In this document: positions 1-64,000 of the stretch, one piece after another
Layout: the number at the start of each line of letters is the position of its first letter
Numbering within the stretch: position 1 is the first letter of the stretch
Origin: a virus
Virus record (IMG/VR): IMGVR_UViG_3300036766_000644
Location: 48,685-112,684 of that record
DNA: 64,000 nt
Direction: 5' to 3' (one strand)
Notes under the pieces: generated by a model
The model's database searches: none
What the model was told of the DNA's origin: nothing
The model's input: the letters and a program-made list of their open reading frames with translations, nothing else
Translations under genes and position numbers: made by a program

Positions 1-1511
1 CCTGACGAGTGAATGGCCTCGATGGTCACCGGGGCGGTAGCTACGAACGAAGCACCGCGACGCTGAACGAAGATACCCTTCTGCCCCTTCCTGGGGCCTG
101 CGGCGGAAGCATCACCGACGGTCTTCTTGAACACCGCGGAGCCTTCAAGCTGGCTCATCGCAACTTGCGTCCCAAGGAGATCGGTAGCATCGATAAGCTC
201 GCCGTTCTCAGTGATGCCGACGTACCGGTCGACGTGGAACTCGTCACGACGGCCATCAACGCCGGGTACGCGGTACCGGGAGTTGTGCCCCTGCATTTGG
301 TTGGCAGGCGCTTCGTTGCTCGGACGGAAACGGATGTTCCTCGCGGGGATGCGCTTACCGTCTGCGTCACCGAACAGATTTACGGGATTCGCGATGACCA
401 GCGCTACCACCGGCTTGCCGTCACACTTCCACAACTTGTACGCCCCAGCATCCTTGGGCTCGTGCAGATCGAGATACGGCTGGATGGCCAGAGCGCGATT
501 CACTCGCTTGCGGTCATCCTTGGCGTAGTACCCCTTCACCTTCACGCCCTGGAACGCAGCGGGGGACTTCGGACCGAAGATGTCCTTGAACTCCGCGGAG
601 GTGGTCTTGTCATCCGCCACGTACAGCGCGCCACCGTGATTCTTGATGCCTCCGCCGTAGTCGGCCAGCTTCAGCGCATCGACGAGCGGCTTCTCGCCGT
701 AGAACCACACCGCCTGCTTCAGCATGGTGGGGCGGGTCTCGAACATCTTCGCCGCGGCCTTCTTGACGCGGTTCGGAGCCTTCGAGAGGAAGTCGAGGAA
801 GGCGAGCTTGGGCTCCGTCTGGTTACGAGCTTCGTCGAAGACGCGACCGGCCTGCTTGACGGCGGCTTCAGGCGTGGAGGGTGAAAGTACATCTCGAGAA
901 CTTTGGCGCGCAATCTGCCCAAAGGCCGAGAGTCCTTGGGCTCCAGGTTTCTTCTTAGCCGCGAGCTGTCCAAGCTCATTTGCAAGACGCCGCTGCCGTA
1001 CATACATGCTATCGGAATGGGGGTTCATCCCCTTCGGGAGGCCAGCTTCCTTCTCCTCCGCGTAGCTGTACCGACCCGTTGTGGGCGGAACAACCGTGTT
1101 GCGGATGTCGACGTCCGTCGGCATGGTCTTGGGCGGGGTCACGCCTTTGCCCATGTCGTTCATCGACTGCTTGTCGAGCTCCTCGAGCCACTCCTTCGAG
1201 AGCGGCATGAAGGCGTTGAGATCCTTGTAGTACAGGATGTCGAGCGGCTTGATTTGGTTGTCCGCCATCACCACCGGGACATAGAGCGTCTGCCCATGGC
1301 GGATGATGACGAAGGCCCCAACACCAGAACCCTCTTCGTGGTCTGTCTCGAGCACCTTGAACGTGACGACGTCCGGCGCCACATTGGGTAGCTTGCTCAA
1401 CAGGACGTTGTACGCCATCTGCGAAAGGCCTTGGTCAAACATGGCCTTTGCCTGATCGCTCGTCCCGCCCTGTTGGCCCATCCCCTGCGTTCTCGGTGAA
1501 ATTGCGGGCAT
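1..1511 (-). CDS. hypothetical protein, 3'-truncated by the window edge (at least 503 aa)
   Basis: I translated the minus strand by hand. An uninterrupted frame runs from ATG at 1509-1511, with GGGAGA 6 nt upstream, to position 1 with no stop. GC3 codon bias is strong. It is absent from the ORF track because it has no in-window stop. The plus-strand ORFs 9..884 and 903..1391 are its antisense. Confidence 0.7.
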   Translation of the reverse strand, partial: MPAISPRTQGMGQQGGTSDQAKAMFDQGLSQMAYNVLLSKLPNVAPDVVTFKVLETDHEEGSGVGAFVIIRHGQTLYVPVVMADNQIKPLDILYYKDLNAFMPLSKEWLEELDKQSMNDMGKGVTPPKTMPTDVDIRNTVVPPTTGRYSYAEEKEAGLPKGMNPHSDSMYVRQRRLANELGQLAAKKKPGAQGLSAFGQIARQSSRDVLSPSTPEAAVKQAGRVFDEARNQTEPKLAFLDFLSKAPNRVKKAAAKMFETRPTMLKQAVWFYGEKPLVDALKLADYGGGIKNHGGALYVADDKTTSAEFKDIFGPKSPAAFQGVKVKGYYAKDDRKRVNRALAIQPYLDLHEPKDAGAYKLWKCDGKPVVALVIANPVNLFGDADGKRIPARNIRFRPSNEAPANQMQGHNSRYRVPGVDGRRDEFHVDRYVGITENGELIDATDLLGTQVAMSQLEGSAVFKKTVGDASAAGPRKGQKGIFVQRRGASFVATAPVTIEAIHSS

Positions 1512-1546
1512 TTCATTCTCCCTAAGGCGTGCAGTGTACCACGTAA

Positions 1547-1590
1547 AGCGAAACGGCCGTCGAGTCCAGTATAGGAACCCGACGGCCGTT
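1547..1590. terminator. stable hairpin downstream of the minus-strand 427-aa gene (perfect 11-bp inverted repeat AACGGCCGTCG / CGACGGCCGTT, no U-run)
   Basis: Inverted repeat read directly. Lies between convergent or consecutive minus-strand genes. There is no T tract, so its function is uncertain. Confidence 0.3.
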
Positions 1591-1617
1591 GTGGGCCCTC
1601 AAACTGGTGAGCCCGGC

Positions 1618-2901
1618 TTAGCTCGCCGAGGCGGAAGAGGCGGCGATCTCACGAATCCGGCCGAGCAGTGCGCTCTCCTTCTTCTGGGGCTCGCCGATTT
1701 CGTCCTTGTGCTCCGGGTCCTTCTTGTACTTGTTGTGCTTCGACTCGTCGCCCTTCATCCCCTCCGAGGCCTTCTTCTCGGTGTGTAGGGTGTTGAGGTA
1801 CTCCTGGCGCTGGTCGTGGTCGTAGCCGATCATCCGGCTGATTGCTGCGACCTTCTCGTCGTCGCCCATCGCGGGGAGATACGGACCGACGTCCTCAGCG
1901 GTCTTCTTGAAGAGGACCACGAACGCCTCTTCCTCGGAGGTCTTCGACGCCTGCATCACCGAGTTGGTGCCCGAGGGGCTGTTCTTCGGTGCGTTGGGGT
2001 GCGGCGTCTCCTTGCCGATACGCGAATCTTGGGGCTCCGAGAAGTTCGCGTTGCCGACGCCAACCAGGTACTTGCCCTGGGGACGGTTCTTGTTGTCCAG
2101 CTGCGCCACGGTGTCGATCTTCGCCGAGTCGGTGAGCTTGTTCTTGTCGGTCCCATCGTGCAGGCCGACCAGCTTGTTGGCGATCTTCTTGAGCTCGGCG
2201 TCCAGGCTGCCTTGCTTCGAAGCGGAGCCCGCGTCCTGCGACACAGAGTTGCCGCCGGAAGGAGAATTCGCCGGGCCCTTGGGGTGCTTGCTCATGTCCC
2301 CGATGAGGCCGCCGATGGTGTCGAGCTCAGTCTTTCCGACGCCGTGGTGGTACGCACCCTCGGGGCGCTGCTTCTTGTCGAGCTCGGCGACCTCGCCAAC
2401 GGCTGCAGCCTGCGAAGCGTCATTGCCCTTGTCGCCGCCGTGAATCAGCGCGCCACTGGTGGCCTGCTTCACTTCCGAAGCCGCCTTGTCCATGCACGCG
2501 ACGGCGCTCTCGGCGGCCACGGTCTGGTAGTCAGACTCGGCGGCGGTCTTGGTGAGATCCATCGACATCTTGGCTGCCTCGGGTGACGGGGGCGGCATTC
2601 CTGCGGCCTCTGACCCCTCGGGGTGCATCTCCGGGGGCATCCCGCCAGCACCGGGAGCTGCGGCACCGGCCTGCTCCATCAGAGCGTGTGCGATCTCCAT
2701 GAGCTTCTGCGCAACGGCGGAAAGCTCCTCGGGGGAGTGCCCACCTTCACCGGACATCTCCGGCATTCCTTCTGCGGCGGGCGAATCCGCGACAGCATCA
2801 GCCGCCTCGTCCATCGCTTCCTTGGAAGGAAAGGCAACGATCCCATTACGGACCAGTTCGTATGCTACCCCACGTGCTGCAGCGCGCTTGAAGAGACCCA
2901 T
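1618..2901 (-). CDS. hypothetical protein with internal ~50-aa degenerate tandem repeats (427 aa)
   Basis: Long ORF. The motifs (E/Q)LD(K/N)K(Q/N)RP(E/Q)G..Y..GVG and P.NSPSG.NSV.Q each occur twice. Possible virion or internal protein. Confidence 0.75.
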   Translation of the reverse strand: MGLFKRAAARGVAYELVRNGIVAFPSKEAMDEAADAVADSPAAEGMPEMSGEGGHSPEELSAVAQKLMEIAHALMEQAGAAAPGAGGMPPEMHPEGSEAAGMPPPSPEAAKMSMDLTKTAAESDYQTVAAESAVACMDKAASEVKQATSGALIHGGDKGNDASQAAAVGEVAELDKKQRPEGAYHHGVGKTELDTIGGLIGDMSKHPKGPANSPSGGNSVSQDAGSASKQGSLDAELKKIANKLVGLHDGTDKNKLTDSAKIDTVAQLDNKNRPQGKYLVGVGNANFSEPQDSRIGKETPHPNAPKNSPSGTNSVMQASKTSEEEAFVVLFKKTAEDVGPYLPAMGDDEKVAAISRMIGYDHDQRQEYLNTLHTEKKASEGMKGDESKHNKYKKDPEHKDEIGEPQKKESALLGRIREIAASSASAS

Positions 2902-3002
2902 GAAGTTTTTCTCCTTGTTACGTTGGCCGGAGTGTAGGCCAGAGGTTGTGGTTTTACAATTGAATCAGTCGGCACGCGCCGCTGAGGACAACATAGGAAA
3001 TA

Positions 3003-3452
3003 TCACTCATCCGACGCAACAGGCGCTGTCCGAGAAGAATCGTACGCCTTACCAACCGCCTGCCCAACCGGCGCCAAAAGCATTCCGCCGCCAATCTGTC
3101 CTGCCATTCCGAGAGGGCCTCCTAGCAGAGATCCTGCGGAGCGGCCAAGCAAATCCCCGACGAGCTCTCCACCACCGGTATCAGGATTAGCGCGGGATTG
3201 AAGAAAAGAACCCATGATGGGCCAGGCCAACGCCGCGGCTATTGCACCGGGGCTCCGAGGGAGCGTCTTGGTGATGAGCCCCTTGCTGGGGTGGAAAAGC
3301 TGCCCTTTTTGAAACTGCTTCAGCGCTTCACGCGGCTGTCCGAGCCCTTGGCGCTGTACCTCTTCGAGGTAGTCGTCCCAGCCGCCAGCGCACTTCACAC
3401 CGAAGGAATGCAGAGCCGCACGGACACCTGCGGATTGCGCCAGGGGTAGCAT
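3003..3452 (-). CDS. hypothetical protein, Gly-rich C-terminus (149 aa)
   Basis: ORF whose ATG overlaps the stop of the upstream beta' C-half gene (TGATG). Confidence 0.55.
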   Translation of the reverse strand: MLPLAQSAGVRAALHSFGVKCAGGWDDYLEEVQRQGLGQPREALKQFQKGQLFHPSKGLITKTLPRSPGAIAAALAWPIMGSFLQSRANPDTGGGELVGDLLGRSAGSLLGGPLGMAGQIGGGMLLAPVGQAVGKAYDSSRTAPVASDE

Positions 3453-5251
3453 CAGTACCTTCCCTCAGGGCCCATACCGAATTCGGACCCATATGCGTAA
3501 GCCGAGACTGGGTGGACGCTGTGGCGATCCGATACTGCGCCAGTGCGAGCCCCCTGTAGGAGACTGTCCTTCAAGTAGCGGTGGGCGAGTCGCGCCATCC
3601 AATCGGGGTGCAGAAGAGGATTGCGGGCCATCGGGCGCATCATGAACTCAACCCGAGGGAGATTCGTCGCAACACTGACGTGGGTGACGCCGTGTGATTT
3701 CAACGTCGCAAGTATCGACGCCGAAAGGGGGGTGCCCGCGGTGAAGTGAAGAACTTCTTTGCCCAGCACGCCACCAGCGGCCTGCGCCAGGGGGACTTCG
3801 TGGCTGCTCCTCCCCGCTGCGTCGCGGTACACGTCGTACGGGAGTACTTCACCTTTTAGGAGTTCAGGATGTGCGTCGGAGTGATCGAGAACCTTGATGT
3901 GGTTGAGATCTGCGCGGGCGACCAGTTCAAGGTGCCGCTTATCGACATTGATTCCTTGACCGGAATAGATGTCATGAAGTGTGTCGACGAGATATTGCCG
4001 CCCCACTCCGAAACCTTTGTGTTGGATGAGCTCATCTGGCTTTGGGATCCCTTCGGAGAGGACATCACCGGCCTCCACCTTCTGGCCCACGGTTACGCGA
4101 GGCATCAAATTCGGGCCTACGTAGTGTTGTACCGTATCTACGTAGATATAGGTACCGCCGTGAGACGCGGGCGCAATCTTTGTGACCGCCCCCGTATGTT
4201 CCGCCAAAGCGGCCTTGTTGATGAAGCTCTGCGGAACCTCGAGGAGCTGTCGGATCCCAGGCATCCCCTGAAGCTTCGATGAGCTCCCCTTCAAGGACCG
4301 CCCACCGTGCTTAGCGCCTAGCGCCATTTGCGTCAGCGGCTCTGAGATCGACTGCGCGGCACGGACACCGACGTTGATACCGATGGCATGCGGGCGCCCA
4401 CGCTCATCTAGGCCCTGGCACTTCCGGCAGATCCCCTCAGGGGCGGCGCAGGACATCGGAGACCGTACGTAGACCGTCTTGACGTTGTCCCGTAGTTTGG
4501 ACGCTACGGCCTTGGTCACCAGGTCGTTGCGGTGGAGCCCCGCCTGGTCCTTCGACAGGTATCGATCGACGATGTTTCCGTCGGAGCTTGCTAGGGCGAT
4601 ACCGTTCAGCGTCCCGCAGTCATCCTGGGTGATGACCAACGGGTACATGTTGTTGGTCATGATCTTCAACATGTCGCCCGGCTCAGAGATGGAAATGGCC
4701 GCCTGTACCGTGGCGTGGCGAACGTCGTTACCCGCGGTCCAGTAGTCCGCGGCGCTGAGCCCTTCGGCATAGGACTTGTGCACCAGCCACGGATGAATTG
4801 CGCCGTGACTCGTCGTGACCGCCACCGGGGAGGTGACCGTCTTCATCAGCTGTTCCATGTTTCCACGGGCTCCGGAGAGAGCCATCGCGGTCATGGTGCC
4901 GGGGTGCTGGGCTGTCTGAGCTTTGAGCGCCGCTTGGGCGTCGAGGATGATCTTCTCTCGTGCGTCCCTAGTAGTAGCGTTCTTCAGCGCCGCGATGGCG
5001 GGGAGCATGATCTTGTCGCGGGCGTGGTACATGGGTGTGATGTCGTCGATTCCGACGGACACCCCCTCCAGCGTCGAGATGTCGTCGCCAAGAGCTTTCA
5101 GCTTGCTGACGATGTCAACGTACGCCGTAGGGTCCTCGTTGGCGAGGTCCAACATCTTCTGCGTGAGCTCCTTCTTGCCCATCGCGCCAGTGATGTGTTG
5201 GTGCGCGGGGAGAAGATCGTTGATCAGGTATTTCCCCAGCGTCTGAGCCAT
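3452..5251 (-). CDS. RNA polymerase beta' subunit, C-terminal half (split beta' homolog, 599 aa)
   Basis: SGARGNMEQLMKTV resembles SGARGS..Q. GVRAAQSISEPLTQMALGAKH resembles the AAQSIGEPGTQLTMRTFH trigger-loop and bridge region. SPMSCAAPEGICRKCQG resembles C..GVCAHCYG. Confidence 0.85.
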   Translation of the reverse strand: MAQTLGKYLINDLLPAHQHITGAMGKKELTQKMLDLANEDPTAYVDIVSKLKALGDDISTLEGVSVGIDDITPMYHARDKIMLPAIAALKNATTRDAREKIILDAQAALKAQTAQHPGTMTAMALSGARGNMEQLMKTVTSPVAVTTSHGAIHPWLVHKSYAEGLSAADYWTAGNDVRHATVQAAISISEPGDMLKIMTNNMYPLVITQDDCGTLNGIALASSDGNIVDRYLSKDQAGLHRNDLVTKAVASKLRDNVKTVYVRSPMSCAAPEGICRKCQGLDERGRPHAIGINVGVRAAQSISEPLTQMALGAKHGGRSLKGSSSKLQGMPGIRQLLEVPQSFINKAALAEHTGAVTKIAPASHGGTYIYVDTVQHYVGPNLMPRVTVGQKVEAGDVLSEGIPKPDELIQHKGFGVGRQYLVDTLHDIYSGQGINVDKRHLELVARADLNHIKVLDHSDAHPELLKGEVLPYDVYRDAAGRSSHEVPLAQAAGGVLGKEVLHFTAGTPLSASILATLKSHGVTHVSVATNLPRVEFMMRPMARNPLLHPDWMARLAHRYLKDSLLQGARTGAVSDRHSVHPVSAYAYGSEFGMGPEGRY

Positions 5252-5254
5252 GAG

Positions 5255-5857
5255 TTAGCCGCCGAGGCCGTTATCCGGGGTACCGCCACCACCCTGGAGC
5301 TTGCTCATGGCGTAGGCCATCCCAATCCCCGGGAGTTGTCCCCCGAGGGCGTGACCCCATGTTCCTGCGTGCGCCGGGTCGCCTTTCATTCCACCCATCA
5401 CGTTACTGAGGAAACCGCCATTCGCCGGAGCGGCCGGAGGAGCCGCGGCGCCACCAGCGGCAGGCGCAGCGGCGCCTGCGAGATGACCCTTCACGCCGTC
5501 CCAGATCTGTTGCCCTAGTCCGGGTTGACCCGCCGGTGCGCCAGCAGCGGGAGGAGCGCCAGCAGCGGGAGGAGCGCCAGCAGGAGGTGCGGCGGGAAGT
5601 TGAGGCTTCTTCGTCACACCAACCCCCGCAGTCTGAGGAGCGGCGGCCCCAGCCGCGGCGCCAGCTGCAGGGACGGCGGCCTGCGGCACGGGACCGACGG
5701 CCGGAGCAGCACCTTTAAGCGGCGCAGCCCCAATCGGGGATCCTGTTCGTGCGCTACGGAACACATTCACATTCGTCGGAGGCTTGAACGCCCCCGCCTT
5801 ACAGAACGTACCCCACGCAGCGTTGGACCCCTCGGCGTATGCAAAGTCACTGATCAT
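5255..5857 (-). CDS. low-complexity Ala/Pro/Gly-rich protein (200 aa), probably disordered
   Basis: ORF inside the RNAP operon. Its N-terminus MISDFAYAEG resembles that of the next gene upstream (MMMNLAYAEG). Confidence 0.5.
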   Translation of the reverse strand: MISDFAYAEGSNAAWGTFCKAGAFKPPTNVNVFRSARTGSPIGAAPLKGAAPAVGPVPQAAVPAAGAAAGAAAPQTAGVGVTKKPQLPAAPPAGAPPAAGAPPAAGAPAGQPGLGQQIWDGVKGHLAGAAAPAAGGAAAPPAAPANGGFLSNVMGGMKGDPAHAGTWGHALGGQLPGIGMAYAMSKLQGGGGTPDNGLGG

Positions 5858-6144
5858 ATTGCAGCTCCATCGCGGCCAACGCCGGAGTAGTCGTAAGAAG
5901 AGGCGCCAACGCCCCAGGGAGTAGTCACGCCGCCCCAGCGAACCGGATTACCGAAGCGCTTCTTTTTCTCGTCTTGTGAAGGTGCCTCGTCCTCAAGTTC
6001 GGAGAGGTGCTTGGCGAGACGTTCCGCAGATACACTTAGGTCGCCTTTCGGCATCCCGCGGTGGAAGCTATCGGAAGCGGTCCTGAGACCAAACTCTTCC
6101 TCGGCGCGGGCTTTACCTTCTGCGTAGGCGAGATTCATCATCAA
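5854..6144 (-). CDS. hypothetical small protein (96 aa)
   Basis: ORF with a 4-nt overlap onto the downstream gene. Shares the N-terminal AYAEG motif with its neighbour. Confidence 0.5.
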   Translation of the reverse strand: MMMNLAYAEGKARAEEEFGLRTASDSFHRGMPKGDLSVSAERLAKHLSELEDEAPSQDEKKKRFGNPVRWGGVTTPWGVGASSYDYSGVGRDGAAI

Positions 6145-6286
6145 GGGGAGCTTAGGTTACTTGTTGGAGCTGGACAATCGATTCGGTTTGACAGAGTTCT
6201 CTTTCCAGCCCACCAGAGCCTCGCGCCGCTTAAGCGCTTCCTTCAGCTTCTTCGCGAGATCCTCCGACGCCTGTTGTTGCCCTTCT

Positions 6287-6928
6287 TCAAACGCCCGCTT
6301 GAGGAGTGGTTCCACCGGCGCCTCCTTCGCAGAACATCATCCGGCGTAGATCGTCTGCGTGCTGTTGGTCAGTGAGCGCCATCTGCTCGAGCATCACTTT
6401 GATGGAGAGGTTCTCCCCCGCCATGAGCGATAGGTTACGCAGCTCTTGGATGATCTGCTTCTCAGCCTGAAGCAGGACCATGAAAATCTGGTGGAGGTCG
6501 TTGATGTCCGGGATGGTGCTCACCTTAGGCGTGGGCTCACCACCTAGAGCCGTGATCTTCATCGTGAGGTGGTAGGCGTCTTCACGCTCTTCCCCTGCGT
6601 GCTCCTTGAAGTGGTCGTAGATGACGTCTCGGAAGTGAGCCCGGATCCGGTCACCGTAGTTGATGTACATCATCATCGTGGTGTACTTGAGCTTGAGCAG
6701 CTTCAGGCACTGCGCCACGATCTTTTCCTGAGGGACGGCGAACAGGCCTTCCTCGGGGGAGACGGCCAAGGGATGAACACCCTCAGATGCGGTGGGCTGG
6801 GGGATGGGAACTTCAGCTCCGGCGGCGTCAGACATCTGCGCGTCAGGGGATTGTACTTGCTCCGTAGGAACCTCAATGGCTCCGTCTGACGCGATCTTGT
6901 AGCGCTGCGTGTATACCTTGGTCGTCAC
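6287..6928 (-). CDS. hypothetical protein, possibly ferritin-like four-helix bundle (213 aa)
   Basis: ORF overlapping the beta-beta' stop by 4 nt. Periodic E/H/Q residues (…EHAGEEREDAYH…EKQIIQELRN…LEQMALTDQQHADDLRRM) resemble ferritin or rubrerythrin-like metal ligands. This is a weak call. Confidence 0.55.
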   Translation of the reverse strand: MTTKVYTQRYKIASDGAIEVPTEQVQSPDAQMSDAAGAEVPIPQPTASEGVHPLAVSPEEGLFAVPQEKIVAQCLKLLKLKYTTMMMYINYGDRIRAHFRDVIYDHFKEHAGEEREDAYHLTMKITALGGEPTPKVSTIPDINDLHQIFMVLLQAEKQIIQELRNLSLMAGENLSIKVMLEQMALTDQQHADDLRRMMFCEGGAGGTTPQAGV

Positions 6929-9900
6929 GGGCCCACCTCTACTTTGGTGTTGAGATTTATTTCACCACGCTTGTACGCCGCGTAAGCGTCTGCCTTCGTC
7001 TTGAAGTGGTGCGTTTTGGCGTTGTCCGACCCTACCGCCTTCGTTGCCAAGTGTATCCCTAGCATAGCCTCCATGCGGGGAGCGACCATCAGGCTGTTCT
7101 TCTCTCGGTCGGCGAACAGGAGGTTGGAGAGGGTCAGCCCCTTCACCTCCTGCACAGCGCCTGGGAGGACGGGGACGTGAATCTGGAACGTGTCCCCGTC
7201 GTAGTCGGCGTTCATCCCAAGCTCGATGAAGGGGTTCACCCGAATCGTCTTACCGGCGACAGGGACGGGGTTTGCGCCAACGAAGCCGTAGCGGTGCAGC
7301 GTAGGGGCCCGATTCACCATGACGGGGCGTTCCTTGATCTCCACCATCAAGGCTGTGAGAGCGGCAGGATGCTTCTCCTCTACCATCTCCTTCGAACGAA
7401 CGGCGTTGAACCCCTGGCGCACGAGGCGGGCGATGACGAACTTGCCGTACATCCCCCACAACATGTCGATCGGCAGGCCAATCTCGTCCATGCCCAGAGC
7501 GCCATCGGGAGCGATGGTCCCGCGGCCAGAGACGTCCTGCTGGCGCTTCATGATCTTTTTCTGGAAGAAGCTGCTCTTCGGCGTTGTCTTCCCGGTGATG
7601 TGCTCGAGGAAGCCCTTCACATTGCGCTTCAGGAGCTTCGGGTTGTCCGACTCATGCGTCCCGATGACGGCCCCCACGGCGTTGAACAGATTCTGCCGAA
7701 GCTTGGCGTGTTCATCGGGTGGGAGGATCGGTGACTCAACCTGCCGCTGCAGCGCTTTGTTGTGCAGCATGGCGGCGGCGTAGAGGTAGTTCGCGTCACC
7801 CACGACGAGCTCTGAACCGCCCTTCCCCGCTTGCACTGGGCGCATGATGGGCGGGAGGACCGGGAGCTTGGTCAGCACGTAGGCGTCGCCAGGCTTGAGC
7901 CCCTGCTTGTTCAGCGCGGAGAGAAACTTGAGATGTTTCACCGCGTCGTCCAACTTGACACCACTGCTCTTTTTGATCGATTCTCGAATAGTCTGCATCT
8001 GGCCAGGAACGTCGATGGCGTTCAACTTCTTCTTCACTGCGTCGGCCCCGTGCTGGAACCGGAACAGGTCGAAGTCTTTCGCCGTCATTCCTAGAAGTCG
8101 CCGAGCTGGCTCTGCGAACACAGGGTTTACGACGGACTCGGCCAAGTCGATGTGGCTCCAGCGGGTGCCGTCGGTACCTCCGGTAACCGCCGGGTCGAAC
8201 AACCCACCACGCTCCGCGGCTAGATCTTTGGCGCGGACAAGCTTCTCGTTTTGGATGGCCCCAGAGGACATTCGCATGATGTCCTTGTCCGTGAGAGGCG
8301 ACAGCGTGCTGAGACTCCCTCGAGTGTCCACCTTGACCCCGGCCCCGTGCAGCATGCCGATGAACTTGTCGTAGGCGAACGTCGTCTTCAGCGGAGGCAG
8401 GGGTAGCCCGAGCTGGATGGCCTTCCAGAACTCGTCGTTCTTCTGGCTCTTGATCGCAGCCGTCTCGCGAAGAACGTTGCGGGCGTTGTGCGCTACGAGG
8501 GCGTTGAACTCCATCTTACCGACGGCCTTCGCACCTTCGTCGCCGCCTTTGATGGGCTGCTGATTTACGTCGTACGCCCCAGTACCGCGAGCCGCGAAGT
8601 TGGTCTCGGTGGTCTTGAACAGGCGGAGCACGTACTGCGGCCCGACGAGGATGCCGGGGATCTTCTTGCCCGATACCGGGTCGAACACCGTCTCCTTGTC
8701 CTTGACCCCGTGCTCCTTCATGAGGTCCTTTGTCCACTGCACGTTGTCCCGCCCGGAGAAGTTAGCCACAGCGATCGGTTTACCGATCTTCCTGGCCACT
8801 TTCGCGACACACGTCTCGAGGACTTGAGCCGGGTTGATGCGGGAGATGATGCCTGCGGACGTGTACAGCACGTCCAGGGGTTTACCGCCCTCGTCCTGTA
8901 GCATCTGATGGTCAGGGATGATGCGGGAGACGACGCCCTTGTTTCCGTGGCGTCCCGTGAGCTTGTCGCCTACGCGCATGGGCTCCTTGGTACGCACTGT
9001 GACGAGGACCCGTTTGTCGGTGACGTGAACGTCTGTGACGTCCCCCTCGAAGTCGTGGTCCCAGGTGCGGACGAGCTCACGGTACGGGTTAACGAGCGTC
9101 TTCTTGAAGTTGGCCAGCAGAGTGTCCGACGCGGACAGCTTTCCCTTGGTAACCCCGGCGATCAGGATGTCATGCGGCATGACCTTCATGCCTTTGCGCA
9201 CGACGCCGTTCGCGTCGAGCTTGCGGTACTGGTCCGCGGTGTACTTCGGACCGTAGTACTGGCGGTGCATTTCACGCCCCACGACGGCGTCCCGCTCAAC
9301 CTCCAAAACCTCCTTGTACATGTGCTCCGACGTCAACTTGTCGGCGGCTCCCTCGGAGATGACGACAGCGTCATTCGAGTTCAGCCCGTAGTACGGGATG
9401 TACCCGATGGTCATGTTGCGCCCGAGCGCGAAAGCACCATCGCGGGTGAAGTTGGAATCGGCGAGGCGCTGATTCGCTTCGACGTGATCCCCGGGCTTAA
9501 CGAGGATGTCGTGGTGAAGGTACGTCTTGGATGCGAAGGGAAAGTTGTCCTCGTAGGGTACGCGGATGAGATCTGCTTCGGCTGCGGCCTTCTCGCGCTG
9601 ACGCTCGGAGAGGTAGTCGTCCTGGAACTCGTCCCACGTGTACTCTTCGAGAGACCCAAAGCCCCACTCGGGACCGTGTTTCTGGTACGCCTCCTTCGCA
9701 GCGTCCTTGGAGTCGAAGCCGACCATGCACTTGTCTTCATCGTGCGACCCGTCGCGCTTCTTTTGGCGAACGACGTACACGTGATCGAAGGTACCGTCTT
9801 CCTTCAGGTAGATGTCCACCGTCTCGCCATCATCCCCAACCGTCTTGGGGATGTGCCCGTAGGCGAGAGACATCTTCTTCTCCCACTTCTTGCCCTCAAG

Positions 9901-11736
9901 GGAGACGCCAGAACGAATGTCCCCAGGCTCGAGCTCGAGCTTGAAACACAAGCCCTTGATCGTCTTTTGGCGCTTGACGGCGCCGCCCCTCTTTTCGAAG
10001 GAGTTCTTTTCGAAGACGAAATCCTCGGCGTGCTTCTTCCCGCTTGGGTCGATGTAGATGTACTGCCCGTCGATCCGAACTACCTTCCCCGAAACAGGGG
10101 CGAAAGGAAGCTCCATCAACGCCAGGACCTTCTCCCAGCTCGAGTGCTCCTTACCTTCAGAGTCGCGAATGCCGGATTGAACGAGAGGCGCCTCGCGATG
10201 TACGAGGGGCAGCGCCTGCGTCATGGACTTGCCTCCCATGATGCCGCGGTTCCCCTGCACGGACTCCAAGAAGGGGACAAGGTTTGTCGCCGGGGAGTAG
10301 AGGTGAGAAGCGTCAACGAGGGCGTGCGTGCACGTCGATGCCGGAACCATTTCGACGGTTCCTTTGCGCATCGCAGAGATCATCCCAGACGTCTTCTGGT
10401 TCGGGAACGAGATTACGGCGTTGCCCATCTCCGCCGCGGACAGGAGCGTGTTCTTCCCAGTCTTGAGATCCTTCACCGGGGCGTAGAGGTTGCCGCGCTC
10501 ATCCCTGTGAGCGTACATCGCGGTGCGAATGTCGATGCCCGCTCGGAAAGTCTCCGACGTCCGCACCGGGTCAAGAAGCCCGAAGTGGCTTGAGTGAATC
10601 GTCCGAGCTTCCGCCGGGATTGCCCGCTCATTGGCGATGCCGCCTTCGCCCAGCGAGGTCACGCGAGCTGCGTGGTCGATTGCCTCCATGGGGTTGATGT
10701 GCGTCGGGATCGAGCTCAGCTGAGATCCTGTGAGGAAGCTTCGAATGCCTGCGGAGAACGGAGACGCGGGGAGGATCGTCCGGAGCTCCGTCTTGTGCGT
10801 TGCCCGGCCCTTCACCTTGCTGGCGAGAGCTCGTGCATCCAGGGTGATGCGCTCTTTGATGAAGTCGTCAACGGAGTGGTACGTCTTGAACCGAAGAGCG
10901 TCGCGGTCGTCGGTGTCCTCATTGTTCTTGTAGACGTTGAGGAGGCGCTTCGAAGCAGTCAGCAGGGCGAGGGGCGTCACCGACGCGAACTCGTGCCCGA
11001 GTGTTTCTTTAGTCACCCCAGGGTCCATCGCTGTCGTCGAGTACGCCGCTTTCACAGCCTCCAGCTGTGTCTCAGGGTTCGTCGCCGTTCGCTTGGCAGG
11101 ATGGACCAGTTTCTCGTAAAGCTTGGCGAGGTGTTTGTCGTGCTTTCCGTCGAATTCCGCCTCATTCTTTCCCGCGACATCAGAGCCCCACGCCGTAGCG
11201 ATCTCCCCGTGAGCCGTACCGAGCTTACGGAGTACTGAGTAAAGAGGAATCGCGGTGGTCCCGTACTCGATGTACGGGTGACCCTTTGTAGGGTCCATGG
11301 ACAAGCGGAAGTTCATGCCCTTCGACAAGTTGAAGGCTGCCTCGAGCTCTTCGTTTCCGCGACGCCGAGTGTACACACCTGGCTTGAGGCGCAGCTGGTT
11401 CGAGACGTTGTACTCGTTGCCGTCCAGGATGAAGGTGTGGCGCCCTGTGAAGTAGGGGAGGTTCAGCAGCGTGAAGTTCTTGACCTTCTCGAGCTCCTTG
11501 CCCGCTGCGTCACGAAGGACGACGGTGCCTTTGACCTGCTCGAACAAGGAGCCGCCGCTGAGCAGGGCGTTCTTCTGATCCTTCGGACCGAAGTCTTTCT
11601 CGTGAACCTTTAGATCTGTGAGCTCGATACGCTTATCGCGTAGCGCCAAGGGGAAAGCCGTCTTGAGCGCCTCCAGCGCCTTCGCCCGAATGTTGGTTCG
11701 GCGAGACTCCGGGTCTGTCATCACAGGGGTCAGCAT
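6925..11736 (-). CDS. fused RNA polymerase beta + beta' N-terminal (catalytic) half, 1603 aa
   Basis: Beta hallmarks GRHGNKGVVSRIIP and GKMEFNALVAHNA (cf. GEMEVWALEAYGAA). Beta' hallmarks follow in the same frame: VLPPIMRPV, NRAPTLHRYGFVGANPV and the NADYDGD Mg-binding loop (cf. NADFDGD). Highly diverged from cellular enzymes. Confidence 0.9.
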   Translation of the reverse strand: MLTPVMTDPESRRTNIRAKALEALKTAFPLALRDKRIELTDLKVHEKDFGPKDQKNALLSGGSLFEQVKGTVVLRDAAGKELEKVKNFTLLNLPYFTGRHTFILDGNEYNVSNQLRLKPGVYTRRRGNEELEAAFNLSKGMNFRLSMDPTKGHPYIEYGTTAIPLYSVLRKLGTAHGEIATAWGSDVAGKNEAEFDGKHDKHLAKLYEKLVHPAKRTATNPETQLEAVKAAYSTTAMDPGVTKETLGHEFASVTPLALLTASKRLLNVYKNNEDTDDRDALRFKTYHSVDDFIKERITLDARALASKVKGRATHKTELRTILPASPFSAGIRSFLTGSQLSSIPTHINPMEAIDHAARVTSLGEGGIANERAIPAEARTIHSSHFGLLDPVRTSETFRAGIDIRTAMYAHRDERGNLYAPVKDLKTGKNTLLSAAEMGNAVISFPNQKTSGMISAMRKGTVEMVPASTCTHALVDASHLYSPATNLVPFLESVQGNRGIMGGKSMTQALPLVHREAPLVQSGIRDSEGKEHSSWEKVLALMELPFAPVSGKVVRIDGQYIYIDPSGKKHAEDFVFEKNSFEKRGGAVKRQKTIKGLCFKLELEPGDIRSGVSLEGKKWEKKMSLAYGHIPKTVGDDGETVDIYLKEDGTFDHVYVVRQKKRDGSHDEDKCMVGFDSKDAAKEAYQKHGPEWGFGSLEEYTWDEFQDDYLSERQREKAAAEADLIRVPYEDNFPFASKTYLHHDILVKPGDHVEANQRLADSNFTRDGAFALGRNMTIGYIPYYGLNSNDAVVISEGAADKLTSEHMYKEVLEVERDAVVGREMHRQYYGPKYTADQYRKLDANGVVRKGMKVMPHDILIAGVTKGKLSASDTLLANFKKTLVNPYRELVRTWDHDFEGDVTDVHVTDKRVLVTVRTKEPMRVGDKLTGRHGNKGVVSRIIPDHQMLQDEGGKPLDVLYTSAGIISRINPAQVLETCVAKVARKIGKPIAVANFSGRDNVQWTKDLMKEHGVKDKETVFDPVSGKKIPGILVGPQYVLRLFKTTETNFAARGTGAYDVNQQPIKGGDEGAKAVGKMEFNALVAHNARNVLRETAAIKSQKNDEFWKAIQLGLPLPPLKTTFAYDKFIGMLHGAGVKVDTRGSLSTLSPLTDKDIMRMSSGAIQNEKLVRAKDLAAERGGLFDPAVTGGTDGTRWSHIDLAESVVNPVFAEPARRLLGMTAKDFDLFRFQHGADAVKKKLNAIDVPGQMQTIRESIKKSSGVKLDDAVKHLKFLSALNKQGLKPGDAYVLTKLPVLPPIMRPVQAGKGGSELVVGDANYLYAAAMLHNKALQRQVESPILPPDEHAKLRQNLFNAVGAVIGTHESDNPKLLKRNVKGFLEHITGKTTPKSSFFQKKIMKRQQDVSGRGTIAPDGALGMDEIGLPIDMLWGMYGKFVIARLVRQGFNAVRSKEMVEEKHPAALTALMVEIKERPVMVNRAPTLHRYGFVGANPVPVAGKTIRVNPFIELGMNADYDGDTFQIHVPVLPGAVQEVKGLTLSNLLFADREKNSLMVAPRMEAMLGIHLATKAVGSDNAKTHHFKTKADAYAAYKRGEINLNTKVEVGP

Positions 11737-11819
11737 GTCCGTAAGTATAGCTCCCTTTTTGGTATCAGTAGCTGAGTCCCCACTTAGGGCTCAACTCGCA
11801 GTATCACCGGAGGGTGAAC

Positions 11820-12614
11820 ATGGGAACGAGTAAGAAAAAGAAGACGACGCGAAAAGTACTTCACGCAGGGCACGAGGTCGCAAATCACCTCGTCAACATC
11901 CGCGACGTGGGTGACGCTACGCTACCCGTAATCAAGCTGGCGTACGTGTGCATCAACGACGATCCGAAGGCGTGGAGCAAGCGAAGCGGTGGGATGATAA
12001 GCGGGGCGATGCCCCGGAACGCAAAGATCGCAGCGAAGCTGTGCGCAGGAGCCCGCTGCTTCTTTTGTGGTCGGCCGCAGGAACCGAGCCCGGCGAAGAC
12101 GTTGCTCGACTTCCATCCCGAGTACCCGCTGTGCGAGTGCTTGATGCCACTGCGACAGCTGGCCTACGACTACATCCCGGACTGGCACACGCCGGAGGGG
12201 AACAAGCTGCTCGTGGAGAAGGCGAACGCCGGGGCGTTGAATCGGAACGACCCGGTGTACCAGTACATGTGTGACTGCGGAGAAGGTCCGTACGTCGTAC
12301 ACGTTGGGCGCGTGGCTCATGCGCTCACGATGTTCAAGAGGCACCGGAGGTTGACGCGGTGCGATGCGTGTTACCGTAAGATGGCGCAGCAGAAGTTGTT
12401 GCAGCGGCGCCAGTTCGAAGCACGGAAGGACCCGCTGAAGGTGGCGGTGCAGGAGCTCATCGAGAAGCCGAAGACCGGCCCGGAGGGGAAGATCACTCGG
12501 GATCGGAAGAACAAGAAAAACAAGCCCGTCGAGGGAGCACATCCCGTGTTCATCCCGACTGTGCTGCAACCCCTGTCGGCGCTCGAGGCAGCGCCTGAGA
12601 CCACCCCCACGTGA
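11820..12614 (+). CDS. hypothetical Cys-rich protein with multiple CxxC pairs (265 aa)
   Basis: ORF divergent from the RNAP operon. GGAGGG lies 5 nt before ATG 11820. The track begins it at GTG 11814. Confidence 0.65.
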   Translation: MGTSKKKKTTRKVLHAGHEVANHLVNIRDVGDATLPVIKLAYVCINDDPKAWSKRSGGMISGAMPRNAKIAAKLCAGARCFFCGRPQEPSPAKTLLDFHPEYPLCECLMPLRQLAYDYIPDWHTPEGNKLLVEKANAGALNRNDPVYQYMCDCGEGPYVVHVGRVAHALTMFKRHRRLTRCDACYRKMAQQKLLQRRQFEARKDPLKVAVQELIEKPKTGPEGKITRDRKNKKNKPVEGAHPVFIPTVLQPLSALEAAPETTPT

Positions 12615-12670
12615 ACATTCGCTACGTGACCTGGATCCCCTTCTGGGACTTCAGAAGGTAACCAGGTTGG

Positions 12671-12698
12671 CTTCCCCGTGAGAAACTTCACGGGGAAG
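12671..12698. terminator. hairpin between convergent genes (CTTCCCCGTGA-gaaac-TTCACGGGGAAG, 11-bp perfect stem)
   Basis: Inverted repeat read directly. Lies between the end of 11820..12614 (+) and the end of 12710..13207 (-). Confidence 0.5.
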
Positions 12699-12709
12699 TC
12701 TGGTGGTGG

Positions 12710-13207
12710 CTAGAGATCAGGCTCAGGAGACGTACCGTCAACCCCGACCTTGGTTGCTTTTTTTGCTTTGGCCTTCTTCTCGAACCACCGCACGGACATC
12801 AGGAGACTGCCGTCCTTTTGGGGGTACTCCTGCTCTGACCCAAAAATGTGCTTACCGGAGAGAGTATCGTTGATCGTGGTCTCGTACTCCTCCTTCTTCG
12901 TGTGCGGGCACAGGTAGTCCCCGACATCCGGGAGAGACGCGGCTCCTGATGCCAGGTCCGCCCCGCACCTGGCGCAGGCATCCCAGGGGCGGAAGATGAG
13001 GAACACGTCACGGTGGATCTTGAAGTCGAACGCGGTTACCCCCGCGATACCGTCCTCTGACGTTTCGACCATTCGGTGCGACGGGTTCGACTCCAGCGGG
13101 AAACCGTCGGGAAGATCCTTGCCCAGCGACTCGAAGTCCGCGGGCGTACGCATCGCTGAGTTGAGGATCGACGCGAAGTCAGACCCGGCTTCTGTTTTTA
13201 GGGGCAT
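12710..13207 (-). CDS. hypothetical protein (165 aa)
   Basis: ORF with GC3 bias, downstream of the 575-aa gene. Confidence 0.6.
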   Translation of the reverse strand: MPLKTEAGSDFASILNSAMRTPADFESLGKDLPDGFPLESNPSHRMVETSEDGIAGVTAFDFKIHRDVFLIFRPWDACARCGADLASGAASLPDVGDYLCPHTKKEEYETTINDTLSGKHIFGSEQEYPQKDGSLLMSVRWFEKKAKAKKATKVGVDGTSPEPDL

Positions 13208-13216
13208 CGTGCGTCC

Positions 13217-14944
13217 TTACATCGGCTGCGGTTGGCCAGCTTGCGCTTTCGCTTGGGCACCTTGTTGGTTCTGCATGTCCTCGAGCCGCTGAACGACCAC
13301 GGCGTACATGACGGCGTCCTCTGCTTGGAGACTGTGCATCTGTGACCGCCGAGACCCCGGGTCGAGGCCCATGAGCTGTTGTACGATCTGGTCCGCTTGC
13401 GCGATGACCGCCTGCTGATCGTAGTTGAGCCCTGACGCCTGCTGCGCCTGGTTCTGCACCTGCTGCGCCAGGTTGTTCTGGAGCTTCTTGACCTCGTTCT
13501 GTACGCGCATCTGGTGTCGTGTCTCGTCGAGCGTCTCTTGAAGGCGCTTCTCCCGCTCCTCGTCGAGATCGATGTCGAGCTTCTCCATTACGGTGGTCAT
13601 CGACACGTACTGCTGCCCCTGCTGACCGGTGGCCATGTTGATGAGCATCTGCTTGGACTCGGTATCGTCCACCATCTGAAGCGGCGTGAGCTTGGCCTCC
13701 AGTTTCTCCCAACCGAGGAACTTCGCCAGGCTGTCTGCGTACCACTGCAGCAGATCGTTCATGTCATCGGCGTGGCCTTGTGTCTGGTTCTGGATCAGGC
13801 GGAGCGTGGCCTCCATGCCCGCCTTGGTCAGACCGCCGTACAGGAACTCCTGCGGGATGCCAAGCGCCGCCATGATGCTCTTCTCGGCTTCCTGGAGCTC
13901 GCCGATGGTGAGCATCGCACGCCCGTCGCCGCCCAAGTTCGATACGCCAAGAGCAACAGGCGCCATCATGATGTGCAGAGGGTCGCGACGCCAACGACGG
14001 ATGTTGGTCTTCATCTCGTCCTGCCAGCGGGCGAGTGAGATCATCTGGGTGAAGTCCTGCTGGCCGTTCTGTGCCGGGTGCAGGATGCGCATCGGCACGA
14101 CATGCTCCAGCGCGATGGCTTCGTTCGCCTTGCGCAGGACCAGGGTGTAGAGGAACAGCTTGATGGTCGAGGCGAGAGGAGGGAAGCCCCACTGCTGGTC
14201 GATGCCTGATGGGCTTGCGACCTTGATGTGGAAGAGGGCGTCCTTCTCGAAGCGGAAGGTCTTGTTGTCGCGGATGTTCTCGAGGAACTCCATCGGCATG
14301 GAGTTGATGAGGTGCTTCGACCCCGACTTAACCTGGTCTTTGATGTCCTGCGGGATGTTGTAGTAGTACACCGACTGACCCGTGATCGGGTTGTAGTCGA
14401 TATCCATCAGCTTCGGGTCCCAGCGGATGATGTGCACCTTGCTGGCGGCCAGGATCTTCCGGTCAACCACCGTGCCCTGCACCATCTTCTTGCACTTGTT
14501 GCAGTGGTAGGTGAACGTCAGCTTCTTAAGCTCGAACTTGTAGTCGACGTGATTGATCGACGTCATCGTATGACAAGTCGGGCATTTGAGGCTGCGTACG
14601 AAGGGCTTGTAGATCGAGGTGAAGTGGTTACCGTAGACGTGCTTGTCCAGGGACGCCATCAACAGAGCGGACTTGATCTTTAGCGTCTTCTCGAAGAGGC
14701 GTCGGTAGTTCCGCCGCAGCGCTTCGTTCGACGTGCCGTACTCGATGTTGGTGACGACGAGCTCACCGAATTTACGCAGCGCGGCGTAGACGTGGGCGCT
14801 ATTGTAAAGTAAATATTCGCACCATTTAAAGAGGTCCTTGAGCTTTCGTGGGACGAAGCCCGTGAGAAAGTCGAAGGCCGGGTTGGGGTGTGACGCAGCC
14901 CTGTCGAAGGCCGACATCGAATCTGTGTTCGGATTATCCGCCAT
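13217..14944 (-). CDS. hypothetical protein with CPTC…CNKC zinc ribbon and Gln-rich coiled-coil C-terminus (575 aa). A portal-like role is speculative.
   Basis: Long ORF overlapping the HNH gene by 11 nt. I recognised no catalytic motif. Confidence 0.75.
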   Translation of the reverse strand: MADNPNTDSMSAFDRAASHPNPAFDFLTGFVPRKLKDLFKWCEYLLYNSAHVYAALRKFGELVVTNIEYGTSNEALRRNYRRLFEKTLKIKSALLMASLDKHVYGNHFTSIYKPFVRSLKCPTCHTMTSINHVDYKFELKKLTFTYHCNKCKKMVQGTVVDRKILAASKVHIIRWDPKLMDIDYNPITGQSVYYYNIPQDIKDQVKSGSKHLINSMPMEFLENIRDNKTFRFEKDALFHIKVASPSGIDQQWGFPPLASTIKLFLYTLVLRKANEAIALEHVVPMRILHPAQNGQQDFTQMISLARWQDEMKTNIRRWRRDPLHIMMAPVALGVSNLGGDGRAMLTIGELQEAEKSIMAALGIPQEFLYGGLTKAGMEATLRLIQNQTQGHADDMNDLLQWYADSLAKFLGWEKLEAKLTPLQMVDDTESKQMLINMATGQQGQQYVSMTTVMEKLDIDLDEEREKRLQETLDETRHQMRVQNEVKKLQNNLAQQVQNQAQQASGLNYDQQAVIAQADQIVQQLMGLDPGSRRSQMHSLQAEDAVMYAVVVQRLEDMQNQQGAQAKAQAGQPQPM

Positions 14945-15389
14945 TTGCGATCCTCAAGCGTTCTTGACGGCCTTGGTGTGAACGTGCCGCGGTTCGGATG
15001 CGATGACAGTTAGAGCAGACGACTTCGCACTTGGCCGCCTCCGCGAGTATAGCTTTTTCCGAAAATTTGGAAGACATCATATTCGAGATCGCAGACCGCT
15101 TCTTAAACTGTGGTAGATGGTCGAAGTCCATCACGCAGGGAGGGTACGGTACGCCACAATCGGCGCACGGTCTAGCCTTGAGCCCCTCCACCAGCGCCCG
15201 ATTTCGTTTAGCTGTATCGATGGCGTACTGCGCAAGCCGAGCAGCATTTTTGTCGGCCCACTTACGGTACTCTTTCTTGGAGCATTTTTTACAGTAGCTG
15301 TGGCGGTACCCTTTGGCACTCAGCACGAAAAACTTGAGCAGTCTGCATTTTCCGCAAAGCGAGCAGACCTTGTTCGGCCCATAGTCCAT
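14934..15389 (-). CDS. HNH endonuclease (151 aa)
   Basis: N-terminal CxxC…CxxC finger plus CADCG…DFDHL…CEVVCSNCH, an HNH/His-Me finger signature. Confidence 0.75.
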   Translation of the reverse strand: MDYGPNKVCSLCGKCRLLKFFVLSAKGYRHSYCKKCSKKEYRKWADKNAARLAQYAIDTAKRNRALVEGLKARPCADCGVPYPPCVMDFDHLPQFKKRSAISNMMSSKFSEKAILAEAAKCEVVCSNCHRIRTAARSHQGRQERLRIANGG

Positions 15390-15435
15390 GTGCTATACTT
15401 AGCTTAACCTAACAGGAAAAACAAACGGAGCGTTC

Positions 15436-17493
15436 GTGCTGGACATAACGCTGGAGCTAGTAAACGGGACACCGGTGTTCGCGTCACCTGGGATGTACCC
15501 AGGATTAGAGAGGGTTCATGCGGGGATACTCGACATGGAGAAGAAGCGTTGGCGCTTCCCCGCCTACCCACCTTTTGGCCTACTCGCCGTAAATGATCTT
15601 AAAAAAGTCATCAAGGGTATCCGCTTCTCCCCGGAGGCGGAGCAGCGGATCAAGTGGCTCGAGGGGGTGCCGCAACGCATCAAAGACCGCGTACTCCCTG
15701 AGGGGTTTACCTTCGTAACGAAGCCCTTCGACCACCAAATTGGCGTGCTGGCGCAGATGCTCCAGTACCCTCGTTTCGCGCTGTACCTTGACGCAGGAAC
15801 AGCTAAAACGAAGATAGTGATCGACTACAAGCGCTGCTTCCCAGATAAGCGGATGCTCGTAGTCACTCCCCTTGTAACCGTGGACAACTGGGTACGCGAA
15901 GTAGAGCTACATGCCGGAGGGAGCGTAAAAGCGGTCGCGATGCAGGGCGACCCCGAGCGAAAAAGAGACGTCATAACGAGGTACAAGGAGTACGACGTAA
16001 TCGTAGCTAGCTATGGGACAGCTCGAAACTTCGGCTTTCCCCGGCTCTACCCCGCGACACTCGCAGCCCTCAAGTCAGCGCAAGCTGCTGGGGTTCCGCT
16101 GAGTGCAAGCGGGCTCGCAAACCTTGTCCGGTGGATCCGCGTTATTTCGGATCCGGACCGGCAGCTCGACATGGTGGCGGCGTGGGCGCTTGGTGCCCCA
16201 ATGACCCACGTCCAACGCTTCGCTGCAGCAGAGGCAGCTCAGAGCGCTCAGTGGATGATGGACCTGGACTTCGACATCATCGTTGCTGACGAAAGCCACA
16301 ACCTGAACAACATCTCCTCGCAGCAGACCAAGGTAGCTCTGGCGCTGTCGAGGAAGGCGGGCCACCGGTACCTGATGTCCGGCACACCGACTCTCGGTGA
16401 CCCGCGTCACCTGTACGCCCAGATGAAGTTCCTATCTCCGGCGATCATCCCGGAGGAGTGGCGCGAATTCTCCGACATGTTTTTAGAAATGCACCCGTGG
16501 AACAAGCACCAGGTGACGGGGTTCAAGAACACCAACATCCTGAATACGCGGGTGAATCGCGTCTCTATTCGTATGACGAAAGAGGAGTGTCTCGACCTTC
16601 CTCCGCGGTCGATCATCGACATCCCGGTCGAGCTCTCCAGCGAACAGAAGAAGCTCTACAACAAGCTGGTGGGGGACCTGGAAGCAGACCTCTCTGCGTT
16701 CTTCGAGAGCGAAAGCACCCTCGTCGTACAGAACGCGGCGGTGCTGCTGAACAAGTTGGCGCAGGTTACCTCCGGGTTCATCATCGACAGCCAGCGCAAG
16801 TCTGACTTCTGCGACAACTGTCCTCGGCTGGTCAAGTGCGTGGACGAGAACGTTCAGCCGTACACTGCTCGCTGCGAAGTAGCGCAGAAGCCGCCTCCGG
16901 GCCTGCTCAACGTGCTCAAGGAGAACCCGAAGCTAGAGATCCTCGAGGGGCTACTAGACAAGATCCTTGTGAACGAAAAATCCAAGGTCATCGTATGGGG
17001 TGTCTACCATGCGGAGCTTGACGCCATCACGGAGCTGCTCGAGAAGAAGAAGATCGGGTTCGTCCGGGGCGGGGAAGGTAACGTCCAACAGCGGATCGAC
17101 AAATTCAATTTAGACCCCGAGTGCCGGGTGTACTTCGGGCACGTTGCGACGGGCATTGGAATCACGCTCAACGCAGCGACGTACATGATCTACTACGCAC
17201 TCCCCTGGTCACTCGGGCACTACCTCCAGTCAATCGACCGGAACTACCGAGCGGGGCAGTTCGAGAAAGTAATCGTCTACCGCCTTATCGCGGCGCACAC
17301 CGTGGACATGTTCAAGGCGCTGGCGCTCAATCAGAAGAGGGACCTCAGTGCGTCGCTGACGAACAAGATCGCCTGTGCTACCTGCCCGCAGATGGACAGA
17401 TGCCTCCGGGACAACGTAGAAATGTACGACCCGGCGTGCCTCTACCAACGTAACGTAAAACGCATTGTCGCCAAAGCGGAGCTGCTCACATGA
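15436..17493 (+). CDS. SNF2-family helicase / DNA-dependent ATPase (685 aa)
   Basis: LDAGTAKT resembles Walker A. DESHNLNN is the DExH box. LMSGTPTLGDPRHLYAQMKFLSP is SNF2 motif III. C-terminal QSIDRNYRAGQ is motif VI. GTG start with GGAG upstream. Confidence 0.85.
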   Translation: MLDITLELVNGTPVFASPGMYPGLERVHAGILDMEKKRWRFPAYPPFGLLAVNDLKKVIKGIRFSPEAEQRIKWLEGVPQRIKDRVLPEGFTFVTKPFDHQIGVLAQMLQYPRFALYLDAGTAKTKIVIDYKRCFPDKRMLVVTPLVTVDNWVREVELHAGGSVKAVAMQGDPERKRDVITRYKEYDVIVASYGTARNFGFPRLYPATLAALKSAQAAGVPLSASGLANLVRWIRVISDPDRQLDMVAAWALGAPMTHVQRFAAAEAAQSAQWMMDLDFDIIVADESHNLNNISSQQTKVALALSRKAGHRYLMSGTPTLGDPRHLYAQMKFLSPAIIPEEWREFSDMFLEMHPWNKHQVTGFKNTNILNTRVNRVSIRMTKEECLDLPPRSIIDIPVELSSEQKKLYNKLVGDLEADLSAFFESESTLVVQNAAVLLNKLAQVTSGFIIDSQRKSDFCDNCPRLVKCVDENVQPYTARCEVAQKPPPGLLNVLKENPKLEILEGLLDKILVNEKSKVIVWGVYHAELDAITELLEKKKIGFVRGGEGNVQQRIDKFNLDPECRVYFGHVATGIGITLNAATYMIYYALPWSLGHYLQSIDRNYRAGQFEKVIVYRLIAAHTVDMFKALALNQKRDLSASLTNKIACATCPQMDRCLRDNVEMYDPACLYQRNVKRIVAKAELLT

Positions 17494-17924
17494 GACTGAT
17501 CTTGGAGAAGGAAGAAATCGTAGCCATCCTGGGGAAGCACTTCGACACGGAGCTTGACCCGACGAAAGTCATCATCCGCACGGACCCGTTTGAGATCGAA
17601 GTTTGCGGCCTCCCCTTGGGGTCTGGGGATGCCCCGCCACCGAAGAAAGAGGACAACGTCGTCGCGATGCCCCAGGTTTCGCGAAGAACTCCGGTCGCAG
17701 AGACGCAGCTCGTTCAGCGAGCTGACGAAGACGCAACAACGGAAGACCCCGAGCCCGGAAACGACGGGATGGGTGGAGACGCCGCGGCCATCCACCCTGC
17801 TGCGGTGCTGGCAGCATCGAAGGCGCTGGAGGCGCAGTTGGACCGGGAGAACCCCAAGCTGGCACGCCGGTCCGGGAGGTGGTCGGAAATAGCACCAACA
17901 AGCTCAAAGGATGAGATCGAATGA
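17490..17924 (+). CDS. hypothetical acidic protein (144 aa)
   Basis: ORF with ATGA overlaps at both ends. Confidence 0.55.
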   Translation: MRLILEKEEIVAILGKHFDTELDPTKVIIRTDPFEIEVCGLPLGSGDAPPPKKEDNVVAMPQVSRRTPVAETQLVQRADEDATTEDPEPGNDGMGGDAAAIHPAAVLAASKALEAQLDRENPKLARRSGRWSEIAPTSSKDEIE

Positions 17925-18823
17925 CCAAAGGAAATGTCCTCGAACATACCCAGGTGGTGAACGTGAAAGAATCAAGAACCGACGCGCTGCTCCGCCAACT
18001 GAAGGTGGAGGCGGGCTTCCTCGATCCGAAACTGCCGAAGGGTTTCTTTTCGAATTCGCAGTACAACAGCTGGCTCATCTGCGGACGAGCGTACGAGTTC
18101 AAGTACGTGCAGCAGATCTCCACGCCTGACTACGCCTCGACGAGCCGGGGTAACGCGGTGCACGCAGGGGCTGAGCACATGCTCAACGCCAAGATGGCGG
18201 GCAAGCCCCTGAACATCGACGAGGGGCGCGAAGTCGTCAGTCAGACCTTCGACGCCAAGGCGAAGGGCGTCATCGACTGGGGCGAAGAGGACCCCGTGAA
18301 GGTGAAGAACCTGGCGATGGATCTTTTCAAGGCGTACACCACGTACGCACTACCGAAGATCAACCCAGTCGCCATCGAGAAGGGATTCGCCAAGAAGGTC
18401 GGAGACGTTCCGATGATTGGGTGGATCGACCTCATCGACAAACAGCCCGCCATCGCCGTTCCTGGGATGACCGTGGCCCAGCTGGCAGAAGCACCGAGCA
18501 AGCTGGTGGTCGCCGACCTGAAGACCGGTAAGGCGAAGTGGAGCGAAAAGGAGGTGGCGCTGGACCCGCAGCTAACCCTCTACTCCTTCGTAGAAGGCGT
18601 TCCCGACGTTCGCATCGACCAGCTCATCGCGCACAAGAAGGCTCCGACCTTCATCCAAGCGCCCAGCACGCGTACACCCCGAGACGCCGCGATCCTCACA
18701 GACCACATCAATGAGGTTGCGGAGTACGTGAAGAAGGGTGTATTCCCGAAGACCCCGATCGACAACTGGTCCTGCAACAAGGACCACTGCTCGTTCTTTC
18801 ACCTGTGTCGCGGTAAGCAGTAA
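17921..18823 (+). CDS. Cas4/RecB-like PD-(D/E)XK nuclease with C-terminal Cys cluster (300 aa)
   Basis: GWIDLID…VVADLKTGK forms the D…D/ExK core. C-terminal WSCNKDHCSFFHLC looks like Fe-S/Zn ligands, as in Cas4/AddB. Confidence 0.75.
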   Translation: MTKGNVLEHTQVVNVKESRTDALLRQLKVEAGFLDPKLPKGFFSNSQYNSWLICGRAYEFKYVQQISTPDYASTSRGNAVHAGAEHMLNAKMAGKPLNIDEGREVVSQTFDAKAKGVIDWGEEDPVKVKNLAMDLFKAYTTYALPKINPVAIEKGFAKKVGDVPMIGWIDLIDKQPAIAVPGMTVAQLAEAPSKLVVADLKTGKAKWSEKEVALDPQLTLYSFVEGVPDVRIDQLIAHKKAPTFIQAPSTRTPRDAAILTDHINEVAEYVKKGVFPKTPIDNWSCNKDHCSFFHLCRGKQ

Positions 18824-18841
18824 CCCCCAAAGGAGAATCAA

Positions 18842-19183
18842 GTGGCCATCAAGATGAGCATGACGTGTACCCGCTGTCACCGTGAAGACATCCACGAGAT
18901 CGAGAACCTCGCTACCGCGACGGCTTTCGAGGAACTGCAGAAGCGGAAGGCTGCAACGCTGGCCAAGCTCCAGGCCTTCATCGCCAGCCTCCCCGCCGAC
19001 GAGCTCCCGGACTTCTTCGCAGTGCTCGGCGACAAGAGCCTGGTGCACAGCTACCTGTGCGACCCGGTTGACGCGAAGCGGTCCTGCGCCAAGCGAGTGG
19101 GCGACCTGCTCGAAGGTGTGACGGAGCTCGGGCCTCGCAAGCCGAAGACGAAGAAAGAGAAGGTCGAGAAGACCGCGGAGTAA
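18842..19183 (+). CDS. hypothetical protein (113 aa)
   Basis: GTG start with AAGGAG 6 nt upstream. N-terminal CTRCH. Confidence 0.5.
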   Translation: MAIKMSMTCTRCHREDIHEIENLATATAFEELQKRKAATLAKLQAFIASLPADELPDFFAVLGDKSLVHSYLCDPVDAKRSCAKRVGDLLEGVTELGPRKPKTKKEKVEKTAE

Positions 19184-19201
19184 TCGCTCGAGGGACCCCC
19201 G

Positions 19202-19390
19202 GTGACCAACATGGAAAAATACGGCGTTGAGGAAGTACCTGAAGACGTAAAGACTGCGGCAGCGGGGGAGAAAAAGTGTCCCGTCTGTAGCGCACCTCTA
19301 CGTCCCGTCGCGGTCACCGGGGTTCTCTTGTGCCCCAAGTGTGGATCAAAACCATTCGAGGCGTCGGATGCCGACACGAAGCCCCGTTAG
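19202..19390 (+). CDS. hypothetical zinc-ribbon protein (62 aa; CPVC…CPKC)
   Basis: Small ORF. The start could be GTG 19202 or ATG 19211. Confidence 0.45.
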   Translation: MTNMEKYGVEEVPEDVKTAAAGEKKCPVCSAPLRPVAVTGVLLCPKCGSKPFEASDADTKPR

Positions 19391-19625
19391 TAAAGACACA
19401 GCGCGCGCTCAACGAAATTTAGCGGCGCAGCAGCACCTCATCTACAAGCTCAAAGCGATCCGTGCGCTCTGGATAACCGCGCACAACACCCCGCAGGCTA
19501 TTGAGAAGATGGAACGAGAGTTTCTCTTCCTGGTGGGGGAGATCGTTGAAGGCACCCCGGTAGAAAAGTTGACGATGAGCAACATCAACCGCGACGCGTT
19601 CATCCGTGAGTTCAACGACGGGTAG
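19368..19625 (+). CDS. hypothetical protein (~85 aa; start uncertain)
   Basis: ORF overlapping the previous gene. The track begins it at GTG 19341. Confidence 0.35.
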   Translation: MPTRSPVSKDTARAQRNLAAQQHLIYKLKAIRALWITAHNTPQAIEKMEREFLFLVGEIVEGTPVEKLTMSNINRDAFIREFNDG

Positions 19626-19668
19626 CGCGCTGTACGCAGTAAACCAAACCCTCACCTGGAGGAGCCCT

Positions 19669-20646
19669 ATGGCTACCGCCGAAGCACCCGTGTCACCTGA
19701 AGCCGCTCCCGCTGCACCCGTCATCCCCGACGCACCCGTGAAGTCTTCCAAGCGGACGCCGGGGCGCTACATCGAGCTCTCCATCAAGGACATCGTCACC
19801 AAGGCTGGGGACAACGTTCGCACCGGAGAACTGCCGGACATCGAGAAGCTCGCAGCGAGCATCGCCGCTGAAGGAGTCATCGAACCGATCATCGTCACGG
19901 AGTCCACTGAAACCCCGGGCAAGTACACCGTCGTCGCAGGGCACCGGCGGCTCACGGCTGTTCGCAGCCTGGAGGACATGCTCACCATCCCCGCGCTCAT
20001 CATCGACGCCGACGCAGATCGTCGTCTCAAGCTGGCGCTCATGGAGAACATCCACAGGGAAGACATGTCCCCGTTGGACAAGGCCAAGGCGCTGTCGAAG
20101 CTCATGAAGAACACCAAGCTCGAGCAGCAAGAGGTAGCGCAGGCTATCGGCGTTGCTCCGGGCTACGTGTCGCAGTACCTCGCACTGCTGGAGCTCCCGG
20201 AGTCAGCGCTCAACGCACTGCGTGATGGGGAAATCTCGTTCACGCACGCACGCACGCTCTGCCGCCTGGGGACGAACGTCAAGGCAATCGATGACCTGAT
20301 GTTCGAGATCTCGGATCTCACCGTCGCAGCGCTCGACGCCAAGGTCTCGCACATCCTGTCGCAGACGCGAAAGGCTGCTGCGGAGGCGGAGGACGCCGCT
20401 GAACCGGAAGCCGACGCCGACGGAACGAAGCCGAAGAAGGCAAAGAAGGCGAAGGCGCCCCCATCCGAGAAGGAGATCGTCTACTATTCGGAGGCGGAAT
20501 TCCGTCCGATGAAGAAGGAGGACATGCGCGACCTGATGGTGACGTGGAAGCGCAAGGAGGTCAACGCCGACACGGAGGCGAAGCAGCTGGAGTACAAGAA
20601 CATTCTCAAGGGCATCACGCTCGCGGCGAACCTCCGCTTCAAGTGA
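19669..20646 (+). CDS. ParB/Spo0J-like protein with ParB N-terminal nuclease-like domain and HTH (325 aa)
   Basis: EPIIVT…YTVVAGHRRLTA is the ParB GxRR box. LEQQEVAQAIGVAPGYVSQYLALL looks like an HTH. GGAGG lies 6 nt before ATG 19669. Confidence 0.75.
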   Translation: MATAEAPVSPEAAPAAPVIPDAPVKSSKRTPGRYIELSIKDIVTKAGDNVRTGELPDIEKLAASIAAEGVIEPIIVTESTETPGKYTVVAGHRRLTAVRSLEDMLTIPALIIDADADRRLKLALMENIHREDMSPLDKAKALSKLMKNTKLEQQEVAQAIGVAPGYVSQYLALLELPESALNALRDGEISFTHARTLCRLGTNVKAIDDLMFEISDLTVAALDAKVSHILSQTRKAAAEAEDAAEPEADADGTKPKKAKKAKAPPSEKEIVYYSEAEFRPMKKEDMRDLMVTWKRKEVNADTEAKQLEYKNILKGITLAANLRFK

Positions 20647-20786
20647 ACCCTCTCGTACTCAAAGTCATCGGCGTCCTGGCGGCGTACCGAAAGTGGTATG
20701 CCGCCGGGATGACGGATAAAGAGATCTCCCAGAAGATCCGCGAGACGTACCCGGCACAAGCTCGGCCGTTCCGCCCTACTCGGTAA
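20643..20786 (+). CDS. hypothetical small protein (47 aa)
   Basis: GTGA overlap with the parB-like stop. Low confidence. Confidence 0.3.
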   Translation: MNPLVLKVIGVLAAYRKWYAAGMTDKEISQKIRETYPAQARPFRPTR

Positions 20787-21609
20787 AGACGTCGCGAGCG
20801 CCACCAACCTGGTTCGCAACCAAGTAGACTCGTAGCTGGGCCATCGTATCTTTTTTGATCTGGCGTACTCTCTCGGAGGACAAGTCAACTCGCTTTGAGA
20901 TTTGTCGGAGGTTCTTCGGTTCCTCCCGGGCTCCGAAGTACGCCAGGACGATGTACTTGTCTCGCTCTCGTAACGCCAAGCCGTCTAGCGCGGAACGGAG
21001 CATGTTGAACCCATAGGAATTTACGAGGTCGCGTTCGAGGGTGTTGTCGCCGTGCCCTGCGTCGTCGATGGCATCAACGACGTCAAGCGTAACGTGGGCG
21101 GCTTCCACCTCAGTACCCCCGCCATGCTTTCGTAGCGCTCGTAGGGCCTTCTGTTTATGCGCGGGGACACGAATGATGCCCTGGCTGTCGAGCTCTTCAA
21201 GAATCTTTTCACGGACCCACCAGGCGGCGTACGTCAAGAACTTGGTGTTTCTCGTCGTATCGAACCGGTCCGCGGCTACCAACAGACCGATGTTCCCCGC
21301 GGAAATGAGCGTCGTCAAGACGTCGCTCTCGAAGTTAACGCCTCGAGTACGGTACGCATATTCCTTGGCCACCTTCACCACGAAACGAAGCGCGCCGGAG
21401 ATGAGCCGGTCGCGTGCTTTGAAGTTTCGAGGAGCACTGCACTTGGCGCAGCGAACCAAAGAAGACCCTAAGGGGTAGGTGTTTCGACAGGACGAACAGG
21501 TTCGGTACGCCGCGACAAGAGCGGCCTCTTCGCTCTGTGAAACAAAGGAGTTACCTCGCATGTCCGCAAAATACGCCTCAATGACTCGGTCACCGTCGTC
21601 GTTGCTCAT
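20776..21609 (-). CDS. sigma-70 family sigma factor with N-terminal Cys4 zinc ribbon (277 aa)
   Basis: Region 2: LISGALRFVVKVAKEY…NIGLLVAADRFDTTRNTKFLTYAAWWVREKI (cf. LIEANLRLVVSIAKKY…[31 protein letters not shown]). Region 4 HTH: LRERDKYIVLAYFG…LRQISKRVDLSSERVRQI. N-terminal CSSC…CAKC. Confidence 0.85.
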   Translation of the reverse strand: MSNDDGDRVIEAYFADMRGNSFVSQSEEAALVAAYRTCSSCRNTYPLGSSLVRCAKCSAPRNFKARDRLISGALRFVVKVAKEYAYRTRGVNFESDVLTTLISAGNIGLLVAADRFDTTRNTKFLTYAAWWVREKILEELDSQGIIRVPAHKQKALRALRKHGGGTEVEAAHVTLDVVDAIDDAGHGDNTLERDLVNSYGFNMLRSALDGLALRERDKYIVLAYFGAREEPKNLRQISKRVDLSSERVRQIKKDTMAQLRVYLVANQVGGARDVFTE

Positions 21610-21710
21610 TCCCTAATGATCCTCGCTTTTGAGCTTGTACCGGGCCCTCTCGTGGTGTAGGGTCCGGCCCGCAAAAACCAACTACCACGCAAAACAACGG
21701 AGTGTCACCC

Positions 21711-22784
21711 ATGGCTAAGAAGCCTGATGTAGCCCCTGCTGAAACCACCGCTGCAACGCCACCCGCCGTAGAGTCGCCTGCTGCGCCTGTTGAGGCAGCT
21801 CCCGCCGCTCCGTCTGCCATCGTCCCCGCTACGGACAGTGTCTCGCCGGAGTTCGCCGCACGCAAGGCCCTCGCTCTGCGTCTCCCCGAGGGGGCAAGCA
21901 GCCGGGCCCTGATGCTCAAGCGCCCCACCCCGAAGGAGCTCCTGGACCTCGTCCTGGCGCTACCTGAGGCAAGTCAAGAAGCAATGATGATGCTGGTTTC
22001 GAAGACCAACCCGGAGAAGCAGGGGTTGCACGCAGCATCCAGCGGCTTCGAACCCACTGAGCTGAAGGTGTTCCACGGCGTGGGCAACGACCCCACGCGT
22101 CCGCGGCAGACGTTGCCTGGGCAGTTCTACTCCAAGGACTCCCGCGTCCTCGGGGAGAAGTTCAACGCGGTTCCCCTGGCCATCTACGAGGGCCAGATCC
22201 TGTGGCCCCCGAAGGTCCCTGGAGCCGCCGCCGAAAGCACCGCGCCCATCTGCGTGTCGCTGGACCGCAAGATGGGGAGCAAGTACGGCTCCTGCGCGAC
22301 CTGCCCGCTGTCCCCGGAGAACCGCTCCTACAACCAGGGCGGCTGCATGCGGGAAGTGACGGCGTACCTGCTCGATGAGCCGATGACGTCGGTCTTCGAG
22401 CTGAAGTTCAGCAAGACCAGCGAGGGCGCTGGCCGGGCGCTGATGAACATCCTGAAGAAGTCGAACACTCTCTGGGATCGCTGGTTCACCTTCGAGGCCA
22501 AGGAGCGGGTCGAGAAGGGCAACAAGTGGTACGTGATCCAGGCGGGGACCGTGGCCGACGCAGCGAAGGTCAACACCAACCTGGCCTTCCACGCACTGTT
22601 CACCGGGCTGTCCAAGGTCATCGACGCGGACATCTACTACCCGGCGCTGGCCAACACGTACGACCGCGCGAAGAACAGCACGGAGACGGCGGCCCCGGTA
22701 GGTGGAGCAGCGGCACCGTTCGATGAGAAGGCGTTCCTCAAGGGTGACACTGAGGCAGCGCCGGACTACTCGAAGGACGTCTAA
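21711..22784 (+). CDS. hypothetical protein with Ala/Pro-rich N-terminus (357 aa). A recombination or ssDNA-binding partner of the downstream nuclease is speculative.
   Basis: ORF divergent from the sigma gene. GGAG lies 8 nt before ATG 21711. The track uses GTG 21702. Confidence 0.7.
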   Translation: MAKKPDVAPAETTAATPPAVESPAAPVEAAPAAPSAIVPATDSVSPEFAARKALALRLPEGASSRALMLKRPTPKELLDLVLALPEASQEAMMMLVSKTNPEKQGLHAASSGFEPTELKVFHGVGNDPTRPRQTLPGQFYSKDSRVLGEKFNAVPLAIYEGQILWPPKVPGAAAESTAPICVSLDRKMGSKYGSCATCPLSPENRSYNQGGCMREVTAYLLDEPMTSVFELKFSKTSEGAGRALMNILKKSNTLWDRWFTFEAKERVEKGNKWYVIQAGTVADAAKVNTNLAFHALFTGLSKVIDADIYYPALANTYDRAKNSTETAAPVGGAAAPFDEKAFLKGDTEAAPDYSKDV

Positions 22785-22942
22785 GCAAGGGCGTAGGCTC
22801 GCGCCCTCTCCCGTGCCACGGGACTTCACCGGGACGCCGACTTGTCCTCGGCTACGACCGGTAGGAGAGGGACTGTAGTGCTGGCGGAGGCTCCTGCAAT
22901 GTCGGGGAGTCTCCGCTGGTTTACCCTTGCTCTTGGTGCCTT

Positions 22943-23731
22943 GTGGAACTTGTCATCCCTGAACACGTGAAACTAGGTGCGCCGTGGTCCTTCTCCAAGG
23001 CGGGGGTGATCGCAAAATGCTCGCTCCAGTACGACTACAAGTACGGAGCCCAGAAGCAACCGGAGGAGCCGCAAGCGTCATCCGCGGATAGCCGAATCGG
23101 CGTGGTGGTGCACAAGGCCCTCGAGTTCGCCTTGAGTGGGGTCAAAGTGAAAGACTCCTTCATGTTCGCGATCGACCAGGGTGAGCTCACCACGGACGAG
23201 GCGGAGAAGGTGATGAGCTTCTACGAGCAGGTACGCCGGTTCGTGGAGTACATCAACAAGTTCAAGGCGAAGCACGGTGTGCGCCCCCAGAACGTGCTCA
23301 TCGAGCATCGGATCGGGATGTCGCCGGAGTTCAAGAACGTCCACTTCTTCGAGAAGACGGGCCTGTTCCGCGGCGTGCTCGACTTCATGATGTTGACTGG
23401 GCACGGTGACGCCGTCGTCATCGACCACAAGTCGGGGAAACAGAAAGAGATGAAGCACTACGAGGACCAGTGCAAGGCGTACTGCGTTCTCGCGCTGGCT
23501 TGGCGCCCAGAGCTCAAGGGCGTGCAGACCGCCATCAACTTCGTACAGACGGACAAGCTGGAGTGGAACCCCAGAGTCACCGCGGAGACGATCCGCAACG
23601 AGTACTACCCGTGGTTGGTCAAGTTCCTGGCAGATTCGTGCACGGGGCTACTAGCGGATCCGGTACCACAAGAGGGTTGGTGGTGTGACTGGTGCGGGTA
23701 CAAGGGCCAGTGCCCTGCGAAGAAGAAGTAA
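22943..23731 (+). CDS. second Cas4-like PD-(D/E)XK nuclease with C-terminal Cys cluster (262 aa)
   Basis: GVLDFMML…VVIDHKSGK forms the nuclease core. C-terminal WWCDWCGYKGQC resembles Cas4/DUF2800. GTG start. Immediately precedes polA. Confidence 0.7.
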   Translation: MELVIPEHVKLGAPWSFSKAGVIAKCSLQYDYKYGAQKQPEEPQASSADSRIGVVVHKALEFALSGVKVKDSFMFAIDQGELTTDEAEKVMSFYEQVRRFVEYINKFKAKHGVRPQNVLIEHRIGMSPEFKNVHFFEKTGLFRGVLDFMMLTGHGDAVVIDHKSGKQKEMKHYEDQCKAYCVLALAWRPELKGVQTAINFVQTDKLEWNPRVTAETIRNEYYPWLVKFLADSCTGLLADPVPQEGWWCDWCGYKGQCPAKKK

Positions 23732-23749
23732 CCCCTCAAAGGAGTACGG

Positions 23750-26662
23750 ATGCCTAAGCCACACCCTATTTGCGTTGGGTGTCCTCGAGAGGCATGCTCC
23801 GAGACACACCAAAATAGCTACGTCGACGCACCGATAACGTCAGACGCAGATCTCATCGTCCTGGTAGAAGCGCCAGTCTGCGACAGGTACGGTAACGTCA
23901 AGCAAGCCTTCAAGGATGACAGCGGCACGATCATCAAGACGGCTGTCGGAAACCTGAAGCTACAGGAGAAGTACCGCGGACTGAACGTCGCATACGCTTA
24001 CGCCGTGCGGTGCACCAGCAATCAAGGTGACCCCGAGCCGGGCAAAGCGATCCTGATGAAGTGCAAGACGCTCCTGCAGGAGGAGCTCGGTGCTACGAAG
24101 AAAAACCCTGTCATCCTCGCCATGGGGATGACCGCCGTACGCGCTCTGGACATCAAGGGTACGAAGCTCAAGGACATGCAGGGGCGGCTCCTGCCGCAGC
24201 AGCTGGTAGAGACCCCAACGGGGCCCCGGAAGTTCGACACGGTCATCACGATCTCTACGAAGCAGCTTGTCGCTGTTCCTGGGCTCTACACGACGTTCCT
24301 CGCAGACCTGGAGCGTGCGGCCGCAGCAGCGACGACTGGCGGGTTCAACGCTGTTCCCGCTATCGAGACGCTGACCAAAGACTACGTCATCCCGAAGACG
24401 GTCGAAGAAGTCAAAGCCGTCTGTAAGATGATCATGGAGTACACGGAGGGCAACATCCTCCCGGAGAACTGGCCAATCTCGATTGACACCGAGACGAACA
24501 CCAAGTTCCCTCACCGGAGCCACCTCTGGATCCTGGCGGTGTCCATCGCGTGGGCTCCGGGGAAAGCTACAGCGATCCCTCTGTGGCACCCCGGCGTGGG
24601 CGGATACGACCCGCTGGACGTACTCCCGTACCTGTTGCCGCTGCTCGCGTCGAAGAAGCCAAAGTTCTTCCACAACGCGAAGTTCGACCTCAAGGTGTTC
24701 ATGAAGGTCGCGTGGGAGATCGGTAACTTCACCTGGGACAGCATGACAGGCGAGCACGTGCTCGAGGAGGACAAGAAGGGGCAGCACGGCCTGAAGCCGC
24801 TGACGCGGACGTACTTCCCAGACTTTGCGTCGTACGCAGACGCCCTGCACGAGATCCTCACGAAGGAAGAGGGGGACTCACAGCTCCACAACCTTCGAAA
24901 GGTGCTGAAGGCGAAGGTCGCTGGCAGCCGGAAGAAAAAGGGTGGCGCCGAGAAGGACGGGGGATTCGAGAAGATCCCGCTCCACACCCTGCTCCTCTAC
25001 GCCGCGGTAGACGCCGACATGACACGGCGGCTGGGGCTGGGGCAGGATAAAAGAATCCTCATCGAGCAGAACGCCGTCATCAAGCGGAAGTTCGAAGTCG
25101 GGCAGAAGCAGGCGGTACTCAAAGCGCGAGGGATGGAGGCATTCGAAGTCCCCACGCTGTGTGACTCCGAGCGGCCCATCAAGAGGCTGGCTCTCAGGAA
25201 CGTGTTCCCGGTAACCCCGGCACTAGCACGCATGGAGTTCCAGGGGATCAAGATTGACCGGCCGTACTTGGTGACCCTGCAAGGGGATCTGGAGAAGGTC
25301 GTCACGCAGACAACCAAAGAGCTCTACGACATGGCGGGGGACTTGAAGCTGAACAGTCCCGCTGAGATCGCTCGCATCCTGTTCGTAGACGGGTACACGC
25401 ATCCGGTCACCGGAGCTAAAACGGTGTGGCCGCTGACGGGGATCACGAAAACAAAGAAGGGGCAAACCCAGACGACCGAGAAGGTGATGAAGTACTTGGT
25501 CGCTGCGTACCAGTGCCCTTTCGCGTCCAAGAAACTGATCTACTCGAAAGCGTTCAAGGCTAAAAATACCTTTTGCCAGAACGTGTGGGACTTGTCCGAG
25601 CTGGATGGGTACCTGCACACGAACTACAACCAGCATGGGACAAACTCAGGGCGGCTCTCATCCAACGATGAGAACATGCAGAACATCCCGAAGAAGCTGG
25701 CGGGCGTAAACATCAAGAAGGTGTTCGTCACCGACGACGAGTACGAGTACCTCTTCGTCAACGCCGACGCAAAGGGGGCCGAGGTCCGCATCCTCACGGC
25801 CTACTGCCACGACGCAGCGCTCATCGCATCGTTGAACGCCGGGCAGGACACGCACTGCTACATCGCGTCTAAGATCGTGGAGATCGTTCGCCAGTCACCT
25901 GGGGCCAAAGAAGTGCTGGCCTCCATGAACCTCTCGGACGAGTACCCGCTGGTGTACGACGACTTCGCGGCGAGAGAAGTACTGAAGGAGACACACAAGG
26001 CCTACGGCGAGATGCTGGACAAGTTCCGTACGGCGGTGAAGCGGGTCGTGTTCGGTATTCTGTATGGCGCCGGGCCTCAGAAAATTGCCGAGACTATTGG
26101 TATTAGCTTACAGCAAGCACAACAGCTCATTGACATGTTGTTCACGCTGTTCCCGTCGATCAAGGGCTACATGGCCCAGACTCGTTGGGAGCTGCAGCAG
26201 TTCGGATTCGTCGAAACGTTCTTCGGGAGGCGCCGTCGTTTTAGCGTCGTCAATGCCCCGAAGTACTTGCTGGGCCGAGCTGAGCGGCAAACGGTTAACT
26301 TCAAGATCCAGAGCACGAGCTCAGACATCGTCATGGGGCGCCTCGTGGCGCTCGAGGCTCCCCTTCGGGAGCTTGGCGGTAGGATCCTGTTGACCGTGCA
26401 TGACAGCATTGGTTTTCAGATCAGGAAGAAGTACGCCTCACAGTTGCCGGACTTCATCTACCAGTACCTCGAGAAGGGGGCCGCGGAAGCTCACCCGTGG
26501 CTGCCCGTTGCATTCAAGTGGGACTACGAAGTTGGGCCCTCGTACGGAGAGCTCAAGGGACTGGACGCGTACCTGAAGAACACCCAAACCAAGGAGTACA
26601 GTAACGATGCCGCCGAAGCCTATACCGAAGAGGAGGTCCGAACCGCGCTTGCCGAAGTTTAA
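23750..26662 (+). CDS. polA: family A DNA polymerase with 3'-5' exonuclease domain and N-terminal UDG-family-4-like domain (970 aa)
   Basis: ISIDTETN (Exo I) and HNAKFDLKVF (Exo II). Pol motif A region: YLHTNYNQHGTNSGRLSS. O-helix: RRRFSVVNAPKYLLGRAERQTVNFKIQSTSSD. Motif C: LTVHDS. N-terminal ~190 aa carry CVGCP…LVEAPV…AVGNL…YAVRC…ILAMGMTAVRAL, which looks UDG family 4-like. Confidence 0.9.
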   Translation: MPKPHPICVGCPREACSETHQNSYVDAPITSDADLIVLVEAPVCDRYGNVKQAFKDDSGTIIKTAVGNLKLQEKYRGLNVAYAYAVRCTSNQGDPEPGKAILMKCKTLLQEELGATKKNPVILAMGMTAVRALDIKGTKLKDMQGRLLPQQLVETPTGPRKFDTVITISTKQLVAVPGLYTTFLADLERAAAAATTGGFNAVPAIETLTKDYVIPKTVEEVKAVCKMIMEYTEGNILPENWPISIDTETNTKFPHRSHLWILAVSIAWAPGKATAIPLWHPGVGGYDPLDVLPYLLPLLASKKPKFFHNAKFDLKVFMKVAWEIGNFTWDSMTGEHVLEEDKKGQHGLKPLTRTYFPDFASYADALHEILTKEEGDSQLHNLRKVLKAKVAGSRKKKGGAEKDGGFEKIPLHTLLLYAAVDADMTRRLGLGQDKRILIEQNAVIKRKFEVGQKQAVLKARGMEAFEVPTLCDSERPIKRLALRNVFPVTPALARMEFQGIKIDRPYLVTLQGDLEKVVTQTTKELYDMAGDLKLNSPAEIARILFVDGYTHPVTGAKTVWPLTGITKTKKGQTQTTEKVMKYLVAAYQCPFASKKLIYSKAFKAKNTFCQNVWDLSELDGYLHTNYNQHGTNSGRLSSNDENMQNIPKKLAGVNIKKVFVTDDEYEYLFVNADAKGAEVRILTAYCHDAALIASLNAGQDTHCYIASKIVEIVRQSPGAKEVLASMNLSDEYPLVYDDFAAREVLKETHKAYGEMLDKFRTAVKRVVFGILYGAGPQKIAETIGISLQQAQQLIDMLFTLFPSIKGYMAQTRWELQQFGFVETFFGRRRRFSVVNAPKYLLGRAERQTVNFKIQSTSSDIVMGRLVALEAPLRELGGRILLTVHDSIGFQIRKKYASQLPDFIYQYLEKGAAEAHPWLPVAFKWDYEVGPSYGELKGLDAYLKNTQTKEYSNDAAEAYTEEEVRTALAEV

Positions 26663-26948
26663 GCCGATTCAGGACGACGTCCTCGACGAGTGGCGCAACA
26701 CACTCGTGAAGGTCTTCACGGTGACCGGTGGTTGCTTGACGGGAGTCCTCATCAAGTATGACCACAAGTCACTGATCATCTCACCCAAAACCTGTGTGCA
26801 ACGAAAGCACATAGTCTCACTCTACCAGGATCGAAATGGCCCCAATCAAAAAGCTGCAGGACCTGCTGTTCGTGGACACGGAAACGACGGGGCTCGACTC
26901 GACGAAGCACGAGCTACTGGAAGTAGCAGCGATAAGAACAAGCCCTGA
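26607..26948 (+). CDS. Hfq/Sm-like protein candidate (113 aa) overlapping polA 3' end and dnaQ 5' end
   Basis: IQDDVLDEWRNTLVKVFTVTGGCLTGVLIKYDHKSLIISPK…RKHIVS aligns with Hfq Sm1 ([34 protein letters not shown]) and Sm2 (YKHAIS). AAGGAG lies 10 nt upstream of the ATG. Confidence 0.5.
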   Translation: MPPKPIPKRRSEPRLPKFKPIQDDVLDEWRNTLVKVFTVTGGCLTGVLIKYDHKSLIISPKTCVQRKHIVSLYQDRNGPNQKAAGPAVRGHGNDGARLDEARATGSSSDKNKP

Positions 26949-27420
26949 CGGGCGCACGGTCATTCAGACGTACGAGGCGAAACTGTTCCCGGAACACCTG
27001 GAAACGGCGGAGCCCAGGGCATTGGAGGTCAACAAGTACTCCGCTGCTGAATGGCCCCGCGACAAGTGCGCTCGACCCGAAGACGTAGTGGACGCCCTGC
27101 AGAAGATGTCAGGCAACACCGTGCTGGTGGGGCAGAACGTGTCGTTCGACGAGGGCTTTCTTTCGCCTCTGTTCACCCGCCTGGGGATGAAGCCACCCTG
27201 GGGCTACCACAAGATCGACACGGTCTCGCTGGCCTGGCCGCTGTACTTCAACAACGCCGAGCTCCCCGGGCTGAGCCTGGAGAAGCTGTGTAAGTTCCTC
27301 GGAGTAGAGTCGATGCCGACGCACCGGGCAGCCGCTGACGTTGAGGCGTGCCGTCAGGTGTACCTGAATCTGATGGAACGATGGGCGATCATTACCAACA
27401 ACCAGATCGCGCAGCCGTAA
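26836..27420 (+). CDS. DnaQ-like DEDDh 3'-5' exonuclease (194 aa)
   Basis: Exo I FVDTETTGLD. Exo II VGQNVSFDEGFL. Exo III HRAAADVEAC. Confidence 0.85.
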   Translation: MAPIKKLQDLLFVDTETTGLDSTKHELLEVAAIRTSPDGRTVIQTYEAKLFPEHLETAEPRALEVNKYSAAEWPRDKCARPEDVVDALQKMSGNTVLVGQNVSFDEGFLSPLFTRLGMKPPWGYHKIDTVSLAWPLYFNNAELPGLSLEKLCKFLGVESMPTHRAAADVEACRQVYLNLMERWAIITNNQIAQP

Positions 27421-28290
27421 GTTAGTTGGTCGCGAGATCTTGCATCGGAGAATATCCGACGCCTCTGTAGCAGAGGCCGTGTACTTCGGAGATTTTGAAG
27501 CCTAGCTTCTGCAGCAGCAGTAGGTCTGCCCGAGTACACCCAGATGTCTCATGAACTGTTCGGTTGCACGCACCACCAGGGTGCTGCCACATACGACACA
27601 GACAAAGAAGAATCGCGACAGTCACGCAGTAAAAGATCTTGCTCCGGTACCTTTCCGGCGCCTCCGTAGTGGAGGCACTACCCCCGGGTCTCCTCACAGC
27701 CTAGCTGTATCGAAGACCAGGAGGTCTTAGCGACGATCGTAGCCGCGGGTGTTGCCCGCAGCTCCTCGAGGGCCCCAGTCGCCGAGCTGCTCGAACTGAT
27801 TGAACAAAGAAGATCTTGCTGTAAACTTTCCTGCTCCGGTACCAGTCCGGCGTCTCCGTAGTGGAGACTTTTACACGGCGGTGTCTGCGCGAAGCCTAGC
27901 TTCGCTGGACACCCAGGGTCCAAGACATTACCGGATCCTCCCGCGGCGTCGAGCTCGAGTACCGTACCTCGGGTCTCCGGCGGCCGCTAGTACGATTGAA
28001 CAAAGAGGAAAGATCACGTAGTCCGTAAATTCTTGCACCGGTACCTACCCGGCGTCTCCGTAGTGGAGACATTGAGGCCGTGGGTGTATGAGAGCCTAGC
28101 TCTTGCACACCCAGGAGGTTTCTTACCGCGGCGCCAATGATGGCGTCGTCTCGAACTCCTTCGGCCCCTTGATGACCTGCAGCTCTTCGAGATGGAAAAC
28201 AAAGAAGAATTTACGCAGTACCGTAGTGGTGATTCGTTTTGTGTGCCTAGGCACCGTCAGCGTAGTGCTGACTAGATCTCTTAGCTGCCC
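27421..28290. repeat. tandem array of ~4.5 units of ~200 nt, candidate structured ncRNA genes. Units start near 27421 (truncated), 27602, 27803, 27999 and 28198.
   Basis: Each unit shares AACAAAGA(A/G)GA, AGATC, CTTGC.CCGGTACC, CCGGCG(C/T)CTCCGTAGTGGAG(G/A)C, GCCTAGC, CACCC(A/C)GG and TCGAACT. No ORF is consistent across units. Two hairpins show compensatory changes between units. Confidence 0.8.
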
Positions 28291-28295
28291 CGCGA

Positions 28296-28374
28296 GATAG
28301 TTCCCGGGGGGCGGAGGAACTATCATCCAAGGAGTCACCACGTGTGCGAGAAGTCCGGCCTGGAGAGGCCGGAC
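28296..28374 (+). promoter_or_regulatory. two perfect hairpins upstream of gene 28397 (GATAGTTCC…GGAACTATC and GTCCGGCC-tggaga-GGCCGGAC), flanked by duplicated AGGAGTCACCA(C/T)G sequences
   Basis: Inverted repeats read directly. The second AGGAGTCACC serves as the RBS of ATG 28397. Could be a terminator for the repeat array or a translational attenuator. Confidence 0.4.
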
Positions 28375-28396
28375 ACCCCGCCACTCAGGAGTCACC

Positions 28397-28582
28397 ATGA
28401 AGATCGTGTCATTCGTCGTACGTCTCCACTGCGAACACTGCGATGGGACGGGGAGGATTCCCGGAGGTCAACGCGAGTACGGGGAGATGGTGTCGTGCCT
28501 CTACTGTAAAGGGTACGGGACCGTCGCAGGGGATGTATCGTTCGAAGACTTCGCCAAGCTCATCCAAGGGATCGCCAAGTGA
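28397..28582 (+). CDS. zinc-ribbon small protein (61 aa; CEHCDG…CLYCKG)
   Basis: AGGAG lies 6 nt before the ATG. Two CxxC pairs. Confidence 0.55.
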   Translation: MKIVSFVVRLHCEHCDGTGRIPGGQREYGEMVSCLYCKGYGTVAGDVSFEDFAKLIQGIAK

Positions 28583-28800
28583 AGAAGCTGCTTCTACTGC
28601 TCGCGCTCTCGGCGTGCGACGCCATCGATAAGAAGCTGTCCGAGTCGTACGACGTCACCTGCTACTCAGCGGACACGATCATTTACCACGGGTACGCCGA
28701 AGGTCGAATCGCGCAAGACGGGCCAGTCTGGTATTTCAAGGAAGCGAAGACTGGAAAGTTCATCCGCGTCAGTGGTAACTGCCTCATCATCCGGGAGTAG
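28579..28800 (+). CDS. putative lipoprotein (73 aa) with signal peptide and lipobox LSAC
   Basis: MKKLLLLLALSAC. GTG start overlaps the previous stop (GTGA). Possible o-spanin or exclusion lipoprotein. Confidence 0.55.
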   Translation: MKKLLLLLALSACDAIDKKLSESYDVTCYSADTIIYHGYAEGRIAQDGPVWYFKEAKTGKFIRVSGNCLIIRE

Positions 28801-30414
28801 CTACGCGTAGAACTTGAGATCGTTCATCACGATCTTGTGGGCGAACCATCCGAAGAGCTGCGCGTGGAGGCAGTCGTCGGGGAGCTGGGGGCTGTGCCTC
28901 CATACCTTCTTGCCAGACGTCGTCACCTCCTCGTAGATGTTGAGGATGTCCTTGATGGCCTCGCGAGACTCTTCGCGTGGCGGGTACACGGCTGCGCCAC
29001 GCTTCAGGAACATGAGGTAGTTGTCGATGAGAGTCGTACGGTCAGCGAGATAGCGGTCCAGCCCGTTCCACTTGATGGGCTGAGCCAGAGCTCCGTACTG
29101 CACCATTGTCACCCGGTGAGCGCCCAGGCGGGCACGGAGGGTGGCGTTCGGTAGGGCGCCCTCACCAGCGTCTCCGATGACCATGGCGACGTTGTAGCTC
29201 AGGCAGATGCGGGCGATGTCTTCCACGTCCACAACGGCGTTGTTGCCAGGGTAGACGCGGTAGTAGAGCGTGCGGAGCTTCTGCGTGCTGGGGTGGAAGC
29301 CCCAGATCCACAGCACGGTGCGAGAGGTTCCGGTGGTCCCACCACCAGACCAGTCAACACCTGCAACCGTGACTGAACACCCATCCAGGTTCTTGTTCGG
29401 CGTCGGTGAGATTGCGTCGCCTGTGCATAGCGCCTCGAGCTCCTCCAGGGAGATGAGGCGACGCCCTACGGCGTCTGAGACACCGAGGACCTCGTTGCGG
29501 AATCTCGCAGACGAGAACATGTCGTGGTCGCGAAGGATGTCGTCCCAGCGTGCTTGAGCATCCGCTTGGGCGTTTGGCTTCTCCACGGTATTTTTTACGC
29601 AGGACGGGATGTTCAGGGGCATGATCAACTGCGGGATGTGGAACCCCTTCACGGAGTGCTTCCCCGTGTCTTTGTCCACCTTCTGCATGTCGATCCACTG
29701 CCCTGTACGGGGGTTCAGGACGTGGCCACAGTTGAGGCAGATGGGCCCGTGCTTCCCCAGCGACTTCTCGCTCGTGACGATGTTGTACTTGCTGCAGCCC
29801 TCACACTTCATCACCCACTCTGTCTGAGACGACTTGTCCCAGAGGTACTGGATGCTGGCCTCCATCGTCTTGGGCGTGCCCGCGTAGGTCTCGAAGCGGA
29901 ACTCGCTGTTCTTCATGCAGGAATTGATGACCGGGACAACTGAGTCGTACAACATGTCCTGAAACTCGTCGTAGCTCACCCGATCGGCGGAGAAGCCACG
30001 GGCGCGGTCTGCGTCGTCGCAGGCGTAGGTGAAGGCGTTCTCCGAGCCGTTGGTGTAGGATCGGTGCAGCACGCGGTCGGCGTGCTCAGGAGACTGGAAG
30101 TACTTTTTGATGATGGGCGAGTAGGAGAGCGTCTTCCCTACGCGAGTGTTAGAGAAGATCAGCGTTTGTTCTTTTGATGGAGATACGTAGTACTCCTTGA
30201 AGTGTGGCAGGGCCACGCTCTCAGAGATGATGAAGTTGGCCAGTGACGTAGACTTGGCCACCTGTCTCCCGCACATCAGGAGAGTGGACTTGTAGCGCCC
30301 GTTGTAGATGTTCCGGTACATCGGGTAGTCGTCGAGGCTGAACTTGGACCCATCCAGCCAGAGCAACCGCTCAGCGATGTCCGAGAGCTTCTTTGTTTTG
30401 ATCGTCTGTTCCAT
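28801..30414 (-). CDS. terL: terminase large subunit (537 aa)
   Basis: Walker A LMCGRQVAKST. Walker B VSYDEFQDM. C-terminal nuclease region VAGVDWSGGG…IGDAGEG. Confidence 0.9.
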   Translation of the reverse strand: MEQTIKTKKLSDIAERLLWLDGSKFSLDDYPMYRNIYNGRYKSTLLMCGRQVAKSTSLANFIISESVALPHFKEYYVSPSKEQTLIFSNTRVGKTLSYSPIIKKYFQSPEHADRVLHRSYTNGSENAFTYACDDADRARGFSADRVSYDEFQDMLYDSVVPVINSCMKNSEFRFETYAGTPKTMEASIQYLWDKSSQTEWVMKCEGCSKYNIVTSEKSLGKHGPICLNCGHVLNPRTGQWIDMQKVDKDTGKHSVKGFHIPQLIMPLNIPSCVKNTVEKPNAQADAQARWDDILRDHDMFSSARFRNEVLGVSDAVGRRLISLEELEALCTGDAISPTPNKNLDGCSVTVAGVDWSGGGTTGTSRTVLWIWGFHPSTQKLRTLYYRVYPGNNAVVDVEDIARICLSYNVAMVIGDAGEGALPNATLRARLGAHRVTMVQYGALAQPIKWNGLDRYLADRTTLIDNYLMFLKRGAAVYPPREESREAIKDILNIYEEVTTSGKKVWRHSPQLPDDCLHAQLFGWFAHKIVMNDLKFYA

Positions 30415-30869
30415 CAGGAGCTCAAAGATAATTGAAGGTTGTGCAGGCTTAACTCAATGGCCCTAGTGAGTAGAGCCTTTAAAATACCAGGGTCTTCGTG
30501 TGCGTGGCCAAAAGCGCGGTTACAACCACCGTGAGCTAAGCCGCGCACAACATTTGTTTTATGGCAGTGATCGACAACGGGGAGCTCAAACATAGGACGT
30601 TCACACAACCAGCACCGCCCCGCCTGAGCGATCAACATCGAGTGCCAGCGCGCCGTAGTTATCCCATAAAGACGCTTAAGATTTCTTTCCAGCGCCTTGG
30701 CGGGATCTTGAGCGTAATAAGAAGATTTGCGCCCCCGTATGCGTTCAGGGTGCCGCCTACGATACGCAGCATTGCGCCGCCTGTTGCCAGCAACATCCGC
30801 TTTCCTGCAAAGGCGGCAAGGGCCTGACGGCATGCGGTCCACAGATCCACACTTTTTGCAGGGATTCAT
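30414..30869 (-). CDS. HNH endonuclease (endonuclease VII-like) immediately upstream of terL (~152 aa)
   Basis: CKKCG…CRLC plus CWLCERP…VDHCHKTNVVRGLAHGGCN. Start taken at MNPCKKC, because the longer track ORF would overlap the divergent AAA+ gene start. Confidence 0.8.
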   Translation of the reverse strand: MNPCKKCGSVDRMPSGPCRLCRKADVAGNRRRNAAYRRRHPERIRGRKSSYYAQDPAKALERNLKRLYGITTARWHSMLIAQAGRCWLCERPMFELPVVDHCHKTNVVRGLAHGGCNRAFGHAHEDPGILKALLTRAIELSLHNLQLSLSS

Positions 30870-30894
30870 TTCACTCACCACCACAGAGGTTAGC

Positions 30895-32172
30895 ATGAGT
30901 AACGTCGGGCAGGACAAGGTAATCGCAGGTGAAGCGTACTACGACCGCTACAGCATCCCGCGGATGACTCTGCACGAAGCAATGTGGCAGATCGACCTCA
31001 GCATCGAGCAGAAGCAGACTCGAGGAGTCTGGTGCCTCATCTCGGAAGCGGGCGAGGGGAAGTCGCAAGGCATTCACCAGCTTGCCCGCAAGCACAACCT
31101 ACGGGTCGTGGACATCCGGACGTCGCAGTTCTCCATGATCGGAGCCGGTGTTCCGCAGCGAGCTGATGAGTCTGGGCACTTCAAAATCGCCATTCCATCA
31201 GACTACCCGAAAAAGGGAGAGAGGTGCATCCTCATCTTCGACGAAATCAACCAGGGGCAGCAGCACGCCATCGCGCTGTTCTTCAAGTTCCTCGAGGACC
31301 GTGGGATCTACGACTACGTCCTCCCGGATGACTGCGTCATCGTGGCGCTGATGAACCCCAGCACTGCGGGGTACAACGTCACGAAGATCGAGACCAACTC
31401 CGCGTTCAACCGCCGCCTGATGAAGGCGTACGTGTACAACACGTTCTCGGACTGGAAGAAGCACGCGGTGACGAACGACTTCCACTACACCGATGGGATG
31501 GAGAAGCCCTGCCACCCGATGGTCGTGCGCCTGCTCACGGCGTCTCCGTCGATGCTGTACACGGCGAAGGACCGCGACGGGAACAAGCAGTTCGCGTGCC
31601 CTGCGACCTGGCAGACCGTCTCGCTGTCGCTCTACAACCTCGAGGCCTCGAAGACTGACCTCACCTCAGAGCGGGCGGAGTGGCGAATCTCAGCGTCCAT
31701 CAACACGGTGAACGCGAAGACCCTCGTGGAGTTCATCAAGAACAACGAGATCATCATCTCCCCGGAGGAGGTGCTCTACAAGTACAAGGCGAAGAGCAAG
31801 CTCCGCGAGCGCACCCAGGACCTGCAGAAGGAGCCTGGCGGGGAGTACACCCGTCTCGTGGAAGAGGTCGCCCAGTTCATGTTCCGCGAGCGTCCCGACC
31901 CGGAGCTCATCGCACCGCAGCTGGTGCAGTTCTGGCACGACATGCCTGTCGAGCAGGCGCAGCCGTTCTACCAGATGCTCGACTCGGCCTGCACGGCGCA
32001 CGGGGGCATCAGCGAGCCGAGGAACCTCCAGTACATGCAGGCGCTGACCGTGGCTTGCCGCGGCTACCCTCTGTGGAAGGAGATCAACGACCGCATCAAC
32101 CGCATCCACGACGAGCAGGAGAAGAAGGTTCACGGCCGCGGTAAGGGCAGTGATCCGATGGAAGTTGCGTGA
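30895..32172 (+). CDS. MoxR-like AAA+ ATPase (~425 aa)
   Basis: Walker A GEAGEGKS. Walker B CILIFDEINQ. Sensor region ALMNPS. Start at ATG 30895. The track's 30727 start overlaps the opposite-strand HNH gene. Confidence 0.85.
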   Translation: MSNVGQDKVIAGEAYYDRYSIPRMTLHEAMWQIDLSIEQKQTRGVWCLISEAGEGKSQGIHQLARKHNLRVVDIRTSQFSMIGAGVPQRADESGHFKIAIPSDYPKKGERCILIFDEINQGQQHAIALFFKFLEDRGIYDYVLPDDCVIVALMNPSTAGYNVTKIETNSAFNRRLMKAYVYNTFSDWKKHAVTNDFHYTDGMEKPCHPMVVRLLTASPSMLYTAKDRDGNKQFACPATWQTVSLSLYNLEASKTDLTSERAEWRISASINTVNAKTLVEFIKNNEIIISPEEVLYKYKAKSKLRERTQDLQKEPGGEYTRLVEEVAQFMFRERPDPELIAPQLVQFWHDMPVEQAQPFYQMLDSACTAHGGISEPRNLQYMQALTVACRGYPLWKEINDRINRIHDEQEKKVHGRGKGSDPMEVA

Positions 32173-32373
32173 AGCTGAACGCACGGGGACGGCGTATCTA
32201 CGATATCCCCATCATGTTCACCGACGGAACTCCGGACACCGTGCTGGAGATGGAAGGTCCGAATCTCCCAAGGTGGTTGATCCACGAGAAGCGCCACTAC
32301 GTGCTCATGGCGCTGAACATCTACACCCCGACGACGGCGAAGTTGCGCGGGACTAATGCGGAGCTTCGGAAGA

Positions 32374-33105
32374 TCAGCCCAGGAGGGCAGTTATTTGACT
32401 CCTCAACTGACTGGTCTTCCCCGCCACGTGCACCCAAGAAGTAGCGAGCTTGGCCAGCTGCGCTCCCAAGGGGGAGTCCTCGAACCTGTGGTGTTCGAGC
32501 TTCTCCTTGTGGAGCGCGGCCCAGGCCTTCTCGGTTTCATCTTTTAGGGTCAGGGCTTCCTTGCTGACCTTGGCCTGGAGCTCTTCGTTGGCAAAGCCAA
32601 GACCCGACGGCGTGGTGGCGAACCCCTCATCCCAGAGGGAGACCGCCACGTAGGCCTCGATGCAGGGGTCGAACTCGGGGACGCTGTTGCCGGTGTCCGT
32701 CAGAGCGTAGATGAGCTCGGCTTCGAAGCAGGCCCAGGCCATCTGTCCTGCGTCGCACTTGGGAACGGACTCGGGGATGACCATCTCGTTGGTGAAGGCG
32801 TGCGCTGTTGCGCCGAAGACGCGGTAGTCCCAGTAGAAGCTCGGGGTCATCGCCAGCGCGATGGCGGCCATCAGCTTGTCGCGGTTGGCTAGGCAGGGGT
32901 CCAGCTCGAGCCACAGCGTCTCAGGCTCGTATGCGAGGAACGTGGGCCCCAGCAGGTAGTGCGCCGCGATGAGCACGGACGTCGCAGTTGCCTGAGGATC
33001 CTGCATCACCGTCTTGGCGTGGGCCTTCTGTGCGTTGCTCGGGGCCTTGAAGTAGGCCGCGTACGCTTCCTTGACGACGGTGCGCTGGAGGTCGGAGAGG
33101 GTCAT
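32374..33105 (-). CDS. hypothetical protein (243 aa)
   Basis: Minus ORF with protein-like composition. No competing long plus-strand ORF. Confidence 0.65.
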   Translation of the reverse strand: MTLSDLQRTVVKEAYAAYFKAPSNAQKAHAKTVMQDPQATATSVLIAAHYLLGPTFLAYEPETLWLELDPCLANRDKLMAAIALAMTPSFYWDYRVFGATAHAFTNEMVIPESVPKCDAGQMAWACFEAELIYALTDTGNSVPEFDPCIEAYVAVSLWDEGFATTPSGLGFANEELQAKVSKEALTLKDETEKAWAALHKEKLEHHRFEDSPLGAQLAKLATSWVHVAGKTSQLRSQITALLG

Positions 33106-33108
33106 TTG

Positions 33109-34098
33109 TTAGCGACAGTGGGCCTTCAGCTGAAGCTTCAGATCGAGGGGAAGCGTGTCCACAACAGTCGCCAGCTTTGACTGGTCGACGACTCCGCCGG
33201 GGGCGATTTCGTCTCCAAGCTCCTTGCCGCCCAGATCTTCCCAGAAAGACGCAGGCAGCTGAGCGAGTTTCGCGACTGAGATGAAGGTGCCGCCGAGGTC
33301 GACTGACTTGGAGGCCAGTTTTTCTGTGTTGAACATCGTGCGGAGGGGGTCGGGGAGCTTGCGGTCATAGTGGCGATCGAGGCCGCTCCGCTCGTCTAGC
33401 TCCGCGATGGCAGCAGCTACCTTGAGCAGGCCCTTCCGGTCGGAGAGCTCTTCCGGGCCCTTCCGCAGTTGGTTGGCGAGGACCTCGTAGGCGCCCTTGT
33501 AGATGTCCCCATCGGGGCGCTGACCCGCTCGAGCGTCGAGCCACTGGGCGGCGATCTTGGTGCTGGAGACCACCAGGCCTGCGAGCTGTAGAACTTCGGG
33601 ACGGAGCTCAACGCCGAGATCGTCTGCCTTCTTCACCAGGTTGGCGCAGGCGATAGCACGGTTCTCCAGGTCCAGCTTGGAGATGGCCGCGACCAGGTCG
33701 TCCTGGGCGCGCTTGCACTGGGCAGCCGTCTTCACCATGAAGAGACGGTGCTCCGGGATGAGGAAGTCGTTCTCGTCGGAGGCGACCTTCACCTCTTGCT
33801 CCGCGAAGGTGGACTCGGGTACGTCGTAGGCCTCGAGGGCTTGGACGAGGTTCGCGGTGACTTCCTTGGGAAGCGCGCTGGCGACCTTGCTGTAGGCGTA
33901 GCTGAGGGCTGCGTGCTCAGGAGTGTGGATCGGGTACTTGCGCTCAGCGGGCCACGCGAAGGCGGTGTCGGGGAGGGACGCTACGTCATCCTGCTCCACT
34001 TCGGCCTGCTTCACGAAAGCCTCGAGGGCGGGCATCCTGGATACCTGGCGCGCCAGGGTACCAAAAGCAGGGTCGCTGAATTGATCGACAATCGACAT
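33109..34098 (-). CDS. hypothetical protein (~329 aa)
   Basis: GAGGTGG lies 4 nt before ATG at 34096-34098 (minus). The track extends it to 34152. Confidence 0.65.
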   Translation of the reverse strand: MSIVDQFSDPAFGTLARQVSRMPALEAFVKQAEVEQDDVASLPDTAFAWPAERKYPIHTPEHAALSYAYSKVASALPKEVTANLVQALEAYDVPESTFAEQEVKVASDENDFLIPEHRLFMVKTAAQCKRAQDDLVAAISKLDLENRAIACANLVKKADDLGVELRPEVLQLAGLVVSSTKIAAQWLDARAGQRPDGDIYKGAYEVLANQLRKGPEELSDRKGLLKVAAAIAELDERSGLDRHYDRKLPDPLRTMFNTEKLASKSVDLGGTFISVAKLAQLPASFWEDLGGKELGDEIAPGGVVDQSKLATVVDTLPLDLKLQLKAHCR

Positions 34099-34145
34099 TT
34101 TTCCACCTCGAAAGAGGGTTAACCCAAGAAGTATAGGAGGCTTGA

Positions 34146-35771
34146 ATGGCAACTACCACTACCACAGGCGACGAGAACGAACTGCAGAAGTCGCTGGTTT
34201 ACCTCGTGAGTCGCAGAGGTGCCTCGAATTACTGGTGCACCGTCGTGAACGGGATGGACAAGCGTTTCACCAATGGCGACGGGACTCTGTCGGTCCAGCT
34301 GGCGCCGAACTTCAGGTACCTGCTCACCGTCCACCTGCCCTTCTTCGAGAAGTGCTCCCCGACGATGAAGCGGCTCGCGTTGGTGCACGAGGCAGCGCAT
34401 GTCTGCCTGAACCACATCCCCCGGCTGTTCAAGATGGTGGCGAACTGCACGGATCCCTTCGTACGCAAGGCCATCCTGGCGACGTTCAACTTCGCCGCGG
34501 ACTTCGCAGCGAATGACGCCATCGTACGACTCGAGCCGGGATTCGAGGAGACGCACCGCAAGATGGGCACGGCGACCGGCGAGTTCCCGTTCCTGCTGCC
34601 CGAGGAGTTCGGGTTCCCGAAGGGGCTCTCGATGGAGGAGTACTTCACGCTGATGCTGAAGGACCTCCCCAAGATCAAGCAACAGATCCAGCGCATGCTC
34701 CAGGATTTGATGGAGCAGATGGAAGGCGGGGATACGCCCGGAGAAGGAGACGGCGAGGGTGAAGGTGACGGTGAAGGTGGAGGCTCCGGGGGTGGAGACG
34801 TTCTGCGTTCTCCGTTCGGGCGTGGGCGCGGCTCTGGCCTGCCGAACAACATCCCGGGGTTGCCTGAGTCTCTGATCGAGCACGCCATCAACGAGCCTGA
34901 GACCTTCGACATGCTGCAGAAGGCCTTCGACAAGATGACGGGTAAGGGCCACCGCCAGTGGAACGAGAAGGCGGAGCAGATGACCCCCGAGGAGGCAGTC
35001 TCAGCGGGCAACAAGATGAAGAAGCACGCCCAGGCGCTGGCGCGTTCAGCGAATGAGCGCATCAACCGTGACCGCGGCTTCATGGCGGGGTCGGTTCAGA
35101 GGATCATCGACGCACTGCTCGAGCCGGAGCAGATTCCCTGGGACTCGTTCCTGCGGGACATCATCCAGGGCGCCATCTCGGCCCGGGTGCAGGAGGAGAT
35201 GGGCGCGCCAAACCTGGCGCTCATCAACGAGGACTACATGGAGCCCTGGCCCGGCCAGATGCTGGAGTTCGGGTTCAACATCACCTGGATGACGGACACC
35301 TCGGGATCGATGGGGGACGCGGAGTACGTACGTGCCTGTGCGTGCATCAACTCGCTGCTCGCTCAGAACAAGGCGGTGTTCGTGACGTACTGCGAGTGCG
35401 ACGCCGCGATGCAGAAGGAGGTCCGCGTCACCAACGTGGAGCCGCCTTCTGATGAGTACGTGAAGGAGCTCCTGAACCGCCGTGGGCACGGAGGCACCGT
35501 CTACACGCCGTTCTTTAAGCGTGTCGCCGGGGCTGACGTTCCCTCGGATTGGGTGGCCGGTGCGCCCAAGCTCGATGAGAAGCACCCGAAGCCGGACCTC
35601 ATGGTCGTCTGTACCGATGGTGGTGTGGGGCTGATGGGTGAGTGCTTCCCGCAGTTCCGCCCTGACTGCCCCATCATCTGGCTGGTGATGCCGGGGTGTT
35701 CACCCTGCGAGGGGATGGACAATGTGTCACCGAATCGCGTGATCGAGATGTTCTCAATGAAGGAGGAATAA
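34146..35771 (+). CDS. vWA-domain protein with N-terminal HExxH metallopeptidase-like (DUF2201-like) domain (541 aa)
   Basis: HEAAHVCLNH in the N-terminal domain. MIDAS motif DTSGSMGD followed by …VVCTDGG. Typical partner of MoxR-type ATPases. Confidence 0.85.
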   Translation: MATTTTTGDENELQKSLVYLVSRRGASNYWCTVVNGMDKRFTNGDGTLSVQLAPNFRYLLTVHLPFFEKCSPTMKRLALVHEAAHVCLNHIPRLFKMVANCTDPFVRKAILATFNFAADFAANDAIVRLEPGFEETHRKMGTATGEFPFLLPEEFGFPKGLSMEEYFTLMLKDLPKIKQQIQRMLQDLMEQMEGGDTPGEGDGEGEGDGEGGGSGGGDVLRSPFGRGRGSGLPNNIPGLPESLIEHAINEPETFDMLQKAFDKMTGKGHRQWNEKAEQMTPEEAVSAGNKMKKHAQALARSANERINRDRGFMAGSVQRIIDALLEPEQIPWDSFLRDIIQGAISARVQEEMGAPNLALINEDYMEPWPGQMLEFGFNITWMTDTSGSMGDAEYVRACACINSLLAQNKAVFVTYCECDAAMQKEVRVTNVEPPSDEYVKELLNRRGHGGTVYTPFFKRVAGADVPSDWVAGAPKLDEKHPKPDLMVVCTDGGVGLMGECFPQFRPDCPIIWLVMPGCSPCEGMDNVSPNRVIEMFSMKEE

Positions 35772-36046
35772 TGCCGACACCAACAAAAAAAGAAGACATC
35801 ACCATCAAGCACTACAACACGGACCTCGCGGGGAATACCAAGTACTCCGAGGAGACGAAGAAGAACCGCTGCGTGTACCGCCGCAAGGACGGGACGGAGT
35901 ACGTGCACGACGGCGAGCTGATGCGGGCGGATGACGGATCAGGGTACGTCGAGAAGCGCTCCAAGCAGGTGCAGGCGCTGAACATCATGGACATCATCAA
36001 GAAGGTCAAGGAGACGGGCGGACAGATCGTCATTCTGCCTCCGTAA
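35772..36046 (+). CDS. hypothetical basic protein (91 aa)
   Basis: GGAGG upstream. TAATG junction with the vWA gene. Confidence 0.5.
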
Positions 36047-36056
36047 GAAAGCCCCC

Positions 36057-36329
36057 ATGAACGTCACGATGAAGCGAATGATCCGCGACATCGTGCAACT
36101 ACGAAGGAAGGCCGGGCTCACACAACAACAGGTCGCTGACCTGGCGAATGAGCCTTGCCGTACCTTCATCGCGCACCTCGAACAAGGGAGGCGGGAACGC
36201 CTCAACCTCGAGAAGCTGTACGCAACGTTGCACGTGCTGTTCACCATCACCAAGAAGAAGAAGAGGTCTCATGGATCTGTACTGTCTCCGCGTAAAACGC
36301 GAAGCCGCTGGAAAACTCTTTCCCTTTGA
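36057..36329 (+). CDS. XRE-type HTH transcriptional regulator (90 aa), paralog of the N-terminal domain of gene 60436
   Basis: LRRKAGLTQQQVADLANEPCRTFIAHLEQGRRE looks like an HTH. About 55% identical to LRKATGVTQQEVSAMAGEPCRTFLAHFEQGRK in gene 60436. Confidence 0.7.
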   Translation: MNVTMKRMIRDIVQLRRKAGLTQQQVADLANEPCRTFIAHLEQGRRERLNLEKLYATLHVLFTITKKKKRSHGSVLSPRKTRSRWKTLSL

Positions 36330-44528: not shown

Positions 44529-44758
44529 GGTGGGCTCACTGCCGTGGATGCGGATCTGAGCTGGGGCTACAAAAAGCGGATCAGCTCGACGGGCTCTGTA
44601 GCATCCAGATCTCAAATGGCTGCTTCACGAAGGCGAACAGGTGGGCCATTCGTCAGAAGCTCATCAAGGCCTACGGGGCGTACACAGACATTGAAGTAGC
44701 CACGGCTGCCCCGTGGCAAGTAGCCATCGACATGTGGCTCGAGGCGGGGAAGCCGTGA
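44525..44758 (+). CDS. paralog 4 of the tandem zinc-ribbon family (77 aa)
   Basis: CRGCGSEL…DGLCS. C-terminal AIDMWLEAGKP. ATGA overlap. Confidence 0.55.
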   Translation: MRWAHCRGCGSELGLQKADQLDGLCSIQISNGCFTKANRWAIRQKLIKAYGAYTDIEVATAAPWQVAIDMWLEAGKP

Positions 44759-44759
44759 G

Positions 44760-45857
44760 CTACGGCACCAGGTGCTCAAAGTCCGGGCATAGCTCCTTGA
44801 CGGAGAGGTACGTCAGGGAATCCTTGATGAGGGCGGCCGACTCTGCTTCGTCGGCTGCCTTCTTCGCCGTGGCTGCTGTGGCGACGGCCGTGTCCGCGGT
44901 GGTCTTGACGGTTGCAGCAACCTGCACGTCGGCGATCTTCGCGGTGCAAGCTTGGGACAGGTTGGTGTTGAAGGTGGCTAGAGCGGGGGCGCCGTTCAGG
45001 GCCTCCGCTTGGACGGCGGCGGCCATCGTTGTGATAGCCGTATCGAAAACTCCCTTAGCAGCGGTGAACGTCGCCAAAGGCCCTGCACCCGGGGCAGCAC
45101 CCAAGTTGATGTACGTCTGCGAAGCCGTTGCAAACACCGCTGCGGCGGCCATGAAGGTATTGACGGACGCCCGGTAGCTAGTCACTGCTGTGTTGGCACC
45201 GTTGAACTGGCCCAGAAGATTTGAACACTTCTGGCTCTCTGCTACGGCCTTCGTGGCGGCGTCGTTCGCTGCAGTAGCTGCTGCTGCGGCGATGGCGTAC
45301 GCGGACTGCGCTGTTGCCGTGGCCGTCCTTGACGCCAGATACTCTGCGTGAGCGGTGTTGTACGCGTCCTTGCGGGCCGTCTCTTCGCTCAGCGTGAGCG
45401 GAAGCGGGATGTCCGAGTAGGTGTACGGGGGGACCGCCGGGGCATTGAGCGGCGCAAGGAACTCGTCGTTGTACTTGTGCCAGTCGGCGATGAGGTTGTC
45501 GACGCGCTGTTGGATCAGCGTCTTCGCTTGGGTCGCTGAGGCGATGTTGTCGTACGAAACGGTGAACTGCGTGGACAGGTAAAGCGTCTGATTGCGCCCT
45601 ACAGCTGTCTCTCTCCCAAGTGCGAGAGTCGTGAGATCGACGATGTTACCGACCCGCAGGAACGTATCGGCCTTCGGGTTGACTGGATCAGTGACCTGGT
45701 GAACGAAGATGTTCGAGGTATAAGGAGAGGCCCCGTAGATAGGTAGGTCTCCTGCCAGCACGGCGTCGATGCTCGAGTCGATCTTGAAGCGCTGAACGCC
45801 GTCCACGTCGAGGTAGACAGTGCAGCGCTGGCCGAGAGTAGTGACGATGGCGGGCAT
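44760..45857 (-). CDS. Ala/Thr-rich hypothetical protein (365 aa); a structural or fibre-like role is speculative
   Basis: Minus-strand ORF embedded in the plus-strand block. Long AxxA/T-rich low-complexity tract. Confidence 0.65.
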   Translation of the reverse strand: MPAIVTTLGQRCTVYLDVDGVQRFKIDSSIDAVLAGDLPIYGASPYTSNIFVHQVTDPVNPKADTFLRVGNIVDLTTLALGRETAVGRNQTLYLSTQFTVSYDNIASATQAKTLIQQRVDNLIADWHKYNDEFLAPLNAPAVPPYTYSDIPLPLTLSEETARKDAYNTAHAEYLASRTATATAQSAYAIAAAAATAANDAATKAVAESQKCSNLLGQFNGANTAVTSYRASVNTFMAAAAVFATASQTYINLGAAPGAGPLATFTAAKGVFDTAITTMAAAVQAEALNGAPALATFNTNLSQACTAKIADVQVAATVKTTADTAVATAATAKKAADEAESAALIKDSLTYLSVKELCPDFEHLVP

Positions 45858-45869
45858 GGGGCCTTGTGA

Positions 45870-46271
45870 TTACGGAATGGCGATGGGGCCTGTGACGCCG
45901 ACGAAGGCGGTCGCAGTGATGTCATACTCTTTACAGAGAGACGTCATGCGTGAGATCAGAGTTGACGCAAAGTCCTGTGCGAGCGCCACCGATGCGAAAT
46001 CTTTGGTCACAGAGGACAGCCGGTAGTACGGGAGATTGGCCCCCTGCGCCGCGAGCAGCGAGTTGGGGTAGGTCTGTACGTCCAAGACGGTCGCTACATG
46101 ATCGAAGAGTCCGTCCGCGACTTTGAAGACGAACACGGAGGCCGCGGCGGGGCTCTCAGGGAAACCCGTCGAAGAGTTGACAACATCCACGACGCGGTAG
46201 GGCGCCGCTACGGATAGCGCCGGGGGAACTGATGCTGTCCGGGTCTGCGTGTGGTTGAGCGTGGCTGCCAT
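45870..46271 (-). CDS. hypothetical protein (133 aa)
   Basis: Minus-strand ORF immediately upstream of 44760..45857. Confidence 0.55.
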   Translation of the reverse strand: MAATLNHTQTRTASVPPALSVAAPYRVVDVVNSSTGFPESPAAASVFVFKVADGLFDHVATVLDVQTYPNSLLAAQGANLPYYRLSSVTKDFASVALAQDFASTLISRMTSLCKEYDITATAFVGVTGPIAIP

Positions 46272-46315
46272 AGTGGCCCAAGTATAGCTGAAATCTGAAT
46301 CTCGAGGGGAGAGGG

Positions 46316-46954
46316 ATGCACATCTACAACACTCCGGGGACGGACGTAAACGGAAGAAACGTCGAGGAGCACCTGCGGTACCAGTACAAGAGGTTCGTCA
46401 AGGAGACGAAGAGGAACCTCCGCTACAAGCCGGTTCGTTGGATCGGTTTCCCGACGGCGTTCGAGGACTTTGATACTACGGAGATGGTAGCGCCGTATTG
46501 GCCGCGAAATGCTCCGCCGCGTAGGCAGGCTGTGACGCGGCTTCGTGCCTGCCGAACGGCCACCTTCTACGCCACCCTGGATACGCTGGACTACGATCAG
46601 CGCCGGGGCGGGTACTACTACGGCTACAACCGCGGCTACGCCCGCGGGATGTTGCTTCACAACTTCGTGGCTCCGTATGAGCCCCGGAACGCTGACCTGC
46701 TTTTGGCTCCGGGGCTTACTTTGTTCATGCGGGGGCCTGAGGCGTACGTGCTGTTGGATACGTGCCTCGAGCAGGGATGCACGCCTTCAGCTGATTACGA
46801 GATCATCTCTTCGTCGCGGTACATCCGCGTCGAGAGCGAGAAGATGCGACTGCTGTTGTACGAGAACATCACGAAGACCACGCCCTTCGACATCGTGTTC
46901 GAGGTGGGCGTTCAGATGGCTGCACCATTCAATTTCAACCTGGAGGCACAATGA
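46316..46954 (+). CDS. hypothetical protein (212 aa)
   Basis: ORF with GC3 bias, divergent from the minus-strand pair. Confidence 0.6.
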   Translation: MHIYNTPGTDVNGRNVEEHLRYQYKRFVKETKRNLRYKPVRWIGFPTAFEDFDTTEMVAPYWPRNAPPRRQAVTRLRACRTATFYATLDTLDYDQRRGGYYYGYNRGYARGMLLHNFVAPYEPRNADLLLAPGLTLFMRGPEAYVLLDTCLEQGCTPSADYEIISSSRYIRVESEKMRLLLYENITKTTPFDIVFEVGVQMAAPFNFNLEAQ

Positions 46955-47742
46955 GCTGCAACCACAACAAGACTGAGTACGACCCCACGCCGTGTGCATT
47001 TTGCGTGGAAGATCAGAGAATCGCCAACGAGCTGGGGTTGATGAAGAAGGCGTTTCGTGGGATGGGGTGGGTCCCCGGGAGCGATGTGACGGAGCTCGTC
47101 TTGAGGGCGCGCGAGGCCGAGCAGCGCTACGCCGAGGCTATCGCCGATAAGGCGGTCCTCCGGGACACCCACGAGAAGCTGAAGCGTGAAGCCGCTGAGC
47201 TGCATGGTCGGCTGAAGCAAGAGGCAGCCATGACGCAGGAGCACCGCGACGTCATCGTCGAGCTGCGAGAGAAGCTGAAGAAGGAGAAGGCGGCGTGGGC
47301 TACGGCGCCCGACGAACTCCGGGCGGCGCGGGCTGTGATGACCGACAAGTACGGCATGTCGCTCGAGGCCGGTGCGCTCCCGAAGCTCCTGGAGGAGCAG
47401 AACAGGCAGATGGAGGCGTTGAAGCGAGACCTCCTCCTCGCGACCGCGGAGATGAACGCGTACCAGCAATCGCACGGGGTGATGTCGCGTTCGATGCAGC
47501 AGCAGGATGCTGAGGTCGGACGGTACATCGCTGATCGTGACGCTGCTCGACGGGAGCGAGACGAGCACAAGGTGAAGCTCTCGCAGACCGAAGAGGTCCT
47601 GAAGATGCTGAACCGGGAAGCTCTGGAGACGTGGAAGAAGGGGGAGAGCAACGTCATCGAAGCGGTCGGAGCTATCCGAGATCGGGTGATTCAGCAGTAC
47701 GAGCGTGAGGCCATGGCCGCGATAAAGGCGCCGAAGACATGA
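46951..47742 (+). CDS. coiled-coil protein with N-terminal CxxC…CxxC (263 aa)
   Basis: ATGA-coupled. Long charged heptad regions. Confidence 0.6.
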   Translation: MSCNHNKTEYDPTPCAFCVEDQRIANELGLMKKAFRGMGWVPGSDVTELVLRAREAEQRYAEAIADKAVLRDTHEKLKREAAELHGRLKQEAAMTQEHRDVIVELREKLKKEKAAWATAPDELRAARAVMTDKYGMSLEAGALPKLLEEQNRQMEALKRDLLLATAEMNAYQQSHGVMSRSMQQQDAEVGRYIADRDAARRERDEHKVKLSQTEEVLKMLNREALETWKKGESNVIEAVGAIRDRVIQQYEREAMAAIKAPKT

Positions 47743-48011
47743 TCGGGGCATGGTACCGCGTTCGAATCACCTACGGCCCAGGGCATCAGGGCGTCCATGT
47801 TGAGTGGACCTGGTCCCCGGAGGAGCCCTCCGAAGATGAGATGAAGGAGTGGTTCGACGAGATCGCCACCCGTGAGTACATGGACTGGCCAATCGGTAAG
47901 GTCGAGAAGATGGACCTCCCTGAAGACGTGAGGCTCGAGAAGATCAAACATTACCAGGCGCGGATCAAAGGAGCTGTTCACATGCTGAAGGTACTTGGAG
48001 AGACGACGTGA
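47739..48011 (+). CDS. hypothetical protein (90 aa)
   Basis: ATGA-coupled. Confidence 0.5.
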   Translation: MIGAWYRVRITYGPGHQGVHVEWTWSPEEPSEDEMKEWFDEIATREYMDWPIGKVEKMDLPEDVRLEKIKHYQARIKGAVHMLKVLGETT

Positions 48012-48454
48012 CGCTCGAAGAAGCGCTCATCGAAGTAAAGAAGCAGCGCGACGACTACTGTATGGCGCTGAGTAAGATCAGCGACATCCGTGACAGCATC
48101 GTCGGGCAGCAGGGGTTCAACTTCAGCGAGCATGCGTACCCACTCGTGGCGGTGCTTGGGTCCGTCGGGTTCGAGGGCAAGGGGTATGAAATTTCTCGGG
48201 AGAACCTGGGGACGCTGATCGAACAGAGGGACCGCGCCGAGGTCGAGCGCGACAAGGCCCGCGCAGCACACGCAGTCATGGCCGAGGCTATGCACCGCAT
48301 GGAAGGCCAGCGGAACGAAGCCCGGGACGAGGTGGCGAGGCTACGTAAACTCTTGGAGGCCGAGGTCACTACGTACACGTGGTCATCCGAGCGTGAGCGT
48401 GCGGTGGCTGCGTTCTGTCGCGACGTACTCGCCTCCACCAAGGAGCCCAAGTGA
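48008..48454 (+). CDS. hypothetical coiled-coil protein (148 aa)
   Basis: GTGA-coupled. Confidence 0.5.
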   Translation: MTLEEALIEVKKQRDDYCMALSKISDIRDSIVGQQGFNFSEHAYPLVAVLGSVGFEGKGYEISRENLGTLIEQRDRAEVERDKARAAHAVMAEAMHRMEGQRNEARDEVARLRKLLEAEVTTYTWSSERERAVAAFCRDVLASTKEPK

Positions 48455-48732
48455 GCGCCACCCCTGGACCCTGGTTCTGGAACGAAGAACGTTGGCTGGT
48501 CGAGACGTTGGATGGGGATCGCGTGTTCAAGGCGTTCGACCCGTACGATGATGTGGATCGAGAGCCCATCGCGAAGGACATGCGTCTTGCCGCCGCCGCG
48601 CCGGAACTGCTGAAAGCGTTGGTGGCGTTGCTGCGGGAAAGCGACGGCGTTGATTGTCGTATCGGCGACCGCTCGGGGAAGGCGGTACGTAGGGCACACG
48701 CAGCAATCAAGAAAGCAAAGGGGATCAAATGA
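48451..48732 (+). CDS. hypothetical protein (93 aa)
   Basis: GTGA-coupled. Confidence 0.5.
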   Translation: MSATPGPWFWNEERWLVETLDGDRVFKAFDPYDDVDREPIAKDMRLAAAAPELLKALVALLRESDGVDCRIGDRSGKAVRRAHAAIKKAKGIK

Positions 48733-48938
48733 AGGAGAAGAGATTTGTCGTGGATGACTCGTCGTCTCTCGGGACCGTAGTGGTCTCGGTGCGGCATCCG
48801 CCGGGCAGTAAGTGGGAGAACTGTGTGGAGCTCTACGTCGAACGAAAGGGGTGTGGTTGTCCGGAAGGACAGATCATGCTGAGCGCTGTCGACTGGGCGA
48901 AGCTGGTGCGGGCCATGGGGAAGGCGGTTCGGCTGTGA
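48729..48938 (+). CDS. hypothetical small protein (69 aa)
   Basis: ATGA-coupled. Confidence 0.45.
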   Translation: MKEKRFVVDDSSSLGTVVVSVRHPPGSKWENCVELYVERKGCGCPEGQIMLSAVDWAKLVRAMGKAVRL

Positions 48939-48998
48939 GCGAAGTACAAGAAGAAGATCTCGAACGAACGCATCGCGTTTACGCATAAGGAGCAGTGA

Positions 48999-49352
48999 AT
49001 GGGCTTCAACACCACAGTAGTTGTGCTTAACGACGCGCTCGACCAGATCTCCAAGGATCCTCTGTTCGGGAAGAAGTTGGCTGACGCTGTCCTGTATCTA
49101 GGTGGCCCCAGCAAGTTCCACCTCGACATCCCGTCGGGGAACAGCTGCAACGCGGCGACGGTCGTCGAGACGCACCACGCCGATGAGGTGGTCGTCGTTG
49201 CCGTCGGGGGCAACATGGGACGGATCCTCGGGTACGGCGGCGGCTACAAGTCGTCGGACCTGGACATGGTGAAGACGCTGGCGTGGAAGCTTGGGTACAC
49301 GCTGCGGATTCGGCCGAATCTCAAGAAGGCGAAGAAGAAGGGGAATAAATGA
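48999..49352 (+). CDS. hypothetical protein (117 aa)
   Basis: AAGGAG lies 7 nt before the ATG. Confidence 0.55.
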   Translation: MGFNTTVVVLNDALDQISKDPLFGKKLADAVLYLGGPSKFHLDIPSGNSCNAATVVETHHADEVVVVAVGGNMGRILGYGGGYKSSDLDMVKTLAWKLGYTLRIRPNLKKAKKKGNK

Positions 49353-49552
49353 CCAAAGAAAACAAGAGAAAGATCAAAGAAGCAATAACGTTGCTTCTGG
49401 AGGTGAAGGCGACGCTCAAGGTGGACTCGAAGACGTGTAGCGAGTGTGGGAGCACCGCACGGCAGCACGGCAGCACGGATGACTGGGCGCTGTTCAACGG
49501 GCTGTGTGATGCGCAGGACATCTTGTATCGGCTGTCGCGGATGGAGGACTGA
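49349..49552 (+). CDS. hypothetical small protein (67 aa)
   Basis: ATGA-coupled. Confidence 0.45.
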   Translation: MTKENKRKIKEAITLLLEVKATLKVDSKTCSECGSTARQHGSTDDWALFNGLCDAQDILYRLSRMED

Positions 49553-49554
49553 CC

Positions 49555-50082
49555 ATGCCTTGTATCCACGATGTTTCGATGTTGGTTCGGTGCGAACAGT
49601 GCGATTCGATGCGAAACCAGGAGCTACTTACTGTGGCCAAGCAAGAGGTTGCTGACTCGACATGTCAACGCTGCGGCGAGGTTGGCGAAGACAGACGTAC
49701 GTTGTGGATGGCGTGCTTCTACGAGATGCAGGAGCTTGGGCTGCCCTTTGGAAGGAAGTCCCTGCTCGAAGCTGACCCTGCGCACCTCAAGCTGCACAAG
49801 CCTGCGCCTACTCTCCCCCTGGGGAACGGGGTGTCGATCAACATCGGGGGTGGCGAAGTCACCACGGACCAGCCTCTCGGGGTTCGTGGCTTCTACACGC
49901 TGCGCGTCTGCAAGGACTGCCGCGCTACGTGGATGTCCGCCATCAAGAACTGGTTCGAGTGGATCGACACGCGGGAAAGGCGTTCCCCCGGGACTGGGAT
50001 CTTCATCCGTCGAAACGGGGCCAACGTCGAGGTGACGGAAGAAGAGTTCCGGGAGATGGCGGCGAAAAAGGAAATAGAATGA
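49555..50082 (+). CDS. Cys-rich hypothetical protein (175 aa)
   Basis: ORF with CEQC…CQRC…CKDC. Confidence 0.55.
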   Translation: MPCIHDVSMLVRCEQCDSMRNQELLTVAKQEVADSTCQRCGEVGEDRRTLWMACFYEMQELGLPFGRKSLLEADPAHLKLHKPAPTLPLGNGVSINIGGGEVTTDQPLGVRGFYTLRVCKDCRATWMSAIKNWFEWIDTRERRSPGTGIFIRRNGANVEVTEEEFREMAAKKEIE

Positions 50083-50273
50083 AAGAAGTCACCTACTTCA
50101 TCGAGGAGAAGATCGTTAACAAATGGATGCGGTTTAACCCCTACGACGGCTGGCCTCTCGGGTTTGTGCGATTGAGCTCTGCCAGGGCGTGGGCTGAGCA
50201 CGAGTTCGGAACGGAGATTCCCTACCGCATCGTGAAGATCGAGAAGACGTTCATACGAAAGGTGGTTCGATGA
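50079..50273 (+). CDS. hypothetical small protein (64 aa)
   Basis: ATGA-coupled. The track begins it at 49929. Confidence 0.45.
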   Translation: MKEVTYFIEEKIVNKWMRFNPYDGWPLGFVRLSSARAWAEHEFGTEIPYRIVKIEKTFIRKVVR

Positions 50274-50524
50274 AGAGTAACCGAGAAGACCTCCGCAACG
50301 AGCGCATCGAGTGGCTGACTCGAGCAGTACGAGCTCTGATGAAGATGGAGTTCGAGGGTGACAAGTACTACCAGATGGAGGTAGGGCGGCAAGACGTTGA
50401 GCTGACTGCGCGTGAGAAAGCGTACAAGGACGCAGCCAAGGCAGTGGACGCCTTCATGAAGGCGCCGACAGCCGAGGAGGCGTTGAAGAAGCTCTACGAG
50501 ATTCCCCCGACGGAGGAGCCATGA
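50270..50524 (+). CDS. hypothetical protein (84 aa)
   Basis: ATGA-coupled. Confidence 0.5.
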   Translation: MKSNREDLRNERIEWLTRAVRALMKMEFEGDKYYQMEVGRQDVELTAREKAYKDAAKAVDAFMKAPTAEEALKKLYEIPPTEEP

Positions 50525-50802
50525 AGAAGTTCACCCAGGGCGACAACGAGCTGCTTCACCGCGTCTACGAGACCCACTTCGCCGATGGGGCGGTGGGGCG
50601 GAAGATCGCGGGGGACATCTCGAGGCTGATCGAAAGGCGGAGCAAACAAGTAAAGAAGCAAGCCGAACGACTCGAAAAGCTTGAAAAAGTTCTGTTGCGT
50701 GTTGTTGAACGGGTTAACCGCGAGGCTGGCCGAGGGACGGGCATCCCGGCGGATCTCCTACACGATGTGAACAACTACGTTGTACCCCTGAGGTTACGAT
50801 GA
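50521..50802 (+). CDS. hypothetical protein (93 aa)
   Basis: ATGA-coupled. Confidence 0.5.
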   Translation: MKKFTQGDNELLHRVYETHFADGAVGRKIAGDISRLIERRSKQVKKQAERLEKLEKVLLRVVERVNREAGRGTGIPADLLHDVNNYVVPLRLR

Positions 50803-51068
50803 GCACGAAGAAGCAACCAAAGAAGATCTCAGAAGAGGAGCGCCTCAAGCGTGCACTGCAGGACGCGAACGCACGCTTGCTGATCCAGAAGTCGTACTCG
50901 CGCAGCCTACATAAGCTGCTGTGCGAGGCGGTGACGTTCGCGCAGGCCATAGCCATCTGCGAGCTCATCAACGATGGGCATCCGAACACGGCCTACGAGA
51001 CGGCGATGATGCGGCTGAGCAACTTTCTGGACAAGGCGGATCGGCTGGTCGATCAGAGGGATCTGTGA
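50799..51068 (+). CDS. hypothetical protein (89 aa)
   Basis: ATGA-coupled. Confidence 0.5.
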   Translation: MSTKKQPKKISEEERLKRALQDANARLLIQKSYSRSLHKLLCEAVTFAQAIAICELINDGHPNTAYETAMMRLSNFLDKADRLVDQRDL

Positions 51069-51346
51069 GCTTGAACACCGAACTGAAGCTGGAGCGCGTG
51101 GTCAAGCAGTCACCGAACAAGTGGCTCTTCGTCTACGAGAAGGAGCAGTACACCGTCGGAGATAGGCACGTGGTGAAGGATCGCTTCGTGTCGTTCTTCG
51201 CAGAAGAGCTCATGGACCAGCGGCTCTTCGAGAAGAGGTGCCTCGAGGAGTTGGGGTTCTGGCCGTGCGCAGAGGATTTGTACCCCGTCACGCAGGGCTG
51301 GCGGTCGTACATCAACCAGTGCTTGGAAATGGTCGAGGAGACGTAG
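51065..51346 (+). CDS. hypothetical protein (93 aa)
   Basis: GTGA-coupled. The track begins it at 50921. Confidence 0.45.
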   Translation: MSLNTELKLERVVKQSPNKWLFVYEKEQYTVGDRHVVKDRFVSFFAEELMDQRLFEKRCLEELGFWPCAEDLYPVTQGWRSYINQCLEMVEET

Positions 51347-51347
51347 T

Positions 51348-52373
51348 GTGTCAAACGCGAAGATAGCTGAAGTCTACATCAACACGCTGCATTACCACAT
51401 CTTCCCGATACGACGGATCATCGGGGCGGGCACTGAGTCAGCTCGGTGCGACTGCCTCGATGATACGTGCCCCAACATCGGGAAGCATCCGCACATCGCC
51501 TGGTCGAAGGAGGCTGGGCGGCCTGAGCACTGGGAGAACTGGCCGCAAGATGGGTTCGGTATTGCGACAGGATCCAGATCAGGTATCTGGGTGCTCGATG
51601 TGGATCCGAAGAATGGTGGTTTCGAAACGCTGGCTCGCTTGGAGCAGGAGAATACGCCCCTACCCAAGACCATCACCGTCATCACCGGATCAAAGGGGAT
51701 GCACTTCTACTTCAAATATCCTGGCGAACAGTACCGAAACACGGCTGGTGCATTGGGGCCCGGCCTCGATACGCGTGGCGATGGAGGCTACGTGGTCGGG
51801 GCGGGGTCCCTCCACAAGAGTGGACGTAGGTACAACTGGCAGAACGGACCAGGGTCAGCTGAGCTTGCTGCGGCTCCTGAGTGGCTGCTGAAGAAGGTCC
51901 AGCAGCCAGCGCGACGAGTCGCCAGTAGTGGGGCGAACCACGGAGAAGAGAAGCAGGGGATGCACTCTTCAGGGTCACCTCGAGTGGAGACAGAGTTCCT
52001 GCTCGAGGAGATGCTCGCTCCTGAGTGCCAACTCACGCAGTGGATGAGGGACTACCCAAATGAAGTCCCTCGGGAAGTGTGGCGTGGGCTGGCCACGAAC
52101 CTGGCCTGCGCTGTACTGGACCACAAGGACCTCATTGAGACGGCTTGTGCGGCGTTCCACGAGATCTCCGAGGAATACGATGGGTACAAGGAGTCCGAGA
52201 CGGAGAAGGTCTTCCGCGACTCGGTCACTGTAGCTGCGATGTACGGACCTATGAGCTTCGAGCATATGGCCCGTGCAGGGATGCCCGCGGAGTATGCGTA
52301 CCCGTCGGACGCGAAGAACCTGTTGCATGCTGCGCGGTTAGCGTGGAGGGCAGAACAAGCTCGCAAGAGGTGA
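51348..52373 (+). CDS. bifunctional DNA primase/polymerase (Prim-Pol) N-terminal domain protein (341 aa)
   Basis: GIWVLDVDPKNGG and DTRGDGGYVVGAGS match the Prim-Pol signature. CDCLDDTC. GTG start. Confidence 0.75.
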   Translation: MSNAKIAEVYINTLHYHIFPIRRIIGAGTESARCDCLDDTCPNIGKHPHIAWSKEAGRPEHWENWPQDGFGIATGSRSGIWVLDVDPKNGGFETLARLEQENTPLPKTITVITGSKGMHFYFKYPGEQYRNTAGALGPGLDTRGDGGYVVGAGSLHKSGRRYNWQNGPGSAELAAAPEWLLKKVQQPARRVASSGANHGEEKQGMHSSGSPRVETEFLLEEMLAPECQLTQWMRDYPNEVPREVWRGLATNLACAVLDHKDLIETACAAFHEISEEYDGYKESETEKVFRDSVTVAAMYGPMSFEHMARAGMPAEYAYPSDAKNLLHAARLAWRAEQARKR

Positions 52374-52457
52374 TGGGACGTGGTAGTTACCGCGACCCCG
52401 CGACGGCTGACACCGTCCACGAACCTCTATACTTCTCAACCTCTGCCATCCCAGGCG

Positions 52458-52504
52458 GGCCCCGGTCGGCGTGTCAGCGCTGGCCGGGGCGCAGTACTTT
52501 TTTT
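52458..52504 (+). terminator. terminator-like hairpin with T7 run between the Prim-Pol and VirE-like genes
   Basis: GCCCCGGTCGGCG…CGCTGGCCGGGGC imperfect stem followed by TTTTTTT. Confidence 0.45.
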
Positions 52505-52517
52505 CAAGGGGGAGTGA

Positions 52518-54437
52518 ATGCCGCTACCAAGTCCCGAAGAAGTACAGGGGATGCTGATCGACTCGGCCTTCGGAAGCGACGCGTTCACGGTCTCGAAGGG
52601 TGAGAAGACGACGTGGATGCTCGAGATGGAAGCCGAGAAGGCGGTCGCCGCTGCGCAAGCGCGACAACAAGCCGGACAGCCTGCGTCCGTGATCCCGAAT
52701 ACACCGCCTAACCCAGACCCTGCGCCAATTCCCATACTCGGGAAGCTGGCCGGGGTCTTGAAGTACTTCACGCGCGGTGATCCCGTTTTAGAGGCGGCCA
52801 CCAAGATACGATTCAAAGACTTCTACGCGGGCGTGCTCACCAAGGGCGTGCTCGTACTCGAGCCTGCGTGTGATGCTGAGTGGGACGCGGCGAAGCCGAT
52901 GGATGTGCCGTACGCTAATCTCAAGCGGGCGGGGCTCCATCGAGGAGGCATACCTCTCGGCATTGATACCCTCGGACAGTGGATCAAGAGCAAGACGTAC
53001 GGTGACTGCATGCCGAACGGGTCGCTGGCGGATGATTACCTGTGCCTGCTGACTCTACTCAAGCTTGATCCTGAGCTCACCGGAGGCAAGCTTGAGTGGA
53101 ACATGATGGACTGCACGATCACAGCGGATCGTGTACGTGTGGACTTCGGCCTCATCATCAGCAACATCCGGATTGCTATCGGCTCTACGTACTCCGTGCC
53201 CTCCACGGGGCGCCGCGGAAACCGCCGCTTCGTGCCCAGCGAGTCCTTCGTGATGCAGGCCGTCGAGGCAATCGCCAAGGAGAACCCGTACCACCCTTCG
53301 AAGGAGTATCTCCAGCTTGGCCCTACGTGGGACGGCACCGACTACATGCTGCTCCTGCTGAAGGCGATTGGTGGGATCAAGGACACCGCTGGCCTCGCAG
53401 GTGAGGCGCTGGACTGGGTGATGAAGACGAACGCCTTGGCGCTGTCGCAGCTCACGAAGACGCTAGTAGGCGCAGTTGCACGGACCATGGACCCAGGCTG
53501 CCAGATGGACACGATGCTGGTGCTGAAGTCGAAGCAGGGCACCAAGAAGTCTTCGTTGTTCAGGGCCATCGCACCAGCCAGGCGCTTCTCGTCAGCGCAC
53601 TTCGACTTCGGGTCGAAGGACTCGCGCATAACGTTCATGCAAAACACTCTCATTGAAGTCGCGGAACTGAGCTCAATGCAGAGGAAGGACATCGGGCTCG
53701 TCAAGGCTGAGATCACGGAACGCAGTGACGACTTTCGTCAGCCTTACGCGAGGTCGATGACGAAGAACCCACGCTGGTGCATCATGGTGGGCTCTACTAA
53801 CGATGACACCTTCTTGAAGGATCAGACGGGGTCACGGCGTTTCTGGGTCATCGTCGTATTGGATGATCACAAGACGGACATCCCGTACGTCGAAAGCATC
53901 ATCCCGCAGGTGTGGGCGCAGGCTTTATTCCTCTACCTCGGGGCGGCGGCATGCCCTACCTGCGCTGCTGCGGCTGACGGGGAAGTACGTTGCCCCGACC
54001 ATCGTTGGTGGCTGAGCCTCGAGGAAGACGAGCTGCGTGAGAAGTACAACGAGCAGTTCACCGAGCAGGAGCCGTACGTCGACATGGTGAAGGACTGGCT
54101 CCGGAATACCCTCTCGGACAAGAAGACCGCGAAGCAGGGGCTACACACCGCCCACAAGAACACCGACGCCCTCAAGATTCACGAGGTGCTGGAAGCCGTG
54201 GCTAACCTGCCCCCTGAAAAATGTGGGGATCCGGGCCACCAAAGGCGCATGGCTTACGCCCTAAAACAAAACGGCTACATCAAGAAACACACGGAAGACG
54301 GCAATGTGTGGATTAGTCCAGGTATGCAGAACAGACCTGATCTTTCCATCGTACGCCCCGTAGATCCGCCTAAGACAGTTAAAAAAGAAGAAACGACTCC
54401 TGAGGAACTAGAGGCGTTAAAAAAAGCTAAAACGTGA
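52518..54437 (+). CDS. primase-associated P-loop NTPase (VirE / P4-primase C-terminal-like) (639 aa)
   Basis: Walker-A-like LKSKQGTKKSSL. Walker-B/arginine region GSRRFWVIVVLDD. Follows the Prim-Pol gene, as in P4/VirE-type replication modules. Confidence 0.7.
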   Translation: MPLPSPEEVQGMLIDSAFGSDAFTVSKGEKTTWMLEMEAEKAVAAAQARQQAGQPASVIPNTPPNPDPAPIPILGKLAGVLKYFTRGDPVLEAATKIRFKDFYAGVLTKGVLVLEPACDAEWDAAKPMDVPYANLKRAGLHRGGIPLGIDTLGQWIKSKTYGDCMPNGSLADDYLCLLTLLKLDPELTGGKLEWNMMDCTITADRVRVDFGLIISNIRIAIGSTYSVPSTGRRGNRRFVPSESFVMQAVEAIAKENPYHPSKEYLQLGPTWDGTDYMLLLLKAIGGIKDTAGLAGEALDWVMKTNALALSQLTKTLVGAVARTMDPGCQMDTMLVLKSKQGTKKSSLFRAIAPARRFSSAHFDFGSKDSRITFMQNTLIEVAELSSMQRKDIGLVKAEITERSDDFRQPYARSMTKNPRWCIMVGSTNDDTFLKDQTGSRRFWVIVVLDDHKTDIPYVESIIPQVWAQALFLYLGAAACPTCAAAADGEVRCPDHRWWLSLEEDELREKYNEQFTEQEPYVDMVKDWLRNTLSDKKTAKQGLHTAHKNTDALKIHEVLEAVANLPPEKCGDPGHQRRMAYALKQNGYIKKHTEDGNVWISPGMQNRPDLSIVRPVDPPKTVKKEETTPEELEALKKAKT

Positions 54438-54439
54438 AG

Positions 54440-54765
54440 GCTGAACCCCCGGCTGAACCCAAGGACGGTTTTCATGGGTACAGCCGTAAGGCGATGAACC
54501 GATTCATCTTTTAGTCAAAAAAAGGCCAAACTGAACCACTGAACCCACTGGACCCTAAAGTTGAAGACTTGGCTGTGATGTACATAACGGCGAGTCACTC
54601 ATAATATGCAAGCAAGGCTCATGCCAAAAAGAGGTCATTTAGCTGAGGTGTCAAACAGAATCTCCTATTTACTATTCAGGATGGTTCATGGGTTCAGTTT
54701 GGGGTCGGATTTAAAAGATTTCAAGTAGTTATGGCTGAACCCATCTTGCGAAGTGCTGAACCCTC
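54440..54765. repeat. iteron cluster (CTGAACCC in both orientations, at least 6 copies) flanking an AT-rich stretch. Candidate replication origin or regulatory region.
   Basis: CTGAACCC at 54441, 54453, 54539, 54735 and 54756. GGGTTCAG at 54690. CTGAACCA and CTGGACCC variants. AT-rich 54560-54730. Located right after the primase/helicase gene. Confidence 0.55.
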
Positions 54766-54913
54766 CCTTGCCCACACGTTCCTACTCCCGAGTCGTGCTG
54801 TTTCGCCTTCCGGCACCATGGTCTCGTCCTGGAACCCGTGGTCGACGACCTGACTCGAGGACGGGCACGCAACCCACTCAGGGTGTCCCCCAGGGCCCCT
54901 AGAAAGCGTTCCG

Positions 54914-55195
54914 ATGAAGGCCGAGCTCCGGCTGTTGAAGCTCCGAAAAGAAAAGCACGACGCCATCGCGGCGCTCGCCACGAAGTACGACAAACGCATC
55001 GCCACGCTTCTCAAGTCGCTCGATGGAAAATGTAAGCATCCTGTAGAAGTCCAGCAGCCGTTGGCGTGGCTCTGGGATAGTGGGTACGGCCACCAGAAGC
55101 AGGTCGCAGGCATCACCTGCGGTGCCTGCGGTAAGCAGAAGCTCTGGACCGGCTCAACGCTTTGGTACTTCCCCGGCGAGTGTGAGCACACCTGA
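54914..55195 (+). CDS. hypothetical protein with CxxC…CxxC (93 aa)
   Basis: ORF. Confidence 0.5.
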   Translation: MKAELRLLKLRKEKHDAIAALATKYDKRIATLLKSLDGKCKHPVEVQQPLAWLWDSGYGHQKQVAGITCGACGKQKLWTGSTLWYFPGECEHT

Positions 55196-55557
55196 TGGTC
55201 CAGAAATCCACAGTCGTTCACGATTCCGTCATGGAAGAGTTCACACCGACCTGCAGGCACTGTAAGAAGACGGCCGACGAGCACATGGACGGAACCGAGG
55301 ACGCCACAGGCAAGTGCCTCTTCGAAGCAACGACGTGGGAAGAGATGTCTCACGACGAATGGACGGAGTGGCGCAAGAGCTTGTGGGCTGAGCTCTCTGC
55401 TGATTTCATCCGCGACCAGCTTCGTTCGAACGGAATAGCCTCAAGGATCAAGACGGACCTGATGGTTTACGGTAACGCGTTCGTCGAGGCCACGCCTGCT
55501 TCTGACGGAATCAAGGTTACGCGCGTTGAGCCGTGGCTCGTCGACGAGAAGAAGTGA
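55195..55557 (+). CDS. hypothetical protein (120 aa)
   Basis: TGATG-coupled. Confidence 0.5.
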   Translation: MVQKSTVVHDSVMEEFTPTCRHCKKTADEHMDGTEDATGKCLFEATTWEEMSHDEWTEWRKSLWAELSADFIRDQLRSNGIASRIKTDLMVYGNAFVEATPASDGIKVTRVEPWLVDEKK

Positions 55558-55559
55558 CC

Positions 55560-55775
55560 ATGCCCCCACTACCCGAACGTGAAGTATTCCAGCGGTACCT
55601 CGACAACGATGCTCGTAATCTCTTAGACGTTCATCCGGGGCGACAAGATCTCATGCTTCGCTGCGCCGCAGACTGCGCACGACGTTACGTCGAGGCCTTG
55701 GACTTCGGTGACGCTGCCTTTCTTCAGCAAGCTGAAGGCAATCTTCGTCTCGCCGTGAAGTCTCTCTGGACCTAA
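55560..55775 (+). CDS. hypothetical protein (71 aa)
   Basis: ATG two nt after the previous stop. The track begins it at 55533. Confidence 0.45.
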   Translation: MPPLPEREVFQRYLDNDARNLLDVHPGRQDLMLRCAADCARRYVEALDFGDAAFLQQAEGNLRLAVKSLWT

Positions 55776-55787
55776 GCTTGGAGCCCC

Positions 55788-56345
55788 ATGTACCTCGGCA
55801 TCGACCAGTCTCTTCGTTGTTCCGGTGTCGCAGTAATCGGTAAGGACCAAGAGCTCCTGTACGTGGGGACGATTACTCCGGGGAAGCTCACCGGCGCCCC
55901 GAGGTTGGGGTGTATCCGTAGTGCACTGCGAGATGTTTTAGCCGCTGAGCCGGACATCGAATTCGCTGCGCTCGAGGGCTACTCCTACGGTTCTGGGGCT
56001 GGCCGAACCTTCGAGCTCGGTGAAGTCGGTGCCGTAGTGAAGCTGGTGTTGTGGGACGCAGGAATCCCCTACATCACTGTTTCTCCAGCGGGGTTGAAGC
56101 AGTTCGTCTCGGGCAACGGGGGCTCTAACAAAGAGCACATGCGCCAGGCTGTACTCAGTAAATGGGGCATCGACTTCGCTGATCGAGACGATGAGTGTGA
56201 CGCCTATGGCCTCGCCCAGGTAGCTCGGGCGACCCATCTGGGGGTAGGCAAGACTCGGGCAGAGCTCGAGGTAGTGAAGAAGCTAAAAGATACGACCAAG
56301 AAGATCTCGCTGGTCGCTACACCAGCGCGTATTGTTTCCATCTAA
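55788..56345 (+). CDS. RuvC-like Holliday junction resolvase (185 aa)
   Basis: MYLGIDQSLRCSGVAV is the motif-I Asp. …ALEGYSYG… and DDECDAYGLAQVA carry the C-terminal Asp. RNase H-like fold signature. Confidence 0.7.
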   Translation: MYLGIDQSLRCSGVAVIGKDQELLYVGTITPGKLTGAPRLGCIRSALRDVLAAEPDIEFAALEGYSYGSGAGRTFELGEVGAVVKLVLWDAGIPYITVSPAGLKQFVSGNGGSNKEHMRQAVLSKWGIDFADRDDECDAYGLAQVARATHLGVGKTRAELEVVKKLKDTTKKISLVATPARIVSI

Positions 56346-56356
56346 CCAAGGTGCTT

Positions 56357-59098
56357 ATGGATCTCACGCCACAAATGATCATTGAGAGCAGCATGCCCGC
56401 TGCCTTGACCCCGCCGTCGACGCTCACCTTCAAGGCCGTCTTCACCGCCGACAATCAGCATCCGTACGACGTCATCACATGGAAGAACGTGGACGCCGTC
56501 ATTCGTAAAGCCGACGGCTCCGTAGCCTTCGAGCAGCTCCAAGTCGAAGCCCCGTCATTCTGGAGCGAGCGAGCCATCAACATCGTCGCGGAGAAGTATT
56601 TCCGCATGATCAATGGTGTGAAGGAGAACTCAGTCAAGCAGCTCATCACCCGCGTGGCGAGGACCATCGCGCACTCTGGCCAAGAGCAGGGCCTGTTCGG
56701 TGCGAAGGAGAGCGTGACGTTCGAGCTCGAGCTCACCTACATGCTGCTGCACCAGATGTTCGCGTTCAACTCTCCGGTGTGGTTCAACATCGGCGTCCCC
56801 GGTGTGAGCCAGCAAGCATCGGCCTGCTTCATCAACTCCGTCGAGGACACGATGGAGAGCATCACCGACCTGGCCAAGACCGAGGTCATGTTGTTCAAGG
56901 GTGGCTCTGGCGCGGGGACCAACCTCTCCAAGCTCCGCAGCAGCTACGAGCTCCTGTCTGGGGGCGGCAATCCCTCAGGCCCTGTGAGCTTCATGAAGAT
57001 GCTGGACGCCGGGGCTGGCGTCACCAAGTCAGGCGGAACCACACGCAGAGCAGCGCTGATGCGCGTGCTCAACGTGGACCATCCCGATGTCCTCGTTCAG
57101 TCCAACGGCGAGGCAGGCTTCATCAACTGCAAGACGCACGCAGAGAAGATCGCACAGGCTCTCATCGCCGCAGGTTTCAGCGCTGAGTTCAACAAGCCGG
57201 GCAACGCCTACGACTTGTCCCCGTTCCAGAACGCCAACAACTCAGTGCGTGTGACCGACTTCTTCATGCGCAAGGTGCAGGACGACCAGGCGTTCCAGAC
57301 GAAGAGCCGCACCACCGGAGAGACAGTCCACACCTACAAGGCCCGTGAGCTCTGGGACGAGATTGCCAAGGCAGCGTGGGCCAGCGGAGATCCTGGCCTT
57401 CAGTTCGACACGTCCACGAACAAGTGGCACACGCTCCCCAACACAGGGAAGATCAACTCATCGAATCCCTGCTCAGAGTTTCTGCATCTCGACGACACCA
57501 GCTGCAACCTGGGCAGCTTCAACCTGCTCAAGTTCAACCGCAATGGGCCGCCTGGCCAAGGGTCTGCGTTCGATGTCACGGCGTTCGTGCACGCAACAGA
57601 GATTGCCATCACTGGGATGGAGATCCTCTGCGGCTACGCGGACTACCCGACGTTCGACATCGCCAAGCACACCAAGGCGTCGCGCCCGTTGGGGATTGGC
57701 TACGCCAACCTCGGCTCGCTGCTGATGGTGAAGGGGCTGGCTTACGACTCCCCTGAGGGTCGTGAGTTCGCAGCTGGCGTCACAGCGCTGATGACAGGCG
57801 CGGCGTACCGGCAGAGCGCCCGAATGGCGAAGGCCGTAGGCACGTTTGACTACTTCAACGCGAACAAGAAGGAGATGCTCGAAGTCGTAGCGCTACACAA
57901 GGACGCGGCGGAGCTTCTTCCTAAGCGCCACCACGCCTCGATCAAAGAAGCTGTGTCTATCTGGCACGAGGCGTACGCGCTCGGCAAAGAGTACGGATAC
58001 CGCAACAGCCAGGTCTCCGTGCTGGCCCCCACAGGCACCATCGGCTTCATGATGGACTGCGACACCACGGGCGTAGAGCCGATGATCGCTCTCGTTCAAC
58101 ACAAGAAGCTCGTCGGTGGTGGCTACGTGAAGATGCCGAACCGGGTAGTTGCTGAGGCTGCCCGCAGCCTCGGCTACATCAACTCTGAGCTAGACCTGTT
58201 TTTGGCGGATCTGGATAAGCCGGTCTCCGCAGATACGATTTTCCCTGTGGCACACCGCAAGGTCTTCCAGACAGCCATTGGTGCAGACCCCATCAGCACC
58301 GAAGGTCACCTGCTGATGATGGCAGCCGTCCAGCCTTTCCTCAGCGGCGGCATCAGCAAGACCGTCAACATGTCGAACCACGCCACCGTCGGTGACGTCG
58401 CCAACGTGTACATGCGTGCGTGGGAGCTCGGCCTGAAGTGCGTGGCCGTCTACCGCGACGGCTGCAAGGCGAGCCAGCCGATCTCCTCGAAGGCAGAGAA
58501 GACGCTCGACAAGGCGCAGTCCGAAGAGCTCAAGACAGCGCTGAAGAAGACCATCAAGGAATTCGAGGAAGGCAAGCCGCACCTTCGTTGGGGTGAGCGC
58601 AAGCGTCTCCCCGATGACCGCAACAGCATCACCCACAAGTTCAGCGTGGGCGGACAAGACGGCTATCTGCACCTCGGTCTCTACGACGATGGCAGCCCTG
58701 GCGAGGTCTTCATCAACATCAGCAAGGCAGGCTCGACGCTCCATGGTCTCGTCGACATGGCGGCCACAGCCATCTCGGTGGGCCTACAGCACGGCGTGCC
58801 GTTGAGCACCATGCTCGAGAAGTTCCGCGGCATGCGTTTCGAACCCTCAGGATTCACAGGCAACAAGGCAATCCCGAGGGTCGACTCACTGGCGGACTAC
58901 TTCGCCAAATGGATGGAGCTTAGGGAATCAGCACAGCTCCCTGTCCAAGAGACCCCGAAACCTGCTACACAAGCATCGACGAAAACGAATGGGGTCAGCT
59001 ACCACGGGGATCCTTGTCGCAGTTGCGGTAACATCACCGTACGAGCGGGCAGCTGCTGGGTCTGCAATTCGTGCGGTACAACGACGGGATGCGGATGA
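56357..59098 (+). CDS. nrdJ: class II (adenosylcobalamin-dependent) ribonucleotide reductase (~913 aa)
   Basis: NPCSEFLHLDDTSCNLGSFNL is the catalytic Cys loop. C-terminal CRSCGN…CWVCNSCG zinc ribbon. ATG 56357 with AAGG upstream. Confidence 0.85.
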   Translation: MDLTPQMIIESSMPAALTPPSTLTFKAVFTADNQHPYDVITWKNVDAVIRKADGSVAFEQLQVEAPSFWSERAINIVAEKYFRMINGVKENSVKQLITRVARTIAHSGQEQGLFGAKESVTFELELTYMLLHQMFAFNSPVWFNIGVPGVSQQASACFINSVEDTMESITDLAKTEVMLFKGGSGAGTNLSKLRSSYELLSGGGNPSGPVSFMKMLDAGAGVTKSGGTTRRAALMRVLNVDHPDVLVQSNGEAGFINCKTHAEKIAQALIAAGFSAEFNKPGNAYDLSPFQNANNSVRVTDFFMRKVQDDQAFQTKSRTTGETVHTYKARELWDEIAKAAWASGDPGLQFDTSTNKWHTLPNTGKINSSNPCSEFLHLDDTSCNLGSFNLLKFNRNGPPGQGSAFDVTAFVHATEIAITGMEILCGYADYPTFDIAKHTKASRPLGIGYANLGSLLMVKGLAYDSPEGREFAAGVTALMTGAAYRQSARMAKAVGTFDYFNANKKEMLEVVALHKDAAELLPKRHHASIKEAVSIWHEAYALGKEYGYRNSQVSVLAPTGTIGFMMDCDTTGVEPMIALVQHKKLVGGGYVKMPNRVVAEAARSLGYINSELDLFLADLDKPVSADTIFPVAHRKVFQTAIGADPISTEGHLLMMAAVQPFLSGGISKTVNMSNHATVGDVANVYMRAWELGLKCVAVYRDGCKASQPISSKAEKTLDKAQSEELKTALKKTIKEFEEGKPHLRWGERKRLPDDRNSITHKFSVGGQDGYLHLGLYDDGSPGEVFINISKAGSTLHGLVDMAATAISVGLQHGVPLSTMLEKFRGMRFEPSGFTGNKAIPRVDSLADYFAKWMELRESAQLPVQETPKPATQASTKTNGVSYHGDPCRSCGNITVRAGSCWVCNSCGTTTGCG

Positions 59099-59388
59099 AC
59101 CGACGAAGCTTTCTTTCCATCAGTGGGCTGTTCGGTGTGGGCGCTGGGCTTGCTGCCACAGTGTCCCACGCCAGCCGTCCCACAGATCCTCGAGCCATGG
59201 TTTCGTGTGAAGGTGCTCACGAGCCTGTGGCGGACTACATCGATGGTGACCCCGCCATCTGCATCGCGACGGCGGACGACCTCATGCGAACTCTCGTACC
59301 GTGCAAGCGTTGCGGTGCGTTGTTCGCGATGCCCTGGAAGGCGGCACAAGTGCCTGTGATGACCTACGGCCTGGGGCGAATCCGATGA
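59095..59388 (+). CDS. small protein with twin-arginine (Tat)-like signal peptide (~97 aa)
   Basis: MNRRSFLSISGLFGVGAGLAATVSHA. ATGA overlap with the nrdJ stop. Confidence 0.5.
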   Translation: MNRRSFLSISGLFGVGAGLAATVSHASRPTDPRAMVSCEGAHEPVADYIDGDPAICIATADDLMRTLVPCKRCGALFAMPWKAAQVPVMTYGLGRIR

Positions 59389-59585
59389 AGTGCTCCAACT
59401 GCGACAAAGAAGCTGACGGCATCACGGCGCTGGTGCTCTACAACGACCAGACCCGGGAGTCCGTCGCGCGCATTTGCCCGGTTTGCCAAGAGAACGTCTT
59501 GACGTTGAAGATCGTTCTGACGCGTAGCGACATCGACAAACGCTTCACCTTCGACGGGTACCTTCCCGTCGCGTCTAAGAGGTAA
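59385..59585 (+). CDS. zinc-ribbon small protein (66 aa; CSNCD…CPVC)
   Basis: ATGA-coupled. Confidence 0.45.
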   Translation: MKCSNCDKEADGITALVLYNDQTRESVARICPVCQENVLTLKIVLTRSDIDKRFTFDGYLPVASKR

Positions 59586-59586
59586 C

Positions 59587-60093
59587 GTGCCCCTCGACCC
59601 CATCACGCTCACCAACAAGCTACTGGCCCTCGATGAAGGGCCGGTCCAGCTGACTGACATTCCGTCCACGGCTAAGGCGTGGGCGGATGCGTGGTGGGGT
59701 TACGCGTCGGGCATGGTGTACTTGAACCCGTTGTCGCTGCTTGCGTCGCAACAGCTGGCCACGGGTGCGTTCATGGGCGTCATCATGTCTGGGCTCGGCC
59801 CCGATCCGTTTCCCGGGGCGCCTGCCACATTCATCGCCGCACTTGAGGGAGCAATGCGCGCTGGTTGGGGCGCATTGTCTACCCCCGCATCGTTGATCCC
59901 CCCTGTCATCTCCCTCATCCCGTCACCAGTACCGTTCATTCCGTTGGGGATGGCCATCATTCCCGTAGGGATGGCCGCCCAAGACAAGACCGCTGTTCGC
60001 GCCATGCTCGCTGGGATCATCCACGGCTGGACCATCACCCACATCACGGTCTCTTCCATTGTTCCGCCTGGGACGTTGGGACCGATTCTCTAG
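59587..60093 (+). CDS. hydrophobic, probably membrane protein (168 aa)
   Basis: GTG start. Several hydrophobic segments. Confidence 0.55.
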   Translation: MPLDPITLTNKLLALDEGPVQLTDIPSTAKAWADAWWGYASGMVYLNPLSLLASQQLATGAFMGVIMSGLGPDPFPGAPATFIAALEGAMRAGWGALSTPASLIPPVISLIPSPVPFIPLGMAIIPVGMAAQDKTAVRAMLAGIIHGWTITHITVSSIVPPGTLGPIL

Positions 60094-60100
60094 GAACCGC

Positions 60101-60394
60101 ATGGCCCTCAAAGAAGGCACGAAGCACGACGCCCAGAAGCCCCGCTGGTCCCTCCTCCCGACGGTAGCAATTCAAGCTGTCATCGGCGTGCTCGAGTACG
60201 GAGCACAGAAGTACGCCCCTGAGAACTGGCGCAAAGTCGAGAACGCCCGCACCCGCTACTACGACGCAGCCATGCGGCACATTCACAGCTGGTGGCTTGG
60301 TGAACAGATCGACGCAGAGTCAGGGCATCATCACCTGGCTCATGCGATCTGTTGTTTGGTTTTCCTACTCGCGGTTGAGGTAGAGGGCACGTAA
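60101..60394 (+). CDS. dATP/dGTP diphosphohydrolase-like protein (97 aa)
   Basis: KHDAQKPRWSLLP…VIGVLEYGAQKYAPENWRKV…YYDAAMRHIHSW…ESGHHHLAHA matches the phage dGTP/dATP pyrophosphohydrolase N-terminal domain pattern. Confidence 0.6.
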   Translation: MALKEGTKHDAQKPRWSLLPTVAIQAVIGVLEYGAQKYAPENWRKVENARTRYYDAAMRHIHSWWLGEQIDAESGHHHLAHAICCLVFLLAVEVEGT

Positions 60395-60401
60395 AAACTG
60401 G

Positions 60402-60419
60402 CCGCTCTTGGGTATAAGG
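60402..60419 (+). promoter_or_regulatory. second copy of promoter-like motif CTTGGGTATAAGGG about 17 nt upstream of gene 60436
   Basis: Matches 39664-39681. Confidence 0.4.
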
Positions 60420-60435
60420 GACCGAAAGGAAACTC

Positions 60436-61539
60436 ATGGATCCCACGATGCGGCAGTTGATCAAAGACGTAGTTCTCCTTCGCAAAGCAACAGGTGTGAC
60501 GCAGCAGGAAGTGTCCGCTATGGCGGGCGAACCGTGCAGAACCTTCCTCGCTCATTTTGAGCAAGGGCGGAAAACCCACGTAAACTTGGAAAAGTTTTAC
60601 CGGGTGCTGCACGTATTTTTCAACAAGGCCAAAGGAATACCCGTGTCCGATACGTACGTAACCGTCGCGCAGTTTGACCTCGCAATCGCATCTCTTCGCG
60701 CAGAAATTTTAGCGTCGAAGGGCGTCATCACTCCGAAGGTTCAGCGCACCGTAGTGGAGAAACCTACGAAGCCACAGTTCGAGCAGTACGTTGATGAGAT
60801 CGTGTGTCGCTACACGGTCGATTCCCCGGTGGACACCCAGGTTCTGCTCGGCATCTTGAAAGCCCGCGTCGACGCCGGGGAGATTCAACTCTACAGTAGT
60901 AACCGGCTACTCAAGATCCAAGAGAGCAAGTTCATCAGAACCAAAGGGACTAAGCTCCGGTGTTCCGCGATCTCACTGTACCTTCAGACGAGCGGTAAGG
61001 AGTTCACCGGCTTGAACACCCCGGACAAGTTCCCTCAGGTGAAGTTCATTCGGCTTTCACCAGCAGTCAACGCACCCAACCCACACTACGCGTGGCCGAA
61101 GATTCTCTCCGCTCCTCCTGCCCCCGTACCCGCGCAACTCACGTTGCTCGCTCCTCCCCGCAACCAGATCCTCACCGGCTTGACGCAAGAAGAGACGGAT
61201 TACGCTATGGCCAATTTCGGCCACGGCCCAAAGAACGACGCAGGATGGGTCTACTTCGCACATCCCGTGCTGTGGCGGCAGCTCGCTGAGCTCGGGAGAA
61301 CCACCAAAGAGGCGGTCCACCGGGTGACCCACCGCAACATCGAGTCAGCTGAAACCACCATGCCGGGCGTGCGTACGCCGACGAAGCAATCGCACGAACT
61401 CGTGTCGGCGTACTTGCTGTGGCTGTACTCGCTTGGACACATCCACGTCGATAAGCAGGGGTCTGATCTCATCGTCACCCGGGCGTCTGGGCGCACATAC
61501 GCTGTGGTGGACGTCCTGCCCGCAGCACGGCAGGCGTAG
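60436..61539 (+). CDS. XRE-type HTH N-terminal domain protein with ~280-aa C-terminal extension (367 aa), paralog of gene 36057
   Basis: N-terminal 60 aa about 55% identical to the 36057 product. Confidence 0.7.
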   Translation: MDPTMRQLIKDVVLLRKATGVTQQEVSAMAGEPCRTFLAHFEQGRKTHVNLEKFYRVLHVFFNKAKGIPVSDTYVTVAQFDLAIASLRAEILASKGVITPKVQRTVVEKPTKPQFEQYVDEIVCRYTVDSPVDTQVLLGILKARVDAGEIQLYSSNRLLKIQESKFIRTKGTKLRCSAISLYLQTSGKEFTGLNTPDKFPQVKFIRLSPAVNAPNPHYAWPKILSAPPAPVPAQLTLLAPPRNQILTGLTQEETDYAMANFGHGPKNDAGWVYFAHPVLWRQLAELGRTTKEAVHRVTHRNIESAETTMPGVRTPTKQSHELVSAYLLWLYSLGHIHVDKQGSDLIVTRASGRTYAVVDVLPAARQA

Positions 61540-61560
61540 CTATTTGTAGTACAGCCCCCA

Positions 61561-61588
61561 CGTCCTTGAGACGTGGTGGCTTTTTTAG
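61561..61588 (+). terminator. rho-independent terminator (CCACGTC-cttga-GACGTGG + TTTTTT)
   Basis: Hairpin plus T-run read directly after gene 60436. Confidence 0.6.
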
Positions 61589-61603
61589 TAGGGAAAGGAT
61601 CGC

Positions 61604-61762
61604 ATGCCCAAGCCCAAGCCCCACATCTCCCTGGAGCTCTGGTCCATCAACAGGTGGCTCCGCTTTACCGGTGTCAGGATCTATGTTCAGTTCACCTGTG
61701 CCCACGAACCAGACGAACCCACACGAATCGGCCTCCAGTGGTGGGGTTGGAAGGACTTATGA
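61604..61762 (+). CDS. hypothetical small protein (52 aa), not in the ORF track
   Basis: ATG 61604, GAAAGGA upstream, ATGA overlap with the next gene. Confidence 0.35.
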   Translation: MPKPKPHISLELWSINRWLRFTGVRIYVQFTCAHEPDEPTRIGLQWWGWKDL

Positions 61763-62127
61763 TCCCAGGCGGAACCGACGTAGTCATCGCAACAACGAGG
61801 CCTGTTGAGCTCATGGACCTGGCCGTACGCTGGCTGTTGCGCCACTGGAAGAACGGCGTGGTGGCCAGCGCCGACCAATCACGGCTCTGGTTCGCCCACT
61901 CGTTCTTCCACATCCCCTTCGGAACCGACGATGAGTTCTTCGTCTTCGAAGACGGGAAGAAGTACGTAGCCTCCAAGGAAGACCCCACCAACATCGACAT
62001 GATCCACCTGCTCCGACGAGACAACGAGCTGACGGTGGTGATGGACCCAGGATCCGCTGTGGGCTTGGAGCTCGTCGACATGCTGACGCACACGACGTTT
62101 CCAGGGATCCCTGATGGGCAAGCCTAA
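61759..62127 (+). CDS. hypothetical protein (122 aa)
   Basis: ATGA-coupled. The track extends it to GTG 61573 across the terminator. Confidence 0.5.
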   Translation: MIPGGTDVVIATTRPVELMDLAVRWLLRHWKNGVVASADQSRLWFAHSFFHIPFGTDDEFFVFEDGKKYVASKEDPTNIDMIHLLRRDNELTVVMDPGSAVGLELVDMLTHTTFPGIPDGQA

Positions 62128-62317
62128 CGCCAAGTACGCTCTCTGCGGGAACTGCGAGAAGCCGAAGTTCACCCACGTAGGCGCGAAGTGCCTCTTCAGC
62201 ACGACCGACTTCCGGCCGATGACAACCAAGGAGCGCGCGCTCTACGTCCGAGCTCACGGACTCTTCGAAGGAACGGTCACGGGAAGGCTGGCCTACATCG
62301 GGGTGAGGGCCAAATGA
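62114..62317 (+). CDS. zinc-ribbon protein (67 aa), paralog of the N-terminal region of 62314..62691
   Basis: CGNCEKPKFTHVGAKCLFSTTDFRP compared with CTACHKSLEYHIDKKCPFDSTEFRP. Confidence 0.5.
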   Translation: MGKPNAKYALCGNCEKPKFTHVGAKCLFSTTDFRPMTTKERALYVRAHGLFEGTVTGRLAYIGVRAK

Positions 62318-62691
62318 GCAACATGCTTGAAGGCGAATACGGTTACCCCGGTCACCCGGCGTACCCGCTGCGGCAGCTATCGACAGGCGGTGACTGGTAC
62401 CCGAAGTGGATCCCCTGCACCGCCTGTCACAAGTCGCTCGAGTATCACATCGACAAGAAGTGTCCGTTCGACTCGACGGAGTTCCGCCCCGACGAGGATA
62501 CGATTGTGCTGATCCTCGGGGAGATGCGCTTACAAGACCGCAAGCTCCAAGCAGAAGAAGACGGTTGGAACTACGGCAAGGATCCAAACATGCCGGTGAA
62601 ACGTGTTACCCTCGAAGACTCCATTCGTCGCTACTTCCTGGCGTACGAAGTCGTGGTAGACACTCTCGTAGGAAAGCTCAACATTGAGTAA
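62314..62691 (+). CDS. zinc-ribbon protein (125 aa)
   Basis: ATGA-coupled. Shares the CxxC…KCxF..T(D/E)FRP motif. Confidence 0.5.
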   Translation: MSNMLEGEYGYPGHPAYPLRQLSTGGDWYPKWIPCTACHKSLEYHIDKKCPFDSTEFRPDEDTIVLILGEMRLQDRKLQAEEDGWNYGKDPNMPVKRVTLEDSIRRYFLAYEVVVDTLVGKLNIE

Positions 62692-62968
62692 AGAGGCGCA
62701 GCTCGCAGGAATCAGTCCCTACGTTCTGCGCCTCGCAGCTCACTACGCATGCCTCGGCGTCGGTACCTACCTGCCCAAGGGCTACGCGCAGTTCGACCGC
62801 ATCGAGGTCGTGCTGAAGCAGCCCTGGCAGCCTGGGGAGCACTTCACCGACTCGTGCCTGATCCTCTGCGTGGAGTTCTACGTAGGCAATGAGCAGCTTC
62901 GCTACGTAGAGTTCGCACTGACCCCCGCAGGCTTCAGCGGGAAGCCGGTGGTGCGGGCTGTGGAGTAG
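62684..62968 (+). CDS. hypothetical protein (94 aa, TTG start)
   Basis: ORF with GC3 bias. AGGAAAG lies 8 nt before the TTG. Low-moderate confidence. Confidence 0.4.
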   Translation: MSKEAQLAGISPYVLRLAAHYACLGVGTYLPKGYAQFDRIEVVLKQPWQPGEHFTDSCLILCVEFYVGNEQLRYVEFALTPAGFSGKPVVRAVE

Positions 62969-63185
62969 CCTGCTCCCAGACGGGCCGACACGTATTCTCG
63001 CAGGGCGCTTTTTTAGCCTCGAGCAGTTGCCCGCACGTGTTCTCGCCGCACCAACAACAGTTGAACCACACAGGCATCCGATCCCGCAGCACCTTGGGAT
63101 TGTCCCCGGCGCAGTCGAGGCAGATGTAGTGGAGCACTCGGAACTCCTGGGTGTTAGCGCGCCCCGCCTGAGTACGGTTTCGCAT
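62934..63185 (-). CDS. Cys-rich small protein (83 aa)
   Basis: Minus ORF with CLDC…CCWCGENTC…C. Confidence 0.45.
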   Translation of the reverse strand: MRNRTQAGRANTQEFRVLHYICLDCAGDNPKVLRDRMPVWFNCCWCGENTCGQLLEAKKAPCENTCRPVWEQATPQPAPPASR

Positions 63186-63501
63186 GGCCCGCCGCCACCA
63201 GAGCCTCGTTGACGTTCGCCCCAGCTGCGTTGGTGACCACGCCCAAGTAGCGCCCGTACTTCTCCTTAGCGTCTTTCTTGGTCTTCACCATCACTTTGGG
63301 ATCAGTGAGCAGCGCGCGCAGAAACTCGGTAGCCGCCGCAGCAGCCGTGCGCTCCTCCGCTACCTTGGAGTTCGACTCCGGCGTGTTGATGCCGTCGAGG
63401 CGAATTCGCTCGTGAGCGTGGACGTTCAGCCCCATGTCGATGTCCAGGTCCACCGTGTCCCCGTCTATGACCTTCAGCACCACCGCTCGGTATTCGTACA
63501 T
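63154..63501 (-). CDS. staphylococcal-nuclease (SNase/thermonuclease)-like protein (115 aa)
   Basis: VIDGDTVDL…ERIRLDGINTPE matches the SNase Ca-binding and catalytic pattern. Confidence 0.65.
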   Translation of the reverse strand: MYEYRAVVLKVIDGDTVDLDIDMGLNVHAHERIRLDGINTPESNSKVAEERTAAAAATEFLRALLTDPKVMVKTKKDAKEKYGRYLGVVTNAAGANVNEALVAAGHAKPYSGGAR

Positions 63502-63523
63502 GGGCGCAGTCTATACTGATGGC

Positions 63524-64000
63524 ATGCGAGTCACCATCTACGACAAGAACCCCGGCCCTGGTTTCAACCAATGGTTCCTCAAGACCAGCTGGCTCGTCGG
63601 CTGCTGGCTGCAGAAGCTCTTCGGCAAGGTGGACAAGTACTACGGCGCGTCCAACTGGGCTGAGGCCCTTCACTGGCTCTCGCAGCAAGGCCCTCTCGAG
63701 TCCATCCAGTACTGGGGCCACGGCAGCCCTGGGGACGTGTGGCTCGCAGGGGTAGCCCTCCACAAGGCAGCGCTCGGCGCACTGAAGCCGCAGCTGTCCC
63801 CCACCTCCCTGCTCTGGTTCCGCACCTGCTCAACGTTCCAGGGCGGCGCAGGCTACAGCTTCTCGGCGGACCTGAGCACCCGGCTTGGCTGTACTATCGC
63901 GGGCCACACCCGCGTCATCGGCTTGTTCCAGGGCGGCCTCCACACGCGGAAGCCCGACAGCTATCCCAGCTGGCCTCTGTCCGAGGGAGAGTTCCCGAAG
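63524..64000 (+). CDS. hypothetical protein, 5' portion (at least 159 aa, runs off the window end)
   Basis: ATG 63524. Frame open to position 64000. Strong GC3 bias (MRVTIYDKNPGPGFNQWFLK…). Not in the ORF track, which lists the out-of-frame 63519..63755 ORF instead. Confidence 0.6.
   Translation, partial: MRVTIYDKNPGPGFNQWFLKTSWLVGCWLQKLFGKVDKYYGASNWAEALHWLSQQGPLESIQYWGHGSPGDVWLAGVALHKAALGALKPQLSPTSLLWFRTCSTFQGGAGYSFSADLSTRLGCTIAGHTRVIGLFQGGLHTRKPDSYPSWPLSEGEFPK

Follow-up and report, generated by a model that had tools for sequence, protein, structure and literature searches.

A phage multisubunit RNA polymerase encoded as a beta-beta'N fusion and a separate beta'C gene, and the small genes between them

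The two RNA polymerase genes

The window, a stretch of 64,000 nucleotides (positions 48,685 to 112,684 of IMG/VR record IMGVR_UViG_3300036766_000644), comes from an uncultured relative of Salmonella phage Arash with a genome of about 170-190 kb. Its minus strand carries the following two genes and elements of a multisubunit-type RNA polymerase (RNAP).

6925..11736, minus strand: beta-beta'N fusion, 1603 aa (Pfam Rpb2_3, Rpb2_6, Rpb1_1 and Rpb1_2)
9619..9978, minus strand: type I inorganic pyrophosphatase-like (InPase) domain inside the beta part, aa 587-706 (PF18823, E 7.1e-31)
7192-7212: NADYDGD catalytic loop of beta-beta'N, aa 1509-1515
3452..5251, minus strand: beta'C, the C-terminal module of the RNAP beta' subunit, 599 aa (Pfam and PDB matches, motifs)
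4862-4876: SGARG of beta'C, aa 126-130
4628-4732: bridge helix segment of beta'C, aa 174-208
4418-4624: four-Cys zinc site of beta'C, C212/C268/C275/C278
4307-4360: trigger-loop helix of beta'C, AAQSISEPLTQMALGAKH, aa 298-315

The downstream gene matches Pfam RNA_pol_Rpb1_5 (PF04998; E 2.7e-20; score 73.4 bits, cut-off 28.5) and, at E 1e-36, PDB entries of bacterial beta' chains. These matches agree with an earlier note on this DNA, in which the 599-aa ORF was described as the C-terminal half of beta' with an SGARG motif, and they confirm that ORF 3452-5251 is beta'C of a phage multisubunit-type RNAP. SGARG with region F, the bridge helix, four-Cys zinc site II and the trigger loop follow one another in the order expected of beta'; the assignment of these motifs to elements of the E. 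coli subunit follows established knowledge. Set against E. coli AAQSIGEPGTQLTMRTFH, the segment AAQSISEPLTQMALGAKH is the first trigger-loop helix and not the bridge helix. Therefore, the description of this segment (AAQSISEP) as "trigger-loop/bridge-like" is right for the trigger loop, while the bridge helix lies at aa 174-208 instead. The Cys cluster is real, but it is not C-terminal as had been proposed: it consists of exactly four Cys in the middle of the protein (212-278) with the pattern of beta' zinc site II. The zinc-site Cys and many motif residues are invariant in five relatives.

The partner of beta'C is beta-beta'N, which supplies beta together with NADYDGD, the equivalent of the NADFDGD catalytic loop. 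Its Pfam matches include Rpb2_6 (1.7e-49), Rpb1_2 (4e-17), Rpb2_3 and Rpb1_1, and it is composed of a complete beta joined to an N-terminal beta' piece that ends shortly beyond the active-site barrel. This piece has no Cys and hence no N-terminal zinc ribbon. beta'C starts 1673 nt (1.67 kb) after the end of beta-beta'N, which bears out the earlier statement that beta' is split over two genes about 1.7 kb apart. It is strongly supported that the phage's own RNAP consists of two polypeptides, the 1603-aa beta-beta'N with its InPase domain and the 599-aa beta'C.

The upstream gene is not beta'N alone; beta is fused in frame to beta'N in a single 1603-aa ORF. The InPase insertion within its beta part is clear in the related loci L003-L013, is matched no more than weakly in L025 and L032, and is absent from the Arash and Vibrio phage D69 homologues. 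InPase domains also occur in virion-packaged phage polyvalent proteins (PMC5512222). The insertion is circumstantial support for packaging of the RNAP in virions.

The last residues of beta'N align to residue 550 of E. coli beta', and beta'C begins at about residue 573, which leaves a break linker at about 551-572. The break site is thus the linker that comes right behind the active-site double-psi barrel, ahead of the bridge helix. In the cyanobacterial gamma chains 8syi_D and 8h3v_E, which are 624-625 residues long, the alignment stops at residue 554-556, and residue 47 of beta'C aligns with residue 38 of the cyanobacterial beta' chain 8gzg_Z. The cyanobacterial break and that of the window therefore lie within about 70 residues of each other, with the chain ends themselves unaligned. 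The alignments strongly support the view that the break falls in the same inter-domain region as the beta' splits of cyanobacteria and plastids and of jumbo phages.

The small genes and their variability among relatives

Between beta-beta'N and beta'C lie four co-directional, abutting ORFs of 213, 52, 96 and 200 aa. Three of them (213, 96 and 200 aa) were listed in the earlier note and all three exist, but the fourth, of 52 aa, had been missed. The genes of this block and those that follow beta'C are as follows.

6287..6928, minus strand: p213, ferritin-like four-helix-bundle protein (PF00210, PDB 2qqy, AF2 model)
6157..6315, minus strand: p52, small helical ORF of 52 aa with a GTG start
5854..6144, minus strand: p96, small, mostly disordered protein of 96 aa (AF2, HMM)
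5255..5857, minus strand: p200, Ala/Pro/Gly-rich low-complexity protein of 200 aa (ORF and HMM)
3003..3452, minus strand: p149, Gly-zipper-rich small protein directly after beta'C
1618..2901, minus strand: p427, conserved protein with internal repeats, after p149

The junctions in the block are overlapping or at most 12 nt apart (GTGA, ATGA, TAActcATG), and no terminator-like site was found on the minus strand between the two RNAP genes. The RNAP genes and the small ORFs thus form one co-directional, tightly packed block, as had been predicted from the sequence when a common operon was proposed. Against close relatives, the dN/dS of the small ORFs is 0.07-0.38 (dS is saturated and the values are rough), and they are therefore real coding genes under purifying selection. 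The third-position GC of p96, p200 and p149 is 0.60, compared with 0.73-0.84 in neighbouring genes.

p213 overlaps the stop codon of beta-beta'N with its start (GTGA). It matches Pfam Ferritin PF00210 (E 2.2e-9, 37.8 bits, cut-off 24.5) and PDB 2qqy (E 1e-11), and ferritins are its only PDB matches. The AF2 model has a pLDDT of 82 overall and above 90 over the bundle (helices 67-199), and Foldseek superposes it on 2qqy with a TMt of 0.90 and an rmsd of 1.3 A. On this model p213 can confidently be placed in the ferritin-like superfamily. Its N-terminal 65 aa are disordered and hold a conserved ASEGxHPLAVSPEEGLFAVPQE peptide. Four of the six canonical di-iron ligands are kept (E114, E156, D187 and H190); in the alignment to 2qqy, whose ligand positions were inferred from the canonical di-iron motif (E, ExxH, E, ExxH), an invariant Lys81 stands in place of the helix A Glu, and the residue at the helix B His position varies. 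The window and 25 loci (26 sources) have p213, and in every one of them it immediately follows beta-beta'N; within the 36-locus clade it holds this place in 24 loci and is missing from 11. p213 may have an auxiliary role, either in metal binding or of the Dps kind. Phages repeatedly carry ferritin-like genes, and BFVD holds ferritin-like domains fused to prohead proteases and to large multidomain phage proteins.

p52, p96 and p200 are largely disordered, and no homologue of known function was found for them. p52 is preceded by an AGGAGG Shine-Dalgarno sequence at its GTG start, overlaps the 3' end of p213 by 29 nt, and is 63-77% identical at the protein level in five related loci (L003-L007), with a dN/dS of about 0.2. 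p96 has an N-terminal helix (AYAEGKARAEEEFGLR), an AERLAK motif and a C-terminal RFGNPVRWG...SGVGRDGAAI; its start is more likely the ATG at 6141 or 6138, and its AF2 model is of low confidence (pLDDT 57). Its 35 database homologues are all hypothetical proteins without Pfam domains. Members of the p96 family gave no match in Pfam, and its profile had no PDB match below E 0.2. By HMM, p96 is found in 14 sources (the window and 13 loci) with a dN/dS of 0.10-0.16. A single hhalign match to another small-protein family, f125 (probability 74%, E 3e-5), makes f125 a probable distant homologue, and 35 of the 36 clade loci have a p96-like gene (p96 or f125) in the gap between the RNAP genes. p200 shares an ATGA overlap with p96 and stops 3 nt before the ATG of beta'C; it carries the N-terminal motif described below and a Gly-rich C-terminal segment. 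Its HMM homologues are limited to L003, L004 and L007, with analogous ORFs in L005, L006 and L010, and its dN/dS is 0.38.

p149 has paralogues upstream of beta'C in 10 relatives, which places paralogues on both sides of beta'C. p427 occurs in the window and 36 loci (37 sources), has 143 database homologues, none of them annotated, and has no match in the PDB. A short N-terminal motif is common to p52, p96 and p149, and p200 and p427 match it weakly or marginally. In a leave-one-family-out comparison, the motif scored p96, p149 and p52 above all 2792 decoy N-termini, and a scan of the whole window found no further ORFs that carry it. The N-terminal AYAE|G was considered as a prohead-protease site or T4-like capsid-targeting sequence and was dropped, the Glu being unconserved across the families. 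The helix motif of p52, p96 and p149, and weakly of p200 and p427, could serve as a common docking element.

The gap was compared in 65 metagenomic relatives, for which loci of ±10 kb were fetched. In these loci, anything from 37 bp to over 10 kb separates the two RNAP genes. The gap holds nothing in L060 and L064, two tiny genes in Vibrio phage D69, an HNH endonuclease ORF in L006, and nine mostly opposite-strand genes in Arash, including Bro-N/KilA-like genes on the opposite strand. In Arash-type, D69-type and unsplit relatives, none of p213, p52, p96 and p200 occurs within the ±10 kb loci. p52 is limited to the window and 5 loci, p200 to the window and 3 loci, and only p96/f125 is near-universal in the clade. 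Within the clade, however, the order and orientation of p213, p96/f125 and the Gly-rich genes are kept down to 44% beta'C identity. These comparisons strongly support the break and the slot after beta'C as permissive sites, in which different lineages have collected different genes. Beyond these relatives, a scan of bacterial and archaeal genomes returned cellular beta' only (24-29% identity) and no prophage or host clue, and megablast of the first 12 kb against phage records gave no match.

The role of the intervening genes

The RNAP block lies among homologues of virion-protein genes, and a sigma-like gene lies away from it:

13217..14944, minus strand: portal-protein homologue upstream of the RNAP block (Arash gp204, annotated as portal)
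3..1511, minus strand: homologue of gp218, which is an abundant structural protein of the Arash virion; ORF cut by the window end
20776..21609, minus strand: sigma-70-family protein, 277 aa (Sigma70_r2 1.9e-8, Sigma70_r4 3.2e-9)

The portal homologue is 29% identical to Arash gp204 over 576 aa, and ORF 3..1511 matches positions 15139-15531 of locus L001 in tblastn (E 3e-15). The order portal, small gene, beta-beta'N, beta'C and gp218-like virion protein is a conserved backbone. Both sigma matches are above cut-offs, and ORF 20776-21609 is a candidate specificity factor and a more conventional possible partner of the RNAP than the small proteins. It was rejected as an orthologue of Arash gp10, to which it is barely similar (E 0.045).

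Of the proteins of Arash virions, gp206 and gp216 are among the most abundant, in first and fifth place by detection, and the gap proteins gp210 and gp213 and the sigma factor gp10 are also found in virions (PMC10585845). By extrapolation from these proteins, which are 33-37% identical, the RNAP and the small proteins of the present clade are probably packaged in virions. The gp210 and gp213 families were tried as homologues of p96, p149, p200 and p213 and were rejected (hhalign probability at most 5%). The Arash gap genes have no homology to those of the window, and the Arash virion evidence is therefore not transferable gene by gene.

It is proposed, with a probability of about 60%, that the small genes encode late or virion proteins specific to this lineage, not core subunits, and that the two-chain RNAP arose by fission. 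The cassette of p213, p52, p96 and p200 would be co-transcribed and translationally coupled with the RNAP genes in a head or virion module. Its products would be synthesized alongside the virion RNAP and probably enter the particle with it, and none of them would be a universal subunit of the catalytic core. None of the small proteins is conserved across the family, which argues that they are not core subunits; motif-bearing and paralogous small proteins flank beta'C on both sides, and they are thus not specific to the break.

The earlier note had suggested that the small ORFs are accessory RNAP subunits, analogues of omega, alpha or gp68. This suggestion is unsupported, given the ferritin-like nature of p213 and the unconserved content of the gap. 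In its most plausible form, p96 and/or p213 would be true accessory subunits that replace the alpha/omega platform or clamp the beta' pieces together, and this appears unlikely. Such a role would account for their location, with coupled translation, between the two halves. The idea is favored by the tight block with overlapping stop and start codons, by the strong purifying selection on p213 and p96, by the constancy of p96/f125 (35/36) and of p213 after beta-beta'N (24/36) in the clade, and by the predicted disorder of p96 alone, as is often seen in partner-dependent proteins. Phage multisubunit RNAPs also do without alpha and omega, and that of phiKZ has a non-homologous fifth subunit (PMC7598289). 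In contrast, co-conservation with the RNAP holds for p96/f125 within the clade and fails across the family, where no small protein is kept in the ±10 kb loci. p213 is missing from 11 clade loci and has confident homology to an unrelated function (PF00210, 2qqy), and the same motif-bearing, paralogous proteins also occur after beta'C. Likeness to a known subunit was also lacking: p213, p52, p96 and p200 gave no Pfam or PHROG match to alpha (RNA_pol_A_bac, RNA_pol_L) or omega (Rpb6), and p96 and p213, the two compared with the PDB, matched no solved RNAP subunit. The alpha and omega Pfam families also had no match among the flanking ORFs and 54 other ORFs of the window, in line with the earlier remark that neither subunit is recognizable there. 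A p96-like gene may nevertheless have a clade-specific role associated with the RNAP.

A more doubtful explanation is that the genes of the gap are cargo with no functional link to the RNAP or the virion: morons, or auxiliary genes of which an oxidative-stress ferritin would be one, which sit in a permissive site and use a strong late operon for expression. The extreme variability of the slot, including the Bro-N/KilA-like genes of Arash and the HNH endonuclease of L006, is consistent with it, as is the low third-position GC of p96, p200 and p149 (0.60 vs 0.73-0.84). Phage Dps/ferritin-like genes are known auxiliaries and have been interpreted as acting on host physiology (PMC8008677). However, cargo would not be expected to keep gene order and orientation across a clade diverged to 44% beta'C identity, or to share an N-terminal motif and paralogy with genes after beta'C. 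The retention of only 4/6 di-iron ligands in p213 also argues against a plain ferroxidase.

It can also be hypothesized, as a long shot, that p213, the p96-type proteins and the Gly-rich motif proteins form an assembly and packaging kit for a two-chain virion RNAP. The motif would dock them, and by way of them the RNAP, into the procapsid or onto each other, p96 and/or p213 would hold beta'C on beta-beta'N in place of alpha and omega, and the InPase domain would drive early transcription after injection.

A fission is suggested by two distant relatives, L060 and L064, in which one unsplit beta-beta' ORF (2066 and 2079 aa, respectively) reads through the break. Their junction is FNLNGRETTVGRAII, where the window has ...NLNTKVEVGP (stop) / MAQTLGKYLI. 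Compared with unsplit L060, the end of beta'N and the start of beta'C fall within 3-4 residues, with no sequence lost. Since there is also no room for intein halves, the two chains must assemble non-covalently, and non-covalent assembly is strongly supported by this colinearity. The single-chain form would be ancestral and later split by gene fission, but the unsplit genes of L060 and L064 may instead be secondary re-fusions. That the beta' parts are rejoined into a single mature chain by a split intein, trans-splicing or recoding is hardly credible: although inteins are common in this gene among relatives (L005 has three, of which one lies within NADYDGD) and unsplit versions exist, the junction is colinear with L060, has no Cys/Ser/Thr nucleophile context and no HN motif, and is interrupted by four well-formed, selected ORFs with their own starts, and gp206 and gp216 are listed as separate proteins in the virion proteome table of the Arash report (PMC10585845).

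Phage multisubunit RNAPs work without alpha and omega, which every cellular enzyme uses for assembly. The present family offers a natural series in one lineage, comprising a single-chain form, a two-chain form split in the cyanobacterial and jumbo-phage region, and versions with inteins or a pyrophosphatase domain. The series shows a permissive break point behind the active-site barrel that has been used repeatedly. Fused and split constructs, with and without the small proteins, would be a simple means to probe assembly needs. On present evidence, the small genes are unexciting as subunits, while the N-terminal motif and the fixed ferritin-like neighbor are cheap to test.

Comparison with known systems

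The closest characterized relative is the pair gp206 and gp216 of Arash (Yousefi et al. 2023, PMC10585845). In the available part of that report the proteins are annotated as beta and beta', and the fusion-plus-split architecture is not discussed there. Arash and Vibrio phages D69, D181 and D148 have the same architecture as the window, with a beta-beta'N of about 1525-1600 aa and a beta'C of about 600 aa. The Arash-type RNAP is 33-37% identical to that of the window (33-36% for beta'C against Arash gp216 and D69 gp264), and both lie between the portal and a gp218-like virion protein. In contrast, Arash and D69 have no InPase domain, and their gap genes (nine, mostly opposite-strand, in Arash and two tiny ones in D69) are unrelated.

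The mReC lineage of metagenomic tailed phages also has cellular-type beta and beta' genes (Weinheimer & Aylward 2020, PMC7481178), as does the window. It was considered as the same group and rejected; the contigs checked have separate genes of about 1370 and 1010 aa and no fusion-plus-split. mReC thus appears to be a different lineage.

p213 shares the four-helix ferritin fold with bacterial mini-bacterioferritins (2qqy, 9qq4). It differs from these and from phage Dps-like proteins in Lys81, the lost helix B His, the extra 65-aa N-terminus and its fixed place after an RNAP gene.

In cyanobacteria and plastids (rpoC1 for gamma, rpoC2 for beta'), as in the window, the break separates the double-psi barrel from region F and the bridge helix. 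In cyanobacteria, rpoC1 and rpoC2 are neighbors, whereas the RNAP genes of the window are separated by a cassette. Jumbo phages of the phiKZ/AR9 type split beta' after the same barrel (PMC7598289; AR9 gp154), and their RNAPs, like that of the window, have no alpha or omega (PMC7598289). About 70 residues of the gamma chain lie beyond its aligned end, and AR9 gp154 is longer by about 80 residues at its N terminus; the likeness to the window's break is one of region, and the exact positions may differ. Unlike a free gamma or N-terminal beta' chain, the N-terminal beta' piece of the window is fused to an unsplit beta, while in jumbo phages beta is split as well.

Natural beta-beta' fusions are known in Helicobacter and Wolbachia (rpoBC). 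In these fusions and in the single-chain RNAP of crAss-like phages, the C terminus of beta is joined to the N terminus of beta', as in the window. Unlike these complete single-chain forms, the fusion of the window ends after the beta' active-site barrel, and unlike the crAss enzyme, the RNAP of the window is clearly alignable to bacterial beta and beta'.

The split polymerase genes and their gene block

The first 15,000 nt of the window (1-15000) carry a single co-directional gene row on the minus strand, which includes the two RNA polymerase (RNAP) genes and the small ORFs between them, named by their length in amino acids.

Features of the polymerase region and the sigma-70-family gene (window coordinates)
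13217-14944, minus strand: portal homologue
12710-13207, minus strand: p165, ORF between the portal homologue and beta-beta'N
6925-11736, minus strand: beta-beta'N, 1603 aa
9619-9978, minus strand: InPase domain, aa 587-706 of the 1603-aa ORF, within the beta part
6287-6928, minus strand: p213
6157-6315, minus strand: p52
5854-6144, minus strand: p96
5255-5857, minus strand: p200
3452-5251, minus strand: beta'C, 599 aa
3003-3452, minus strand: p149, ORF after beta'C
1618-2901, minus strand: p427, ORF after beta'C
3-1511, minus strand: gp218 homologue, ORF truncated by the window end
20776-21609, minus strand: sigma-70-family protein, 277 aa, regions 2 and 4 both over Pfam thresholds

beta'C scores over the threshold of the Pfam family RNA_pol_Rpb1_5 (E 2.7e-20), and a PDB search matches it to bacterial beta' chains (E 1e-36). 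It contains SGARG at aa 126-130, a bridge-helix segment at 174-208 and AAQSISEPLTQMALGAKH at 298-315. The claim of the earlier note that the C-terminal part of beta' is a separate gene is thus upheld. The C-terminal Cys cluster that it described is misplaced, as the protein has exactly four Cys, at positions 212, 268, 275 and 278 of 599 aa, all of them mid-protein. By comparison with E. coli beta', we take these four Cys to be zinc site II and AAQSISEPLTQMALGAKH to be the trigger loop.

The upstream gene is more than the N-terminal half of beta'. That half is present, with Rpb1_1, Rpb1_2 and NADYDGD at aa 1509-1515, and the same ORF holds, ahead of it, the beta domains Rpb2_3 and Rpb2_6. The beta'N part (6925-8286, minus strand) has zero Cys, and GGLFDPAVTGGTDGTRWSHIDLAE occupies the place where bacterial beta' carries its N-terminal zinc ribbon, an element that therefore appears to have been deleted. 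A Pfam search of the flanking ORFs and 54 other ORFs of the window detected neither an alpha nor an omega family, in agreement with the earlier note. The sigma-70-family protein of the window shows marginal similarity to gp10 of Salmonella phage Arash (E 0.045).

A 120-aa domain resembling type I inorganic pyrophosphatase (InPase; PF18823, E 7e-31) is inserted in the beta part. It is present in the relatives L003-L013, gives weak matches in L025 and L032, and is absent from Arash and Vibrio phage D69. According to the available part of its published description, the family occurs in phage polyvalent proteins thought to be packaged and injected, where pyrophosphate removal was proposed to favour early transcription or replication; the same part makes no mention of InPase fused to a multisubunit RNAP (Iyer et al. 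2017, PMC5512222).

The RNAP block is one tight unit. The beta-beta'N stop and the p213 start share a GTGA overlap, p52 begins with GTG within the 3' end of p213 behind an AGGAGG Shine-Dalgarno sequence, an ATGA overlap joins p96 and p200, and 3 nt separate the p200 stop from the beta'C ATG. No terminator-like hairpin was found on the minus strand between 3452 and 6925. Against close relatives, dN/dS is 0.07-0.38 for all small ORFs and ~0.10 for beta'C, rough values since dS is saturated.

Two further genes occur in this region. An HNH endonuclease gene (14934-15389, minus strand; PHROG E 4e-29) adjoins the portal gene, and an opposite-strand Cys-rich ORF of 266 aa (11814-12614, plus strand) lies between p165 and the beta-beta'N start. 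The latter keeps its position and orientation in 10 relatives, and a PHROG search gave no family match.

Variation of the gap among related loci

A search with a profile built from five beta'C sequences gave 65 IMG/VR loci (28-79% identity), most of them on contigs of 170-195 kb. The gap between beta-beta'N and beta'C spans ~1 kb in D69; in the window's clade of 36 loci it spans 0.7-4.2 kb, in Arash-like loci 4-9 kb, and it exceeds 10 kb in six or more loci, which have no beta-beta'N inside the fetched flank. It is 37 bp in L060 and 112 bp in L064, two distant relatives in which the whole polymerase is one unsplit beta-beta' ORF (5582-11782, 2066 aa, and 5507-11746, 2079 aa, respectively). At the break, L060 reads ...FNLNGRETTVGRAII..., whereas the window has ...NLNTKVEVGP-stop followed by MAQTLGKYLI..., with zero sequence lost. 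A split intein at the break was rejected, as comparison with the unsplit L060 leaves no space for intein halves. The unsplit form is read here as the likely ancestral state.

Mobile elements are active at the polymerase locus. The beta-beta'N gene of L005, a 76-80% identical relative, contains three in-frame, stop-free insertions (~2788-3803, 5257-6365 and 6754-8240; about 340, 370 and 500 aa) with the Hint and LAGLIDADG-like features of inteins, the third of which interrupts the NADYDGD catalytic motif. The window beta-beta'N has zero inteins. The gap of L006 holds an HNH-like endonuclease ORF (8448-9074) that is distinct from the HNH gene of the window.

The small proteins around beta'C

The earlier note counted three genes in the gap and proposed them as possible accessory RNAP subunits. 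The ORFs of 213, 96 and 200 aa exist, but a fourth, p52, was overlooked. p213 is confidently identified as a ferritin-like protein. It matches Pfam Ferritin (E 2.2e-9), all 84 of its database homologues carry this domain, and its profile finds 2qqy in the PDB (E 1e-11). Its AF2 model is a confident four-helix bundle (residues 67-199) that superposes on 2qqy and on mini-bacterioferritin 9qq4 with a TM of 0.90. Four of the six canonical di-iron ligands are kept (E114, E156, D187 and H190). Of the other two, the helix A Glu has given way to Lys81, which is invariant, and helix B has lost its His. Ferritin/Dps-like genes are known from phages as auxiliary genes, and BFVD contains such domains joined to prohead proteases as well as to large multidomain phage proteins.

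p96 has 35 homologues, all unannotated and with zero Pfam domains; no PDB relative was found for it, and its low-confidence model has a single N-terminal helix. By HMM, p96 occurs in 13 related loci, and a second gap-protein family, f125, fills the gap in 22 others. The two are linked by a short, weak similarity (hhalign probability 74%, E 3e-5), and f125 is probably a distant p96 homologue. p52 is restricted to the window and five loci (63-77% protein identity, dN/dS ~0.2), and p200 to the window and three loci, with divergent analogues in three more. p149 lies directly downstream of beta'C, and a p149 paralogue lies directly upstream of it in ten loci.

p96, p149 and p52, encoded on both sides of beta'C, have in common an N-terminal motif of ~20 residues, roughly aYxxGxxxAhxxFGh[KR]xA, which is likewise a short, weak similarity. 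Leave-one-family-out scores are significant for all three, at 17.4 bits for p96, 10.7 for p149 and 8.5 for p52, and the best of 2792 decoy ORF N-termini reaches 7.3. The motif is marginal in p200 (equalled by 20 decoys) and weak in p427 (76 decoys), and a whole-window scan found it in no further ORF. p427 contains an internal repeat, K/NxRPxGxY..GVG...HPxxPxNSPSGxNSVxQ, in two copies, and its C-terminal tail is rich in Lys; p427 is kept in 36 loci, and no annotated homologues were found. Third-position GC is 0.60 in p149, p200 and p96 and 0.73-0.84 in neighbouring genes; low-complexity composition or a separate history could account for the difference.

No gap gene is co-conserved with the polymerase across the 65 loci compared, p213 is ferritin-like, and the same kinds of protein flank beta'C on both sides. 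The small gap proteins are therefore not core polymerase subunits, and the accessory-subunit proposal is not borne out. A clade-specific polymerase association of a p96-type protein (p96 and f125 jointly cover 35 of the 36 clade members) or of p213 (directly after beta-beta'N in each of 25 related loci, absent from 11 of the 36) is improbable. Most economically, the slot downstream of beta'C and the break itself would be permissive sites inside a head/virion gene module, and in this clade they would carry a group of small late proteins that are co-produced with the polymerase and possibly co-packaged.

Relation to virion polymerases and known beta' splits

A megablast search of phage records with the first 12 kb of the window gave no match at the DNA level. 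The best cultured relatives at the protein level (33-36%) are Arash and Vibrio phages D69, D181 and D148. Arash and D69 have the same arrangement as the window, a beta-beta'N fusion of ~1525 aa and a beta'C of ~606 aa shortly after the portal gene. Proteomics of Arash virions detected gp206 (its beta-beta'N) most often of all proteins and gp216 (its beta'C) fifth most often, and virions also contain gp210 and gp213 (encoded between gp206 and gp216), the sigma factor gp10, and gp218 (PMC10585845). The most plausible reading of the window enzyme is a phage RNA polymerase of the virion type, a type demonstrated for Arash and inferred here from the Arash virion proteome, the gp218 homologue and the packaged-protein InPase family. 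The Arash gap genes differ, comprising opposite-strand Bro-N/KilA-like genes and genes for small Gly-rich proteins, and profile-profile comparison detected no homology to the small proteins of the window.

The beta' of cyanobacteria and that of both jumbo-phage RNAPs are split after the double-psi barrel (PMC7598289). At its C-terminal end, beta'N pairs with E. coli beta' 550 and with residues 554-556 of cyanobacterial gamma chains (624-625 aa). On the other side, residue 3 of beta'C corresponds to ~590 of a 1432-aa beta' chain, residue 47 to position 38 of 8gzg_Z, a beta' chain from cyanobacteria, and residue 37 to residue 116 of AR9 gp154, a jumbo-phage C-terminal beta' piece. These alignments place the break in the same post-barrel inter-domain region as the cyanobacterial and jumbo-phage splits, a coincidence established at the level of the region. 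The split of beta' is firmly established and varies a known pattern, with beta fused to beta'N and beta' broken after the barrel.

Follow-up and report, generated by a model that had tools for sequence, protein, structure and literature searches.

We found that the minus-strand gene at positions 6925..11736 of the window, that is, the whole 64,000-nt stretch of viral DNA that was analysed, joins the RNA polymerase (RNAP) β subunit in frame to the catalytic N-terminal part of β′ (β′N). Its 1603-aa product is very probably the larger chain of the two-chain catalytic core of a phage-encoded, bacterial-type multisubunit RNAP. The reading frame starts with ATG, ends at a stop codon at 6925-6927 and is translated without an internal stop across all 1603 residues. 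Translation confirmed the claim of an earlier note that β motifs are followed by β′ motifs in this single frame: GRHGNKG (aa 928-934), SAGIISRINPAQVLE (aa 960-974), GKMEFNALVAHNA (aa 1073-1085), VLPPIMRPV (aa 1293-1301), NRAPTLHRYGFVGANPV (aa 1475-1491) and NADYDGD, the Mg site (aa 1509-1515, nt 7192-7212). Pfam searches recovered Rpb2 and then Rpb1 domains, in the order that had been predicted: Rpb2_3 (aa 346-400, E 1e-6), Rpb2_6 (aa 739-1064, E 1.7e-49), a weak Rpb2_7 below the cut-off (aa 1071-1099), Rpb1_1 (aa 1255-1383, E 3e-8, below the Pfam curated cut-off) and Rpb1_2 (aa 1468-1535, E 4e-17). When PDB was searched with phmmer, bacterial β (E 1e-71) and bacterial β′ (E 9e-44) matched non-overlapping parts of the one chain. 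AlphaFold2 models agree with the Pfam and PDB results, a correspondence that chance cannot account for.

The β module (aa 1-1137; 8326..11736, minus strand) comprises the lobes, the fork and the β double-psi barrel with GRHGNKG, and ends in ...GAGVKVD. Blastp aligned it to residues 425-704, 763-902 and 979-1295 of E. coli β, and its C-terminal end aligns with the ...INIELEDE of that protein. The β′N module (aa 1138-1603; 6928..8325, minus strand) carries the clamp helices, VLPPIMRPV and NADYDGD along with Rpb1_1 and Rpb1_2. It aligned to residues 174-550 of E. coli β′ (blastp) and terminates at the equivalent of β′ ~550, just past the NADYDGD magnesium-binding barrel. The joint between both modules (8287..8346, minus strand) consists of GAGVKVD (aa 1131-1137), TRG and then the equivalent of E. 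coli β′ from residue ~19 onward, so that a complete β runs head to tail into β′ with no linker. A MAFFT alignment of the E. coli β C-terminus and β′ N-terminus with full-fusion relatives and Salmonella phage Arash showed that the joint is direct and identical family-wide. The β′ zinc ribbon is missing from the fusion, leaving a 32-residue gap over E. coli C70-C88 (MAFFT). The AlphaFold2 model of aa 1-1150 matched full-length bacterial β (Foldseek E 1e-68, TMt up to 0.74), that of aa 1040-1603 matched the N-terminal halves of bacterial β′ (E ~1e-29, TMq 0.64), and the joint region had a pLDDT of 85-95. The earlier description of the sequence as far more divergent than any cellular rpoB or rpoC was overstated: aligned stretches of the window polymerase share 27-34% identity with E. 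coli (blastp), the PDB match reaches E 1e-71, and the enzyme is much closer to bacterial β and β′ than to the split phage RNAP subunit families in PHROGs (E 1e-26 to 1e-8).

The half of β′ that is missing from the fusion is encoded at 3452..5251 (minus strand), three or four small genes downstream, in agreement with the proposed split of β′ behind its active-site domain. The 599-aa product contains the bridge-helix region, DCGT, CRKCQG, the trigger loop AAQSISEPLTQMALGAKHGG (aa 298-317) and the C-terminal regions of β′. It matched Rpb1_5 (Pfam, E 3e-20) and bacterial β′ in PDB (phmmer, E 1e-36), and aligned to residues 725-938 and 1137-1331 of E. coli β′ (blastp). When aligned with single-chain relatives, this β′C protein takes up exactly where the fusion stops; the split site is colinear with these relatives and is the same in Arash. 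Fusion and 599-aa protein together keep all catalytic signatures, and of 375 family sequences only 13 lack the DxDGD-type triad (xxDxD[GAS]D). By analogy with other split β′ enzymes, the β′N and β′C chains presumably assemble non-covalently. The interval between the two genes (5255..6928, minus strand) holds a ferritin-like ORF (6287-6928; Pfam Ferritin, E 2e-9), whose GTG start overlaps the TGA of the fusion as GTGA, a possible 52-aa ORF detected by ORF scan only (6157-6315) and two further ORFs with no family match (5854-6144 and 5255-5857). An 83%-identical relative, locus L010, has the same gene trio between its polymerase genes; other genes lie between the polymerase halves in loci L006 and L007, in Arash and in Vibrio phage D181.

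The earlier note had called this architecture unusual, which holds in relation to described systems, yet in sequence data it is common: metagenomic relatives number in the hundreds, and four isolated phages also carry the fusion. We found no published description of this fusion in the literature. Of the 120 nearest protein clusters, which stem from independent assemblies, 119 have β, joint and β′N in a single polypeptide, and all 150 best representatives of the 50%-identity clusters span the joint. We classified 171 relatives as carrying the same fusion plus split, while 164 further relatives have the whole β-β′ as one chain of ~2,050 aa, with which the two proteins of the window align exactly, end to end. 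Such single-chain proteins of uncultured phages (~2,000-2,090 aa; for example P0163, P0288 and P0268) share the joint, the loss of the β′ zinc ribbon and 35-40% identity with the window enzyme, and lie in a phage context in the two loci inspected, with portal-like and terminase genes in L008. Unlike in the window, their β′ is continuous, hence one polypeptide. No isolated phage with the single-chain form was found. Arash (OQ632216) encodes a β::β′N fusion, Gp206 (1525 aa, 36% identity over 91% of the query), and a separate ~606-aa β′C, Gp216, with a portal gene just upstream; it differs from the window in the genes that separate the two halves, which are also more numerous. The Arash paper names the proteins plainly β and β′, without mention of a fusion (PMC10585845). 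In Vibrio phage D69 the match to the fusion (36% identity) falls within one annotated CDS. In Vibrio phage D181 a separate ~609-aa CDS follows the fusion, under the β′C match of a single-chain query, and, unlike in the window, the fusion gene is interrupted by a group I intron with a homing endonuclease; Vibrio phage D148 has the same annotation pattern as D181.

The fusion is not an assembly artefact. A single metagenomic contig leaves room for a one-base error, and natural cellular β-β′ fusions exist (PMC7483510, with reference to Zakharova et al. 1999 and Lane & Darst 2010), so that a frameshift, or cellular rpoBC DNA of the Helicobacter or Wolbachia kind, had to be weighed. However, hundreds of independent assemblies show this joint, as do the four isolated phages, Arash Gp206 was detected with full peptide coverage (PMC10585845), the fusion is surrounded by phage genes and its exact sequence is encoded on a contig of 188,569 bp, and β′ is truncated in the window, unlike in cellular fusions. 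The shared joint, the phage surroundings and the truncated β′ effectively refute both variants, whose residual probability is negligible. Concerning the order of events, a neighbour-joining tree rooted on one long outgroup, E. coli, nested the split forms within a ladder of single-chain forms. This nesting and the end-to-end alignment suggest that the split is probably a secondary gene fission: the family ancestor would have had a complete single-chain β-β′, fission of β′ would have given the window form, and the gap between the halves may subsequently have gathered unrelated genes. The single-chain group was monophyletic in 0 of 100 bootstraps. Strict monophyly of the split clade was recovered in only 23 of 100, and therefore one fission, several, or re-fusion are each possible. 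We consider it improbable that β joined an already separate β′N and that the ~2,050-aa chains are later re-fusions. This order would be compatible with the weak support for strict monophyly of the split clade, with phiKZ-like phages, which also split β′ after the catalytic barrel (PMC7824862), and with PHROG profile coordinates that place the ends of phage β′N-type families near the split site. Against it, single-chain forms were basal and paraphyletic in all 100 bootstraps with the E. coli outgroup, the β′ of bacteria is unsplit, the enzyme is far nearer to bacterial subunits than to split phage families, and at the break a stop and a start are cleanly adjacent with no sequence lost.

Inside β lies a variable cargo slot (aa 573-722; 9571..10020, minus strand) that in the window contains a type I pyrophosphatase-like (InPase) domain, overlooked in the earlier note (Pfam PF18823, aa 587-706, nt 9619-9978, E 7e-31). 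According to the pLDDT profile, the insert is a well-folded module behind a low-confidence linker (aa 568-584), and 95% or more of 49 homologues retain Y626, G627, D636, E638, D641, D666, E667 and K669. In relatives the slot is empty or holds a GNAT domain, a tandem InPase, a weak P-loop-like segment or unassigned inserts. It was empty in 88 of the 149 split-clade proteins measured, in all 103 single-chain proteins measured and, unlike in the window, in Arash; the insert is therefore dispensable for polymerase function. In sequence, the PDB chain nearest to the insert is that of the C-terminal region of the phage Pa193 portal (PMC11042391). Among the PHROG matches of the insert are families with head, virion or DarB-like annotations, and domains of the InPase type have been described as characteristic of polyvalent proteins packaged in virions and of portal fusions (PMC5512222).

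The surroundings of the fusion are those of a phage, in line with the proposal that the gene is element-encoded: portal, large terminase, HNH, two PD-(D/E)XK nucleases, SNF2 helicase and family A DNA polymerase. Upstream of the polymerase are a conserved small gene (12710-13207, minus strand; 26-32% identity to L006 and L007) and the portal gene (13217-14944, minus strand). The portal shares 29% identity with Arash portal gp204, 53% with the portal-position genes of L006 and L007 and 33% with that of the single-chain locus L008, and polymerase and portal genes adjoin in the window, L006, L007, L010, Arash and L008. The SNF2-family helicase (15436..17493, plus strand; Pfam SNF2-rel_dom, E 2e-22, and Helicase_C) is a conserved neighbour, divergent from the portal-polymerase block, with homologues in L006, L007, L010 and Arash (gp198). 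Within the replication-gene block lies a 277-aa sigma-70-family factor (20776..21609, minus strand; Pfam Sigma70_r2 and Sigma70_r4), and L006, L007 and L010 carry homologues in the corresponding place; no detectable orthology was found between the window factor and the virion-detected sigma of Arash. We tentatively suggest that this conserved factor may supply promoter recognition to the window polymerase, and it could equally redirect the host polymerase. The ~30 window ORFs scanned (the window being 64 kb of a 188.6-kb genome) included no homologue of alpha or omega, and the covalent β-β′ link may therefore replace the alpha-dimer assembly platform.

On balance, we lean towards a model in which the enzyme would be packaged in the virion, injected, and would transcribe early genes independently of the host polymerase. 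Proteomic evidence for such delivery comes solely from Arash, a relative at 36% identity. In its virions, mass spectrometry gave Gp206 the top spectral count (3516, with 128 unique peptides and 100% coverage), above the major capsid protein, and Gp216 a count of 1210 (PMC10585845); the polymerase genes of Arash lie within the structural module. The Arash list is of low stringency: of 252 proteins it assigns 116 to the virion, ribonucleotide reductase, ligase and primase among them (PMC10585845). Moreover, tblastn with the fusion protein found one matching place only in the Arash genome, and in the parts of its annotation examined only gp206 and gp216 are named polymerase subunits, so the infected cell may be a further, or the sole, place where the enzyme acts. 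This permissive list, the single polymerase set and the placement of the sigma gene among replication genes would suit a polymerase that is not injected but produced in the course of infection, and that serves middle or late transcription, perhaps with the phage sigma. We regard this as rather unlikely, given that no Arash protein had more spectra than Gp206, that the portal linkage is conserved in the loci inspected, one single-chain locus among them, and that domains of the kinds found in the slot also occur in packaged polyvalent proteins and in a portal. As for the inserted pyrophosphatase, removal of PPi at the polymerase and a role as co-delivered effector appear about equally plausible. 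An interchangeable effector carried into the cell in the manner of polyvalent-protein domains, for instance hydrolysing a nucleotide-derived host signal, and not an accessory of RNA synthesis, is a possibility that we put somewhat short of probable. It agrees with the unrelated domains that occupy the same slot in relatives, with the empty slots counted above and with the nucleotide-like substrates that PMC5512222 puts forward as one option. Yet PPi is a direct product of the very enzyme that carries the insert, a pyrophosphatase tethered to a polymerase has a simple rationale, likewise proposed in PMC5512222, and the catalytic residues of the insert agree with those of type I inorganic pyrophosphatases.

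By sequence and fold, the nearest solved relatives of the window enzyme are bacterial RNAP cores, with which it shares all catalytic elements; the fusion sequences also align to the clamp helices and the flap region, both of which bind sigma. Bacteria, in contrast, use two separate genes and an unsplit β′, and the lineage-specific E. coli insertions SI2 and SI3 are absent from the window polymerase, as is the β′ zinc ribbon. The fusions of Helicobacteraceae and Wolbachia belong to cellular genomes and have a complete β′ and normal alpha and omega partners. They resemble the window gene in that rpoB and rpoC are joined head to tail in one frame (PMC7483510). The phiKZ/AR9-type RNAPs are likewise phage-encoded two-barrel enzymes without alpha or omega, with β′ split past the catalytic barrel and one set packaged in the virion (PMC7824862, PMC7598289), but their β is also in two to three pieces, nothing is fused, and there are two paralogous sets with no sigma factor encoded (PMC7824862). 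Crass-like phi14:2 gp66, YonO and the tape-measure-fused P23-45 polymerase are comparable as single-chain two-barrel enzymes, and the crAss-like and P23-45 polymerases are reported to be packaged in the virion. The crAss-like enzyme and YonO are too diverged to be detected by cellular β/β′ profiles (PMC7481178), whereas the window enzyme scores E 1e-49 to 1e-71 on cellular profiles and structures. The multisubunit-RNAP-encoding Caudovirales (mReC; Weinheimer & Aylward 2020) are metagenomic tailed phages with bacterial-like β and β′ genes beside phage hallmark genes (PMC7481178). Unlike in the window, every mReC contig in the part of Supplementary Data 2 consulted has two distinct genes, β of ~920-1560 aa and β′ of ~900-1370 aa, and the paper uses the word fusion for crAssphage only (PMC7481178). 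Finally, in cyanobacteria and plastids β′ is likewise divided past the catalytic barrel, with gamma and β′ encoded by two genes, and the AlphaFold2 model matches gamma well (Foldseek TMt ~0.6), but the phage chain ends at gamma ~556 of 624-626, ~70 residues upstream of the cyanobacterial split.

The minus-strand ORF at 6925-11736, read in the earlier note as one polypeptide joining an RNA polymerase β homologue to the N-terminal part of β′ (β′N), is uninterrupted, with an ATG start preceded by a GGGAG Shine-Dalgarno-like sequence, 1603 codons and zero internal stops, and the motifs quoted in that note were all located in its frame in the expected order. Pfam searches placed Rpb2 domains (Rpb2_3 at aa 346-400; Rpb2_6 at aa 739-1064, E 1.7e-49; Rpb2_7, weak) before Rpb1 domains (Rpb1_1 at aa 1255-1383, E 3e-8, under the curated cut-off; Rpb1_2 at aa 1468-1535, E 4e-17), and a phmmer comparison with all PDB chains recovered bacterial β (E 1e-71) and bacterial β′ (E 9e-44) over segments that do not overlap. 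Structural comparison with bacterial RNA polymerase by Foldseek gave the same result for both modules. The AlphaFold2 model of aa 1-1150 (pLDDT 82.8, pTM 0.72) matched full-length bacterial β (E 1e-68, TM up to 0.74), and that of aa 1040-1603 (pLDDT 85.6, pTM 0.77) resembled the N-terminal halves of bacterial β′ and cyanobacterial γ (E ~1e-29, TMq 0.64). The basic motif of the β-type double-psi barrel, GRHGNKG, lies at aa 928-934, its K933 being invariant across a 40-sequence alignment, and the NADxDGD aspartate triad of the β′-type barrel lies at aa 1509-1515 as NADYDGD; a DxDGD-type triad was missing from just 13 of 375 family sequences. The fusion is therefore real, and its proposed interpretation is supported.

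We aligned the window protein with the C-terminus of E. coli β and the N-terminus of β′. The β module terminates at GAGVKVD (aa 1131-1137), the equivalent of E. coli ...INIELEDE, and three residues farther on the chain aligns from E. coli β′ residue ~19 onward with no linker, so that the first ~18 β′ residues are missing, as is the β′ zinc ribbon (E. coli C70-C88). AlphaFold modelled the joint region with a pLDDT of 85-95. Since the identical joint was found in Salmonella phage Arash, which carries a homologous fusion (Gp206), and in both architectural classes of relatives described below, the alignments point to a single ancestral β-β′ fusion event.

The remainder of β′ (β′C) is encoded by a separate 599-aa ORF, 3452-5251 on the minus strand, which matched Pfam Rpb1_5 (E 3e-20), Rpb1_4 weakly, and bacterial β′ chains with E 1e-36. 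By blastp it aligned with E. coli β′ 725-938 and 1137-1331, the SI3 insertion of E. coli being left out of the alignment, and its sequence includes the bridge-helix region, DCGT, a CRKCQG cysteine motif and the trigger loop AAQSISEPLTQMALGAKHGG. As far as sequence can tell, the two genes together hold the features of a two-barrel core, namely both barrels with their motifs in the fusion, and bridge helix and trigger loop in β′C. The claim that β′ is split right after the active-site domain also held, the fusion ending at the equivalent of E. coli β′ ~550. On cyanobacterial γ, which has 624-626 residues, this end falls at residue ~556, and the cyanobacterial rpoC1/rpoC2 split site was ruled out because the phage chain stops ~70 residues earlier. 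The end of the fusion (...KVEVGP) and the start of β′C (MAQTLGKYLINDLLP...) align exactly with the continuous chains of relatives, for example ...TVEVNG-IKT-STGRYLANEILP... in protein P0163, with no residues lost and none gained, and the Arash chain is broken at the same spot. The two window proteins line up colinearly with single-chain relatives, which leaves no place for a split intein, and an intein at the split was ruled out; a search at Rfam gathering thresholds found no intron or other RNA element, whether at the split or anywhere else in the window.

The architecture is widely distributed. An identical protein is encoded on a 188,569-bp contig, and when the 120 closest clusters at 90% identity were examined (47-100% identity), all but one, a fragment, carried β, joint and β′N in one chain; except for the fragment and for a few chains with a short C-terminal extension, they stop right after β′N. 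When 1.84 billion representatives were scanned exhaustively by HMMER with aa 739-1603 as query, 1,741 matched (E ≤1e-30), and each of the 150 best spanned the joint. Among 374 family proteins collected, 171 were classed as split like the window's, and 164 were single chains, complete and ~2,000-2,090 aa long, with β′C placed directly after β′N. Both single-chain loci that we inspected were phage: in one, the polymerase is immediately preceded by a portal-like gene and accompanied by terminase, SNF2 and DnaB genes; in the other, SSB, PD-(D/E)XK and ligase genes were identified. We built a neighbour-joining tree from Arash and 285 intein-free sequences and rooted it with E. coli; here 136 of 138 split forms fell in one homogeneous clade nested within a ladder of single-chain lineages, and the single-chain group was monophyletic in 0/100 bootstraps (122 taxa). 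From this nesting and these bootstraps, the window form is probably the product of a secondary fission, derived from a complete single-chain ancestor. We do not claim a single fission event, because the split clade came out strictly monophyletic in just 23/100 of the same bootstraps. The best PHROG matches, 24349 (full-length β-like) and 25354 (full-length β′-like), are both of 'unknown function' and were given no evolutionary weight, since some 'phage' records carry bacterial-style rpoB/rpoC annotations.

Among isolated phages the fusion was found only in Arash and in Vibrio phages D69, D181 and D148, and homologues are present in GenBank under plain annotations. A scan of a genome collection for the host yielded only two short MAG contigs. 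The D181 gene (OZ196140; positions 8512-9423 of the locus) contains a group I intron (RF00028, 100.7 bits, E 1e-26 in Rfam) followed by a homing-endonuclease ORF. This region is annotated in D181 as several separate hypothetical proteins; the D69 gene is a single annotated CDS. Intein-associated domains PF14528 and/or PF14890 were present in the polymerase of many family members of 2,000-2,900 aa (P0013, P0015, P0035, P0036, P0042, P0105, P0222, P0266 and others). Together with the D181 intron, these domains indicate that mobile elements invade the polymerase gene.

Inside β, at aa 587-706, Pfam identified an InPase domain (PF18823, E 7e-31, profile positions 10-132 of 135). In 49 InPase-bearing homologues Y626, G627, D636, E638, D641, D666, E667 and K669 were at least 95% conserved, a pattern that we take to fit the metal-binding signature of type I pyrophosphatases. 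In the model the insert folds well (pLDDT mostly 84-91) and is preceded by a linker of low confidence (aa 568-584); it is predicted to be pyrophosphatase-like, with a type I pyrophosphatase fold and conserved acidic metal ligands. Its closest PDB chain by sequence was the portal gp19 of Pseudomonas phage Pa193 (C-terminal region 639-748, E 3e-11), a region for which the cryo-EM map showed no density (PMC11042391), and among the PHROG matches of the insert are families labelled minor head protein, virion structural protein and DarB-like antirestriction. According to the paper that defined this InPase clade, it typically occurs in polyvalent proteins packaged in virions and in fusions to portals, lacks the β-hairpin insert of characterised cellular pyrophosphatases, and would either clear PPi in support of early transcription or hydrolyse molecules resembling nucleotides (PMC5512222). 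The insertion site, between E. coli β ~704 and ~763, is a variable slot: in 149 split-clade proteins its length ranged from empty to 333 aa, reaching at least 125 aa in 61, with 48 InPase-like, and it was empty in all 103 single-chain relatives measured. Other contents were tandem InPase, a GNAT acetyltransferase (E 1e-10), a weak P-loop-like segment and several unassigned inserts.

A second variable place is the gap between the polymerase genes, where unrelated genes have settled after the β′ break. In the window and in the 83%-identical relative L010, the gap contains a ferritin-like ORF (6287-6928, minus strand in the window; Pfam Ferritin, E 2e-9) and two further ORFs, which in the window are without family match; a 52-aa ORF, seen by ORF scan only, possibly also lies there. 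The GTG start of the ferritin-like ORF and the TGA stop of the fusion overlap as GTGA, which suggests translational coupling. The ferritin-like ORF is absent from Arash and from two further relatives, L006 and L007. The sole gene in the gap of L006 encodes a LigD-type primase-polymerase (L006 14354-15850; PF21686, PF13298), and the gap contains two small genes in L007, nine genes in Arash and three small genes in Vibrio phage D181. A 149-aa ORF that abuts the end of β′C (3003-3452, minus strand) is without family match, has no counterpart in L010, the closest relative, and may not be a real gene. Neither this ORF nor a 427-aa ORF showed homology to Arash gp217 or to the 488-aa gene that follows the single-chain polymerase of locus L008.

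That the polymerase is element-encoded rather than host DNA was borne out by the phage genes of the window. Between the portal gene (13217-14944, minus strand; 29% identity to Arash gp204) and a SNF2 helicase gene (15436-17493, plus strand) lies an HNH endonuclease gene (14934-15389, minus strand); the HNH gene is probably a mobile insertion, as it is missing from the corresponding place in L006, L007 and L010. Two plus-strand PD-(D/E)XK (Cas4-like) nuclease genes (17921-18823, with homologues in L006 and L007, and 22943-23731) flank a block with ParB and, adjoining it, a sigma-70-family factor (20776-21609, minus strand; 277 aa, regions 2 and 4). The window also encodes the large terminase (28801-30414), a ribonucleotide reductase homologue (56351-59098, a tblastn match to an Arash gene), a family A DNA polymerase and an RNase T-like exonuclease. 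The order sigma, ParB, nuclease, SNF2, then portal, small gene, fusion, variable genes and β′C is conserved in L006, L007 and L010, with sigma homologues at the same relative position, and a same-strand β′C gene of ~600 aa nearby with the portal upstream is common to the window, Arash, L006, L007 and L010. The phage polymerase keeps sequences that align to the clamp helices and flap, which makes it plausible that it uses the phage sigma; the factor may instead redirect the host enzyme. No orthology of the window sigma to Gp10, the sigma factor detected in Arash virions, could be detected, BLAST giving only a short region-2-like match (E 0.045).

Several other features of the window deserve mention. 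A 266-aa ORF (11814-12614, plus strand; likely start ATG 11820, with a strong GGAGG ribosome site) is divergent from the polymerase gene and had no family match; its place is taken by a 260-aa gene in L010 and by only a short gap in L006 and L007. The octamer AAGTATAG occurs in five exact copies (11743, 15393, 34129, 46280 and 52427), four of them intergenic, intergenic DNA being ~8% of the window, and could be part of a promoter; when intergenic DNA was searched for it as a promoter motif, copies with one mismatch were not above chance and no common upstream element was seen. A 541-aa protein (34146-35771, plus strand) combines VWA-like DUF2201 and putative metallopeptidase DUF2201_N domains. 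From ~38000 to 52000, in a block of many small ORFs, the GC skew is strongly positive (0.13-0.17), in contrast to other parts of the window; the early-gene block named in the earlier note may lie here.

With regard to function, we consider packaging in the virion and injection for early transcription to be the most likely role, a reading held with moderate confidence by analogy with Arash and based on its proteomics, the portal linkage and the nature of the slot cargo. Virion mass spectrometry of Arash gave Gp206 the top spectral count (3516 spectra, 128 unique peptides, 100% coverage), with 1210 spectra for its β′C protein Gp216 and detection of Gp10 too (PMC10585845). The fusion query matched one place in the Arash genome, and the Arash polymerase genes are located in the structural module. 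The main rival, a purely intracellular role of the polymerase, draws on the permissiveness of the Arash virion list, which holds 116 of 252 proteins (PMC10585845) and makes the proteomics moderate evidence; against it stand the rank of Gp206 in those spectra, the portal linkage and the type of cargo in the slot, and we regard it as rather unlikely. Building on packaging and injection, we tentatively offer a broader and more doubtful proposal: that the family would be a self-sufficient, alpha-independent bacterial-type RNA polymerase for injection, whose one or two long chains would be packed beside the portal, enter together with the DNA and begin early transcription under the direction of sigma, with the split-clade β as a carrier whose plug-in slot takes interchangeable effector domains (pyrophosphatase, acetyltransferase, others), a 'polyvalent polymerase'. 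If so, the ~2,050-aa single chains would be an intermediate, still of clear homology, that connects the two-subunit cores of cells with the highly diverged crAss-like two-barrel single chains.

To the finding of the earlier note our analysis adds the pyrophosphatase insert and variable slot, the location of β′C, the wide distribution and the probable single-chain ancestry. The phage multisubunit polymerases in existing descriptions consist of four or five small subunits (phiKZ, AR9) or have diverged too far to be recognised by sequence (crAss-like, YonO); the fused family is clearly bacterial-like, yet condensed to one or two chains, and no alpha or omega gene was seen near the polymerase. It is a natural experiment on the minimal covalent β/β′ arrangement able to fold and work, a possible compact polymerase for structural and synthetic biology, and would be a new example of phage escape from dependence on host transcription. 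Its clean fission site marks a place where β′ tolerates cutting, and the β slot one where a whole enzyme domain can insert. Architecture, slot and likely virion delivery are thus relevant to transcription and phage biology, and the isolated relatives (Arash on Salmonella; Vibrio phages D69, D181 and D148) make the inferences bench-testable.

A published description of the fusion was not found in our search, which included the Arash, mReC, jumbo-phage and polyvalent-protein papers and left most subscription journals beyond its reach; the Arash paper labels the proteins β and β′ with the fusion unmentioned (PMC10585845). Compared with known polymerases, the enzyme is homologous to the bacterial β/β′ core and is predicted to work like it. 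Cellular β-β′ fusions are known in Helicobacteraceae and Wolbachia (PMC7483510), but these contain the whole β′ in a cellular genome, whereas the window β′ is truncated at the E. coli ~550 equivalent in a phage context. The cyanobacterial γ/β′ split, at γ residue ~625, lies beyond the fusion end. The earlier note had held that phiKZ-like, AR9 and crAss-like phages use other arrangements, and indeed the window enzyme fits neither class. Polymerases of the phiKZ/AR9 type have β in two or three polypeptides and β′ in two, from separate genes, in two paralogous sets and with no sigma (PMC7824862, PMC7598289); they share with the window only the β′ split after the barrel, whereas the window β is unsplit and fused and a sigma-70-family gene is present. 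The crAss-like gp66 and YonO are single two-barrel chains undetected by cellular β/β′ profiles (PMC7481178), unlike the window enzyme, which matches cellular profiles and bacterial structures strongly. The mReC class is defined by separate β and β′ genes, each of at least 800 aa, in a distinct deep clade (PMC7481178), and is set apart by gene arrangement from the window, with its fusion and separate 599-aa β′C; membership was not supported, as the mReC table rows consulted give two different genes per contig. By BLAST classification of segments and split-site alignment with Arash, we assign the window enzyme to an Arash-like class (β::β′N plus β′C), with which it shares a complete β, a β′ reaching just past the catalytic barrel and the same split site.

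Follow-up and report, generated by a model that had tools for sequence, protein, structure and literature searches.

A sigma-70 family factor with a Cys4 ribbon encoded beside a fused beta-beta' RNA polymerase in an Arash-like phage

Introduction

Some large phages encode a multisubunit RNA polymerase and no recognisable sigma, alpha or omega, and other large phages lack a polymerase, carry clear sigma homologs and presumably rely on that of the host (PMC7598289, PMC7824862, PMC13282480). Because known phages have one or the other, the pairing of an own polymerase with a sigma factor is unusual. A reading made from sequence alone reported such a pairing in the stretch of viral DNA analysed here (64,000 nucleotides of IMG/VR record IMGVR_UViG_3300036766_000644, hereafter the window), and left open whether the sigma factor serves the host core or that of the phage. 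We address this question by comparing the sigma factor, the polymerase and their surroundings with those of related phages; our literature search found no study of this polymerase-sigma system. The comparative evidence leans towards the phage core as the partner of the sigma factor.

Results

Identity of the sigma factor

20776..21609, minus strand: sigma-70 family gene (open reading frame call; Pfam r2 and r4 and TIGR02937 above cut-offs)

The open reading frame starts with ATG and encodes 277 amino acids, exactly as first described, and its product is a genuine sigma-70 family protein. The sequence-only reading named the lack of HMM support for Sigma70_r2 and Sigma70_r4 as the result that would overturn this assignment, and both domains score above the Pfam cut-off (PF04542, residues 101–143, 34.4 bits vs 24; PF04545, residues 213–260, 36.6 bits vs 24.1). 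NCBIfam TIGR02937 was matched as well (72.8 vs 42.9), as was PHROG 351 'RNA polymerase sigma factor' (E = 6e-30). Region 2, region 4 and the overall fold of the superfamily are all present: the best Foldseek matches of the AF2 model (overall pLDDT 77) are sigmaS, sigmaA and sigma32 chains in holoenzymes (probability 1.00, E ~1e-7), at low TM-scores of 0.33–0.39, and the linker from region 3.0 to region 4 (residues 165–183) is modeled with low confidence (pLDDT <50). The gene was also said to stand alone on its strand, and it is indeed the sole minus-strand gene between the plus-strand block that runs from SNF2 to ParB (ending at 20646) and the plus-strand block from 21702/21711; it appears to be monocistronic.

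The regions of the protein follow the order region 1.2, ribbon, region 2, the helix of region 3.0 only, and region 4:

21502..21591, minus strand: region 1.2-like helices, residues ~7–36, DRVIEAYFADMRG...SEEAALVAAYR (alignment to SigB; helices in model)
21439..21498, minus strand: Cys4 zinc ribbon, C38-x2-C41-x12-C54-x2-C57 (cysteine invariance, AF2 model)
21181..21423, minus strand: region 2 (2.1–2.4) (Pfam r2; SigA and RpoS alignments)
21127..21177, minus strand: region 3.0 helix IIRVPAHKQKALRAL with the invariant K154 (alignment)
20815..21045, minus strand: region 4 (4.1 and 4.2 helix-turn-helix, ...LSSERVRQIKK...) (Pfam r4; alignments)

Profile positions 9–36 align with region 1.2 of Mycobacterium tuberculosis SigB (residues 46–73), the AF2 model places helices at residues 4–18 and 25–36, and a relative with two ribbons gives a sub-threshold match to Sigma70_r1_2. 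The sequence is LISAGNIGL in region 2.2 and FLTYAAWWVREKI in region 2.3/2.4; region 4.2 of SigA and RpoS aligns to region 4 of the phage protein. The −10-melting residues Y127, W130 and W131 are conserved among relatives, and the positions at which regions 2.3/2.4, 3.0 and 4.2 read DNA rank with the best conserved of the family, Y127, W131, K154, E246 and R249 being invariant. K154, which aligns with E. coli sigmaS K173 and sigma70 E458, is kept in all 118 relatives (sets of 29 and 89).

The protein resembles sigmaS and the group 2 sigmas, and not ECF factors, FliA, SPO1 gp28 or T4 gp55. RpoS and group 2 proteins (M. tuberculosis SigB) are its best matches in sequence and fold, share regions 1.2, 2, 3.0 and 4 in the same order, and in the case of RpoS end in a similar tail (...LFRE, compared with ...VFTE in the phage protein). 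In contrast to RpoS, it carries a ribbon in place of the non-conserved loop and lacks the rest of domain 3, approximately 45 residues of regions 3.1/3.2; relative to RpoS and group 2, Q/E-E-G in region 2.2 has become S-A-G, and the gene lies in a phage beside the phage's own polymerase. We therefore describe the protein as a trimmed sigmaS/group 2-like factor with a basic Cys4 ribbon in the place of the non-conserved loop. It is sigmaS-like rather than RpoS itself, as it falls far short of the equivalog models TIGR02394 (99.9 vs 378.7) and NF004207 (87.1 vs 394), and the SigB equivalog cut-off is also missed by far. None of the RpoD and SigA models comes near its cut-off, and the 277-residue protein lacks regions 1.1 and 3.1/3.2; the JGI label 'RNA polymerase primary sigma factor' is thus a misnomer, since the protein is not a group 1 sigma. 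An ECF (group 4) assignment was rejected on the presence of the region 1.2-like segment and the region 3.0 helix and on best matches to group 1–3 sigmas, and FliA (sigma28) on a score of 55.8 against a cut-off of 201 (NF005413).

Other phage sigma-70 proteins that change promoter specificity (T4 gp55, SPO1 gp28/gp34, and the sigmas of cyanophages and group 2 jumbo phages) show 25–31% identity to it in tblastn. These proteins differ in belonging to phages without a polymerase, which use the host core, and in having no ribbon at this position.

The cysteine ribbon

The sole cysteines of the protein form two pairs, CSSC (C38, C41) and CAKC (C54, C57). The sequence-only reading placed them ahead of region 2, which is correct, as an N-terminal domain, which is not: the ribbon is inserted between region 1.2 (residues ~7–36) and region 2.1, at the position of the sigma non-conserved region. 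All four cysteines are invariant in 29 relatives at 46–84% identity, while the residues between them vary. Another 89 relatives all have C38, C54 and C57, and at least 90% of them have C41 as well. The pattern CxxC-x11-17-CxxC occurs in 114 of the 118 relatives (46–96% identity), 103 of which have the 12-residue spacer. This conservation is far above chance. In the AF2 model the segment has a pLDDT of 91–93 and short strands at the knuckles. Two CxxC knuckles on beta hairpins, conserved as a set, characterize a Cys4 ribbon, and we accordingly predict from sequence and model that the segment binds zinc. It is basic, with a mean net charge of +3.8 over approximately 24 residues. The Pfam model zf-LSD1 (PF06943) stayed below its cut-off (15.5 bits vs 20.2) and reflects generic CxxC resemblance only. 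The literature search turned up no work on zinc ribbons at the non-conserved region of a sigma factor.

In the loop between regions 1.2 and 2.1 the number of ribbons differs among related clades, which have none, one or two. We considered whether the ribbon substitutes for a lost zinc-binding domain of beta' (C70/C72/C85/C88 in E. coli). As a simple correlation this idea was rejected, because the beta' domain is absent whatever the ribbon number, namely in the window, in Arash, in D69 and in all three metagenomic clades, the sigmas of which have 0, 1 or 2 ribbons. Likewise, no indel tracking ribbon number was found in the polymerase from the beta flap to beta' residue ~550 in 17 paired contigs. 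An initiation factor with a Cys4 ribbon near the docking surface of the polymerase is known in TFIIB/TFB, the N-terminal zinc ribbon of which serves here as an analogy only; fold family and position are unrelated to those of the sigma ribbon, and we claim no homology.

The polymerase and its linkage to the sigma gene

6925..11736, minus strand: fused polymerase subunit, 1603 residues, with a beta part, an InPase insert (residues 587–706) and the N-terminal part of beta' (Pfam, motifs, alignments to solved beta' chains)
3452..5251, minus strand: C-terminal part of beta', 599 residues (Pfam Rpb1_5)
13217..14944, minus strand: portal protein, 575 residues (matches Arash gp204 'portal protein')

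Pfam domains bear out the claim of a multisubunit polymerase, with a beta/beta' fusion, encoded by the element itself: the fused subunit contains Rpb2_3 and Rpb2_6 in its beta part and Rpb1_1 and Rpb1_2 in its beta' part. Its catalytic NADYDGD is intact and the GDKLTGRHGNKG motif is also present. The core is clearly of the bacterial type, approximately 30% identical to bacterial beta/beta', and in all clades keeps the catalytic motifs, the clamp helices and a flap-tip-like helix. As it retains these clamp helices and this flap-tip-like helix, the core looks as if it depends on a sigma factor. Neither alpha nor omega, nor another initiation factor, was detected near the polymerase and sigma genes.

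The element is a tailed phage of approximately 188 kb from an Arash-like lineage, with Salmonella phage Arash and Vibrio phage D69 as distant relatives; an identical sigma protein, P0001, is present on a 188,569-bp contig, and no near-identical DNA was found among GenBank phages. More than 30 IMG/VR contigs share the gene order sigma - ParB - SNF2 - portal - fused polymerase, which persists down to 28–38% identity of the sigma and 46–52% of the polymerase. In contigs where the sigma is 80% identical, the portal is 93% identical.

Arash (gp196 ... gp204 portal ... gp206) shows the same order, and Arash Gp196 (WGL32647.1), with 42% identity over regions 2–3.0, is the ortholog of the sigma described here. 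Gp196 and D69 VPHD69_0246 ('RNA polymerase sigma factor') share with it the neighbourhood of an SNF2-type helicase, a portal and a fused beta/beta'-N subunit, and Arash gp216 matches the product of 3452..5251 (33% identity). Arash, a myovirus, and D69 are phages of the same kind, with genomes of approximately 180–190 kb. Like this sigma, both of their factors have an A-G-N/C signature in region 2.2; unlike it, they lack cysteines in the region 1.2/2.1 loop, have Gln at the K154 position and possess a region 4 too divergent for Pfam, and the polymerases of both phages are without the InPase insert.

In region 2.2, S/A-A-G-N is found in every polymerase-linked sigma at the place of the Q/E-E-G-N of sigmaA and sigmaS, whereas sigmas recovered by the same scan on unrelated phage contigs, which lack this gene block, keep x-E-G. 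On the polymerase side, the beta' clamp helix that faces sigma has changed from RRVINRNNR to AAAMLHNKA in the phage. These changes are signs of co-adaptation of the sigma with the phage polymerase.

In the Arash virion proteome the fused subunit, Gp206, ranks first in abundance (3516 spectra), and the virions also contain Gp216 and a different sigma, Gp10; Gp196, which the paper merely lists, is not on the virion protein list (PMC10585845). The particle preparation also held many non-structural enzymes (PMC10585845), so that presence in or absence from this list is soft evidence. No Gp10-like virion sigma was detected by phmmer and HMM searches in six frames of the window, which covers approximately one third of the genome. 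Gp10 homologs do exist, on contigs that could not be tied to the lineage of the window; the Gp10 alignment varies too much to support a scan of loci, and scanning with a back-translated motif returned only other contigs.

Candidate promoters and intergenic signals

11743..11751, minus strand: GCTATACTT, a −10-like element of the sigmaS type, 7 nt upstream of the ATG that starts the fused polymerase gene (conserved in position in 9 related contigs)
15392..15400, plus strand: GCTATACTT with an upstream TG (TGCTATACT), ahead of the SNF2-to-ParB operon (sequence)
20678..20705, no strand assigned: hairpin GGCGGCGTACC-GAAAGT-GGTATGCCGCC between the convergent ParB and sigma genes (minimum-free-energy fold)
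21610..21701, no strand assigned: divergent control region of 92 bp between the sigma gene and the p360-PolA operon (sequence)

The window holds eight TATACT hexamers, every one preceded by C and seven of them outside called genes. Candidates of this C-TATACT type precede the polymerase, portal, SNF2 and primase-helicase genes, and the SNF2-to-ParB operon that one of them heads ends beside the sigma gene. From the position of its element, the mRNA of the fused polymerase is predicted to be leaderless. In sigmaS, K173 contacts C(−13) (PMC3367168), and the candidate elements fit the sigmaS preference for this base. Because the invariant K154, a lysine in the helix of region 3.0, aligns with K173, the phage sigma may read sigmaS-like C-TATACT promoters, with K154 as the putative reader of C(−13).

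The sigma genes of the window clade are themselves without a C-TATACT motif. The ribbon-less clade keeps the lysine, and TATACT is nearly absent from its 20-kb syntenic loci (0–1 per locus, compared with 2–5 in the one-ribbon clade). We do not rely on this correlation with the ribbon, given a zero-order expectation of approximately 4 per locus and only 2–3 independent clades. A search for classical −35/−10 sigma70 promoters found one where 4.1 were expected, a result that is uninformative or mildly negative, and the motif T[TG][GA]TACC alone showed no enrichment outside genes (6 of 27 occurrences).

The divergent control region contains CTTGTACC (21634–21642, plus strand) and a conserved sigma leader, CAAAAGCGAGGATCATTAGGGA. 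The hairpin between ParB and sigma is a weak candidate for a bidirectional terminator; the fold of its region is not exceptional (z = −1.75) and it is without a U tract; a hairpin upstream of the sigma gene was no better than shuffled sequence. Elsewhere in the window, repeats at 27.0–28.8 kb are dispersed at intervals of approximately 197 bp, and Tandem Repeats Finder reported nothing there.

Discussion

We regard it as somewhat better than an even bet that the protein serves the phage's own polymerase, which lacks alpha, as its non-virion sigma. The polymerase would enter the cell with the DNA and with another sigma packaged in the virion, as suggested by the proteome of Arash. The sigma encoded at 20776..21609 would be made after infection and dock on the phage core at its retained beta' clamp helices and at the tip of its beta flap, redirecting the core to a further class of promoters. 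The likeliest class would be −10-only C-TATACT promoters, in which K154 would read C(−13) as sigmaS K173 does, and the basic ribbon might add a contact to DNA or clamp in lieu of the −35 interaction. This proposed role, that of a dissociable specificity subunit of a multisubunit polymerase encoded by a phage, would match the one of phiKZ gp68 and AR9 gp226, the promoter-specificity subunits of jumbo-phage non-virion polymerases, and in those phages, as proposed here, virion and non-virion programmes are separate. Neither subunit has sequence similarity to sigma, and the phiKZ and AR9 cores consist of 4–5 very divergent polypeptides, whereas the core described here is fused, clearly bacterial and accompanied by a recognisable sigma-70 factor.

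A less probable reading, to which we would give about one chance in four, is that the sigma turns the host core to phage promoters while the phage polymerase uses another factor, such as a Gp10-like virion sigma. Phage sigmas acting on the host core are the known norm (PMC7598289, PMC7824862), and in Arash it is Gp10 alone, and not Gp196, that accompanies the polymerase of the phage. None of the canonical core-binding regions is missing from the sigma, which is similar to sigmaS and SigA, and C-TATACT is like ordinary bacterial −10 elements, close to what host sigma70 or sigmaS would also read. Synteny and co-occurrence are equally expected of a sigma that belongs to the same phage and uses the host core, and an alanine at the position of sigma70 E407 is also present in FliA-type sigmas, which bind the host core. 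Against the host core, the SAGN signature is common only to the other polymerase-linked phage sigmas, with EG kept on the unrelated contigs; sigma and polymerase genes remain syntenic across very deep divergence; and the phage core has sigma docking elements, with no other non-virion factor identified nearby.

It is distinctly unlikely that the sigma binds both cores as a hand-over factor, the host core early and the new phage core later. The conserved canonical regions and the bacterial type of the phage core (~30% identity) would allow it, but dual specificity is made less likely by the divergence of both the clamp-helix surface and region 2.2. It is very improbable that the protein is mainly a competitor or decoy which ties up the core or a regulator of the host and so shuts down host transcription, with the ribbon serving protein binding or redox sensing and not promoter recognition. 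Zinc ribbons are common mediators of protein contacts and the residues between the cysteine pairs vary, but a pure decoy is not expected to keep its DNA-reading residues, Y127, W131, K154, E246 and R249, among its most conserved positions.

Were the sigma simply to use the host core, it would be, its unusual insert apart, little out of the ordinary for a phage sigma. A broader picture can be put forward tentatively, as one we hold less probable than not. A widespread, mostly uncultured lineage of 170–195-kb phages would run its own bacterial-style transcription, a sigma cascade on a viral core, in which a virion-packaged, alpha-less fused beta-beta' core takes up at least two exchangeable sigma-70 factors in succession. 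The non-virion sigma would carry one or two DNA-contacting ribbons for the non-conserved region, enabling the use of −10-only, sigmaS-like C-TATACT promoters, some of them giving leaderless mRNAs.

The lineage has both a bacterial-type core and a canonical sigma, and for that reason offers a tractable model for the assembly and initiation of a minimal, alpha-less core, for sigma switching on a viral enzyme and for the role of the ribbon. The series of 0, 1 or 2 ribbons at one loop is a natural experiment on the sigma non-conserved region, and a small orthogonal pair of sigma and core would be of interest to synthetic biology. As Salmonella phage Arash can be cultured, this model is open to experiment.

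Identification of the sigma factor

The open reading frame at 20776..21609 (-) has an ATG start and encodes a protein of 277 aa. The sequence-only reading had described it as a sigma-70 family factor with an N-terminal Cys4 zinc ribbon, a claim that was to be dropped if HMM searches gave no support. Both Pfam models scored above their cut-offs, Sigma70_r2 on aa 101-143 (34.4 bits; cut-off 24) and Sigma70_r4 on aa 213-260 (36.6 bits; cut-off 24.1). The NCBIfam sigma-70 superfamily model TIGR02937 reached 72.8 (cut-off 42.9), PHROG 351 "RNA polymerase sigma factor" matched at 6e-30, and sequence searches against solved structures returned sigma chains only. The best Foldseek matches of an AlphaFold2 model built from 29 relatives (mean pLDDT 77) were sigmaS, sigmaA and sigma32. 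The sigma-70 identity is thus borne out, and the HMM test that could have overturned it did not do so.

The top partial NCBIfam matches were RpoS, RpoD/SigA, SigB and RpoH, each far under its equivalog cut-off, and curated thresholds rule out identity as RpoS, a primary sigma, an ECF sigma or FliA. The JGI name "RNA polymerase primary sigma factor", carried by this protein (P0001) and its relatives, is wrong or misleading, as every primary-sigma model threshold failed.

A zinc ribbon in the non-conserved region

The sole cysteines of the protein are C38, C41, C54 and C57. All four are invariant in 29 relatives (46–84% identity), with freely varying residues in between; in a further 89 relatives C41 is present in at least 90%, and the other three cysteines are again invariant. 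The arrangement CxxC-x11-17-CxxC is kept in 114 of the 118 sequences, with a spacer of exactly 12 in 103 of these, and AlphaFold2 models the knuckles as short strands (pLDDT 91–93). The four-cysteine motif of the earlier reading is therefore real, conserved and confidently modelled. Its placement ahead of region 2 also stands, but it is not an N-terminal domain, as region 1.2 precedes it. Profile positions 9–36 (DRVIEAYFADMRG...EEAALVAAYR) align to region 1.2 of Mycobacterium tuberculosis SigB, and in this alignment the ribbon coincides with the short variable stretch between regions 1.2 and 2.1. A double-ribbon relative shows two sub-threshold Pfam matches, to Sigma70_r1_2 directly ahead of its ribbons and to "Double zinc ribbon" on the ribbons themselves. 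With region 1.2 before it and region 2.1 after it, the ribbon thus occupies the place of the sigma non-conserved region, where no zinc ribbon is described in the literature we searched.

The region 3.0 helix is kept after region 2, approximately 45 residues of regions 3.1/3.2 are missing compared to RpoS, and region 4 is canonical. The ribbon is basic, with a mean net charge of +3.8 over approximately 24 residues, about half of the net charge of the whole protein. We have little doubt that the protein functions as a sigma-70 family factor and that its Cys4 ribbon is structural.

The number of ribbons differs between clades: none in Gp196, a sigma factor of Salmonella phage Arash, in Vibrio phage D69 and in one metagenomic clade; one in the clade of the window; and two in tandem in a third clade of 330–350-aa proteins. 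In a family-profile search of 1.84 billion cluster representatives, ribbons at this position were restricted to the closest matches (6 representatives with a single ribbon and 12 with two, each at E <= 1e-55). In another, small group of sigmas the ribbon comes after region 2.2, and P0168, P0210 and P0243 are related "AAGN/SAGN" sigmas with CxxC-x13-CxxC after region 2.2, not before 2.1. Ribbons both before 2.1 and after 2.2 indicate independent insertion at more than one loop of the sigma lineage.

The phage RNA polymerase and its genomic context

Genes and repeats of the window discussed in this section
3452..5251 (-), remainder of beta'
6287-6928 (-), ferritin/Dps-like protein (PF00210, 2.2e-9)
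6925..11736 (-), fused polymerase subunit
13217..14944, portal protein, matching Arash gp204
21702-22784 (+), 360-aa protein
27421-28122, 49-nt element (...AAGATCTTGCTCCGGTACC...CCGGCGCCTCCGTAGTGGAG), four copies spaced 192–202 bp
28801..30414, large terminase, lambda-GpA-type
30727-32172 (+), MoxR-like ATPase (PHROG 1297)
34146-35771 (+), vWA/metallopeptidase protein (DUF2201)
37160-38356 (+), reverse transcriptase (Pfam RVT_1, 6.4e-15; PHROG 2825)
54438-54913, CTGAACCC, six copies in both orientations

The fused subunit (1603 aa) comprises a beta part (Rpb2_3, Rpb2_6), an InPase domain (aa 587-706) and N-terminal beta' (Rpb1_1, Rpb1_2), with the catalytic motifs GDKLTGRHGNKG and NADYDGD intact. 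It shares 36% identity over 85–91% of its length with the proteins of Arash (a myovirus of 180.8 kb) and Vibrio phages D69, D181 and D148 (approximately 187 kb). Beta is fused to the first ~550 residues of beta', the rest of which is a separate gene; as the segment matches "subunit gamma" chains, the split lies near the cyanobacterial gamma/beta' split. The InPase insert (PF18823, type I inorganic pyrophosphatase-like) has no counterpart in the orthologs of Arash and Vibrio D69; it could remove pyrophosphate at the polymerase itself.

Compared to E. coli and B. subtilis, the N-terminal zinc-binding domain of beta' is missing, as it is in all clades examined. The clamp helices are retained, the first reading AAAMLHNKA versus bacterial RRVINRNNR; the bacterial residue identities in this comparison are background from the E. 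coli polymerase literature. A flap-tip-like helix (D-x-LL-x-N/L-x-K-x-L) is likewise retained and conserved across all clades. Among the genes neighbouring the polymerase, neither an alpha nor an omega homolog was found.

The window also encodes a family A DNA polymerase, a PrimPol, a VapE-type primase-helicase and a class II ribonucleotide reductase. The exact sigma protein was found on a contig of 188,569 bp and its relatives on contigs of 168–196 kb; none of the GenBank phages searched at the DNA level is close. The ferritin/Dps-like gene directly follows the fused polymerase gene, overlaps it by 4 nt and is therefore probably co-transcribed with it. The 360-aa protein, encoded divergently from the sigma gene and ahead of a Cas4-like nuclease and PolA, is syntenic in all clades (21–78% identity); it has a Cys-rich stretch (CVSLDRKMGSKYGSCATCP...GGC), lacks a Pfam or PHROG match, and may bind DNA in replication or recombination. 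A 488-aa ORF with no family match comes after the reverse transcriptase gene and overlaps it, and the two may form a diversity-generating retroelement. The MoxR-like ATPase and the vWA/metallopeptidase protein correspond to the chaperone pair of group 2.2 jumbo phages (Iyer et al., 2021).

The 49-nt elements are found in the interval from the RNase T gene to the terminase region and overlap four small minus-strand ORFs (70–91 aa); one possibility is a tandem duplication of small genes together with their control sites, another a site for packaging or replication. Directly after the VapE-type primase-helicase gene, a 476-bp non-coding stretch contains the iteron-like CTGAACCC repeats, which make it a candidate replication origin.

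Linkage of the sigma factor to the polymerase

Gene order around the sigma gene is conserved in more than 30 IMG/VR contigs, with TerL, PolA, PD-(D/E)XK and p360 on one side and ParB, p94, PD-(D/E)XK, SNF2, portal, p165 and the fused polymerase on the other. This synteny persists at sigma identities of 28–38% and polymerase identities of 46–52%. Arash has the same order, which makes the sigma of the window the positional ortholog of Gp196, with 42% identity between them over regions 2–3.0. Region 2.2 reads S/A-A-G-N in every polymerase-linked sigma, compared to Q/E-E-G-N in SigA and RpoS, and x-E-G is retained in sigmas of unrelated phage contigs in the same scan. In bacterial holoenzymes, the region 2.2 surface contacts the beta' clamp helices. 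The altered region 2.2 and the altered clamp helix are consistent with co-adaptation but fall short of proving it.

We consider it probable that this sigma factor works with the phage core. The main alternative, which we regard as unlikely, is redirection of the host core, the situation in T4, SPO1 and jumbo phages that lack a polymerase. Three reviews set out two alternatives: own-polymerase phages without sigma homologs, and polymerase-less phages that encode sigmas for the host core (PMC7598289; PMC7824862; PMC13282480).

Candidate promoters

The hexamer TATACT occurs eight times in the window (both strands), each time preceded by C. Seven copies lie outside gene calls, intergenic sequence making up only 11% of the window; the other is 15 nt inside a TTG-started ORF that probably starts further downstream. 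Six face gene starts: those of the fused polymerase, the SNF2-to-ParB operon, the portal, the VapE primase-helicase, and the genes at 33109..~34095 (-) and 45870..46271 (-). At the polymerase gene, GCTATACTT (11743-11751, -) is followed by 7 nt and the ATG, a position kept in nine related contigs, and it recurs at 46280-46288 (-) ahead of gene 45870..46271. As no Shine-Dalgarno sequence is present in the gap of 7–9 nt at either gene, leaderless mRNAs are predicted for both, the polymerase gene being the largest of the region. No common -35 element is visible near the C-TATACT sites, and a consensus -35/-10 scan gave 1 site versus 4.1 expected.

A C at -13 beside a TATACT-type hexamer is a hallmark of sigmaS promoters, where K173 of sigmaS helix 3.0 reads the C (PMC3367168). 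K154 in the region 3.0 helix of our protein, invariant in the family, aligns with sigmaS K173 and with E458 of sigma70. Judged from this alignment, it is plausible, if tentative, that the sigma of the window reads the C-TATACT sites; they may also be read by host sigmas or by a virion sigma.

Upstream of the sigma gene itself, C-TATACT is absent in the subclade of the window; a conserved leader, CAAAAGCGAGGATCATTAGGGA-ATG, is found there, and the 92-bp region is common to this gene and the divergent p360-PolA operon. A second motif, CT[TGA][AG]TACC[AC]AA, precedes the polymerase gene (~11759-11771, -) in all three sigma clades, and faces the p360-PolA operon as CTTGTACC (21634-21642, +). Recorded at these window positions and at loci L005-L038, it may define a second class of promoters.

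Proposed role

Mass spectrometry of Arash virions found Gp206, the fused polymerase subunit, to be most abundant (3516 spectra), together with Gp216 (beta'-C, 1210 spectra) and a sigma factor, Gp10 (24 unique peptides); Gp196 is not among the 116 listed proteins (PMC10585845). By this list, Arash has a packaged core and a packaged sigma, Gp10, plus an unpackaged second sigma, Gp196. The evidence is soft, because the preparation, according to its authors, also contains abundant non-structural enzymes (PMC10585845). Gp10 shows no significant similarity to the sigma of the window, and no Gp10-like gene was found in the 64-kb window or tied to its lineage.

We propose that the gene product is a non-virion sigma, which would bind the phage's own core via the retained clamp helices and flap tip and would steer it to a class of promoters, most likely C-TATACT, that serves once the first phase of infection is over. 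The basic ribbon would give an extra contact, with either DNA upstream of the -10 element or the clamp. On balance, we lean towards this mechanism as a whole.

Beyond the annotations and proteome table of the Arash genome paper, we found no study of this polymerase-sigma lineage. Phage sigma factors are well known. Equally familiar are multisubunit phage polymerases whose specificity subunits, such as phiKZ gp68 and AR9 gp226, lack sequence similarity to sigma. In the lineage of the window, a clearly bacterial-type viral core and canonical sigma proteins occur together.

Follow-up and report, generated by a model that had tools for sequence, protein, structure and literature searches.

A divergent Hfq-family Sm gene set between polA and an exonuclease gene in an environmental phage

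In a 64,000-nt stretch of phage DNA (here called the window), a short open reading frame (ORF) is wedged between the genes for a DNA polymerase (polA) and a 3'-5' exonuclease and is followed, beyond the latter, by a tandem array of structured repeats. The locus raises the question of whether this ORF is a gene at all, whether its product belongs to the Hfq/Sm proteins, as claimed in a preliminary description of the sequence, and whether gene and repeats together form the self-contained riboregulatory unit proposed there. The coordinates of the ORF, its peptide and its overlaps of 56 nt with polA and 113 nt with the exonuclease gene were all found as described, with the three genes running in three different frames, and the predicted AAGGAG ribosome-binding site is present (Table 1). 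The phage itself is environmental, with a genome of ~190 kb and ~60% GC, and encodes a multisubunit RNA polymerase and a sigma factor of its own.

Table 1. Features of the polA-exonuclease locus and the adjoining repeat array, in positions of the window
Feature	Position	Strand	Remarks
polA, family A DNA polymerase	23750..26662	+	Pfam DNA_pol_A 3.4e-70, DNA_pol_A_exo1 5.7e-12
Shine-Dalgarno AAGGAG	26591..26596	+	10 nt 5' of ATG; same letters are polA Lys-Glu codons
Hfq-like ORF, complete	26607..26948	+	ATG 26607, TGA 26946-26948, 113 aa plus stop
Basic N-terminal leader, residues 1-18, MPPKPIPKRRSEPRLPKF	26607..26662	+	Overprinted on final 19 polA codons
Sm/Hfq domain core, residues ~19-76	26661..26834	+	Codon-position bias, dN/dS, AlphaFold, PDB and profile matches
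C-terminal tail	26836..26948	+	Shared with exonuclease gene
DEDDh (RNase T/DnaQ-like) 3'-5' exonuclease	26836..27420	+	Pfam RNase_T 1.3e-21; PHROG 192 7e-34
Tandem array, four good and one degenerate unit, ~190 nt each	27436..28320		Fold, covariation, covariance model
Array unit cores	27436-27544, 27635-27744, 27827-27938, 28029-28138, 28232-28320		

The ORF is a genuine, conserved protein-coding gene. Within the 173 nt that it shares with neither neighbor (positions 26663 to 26835), six aligned relatives revealed 20, 9, and 49 variable sites at codon positions 1, 2, and 3 of the ORF frame, and pairwise dN/dS values over 52 core codons ranged from 0.02 to 0.15. The comparison of core variation drew on eight related phage contigs, in which third codon positions vary most. 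Constraint is not confined to the frames of polA and the exonuclease gene, a concern that the preliminary description had raised; as judged from the distribution of substitutions, constraint in the ORF frame is limited to residues ~19 to 76, the Sm domain. An alternative is that the ORF arose by chance, as an open frame across a non-coding polA-exonuclease spacer in DNA of ~60% GC. Long chance ORFs are common in high-GC DNA (dozens in the window), and the frames of the overlapping genes govern variation at both ends of the ORF, but the strong third-position bias and low dN/dS of the unshared core, homologues down to 30% identity and a confident, Hfq-like fold prediction leave this explanation with a negligible probability. 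The gene is also not one that gene callers tend to drop, as had been assumed, since it is called on every related public contig, and public metagenomes contain gene calls for homologues of 75 to 98 amino acids.

Both ends of the gene bear the marks of its neighbors. In the leader region (26607 to 26662), 14 of 18 variable sites are polA third positions, which correspond to position 2 of the ORF frame, and conservation of the polA tail, AAEAYTEEEVRTxLAxV, extends to the distant relative L015, where the Pfam-positive Hfq gene has no polA overlap. By this comparison, the start codon and basic leader of the ORF are overprinted on a conserved acidic tail at the polA C terminus. The start itself is maintained in all nine relatives: the Shine-Dalgarno sequence reads AAGGAG or AAGGAA, the ATG is kept, and its A and T come from a polA Asp codon that is invariably GAT. 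As GAT makes up only 14 to 24% of polA Asp codons overall, a disfavored codon is fixed at the ORF start. A start downstream of the polA stop codon was rejected; the sole in-frame candidate is the GTG of V34, for which relatives have GTA or GTC. At the other end (26877 to 26948), variation tracks third positions of the exonuclease gene (23 of 24). The stop codon of relatives lies 41 to 62 nt inside that gene, giving proteins of 89 to 98 amino acids. In the window and in two relatives (L013 and L014), one Val codon of the exonuclease gene reads GTG in place of GTT, and this synonymous change removed the usual TGA from the ORF frame, which accounts for the long overlap of 113 nt. The ORF residues after ~90 (the last ~24) are, on the same kind of evidence, a lineage-specific read-through that is unconstrained in the ORF frame.

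Within the Sm superfamily, the product belongs to the bacterial Hfq branch, as a divergent member. By itself, the window protein matched the Pfam Hfq profile (PF17209) with 14.7 bits (E 0.024, profile positions 1 to 43 of 64) and thus fell short of the gathering threshold of 27 bits, whereas a syntenic relative with 36 to 39% identity (P0021) reached 39.5 bits, and one further relative carries the JGI name "sRNA-binding regulator protein Hfq." Among the 21 members of the family alignment, 13 matched Hfq, 9 LSM, and 5 Hfq_1 in Pfam; two further candidates, the repeat proteins P0012 (4240 aa) and P0013 (598 aa), were judged spurious and left out. Searching the PDB with the family profile yielded Hfq structures throughout the top ~37 matches (best E 1.1e-6), with E values of 1e-6 to 1e-3 for Hfq and mostly >1e-2 for Lsm/SmAP proteins. 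Alignment of the family with canonical Hfq in hhalign (four Hfq sequences) gave a probability of 93% and an E value of 2.8e-7. A profile of six sequences, built before the distant members were included, had been marginal against the PDB (Hfq E ~0.6) and likewise in hhalign; the clear Hfq signal emerged only after an exhaustive search of representatives had added distant family members.

Structure prediction pointed in the same direction. The AlphaFold monomer model comprises a helix (residues 23 to 28) and five strands (33 to 38, 43 to 51, 55 to 59, 62 to 65, and 69 to 74) that form the strongly bent, antiparallel sheet of the Sm topology, with pLDDT values of 83 to 86 for the core and ~50 for the C-terminal tail, and its closest PDB structures are Hfq. 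The model includes the edge strands β4 and β5, from which the ring interface of Sm proteins is built. The Hfq/Sm-like identity put forward at the outset is borne out by both profile and fold, and we consider it very probable that this is a real gene whose product has an Hfq-family Sm fold.

At the residue level, agreement with Hfq is partial. The Sm1 motif had been read correctly: Hfq G34 and D40 have their counterparts in G46 and D52, the hydrophobic pattern is kept, and across the 21 members G46 is invariant and conservation of D52 and L48 reaches at least 90%. F37 aligns with Hfq Y25, preserving an aromatic position. The equation of RKHIV with the Sm2 motif YKHAI held only in part. The window protein has Q22 opposite Hfq Q8 and reads R66-K67-H68 at the Sm2 motif, in a register that shifts by one residue between alignments; in the deeper profile alignments, which move the proposed reading by one residue, R66 aligns with Hfq K56 and is the only near-invariant Sm2 residue of the family. 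Conservation of the uridine-pocket residues F42, Y55, and H57 of E. coli Hfq is absent across the family alignment, with K54 in place of F42 and variable equivalents of Y55 and H57 among the 21 members. The rim arginine patch (R16, R17, and R19) is absent as well; the window protein has R30-N31 followed by a 2-residue deletion, and these positions vary across the family. Canonical-mode RNA binding is therefore not assured. The rim patch is also missing from many Gram-positive Hfq proteins (PMC3753642). Its absence here argues against strong annealing activity and not against membership in the Hfq family.

The order polA-ORF-exonuclease is kept in relatives, and a block of primase, polA, Hfq-like gene and RNase_T exonuclease occurs in close and distant ones alike. 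The Hfq-like/exonuclease pair with its overlapping frames persists at 36 to 39% identity, and in all relatives the exonuclease gene starts before the Hfq-like gene has ended (overlap of 29 to 113 nt). No sigma-70-like promoter or strong terminator was found between polA, the ORF, the exonuclease gene and the array. The family is small, with ~16 to 20 sequence clusters among billions of proteins. A tblastn search of the ORF against 50,697 GenBank phage records returned nothing significant, blastn of the polA-exonuclease region gave no match, PHROGs contained no match for the ORF or any of the 21 family members, and a GTDB scan of 185,579 species genomes detected no copy and hence no clue to a host or prophage. 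A phage-borne Hfq-like gene is rare, with precedent.

The array downstream of the exonuclease gene is real and structured, as the preliminary description had it, and is conserved beside the Hfq-like/exonuclease pair in relatives. Each unit consists of a conserved three-hairpin module (~110 nt), a hypervariable segment of ~80 nt and the linker AACAAAGAAGA. Compensatory double changes were observed in 7 of 16 base pairs, and within the 64-kb window a covariance model matched nowhere but at the array. One G·U-rich pair may be just part of a 5-nt loop. The element follows the exonuclease gene immediately in every relative with sequence there (L001, L007, L013, L014, and, weakly, L015). A tRNA or Rfam identity was discarded, with no matches to either, and Rfam gave no family for the units even at E values up to 1. 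Hallmarks of Hfq clients were not seen either: the conserved hairpins are followed by neither U-tails nor terminators, and the A-rich linker contains at most two consecutive ARN triplets and thus no clear (ARN)n Hfq site. The units fold equally well on both strands, as judged by folding energy, and contain an AGATCT-centered palindrome. The variable segments showed complementarity to the remaining 63 kb of the window no better than shuffled controls, and inspection of both strands by eye revealed no small conserved ORFs with a consistent start or frame in them.

What the protein does can be put forward only in conditional terms. By analogy with Hfq/Sm proteins, it would assemble into a ring, probably a hexamer, that may bind nucleic acid in single-stranded form, with RNA 3' ends or A/U-rich tracts as the likeliest ligands. 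Together with the exonuclease, the ring would act on 3' ends of phage nucleic acids by holding, presenting or protecting them, and the structured repeats, possibly the operon's own 3' region, would be plausible substrates. We regard such joint work as the most likely job because the pair is conserved down to 36 to 39% identity and the structured element follows the exonuclease gene. For this reading as a whole, a genuine Hfq-branch Sm gene with an inferred role at 3' ends alongside the exonuclease, we estimate a probability of roughly 0.75. Two functional claims are less secure: that the protein is a functional partner of the exonuclease acting on RNA 3' ends is a tentative proposal, rather less likely than not, and that the adjacent repeats are its specific clients is doubtful.

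The gene resides in a DNA-replication module and DNA is also bound by Hfq; DNA could take the place of RNA as the substrate. An Sm ring on DNA might bind single strands or primer-template junctions or compact the DNA, aiding polA and a proofreading or processing DEDDh exonuclease, with the repeats as an origin or packaging-related DNA element. Such a role would suit the conserved primase-polA-ORF-exonuclease block, retained in relatives down to 36 to 39% identity, the overlap of the ORF frame with polA and the exonuclease gene alike, the poorly conserved canonical RNA-binding residues, and units that fold alike on either strand, as DNA hairpins would, around an AGATCT palindrome. E. coli Hfq is documented to bind DNA and affect DNA transactions (PMC4963395), and a complex of Hfq with double-stranded DNA (PDB 5uk7) is among the structural matches. 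However, we met no earlier example of a polymerase assisted by an Sm ring, the nearest relatives in sequence and structure are all RNA chaperones, and polA has its own 3'-5' exonuclease domain, so that a separate RNase_T-family enzyme need not proofread. We rate an accessory role in replication as unlikely. The preliminary description favored a dedicated chaperone of the array, whose units would be small RNAs with a scaffold and a variable targeting segment that the ring stabilizes and anneals to targets. An array after the Hfq-like/exonuclease pair in every relative with sequence there (weak in distant L015) and nowhere else in the window, hairpins with compensatory changes, a module of ~110 nt plus a hypervariable part of ~80 nt and the linker that resembles scaffold-plus-variable-region RNA, and a phage with its own RNA polymerase and sigma factor are all consistent with it. 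Against it stand units that lack a terminator or U-tail and an Rfam match and fold alike on both strands, variable segments without above-chance complementarity to the other 63 kb, and the absence of the rim arginines on which annealing depends; the co-location could be due simply to a common operon 3' region or an origin. This specific function is rather improbable.

The wider notion of a self-contained riboregulatory unit accordingly keeps the array, its covariation and its position, and is weakened by the missing terminators, Rfam match and complementarity. The array is thus a hypothetical functional partner of the Hfq-like protein, and given the conserved association with primase, polA and exonuclease, a role in replication or end processing fits just as well as riboregulation. 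Still more speculative is a three-part RNA module in a clade of large, RNA-polymerase-bearing phages, in which the Hfq-like ring and the overlapping DEDDh exonuclease would mature and load the ~190-nt array RNAs, each with its three-hairpin scaffold and hypervariable segment, as guide-like or regulatory RNAs; we find this quite unlikely. A ring that competes or mixes with host Hfq, sequestering host sRNAs and mRNAs or factors such as RNase E and PNPase and so reprogramming post-transcriptional control in the host, would fit a family derived from Hfq, the exploitation of Hfq-dependent regulation by phages through their own sRNAs (bioRxiv 10.64898/2026.06.19.733364) and divergent binding faces that could suit a decoy. 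It does not explain why the gene is so tightly conserved alongside polA and the exonuclease gene, no prophage copy was found in the 185,579 species genomes, and we consider it very unlikely.

The literature searched contained no characterized case of a phage-borne Hfq-family protein, and the family described here offers a concrete, testable one, a small protein that is easy to express. Conserved partnership with the DEDDh exonuclease and the covarying array points either to an RNA-processing module private to the phage or to recruitment of an Sm ring into DNA replication. The locus is also a clean example of overprinting at gene ends, in which a fixed rare polA codon keeps the start and a synonymous downstream change shifts the stop. 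The present gain lies mainly in annotation, for a rare group of uncultured phages.

Among known systems, bacterial Hfq (PF17209; Aquifex 5szd, Staphylococcus aureus 1kq1, Bacillus subtilis 3ahu, and Caulobacter 6gwk) is the best sequence-profile and structural match. It shares the N-terminal helix and five strands, the correspondences G46/G34, D52/D40, F37 at Y25, and the basic R66 at K56, and a similar size with a core of ~60 residues and a disordered C-terminal tail. Unlike bacterial Hfq, the window gene is phage encoded, lies in a DNA-replication operon and overlaps both neighbors. Its product carries a basic leader of ~18 residues overprinted on polA and a 2-residue deletion after helix 1, scores below the Pfam threshold alone, and belongs to a family in which neither the rim arginines nor the counterparts of F42, Y55, and H57 are conserved. 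Compared with archaeal SmAP/Lsm and eukaryotic Lsm proteins (PF01423), the family profile is nearer to Hfq, and there is no sign of a heptameric ring.

Sm-type small β-barrels also occur in other phages, namely, the "Hfq-like domain-containing protein" of Mycobacterium phages Tonenili and Phabba and the "RNA binding protein" of Gordonia phage Reyja, which are structural neighbors in BFVD, and a canonical hfq was found on the gut phage contig MT835489 by tblastn with B. subtilis Hfq. No sequence relationship between such annotated phage Hfq-like proteins and the window family was detectable in PHROGs (21 members) or by tblastn (50,697 phage records). To our knowledge, none of the annotated phage Hfq-like or Sm-fold proteins has been functionally characterized. 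In its genetic architecture, the gene resembles overprinted or translationally coupled phage genes, which likewise start inside the 3' end of the upstream gene, stop inside the 5' end of the downstream gene and evolve in their overlapped parts under the frame of the other gene. In contrast to genes overprinted de novo, its overlaps are restricted to the termini, and its domain is independent and anciently derived.

The Hfq-like open reading frame (ORF) of the window is an Hfq-family Sm-domain gene under selection. It overlaps polA at one end and a DEDDh exonuclease gene at the other, and it is conserved together with a structured repeat as one block. Each of the three genes is read in a frame of its own. 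The peptide quoted in the preliminary description is identical to the translated window sequence, and the overlaps claimed there, 56 nt with polA and 113 nt with the exonuclease gene, are correct. The exonuclease matches PHROG 192 (“DNA polymerase exonuclease subunit,” 7e-34), and according to Pfam the window polA also carries its own 3'-5' exonuclease domain.

Features of the Hfq-like locus and of other genes (window positions unless another locus is named)
Feature	Position	Strand	Remarks
polA, family A DNA polymerase, 970 aa	23750-26662		Upstream of ORF; Pfam DNA_pol_A 3.4e-70
AAGGAG	26591-26596		10 nt 5' of ATG 26607; read in window sequence
Hfq-like ORF, 113 aa	ATG 26607 to stop 26946-26948	+	Read in window sequence
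ORF, polA overlap	26607-26662		14/18 variable sites are polA third positions; polA frame governs
ORF, no other gene	26663-26835		Variable sites 20/9/49 at positions 1/2/3 of ORF frame; purifying selection on ORF frame
ORF, tail	26877-26948		23/24 variable sites are exonuclease third positions; exonuclease frame governs
RNase_T/DEDDh exonuclease, 194 aa	26836-27420		Downstream of ORF; Pfam 1.3e-21
Tandem array	27436-28320		3' of exonuclease gene; ~190-nt units, four good and one degenerate
Array units	27436-27544, 27635-27744, 27827-27938, 28029-28138, 28232-28320
AACAAAGARGA, sites include	25450, 35786, 43934, 50816, 54381, 56127	mostly +
Two small genes	28397-28582, 28579-28800	+	Between array and terminase gene
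RNA polymerase/sigma genes	6925-11736, 3452-5251, 20776-21609	-
DUF2201/VWA-like gene	34146-35771
168-aa ORF, distant relative L015	5502-6008	+	Start inside polA tail
Reverse-transcriptase gene (RVT_1), related contig L001	18651-19805		~8 kb downstream of Hfq-like gene

Five homologues of the ORF were found in a large protein database (59 to 80% identity, 89 to 98 amino acids), all called as genes by the pipelines behind those records; the idea of a frame dropped by gene callers is thus not upheld. On the homologues' contigs, polA, the small ORF, and the RNase_T exonuclease gene follow one another, then a 750- to 900-nt gap and, beyond it, a convergent large terminase gene. Two phage genomes in IMG/VR, 187 and 190 kb long, also encode the 113-aa version. 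Variable sites were tallied by codon position in a DNA alignment of six loci, and dN/dS was calculated for 52 core codons in eight loci (Nei-Gojobori). In these related genomes, the unshared core was under purifying selection in the ORF's own frame, with dN/dS values of 0.02 to 0.15 at an often saturated dS. The codon-position pattern and dN/dS therefore place protein-level constraint in the ORF frame only at residues ~19 to 76, the Sm/Hfq domain. A spurious ORF was considered and is excluded for practical purposes.

Across the aligned relatives, no conserved start codon was found 3' of the polA stop, and a GTG at V34, examined as an alternative start, is replaced by GTA or GTC in relatives. 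All 9/9 relatives keep the ATG inside polA. In each of them, the polA Asp codon supplying its A and T is GAT, a codon that makes up only 14 to 24% of polA Asp codons; the fixed, otherwise little-used codon is a synonymous-site signature of the overlapping start. Conservation of the polA tail AAEAYTEEEVRTxLAxV extends even to L015, whose Pfam-positive Hfq gene is situated ~430 nt farther downstream; thus, the basic leader of the window protein is overprinted on a tail that polA maintains for its own reasons. The same overprinted leader (MKPQKRTPKKKSAP…) begins a different ORF in L015, directly upstream of that Hfq gene. Its profile resembles that of the Hfq-like family weakly (hhalign 77%, E 2e-5), and it may contain a degenerate Sm-like segment; the pair may represent Sm-like paralogues in tandem, or the layout from which the window's leader and domain descended. 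At the other end, the ORF stops 29 to 62 nt inside the exonuclease gene in relatives; in the window and the related loci L013 and L014, an exonuclease Val codon is GTG instead of GTT, which removes a TGA and accounts for ~24 extra unconstrained, low-confidence C-terminal residues.

The Pfam Hfq match of the window protein alone was sub-threshold (E 0.024; 14.7 bits versus a cut-off of 27). Sixteen further credible homologues, all small (59 to 92 aa), came from an exhaustive search of 1.84 billion representatives with a profile; two other matches were discarded as repeat proteins. In the family alignment of 21 sequences, 13 members match Pfam Hfq (best 4.3e-10), nine LSM, and five Hfq_1. The ~37 best PDB matches of the family profile are Hfq crystal structures (best 1.1e-6), and hhalign against four canonical Hfq sequences covered the whole Sm domain (93% probability, E 2.8e-7). 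A syntenic relative, 36 to 39% identical, exceeds the Pfam Hfq threshold with 39.5 bits and shares the window's gene context (primase–polA–…–Hfq-like–exonuclease); another carries the JGI name “sRNA-binding regulator protein Hfq.”

Compared with E. coli Hfq, the protein retains the fold-defining positions G46 (G34), D52 (D40), the conserved L48, and an aromatic F37 at the Y25 position; Q22 occupies the Q8 position in the window clade. The proposed equivalence of RKHIV with the YKHAI motif held in part: its register is one residue off in deeper alignments, and the nearly invariant basic R66 most likely aligns with K56. Conservation does not extend to the equivalents of F42, Y55, and H57 or to the rim arginines; uridine binding by the proximal face in the canonical mode and annealing driven by arginines are therefore not to be assumed. 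From the sequence comparison, we infer that the protein would assemble into a ring and bind single-stranded nucleic acid.

Each unit of the array consists of a conserved ~110-nt module, a ~80-nt hypervariable segment that is essentially unalignable even among close relatives, and an A-rich linker, AACAAAGAAGA. The module contains three stem-loops (CCGG–7 nt–CCGG; GYCYSC–GTAGT–GSRGRC; and a long covarying stem around AGC-CYA-GCT), with compensatory double changes in 7/16 pairs (RNAalifold). Covariance-model copies occur in the window at the array position only, at the matching place in L001, L007, L013, and L014, and, as a weak match, directly 3' of the exonuclease gene in L015. Thus, Hfq-like gene, exonuclease gene, and structured element form a conserved trio. 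The purine-rich linker motif AACAAAGARGA (at most one mismatch) was found 16 times in the window versus 1.7 expected, with exact copies in the array only, and may act as a phage-specific signal for regulation or processing. The neighboring small genes encode a 61-aa CxxCxGxG zinc-finger protein (Anti-TRAP-like, E 2e-4) and a 73-aa protein with a lipoprotein-like signal (MKKLLLLLALSAC); AGGAGTCAC ribosome-binding motifs precede both and recur in relatives.

The lineage to which the window belongs comprises ~190-kb phages of ~60% GC that are known from metagenomes only. No similar GenBank phage was found, nor any copy of the Hfq-like gene in 185,579 species genomes. Besides a multisubunit RNA polymerase and a sigma-70-like factor, the window phage has genes for an SNF2 helicase, a VapE-like primase/helicase, and a class II ribonucleotide reductase. 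A 1602-aa RNA polymerase ORF joins beta domains (Rpb2_3, Rpb2_6) to beta-prime N-terminal domains (Rpb1_1, Rpb1_2) and bears an inorganic-pyrophosphatase-like insert (PF18823, 7e-31), an unusual phage beta–beta' fusion; Rpb1_5 lies on a separate 598-aa ORF. In L001, a DUF2201/VWA-like gene, also present in the window, adjoins the reverse-transcriptase gene.

We favor, at a probability of roughly 35%, that the Hfq-like protein and the exonuclease would cooperate on 3' ends of phage RNA, maybe on the operon's own structured 3' region. The main rival, an Sm ring recruited to DNA replication, is a tentative alternative that draws on the replication gene context, the weakly conserved RNA-binding residues, and the strand-neutral hairpins of the array. 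A dedicated sRNA chaperone, as the preliminary description proposed, would be a special case of cooperation with the exonuclease and is unlikely: the array gave no match to an Rfam family or tRNA, no terminator or U-tail was found on the units, the units fold to a similar degree on either strand (z −2.4 to −4.2), and complementarity of the variable segments to the rest of the window is no greater than in shuffled controls. These observations argue against a simple Hfq-client reading. The array could be a set of ncRNAs, an origin, or a packaging element. A role as a decoy for host Hfq is unsupported and quite improbable. In PDB 9lu5, a 2026 structure, E. coli Hfq is assembled with gp13/gp14, neck proteins of phage T4, in C6 symmetry; this hints at Hfq rings as structural partners of phage proteins, a point that matters for functions of a phage Hfq-like ring that do not involve RNA.

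In the literature searched, phage sRNAs are described as users of host Hfq, and there was no phrase match for phage-encoded Hfq. Of 50,697 GenBank phage records, only seven have a canonical hfq, and most of these seven look like bacterial contamination. The locus is of interest mainly because a covarying repeat array and an exonuclease gene are conserved partners of the Hfq-like gene, and as a tidy example of overprinted gene ends. Distant members of the family are already auto-annotated as Hfq, and “Hfq-like domain-containing” and Sm-fold proteins of actinobacteriophages are already in UniProt/BFVD.
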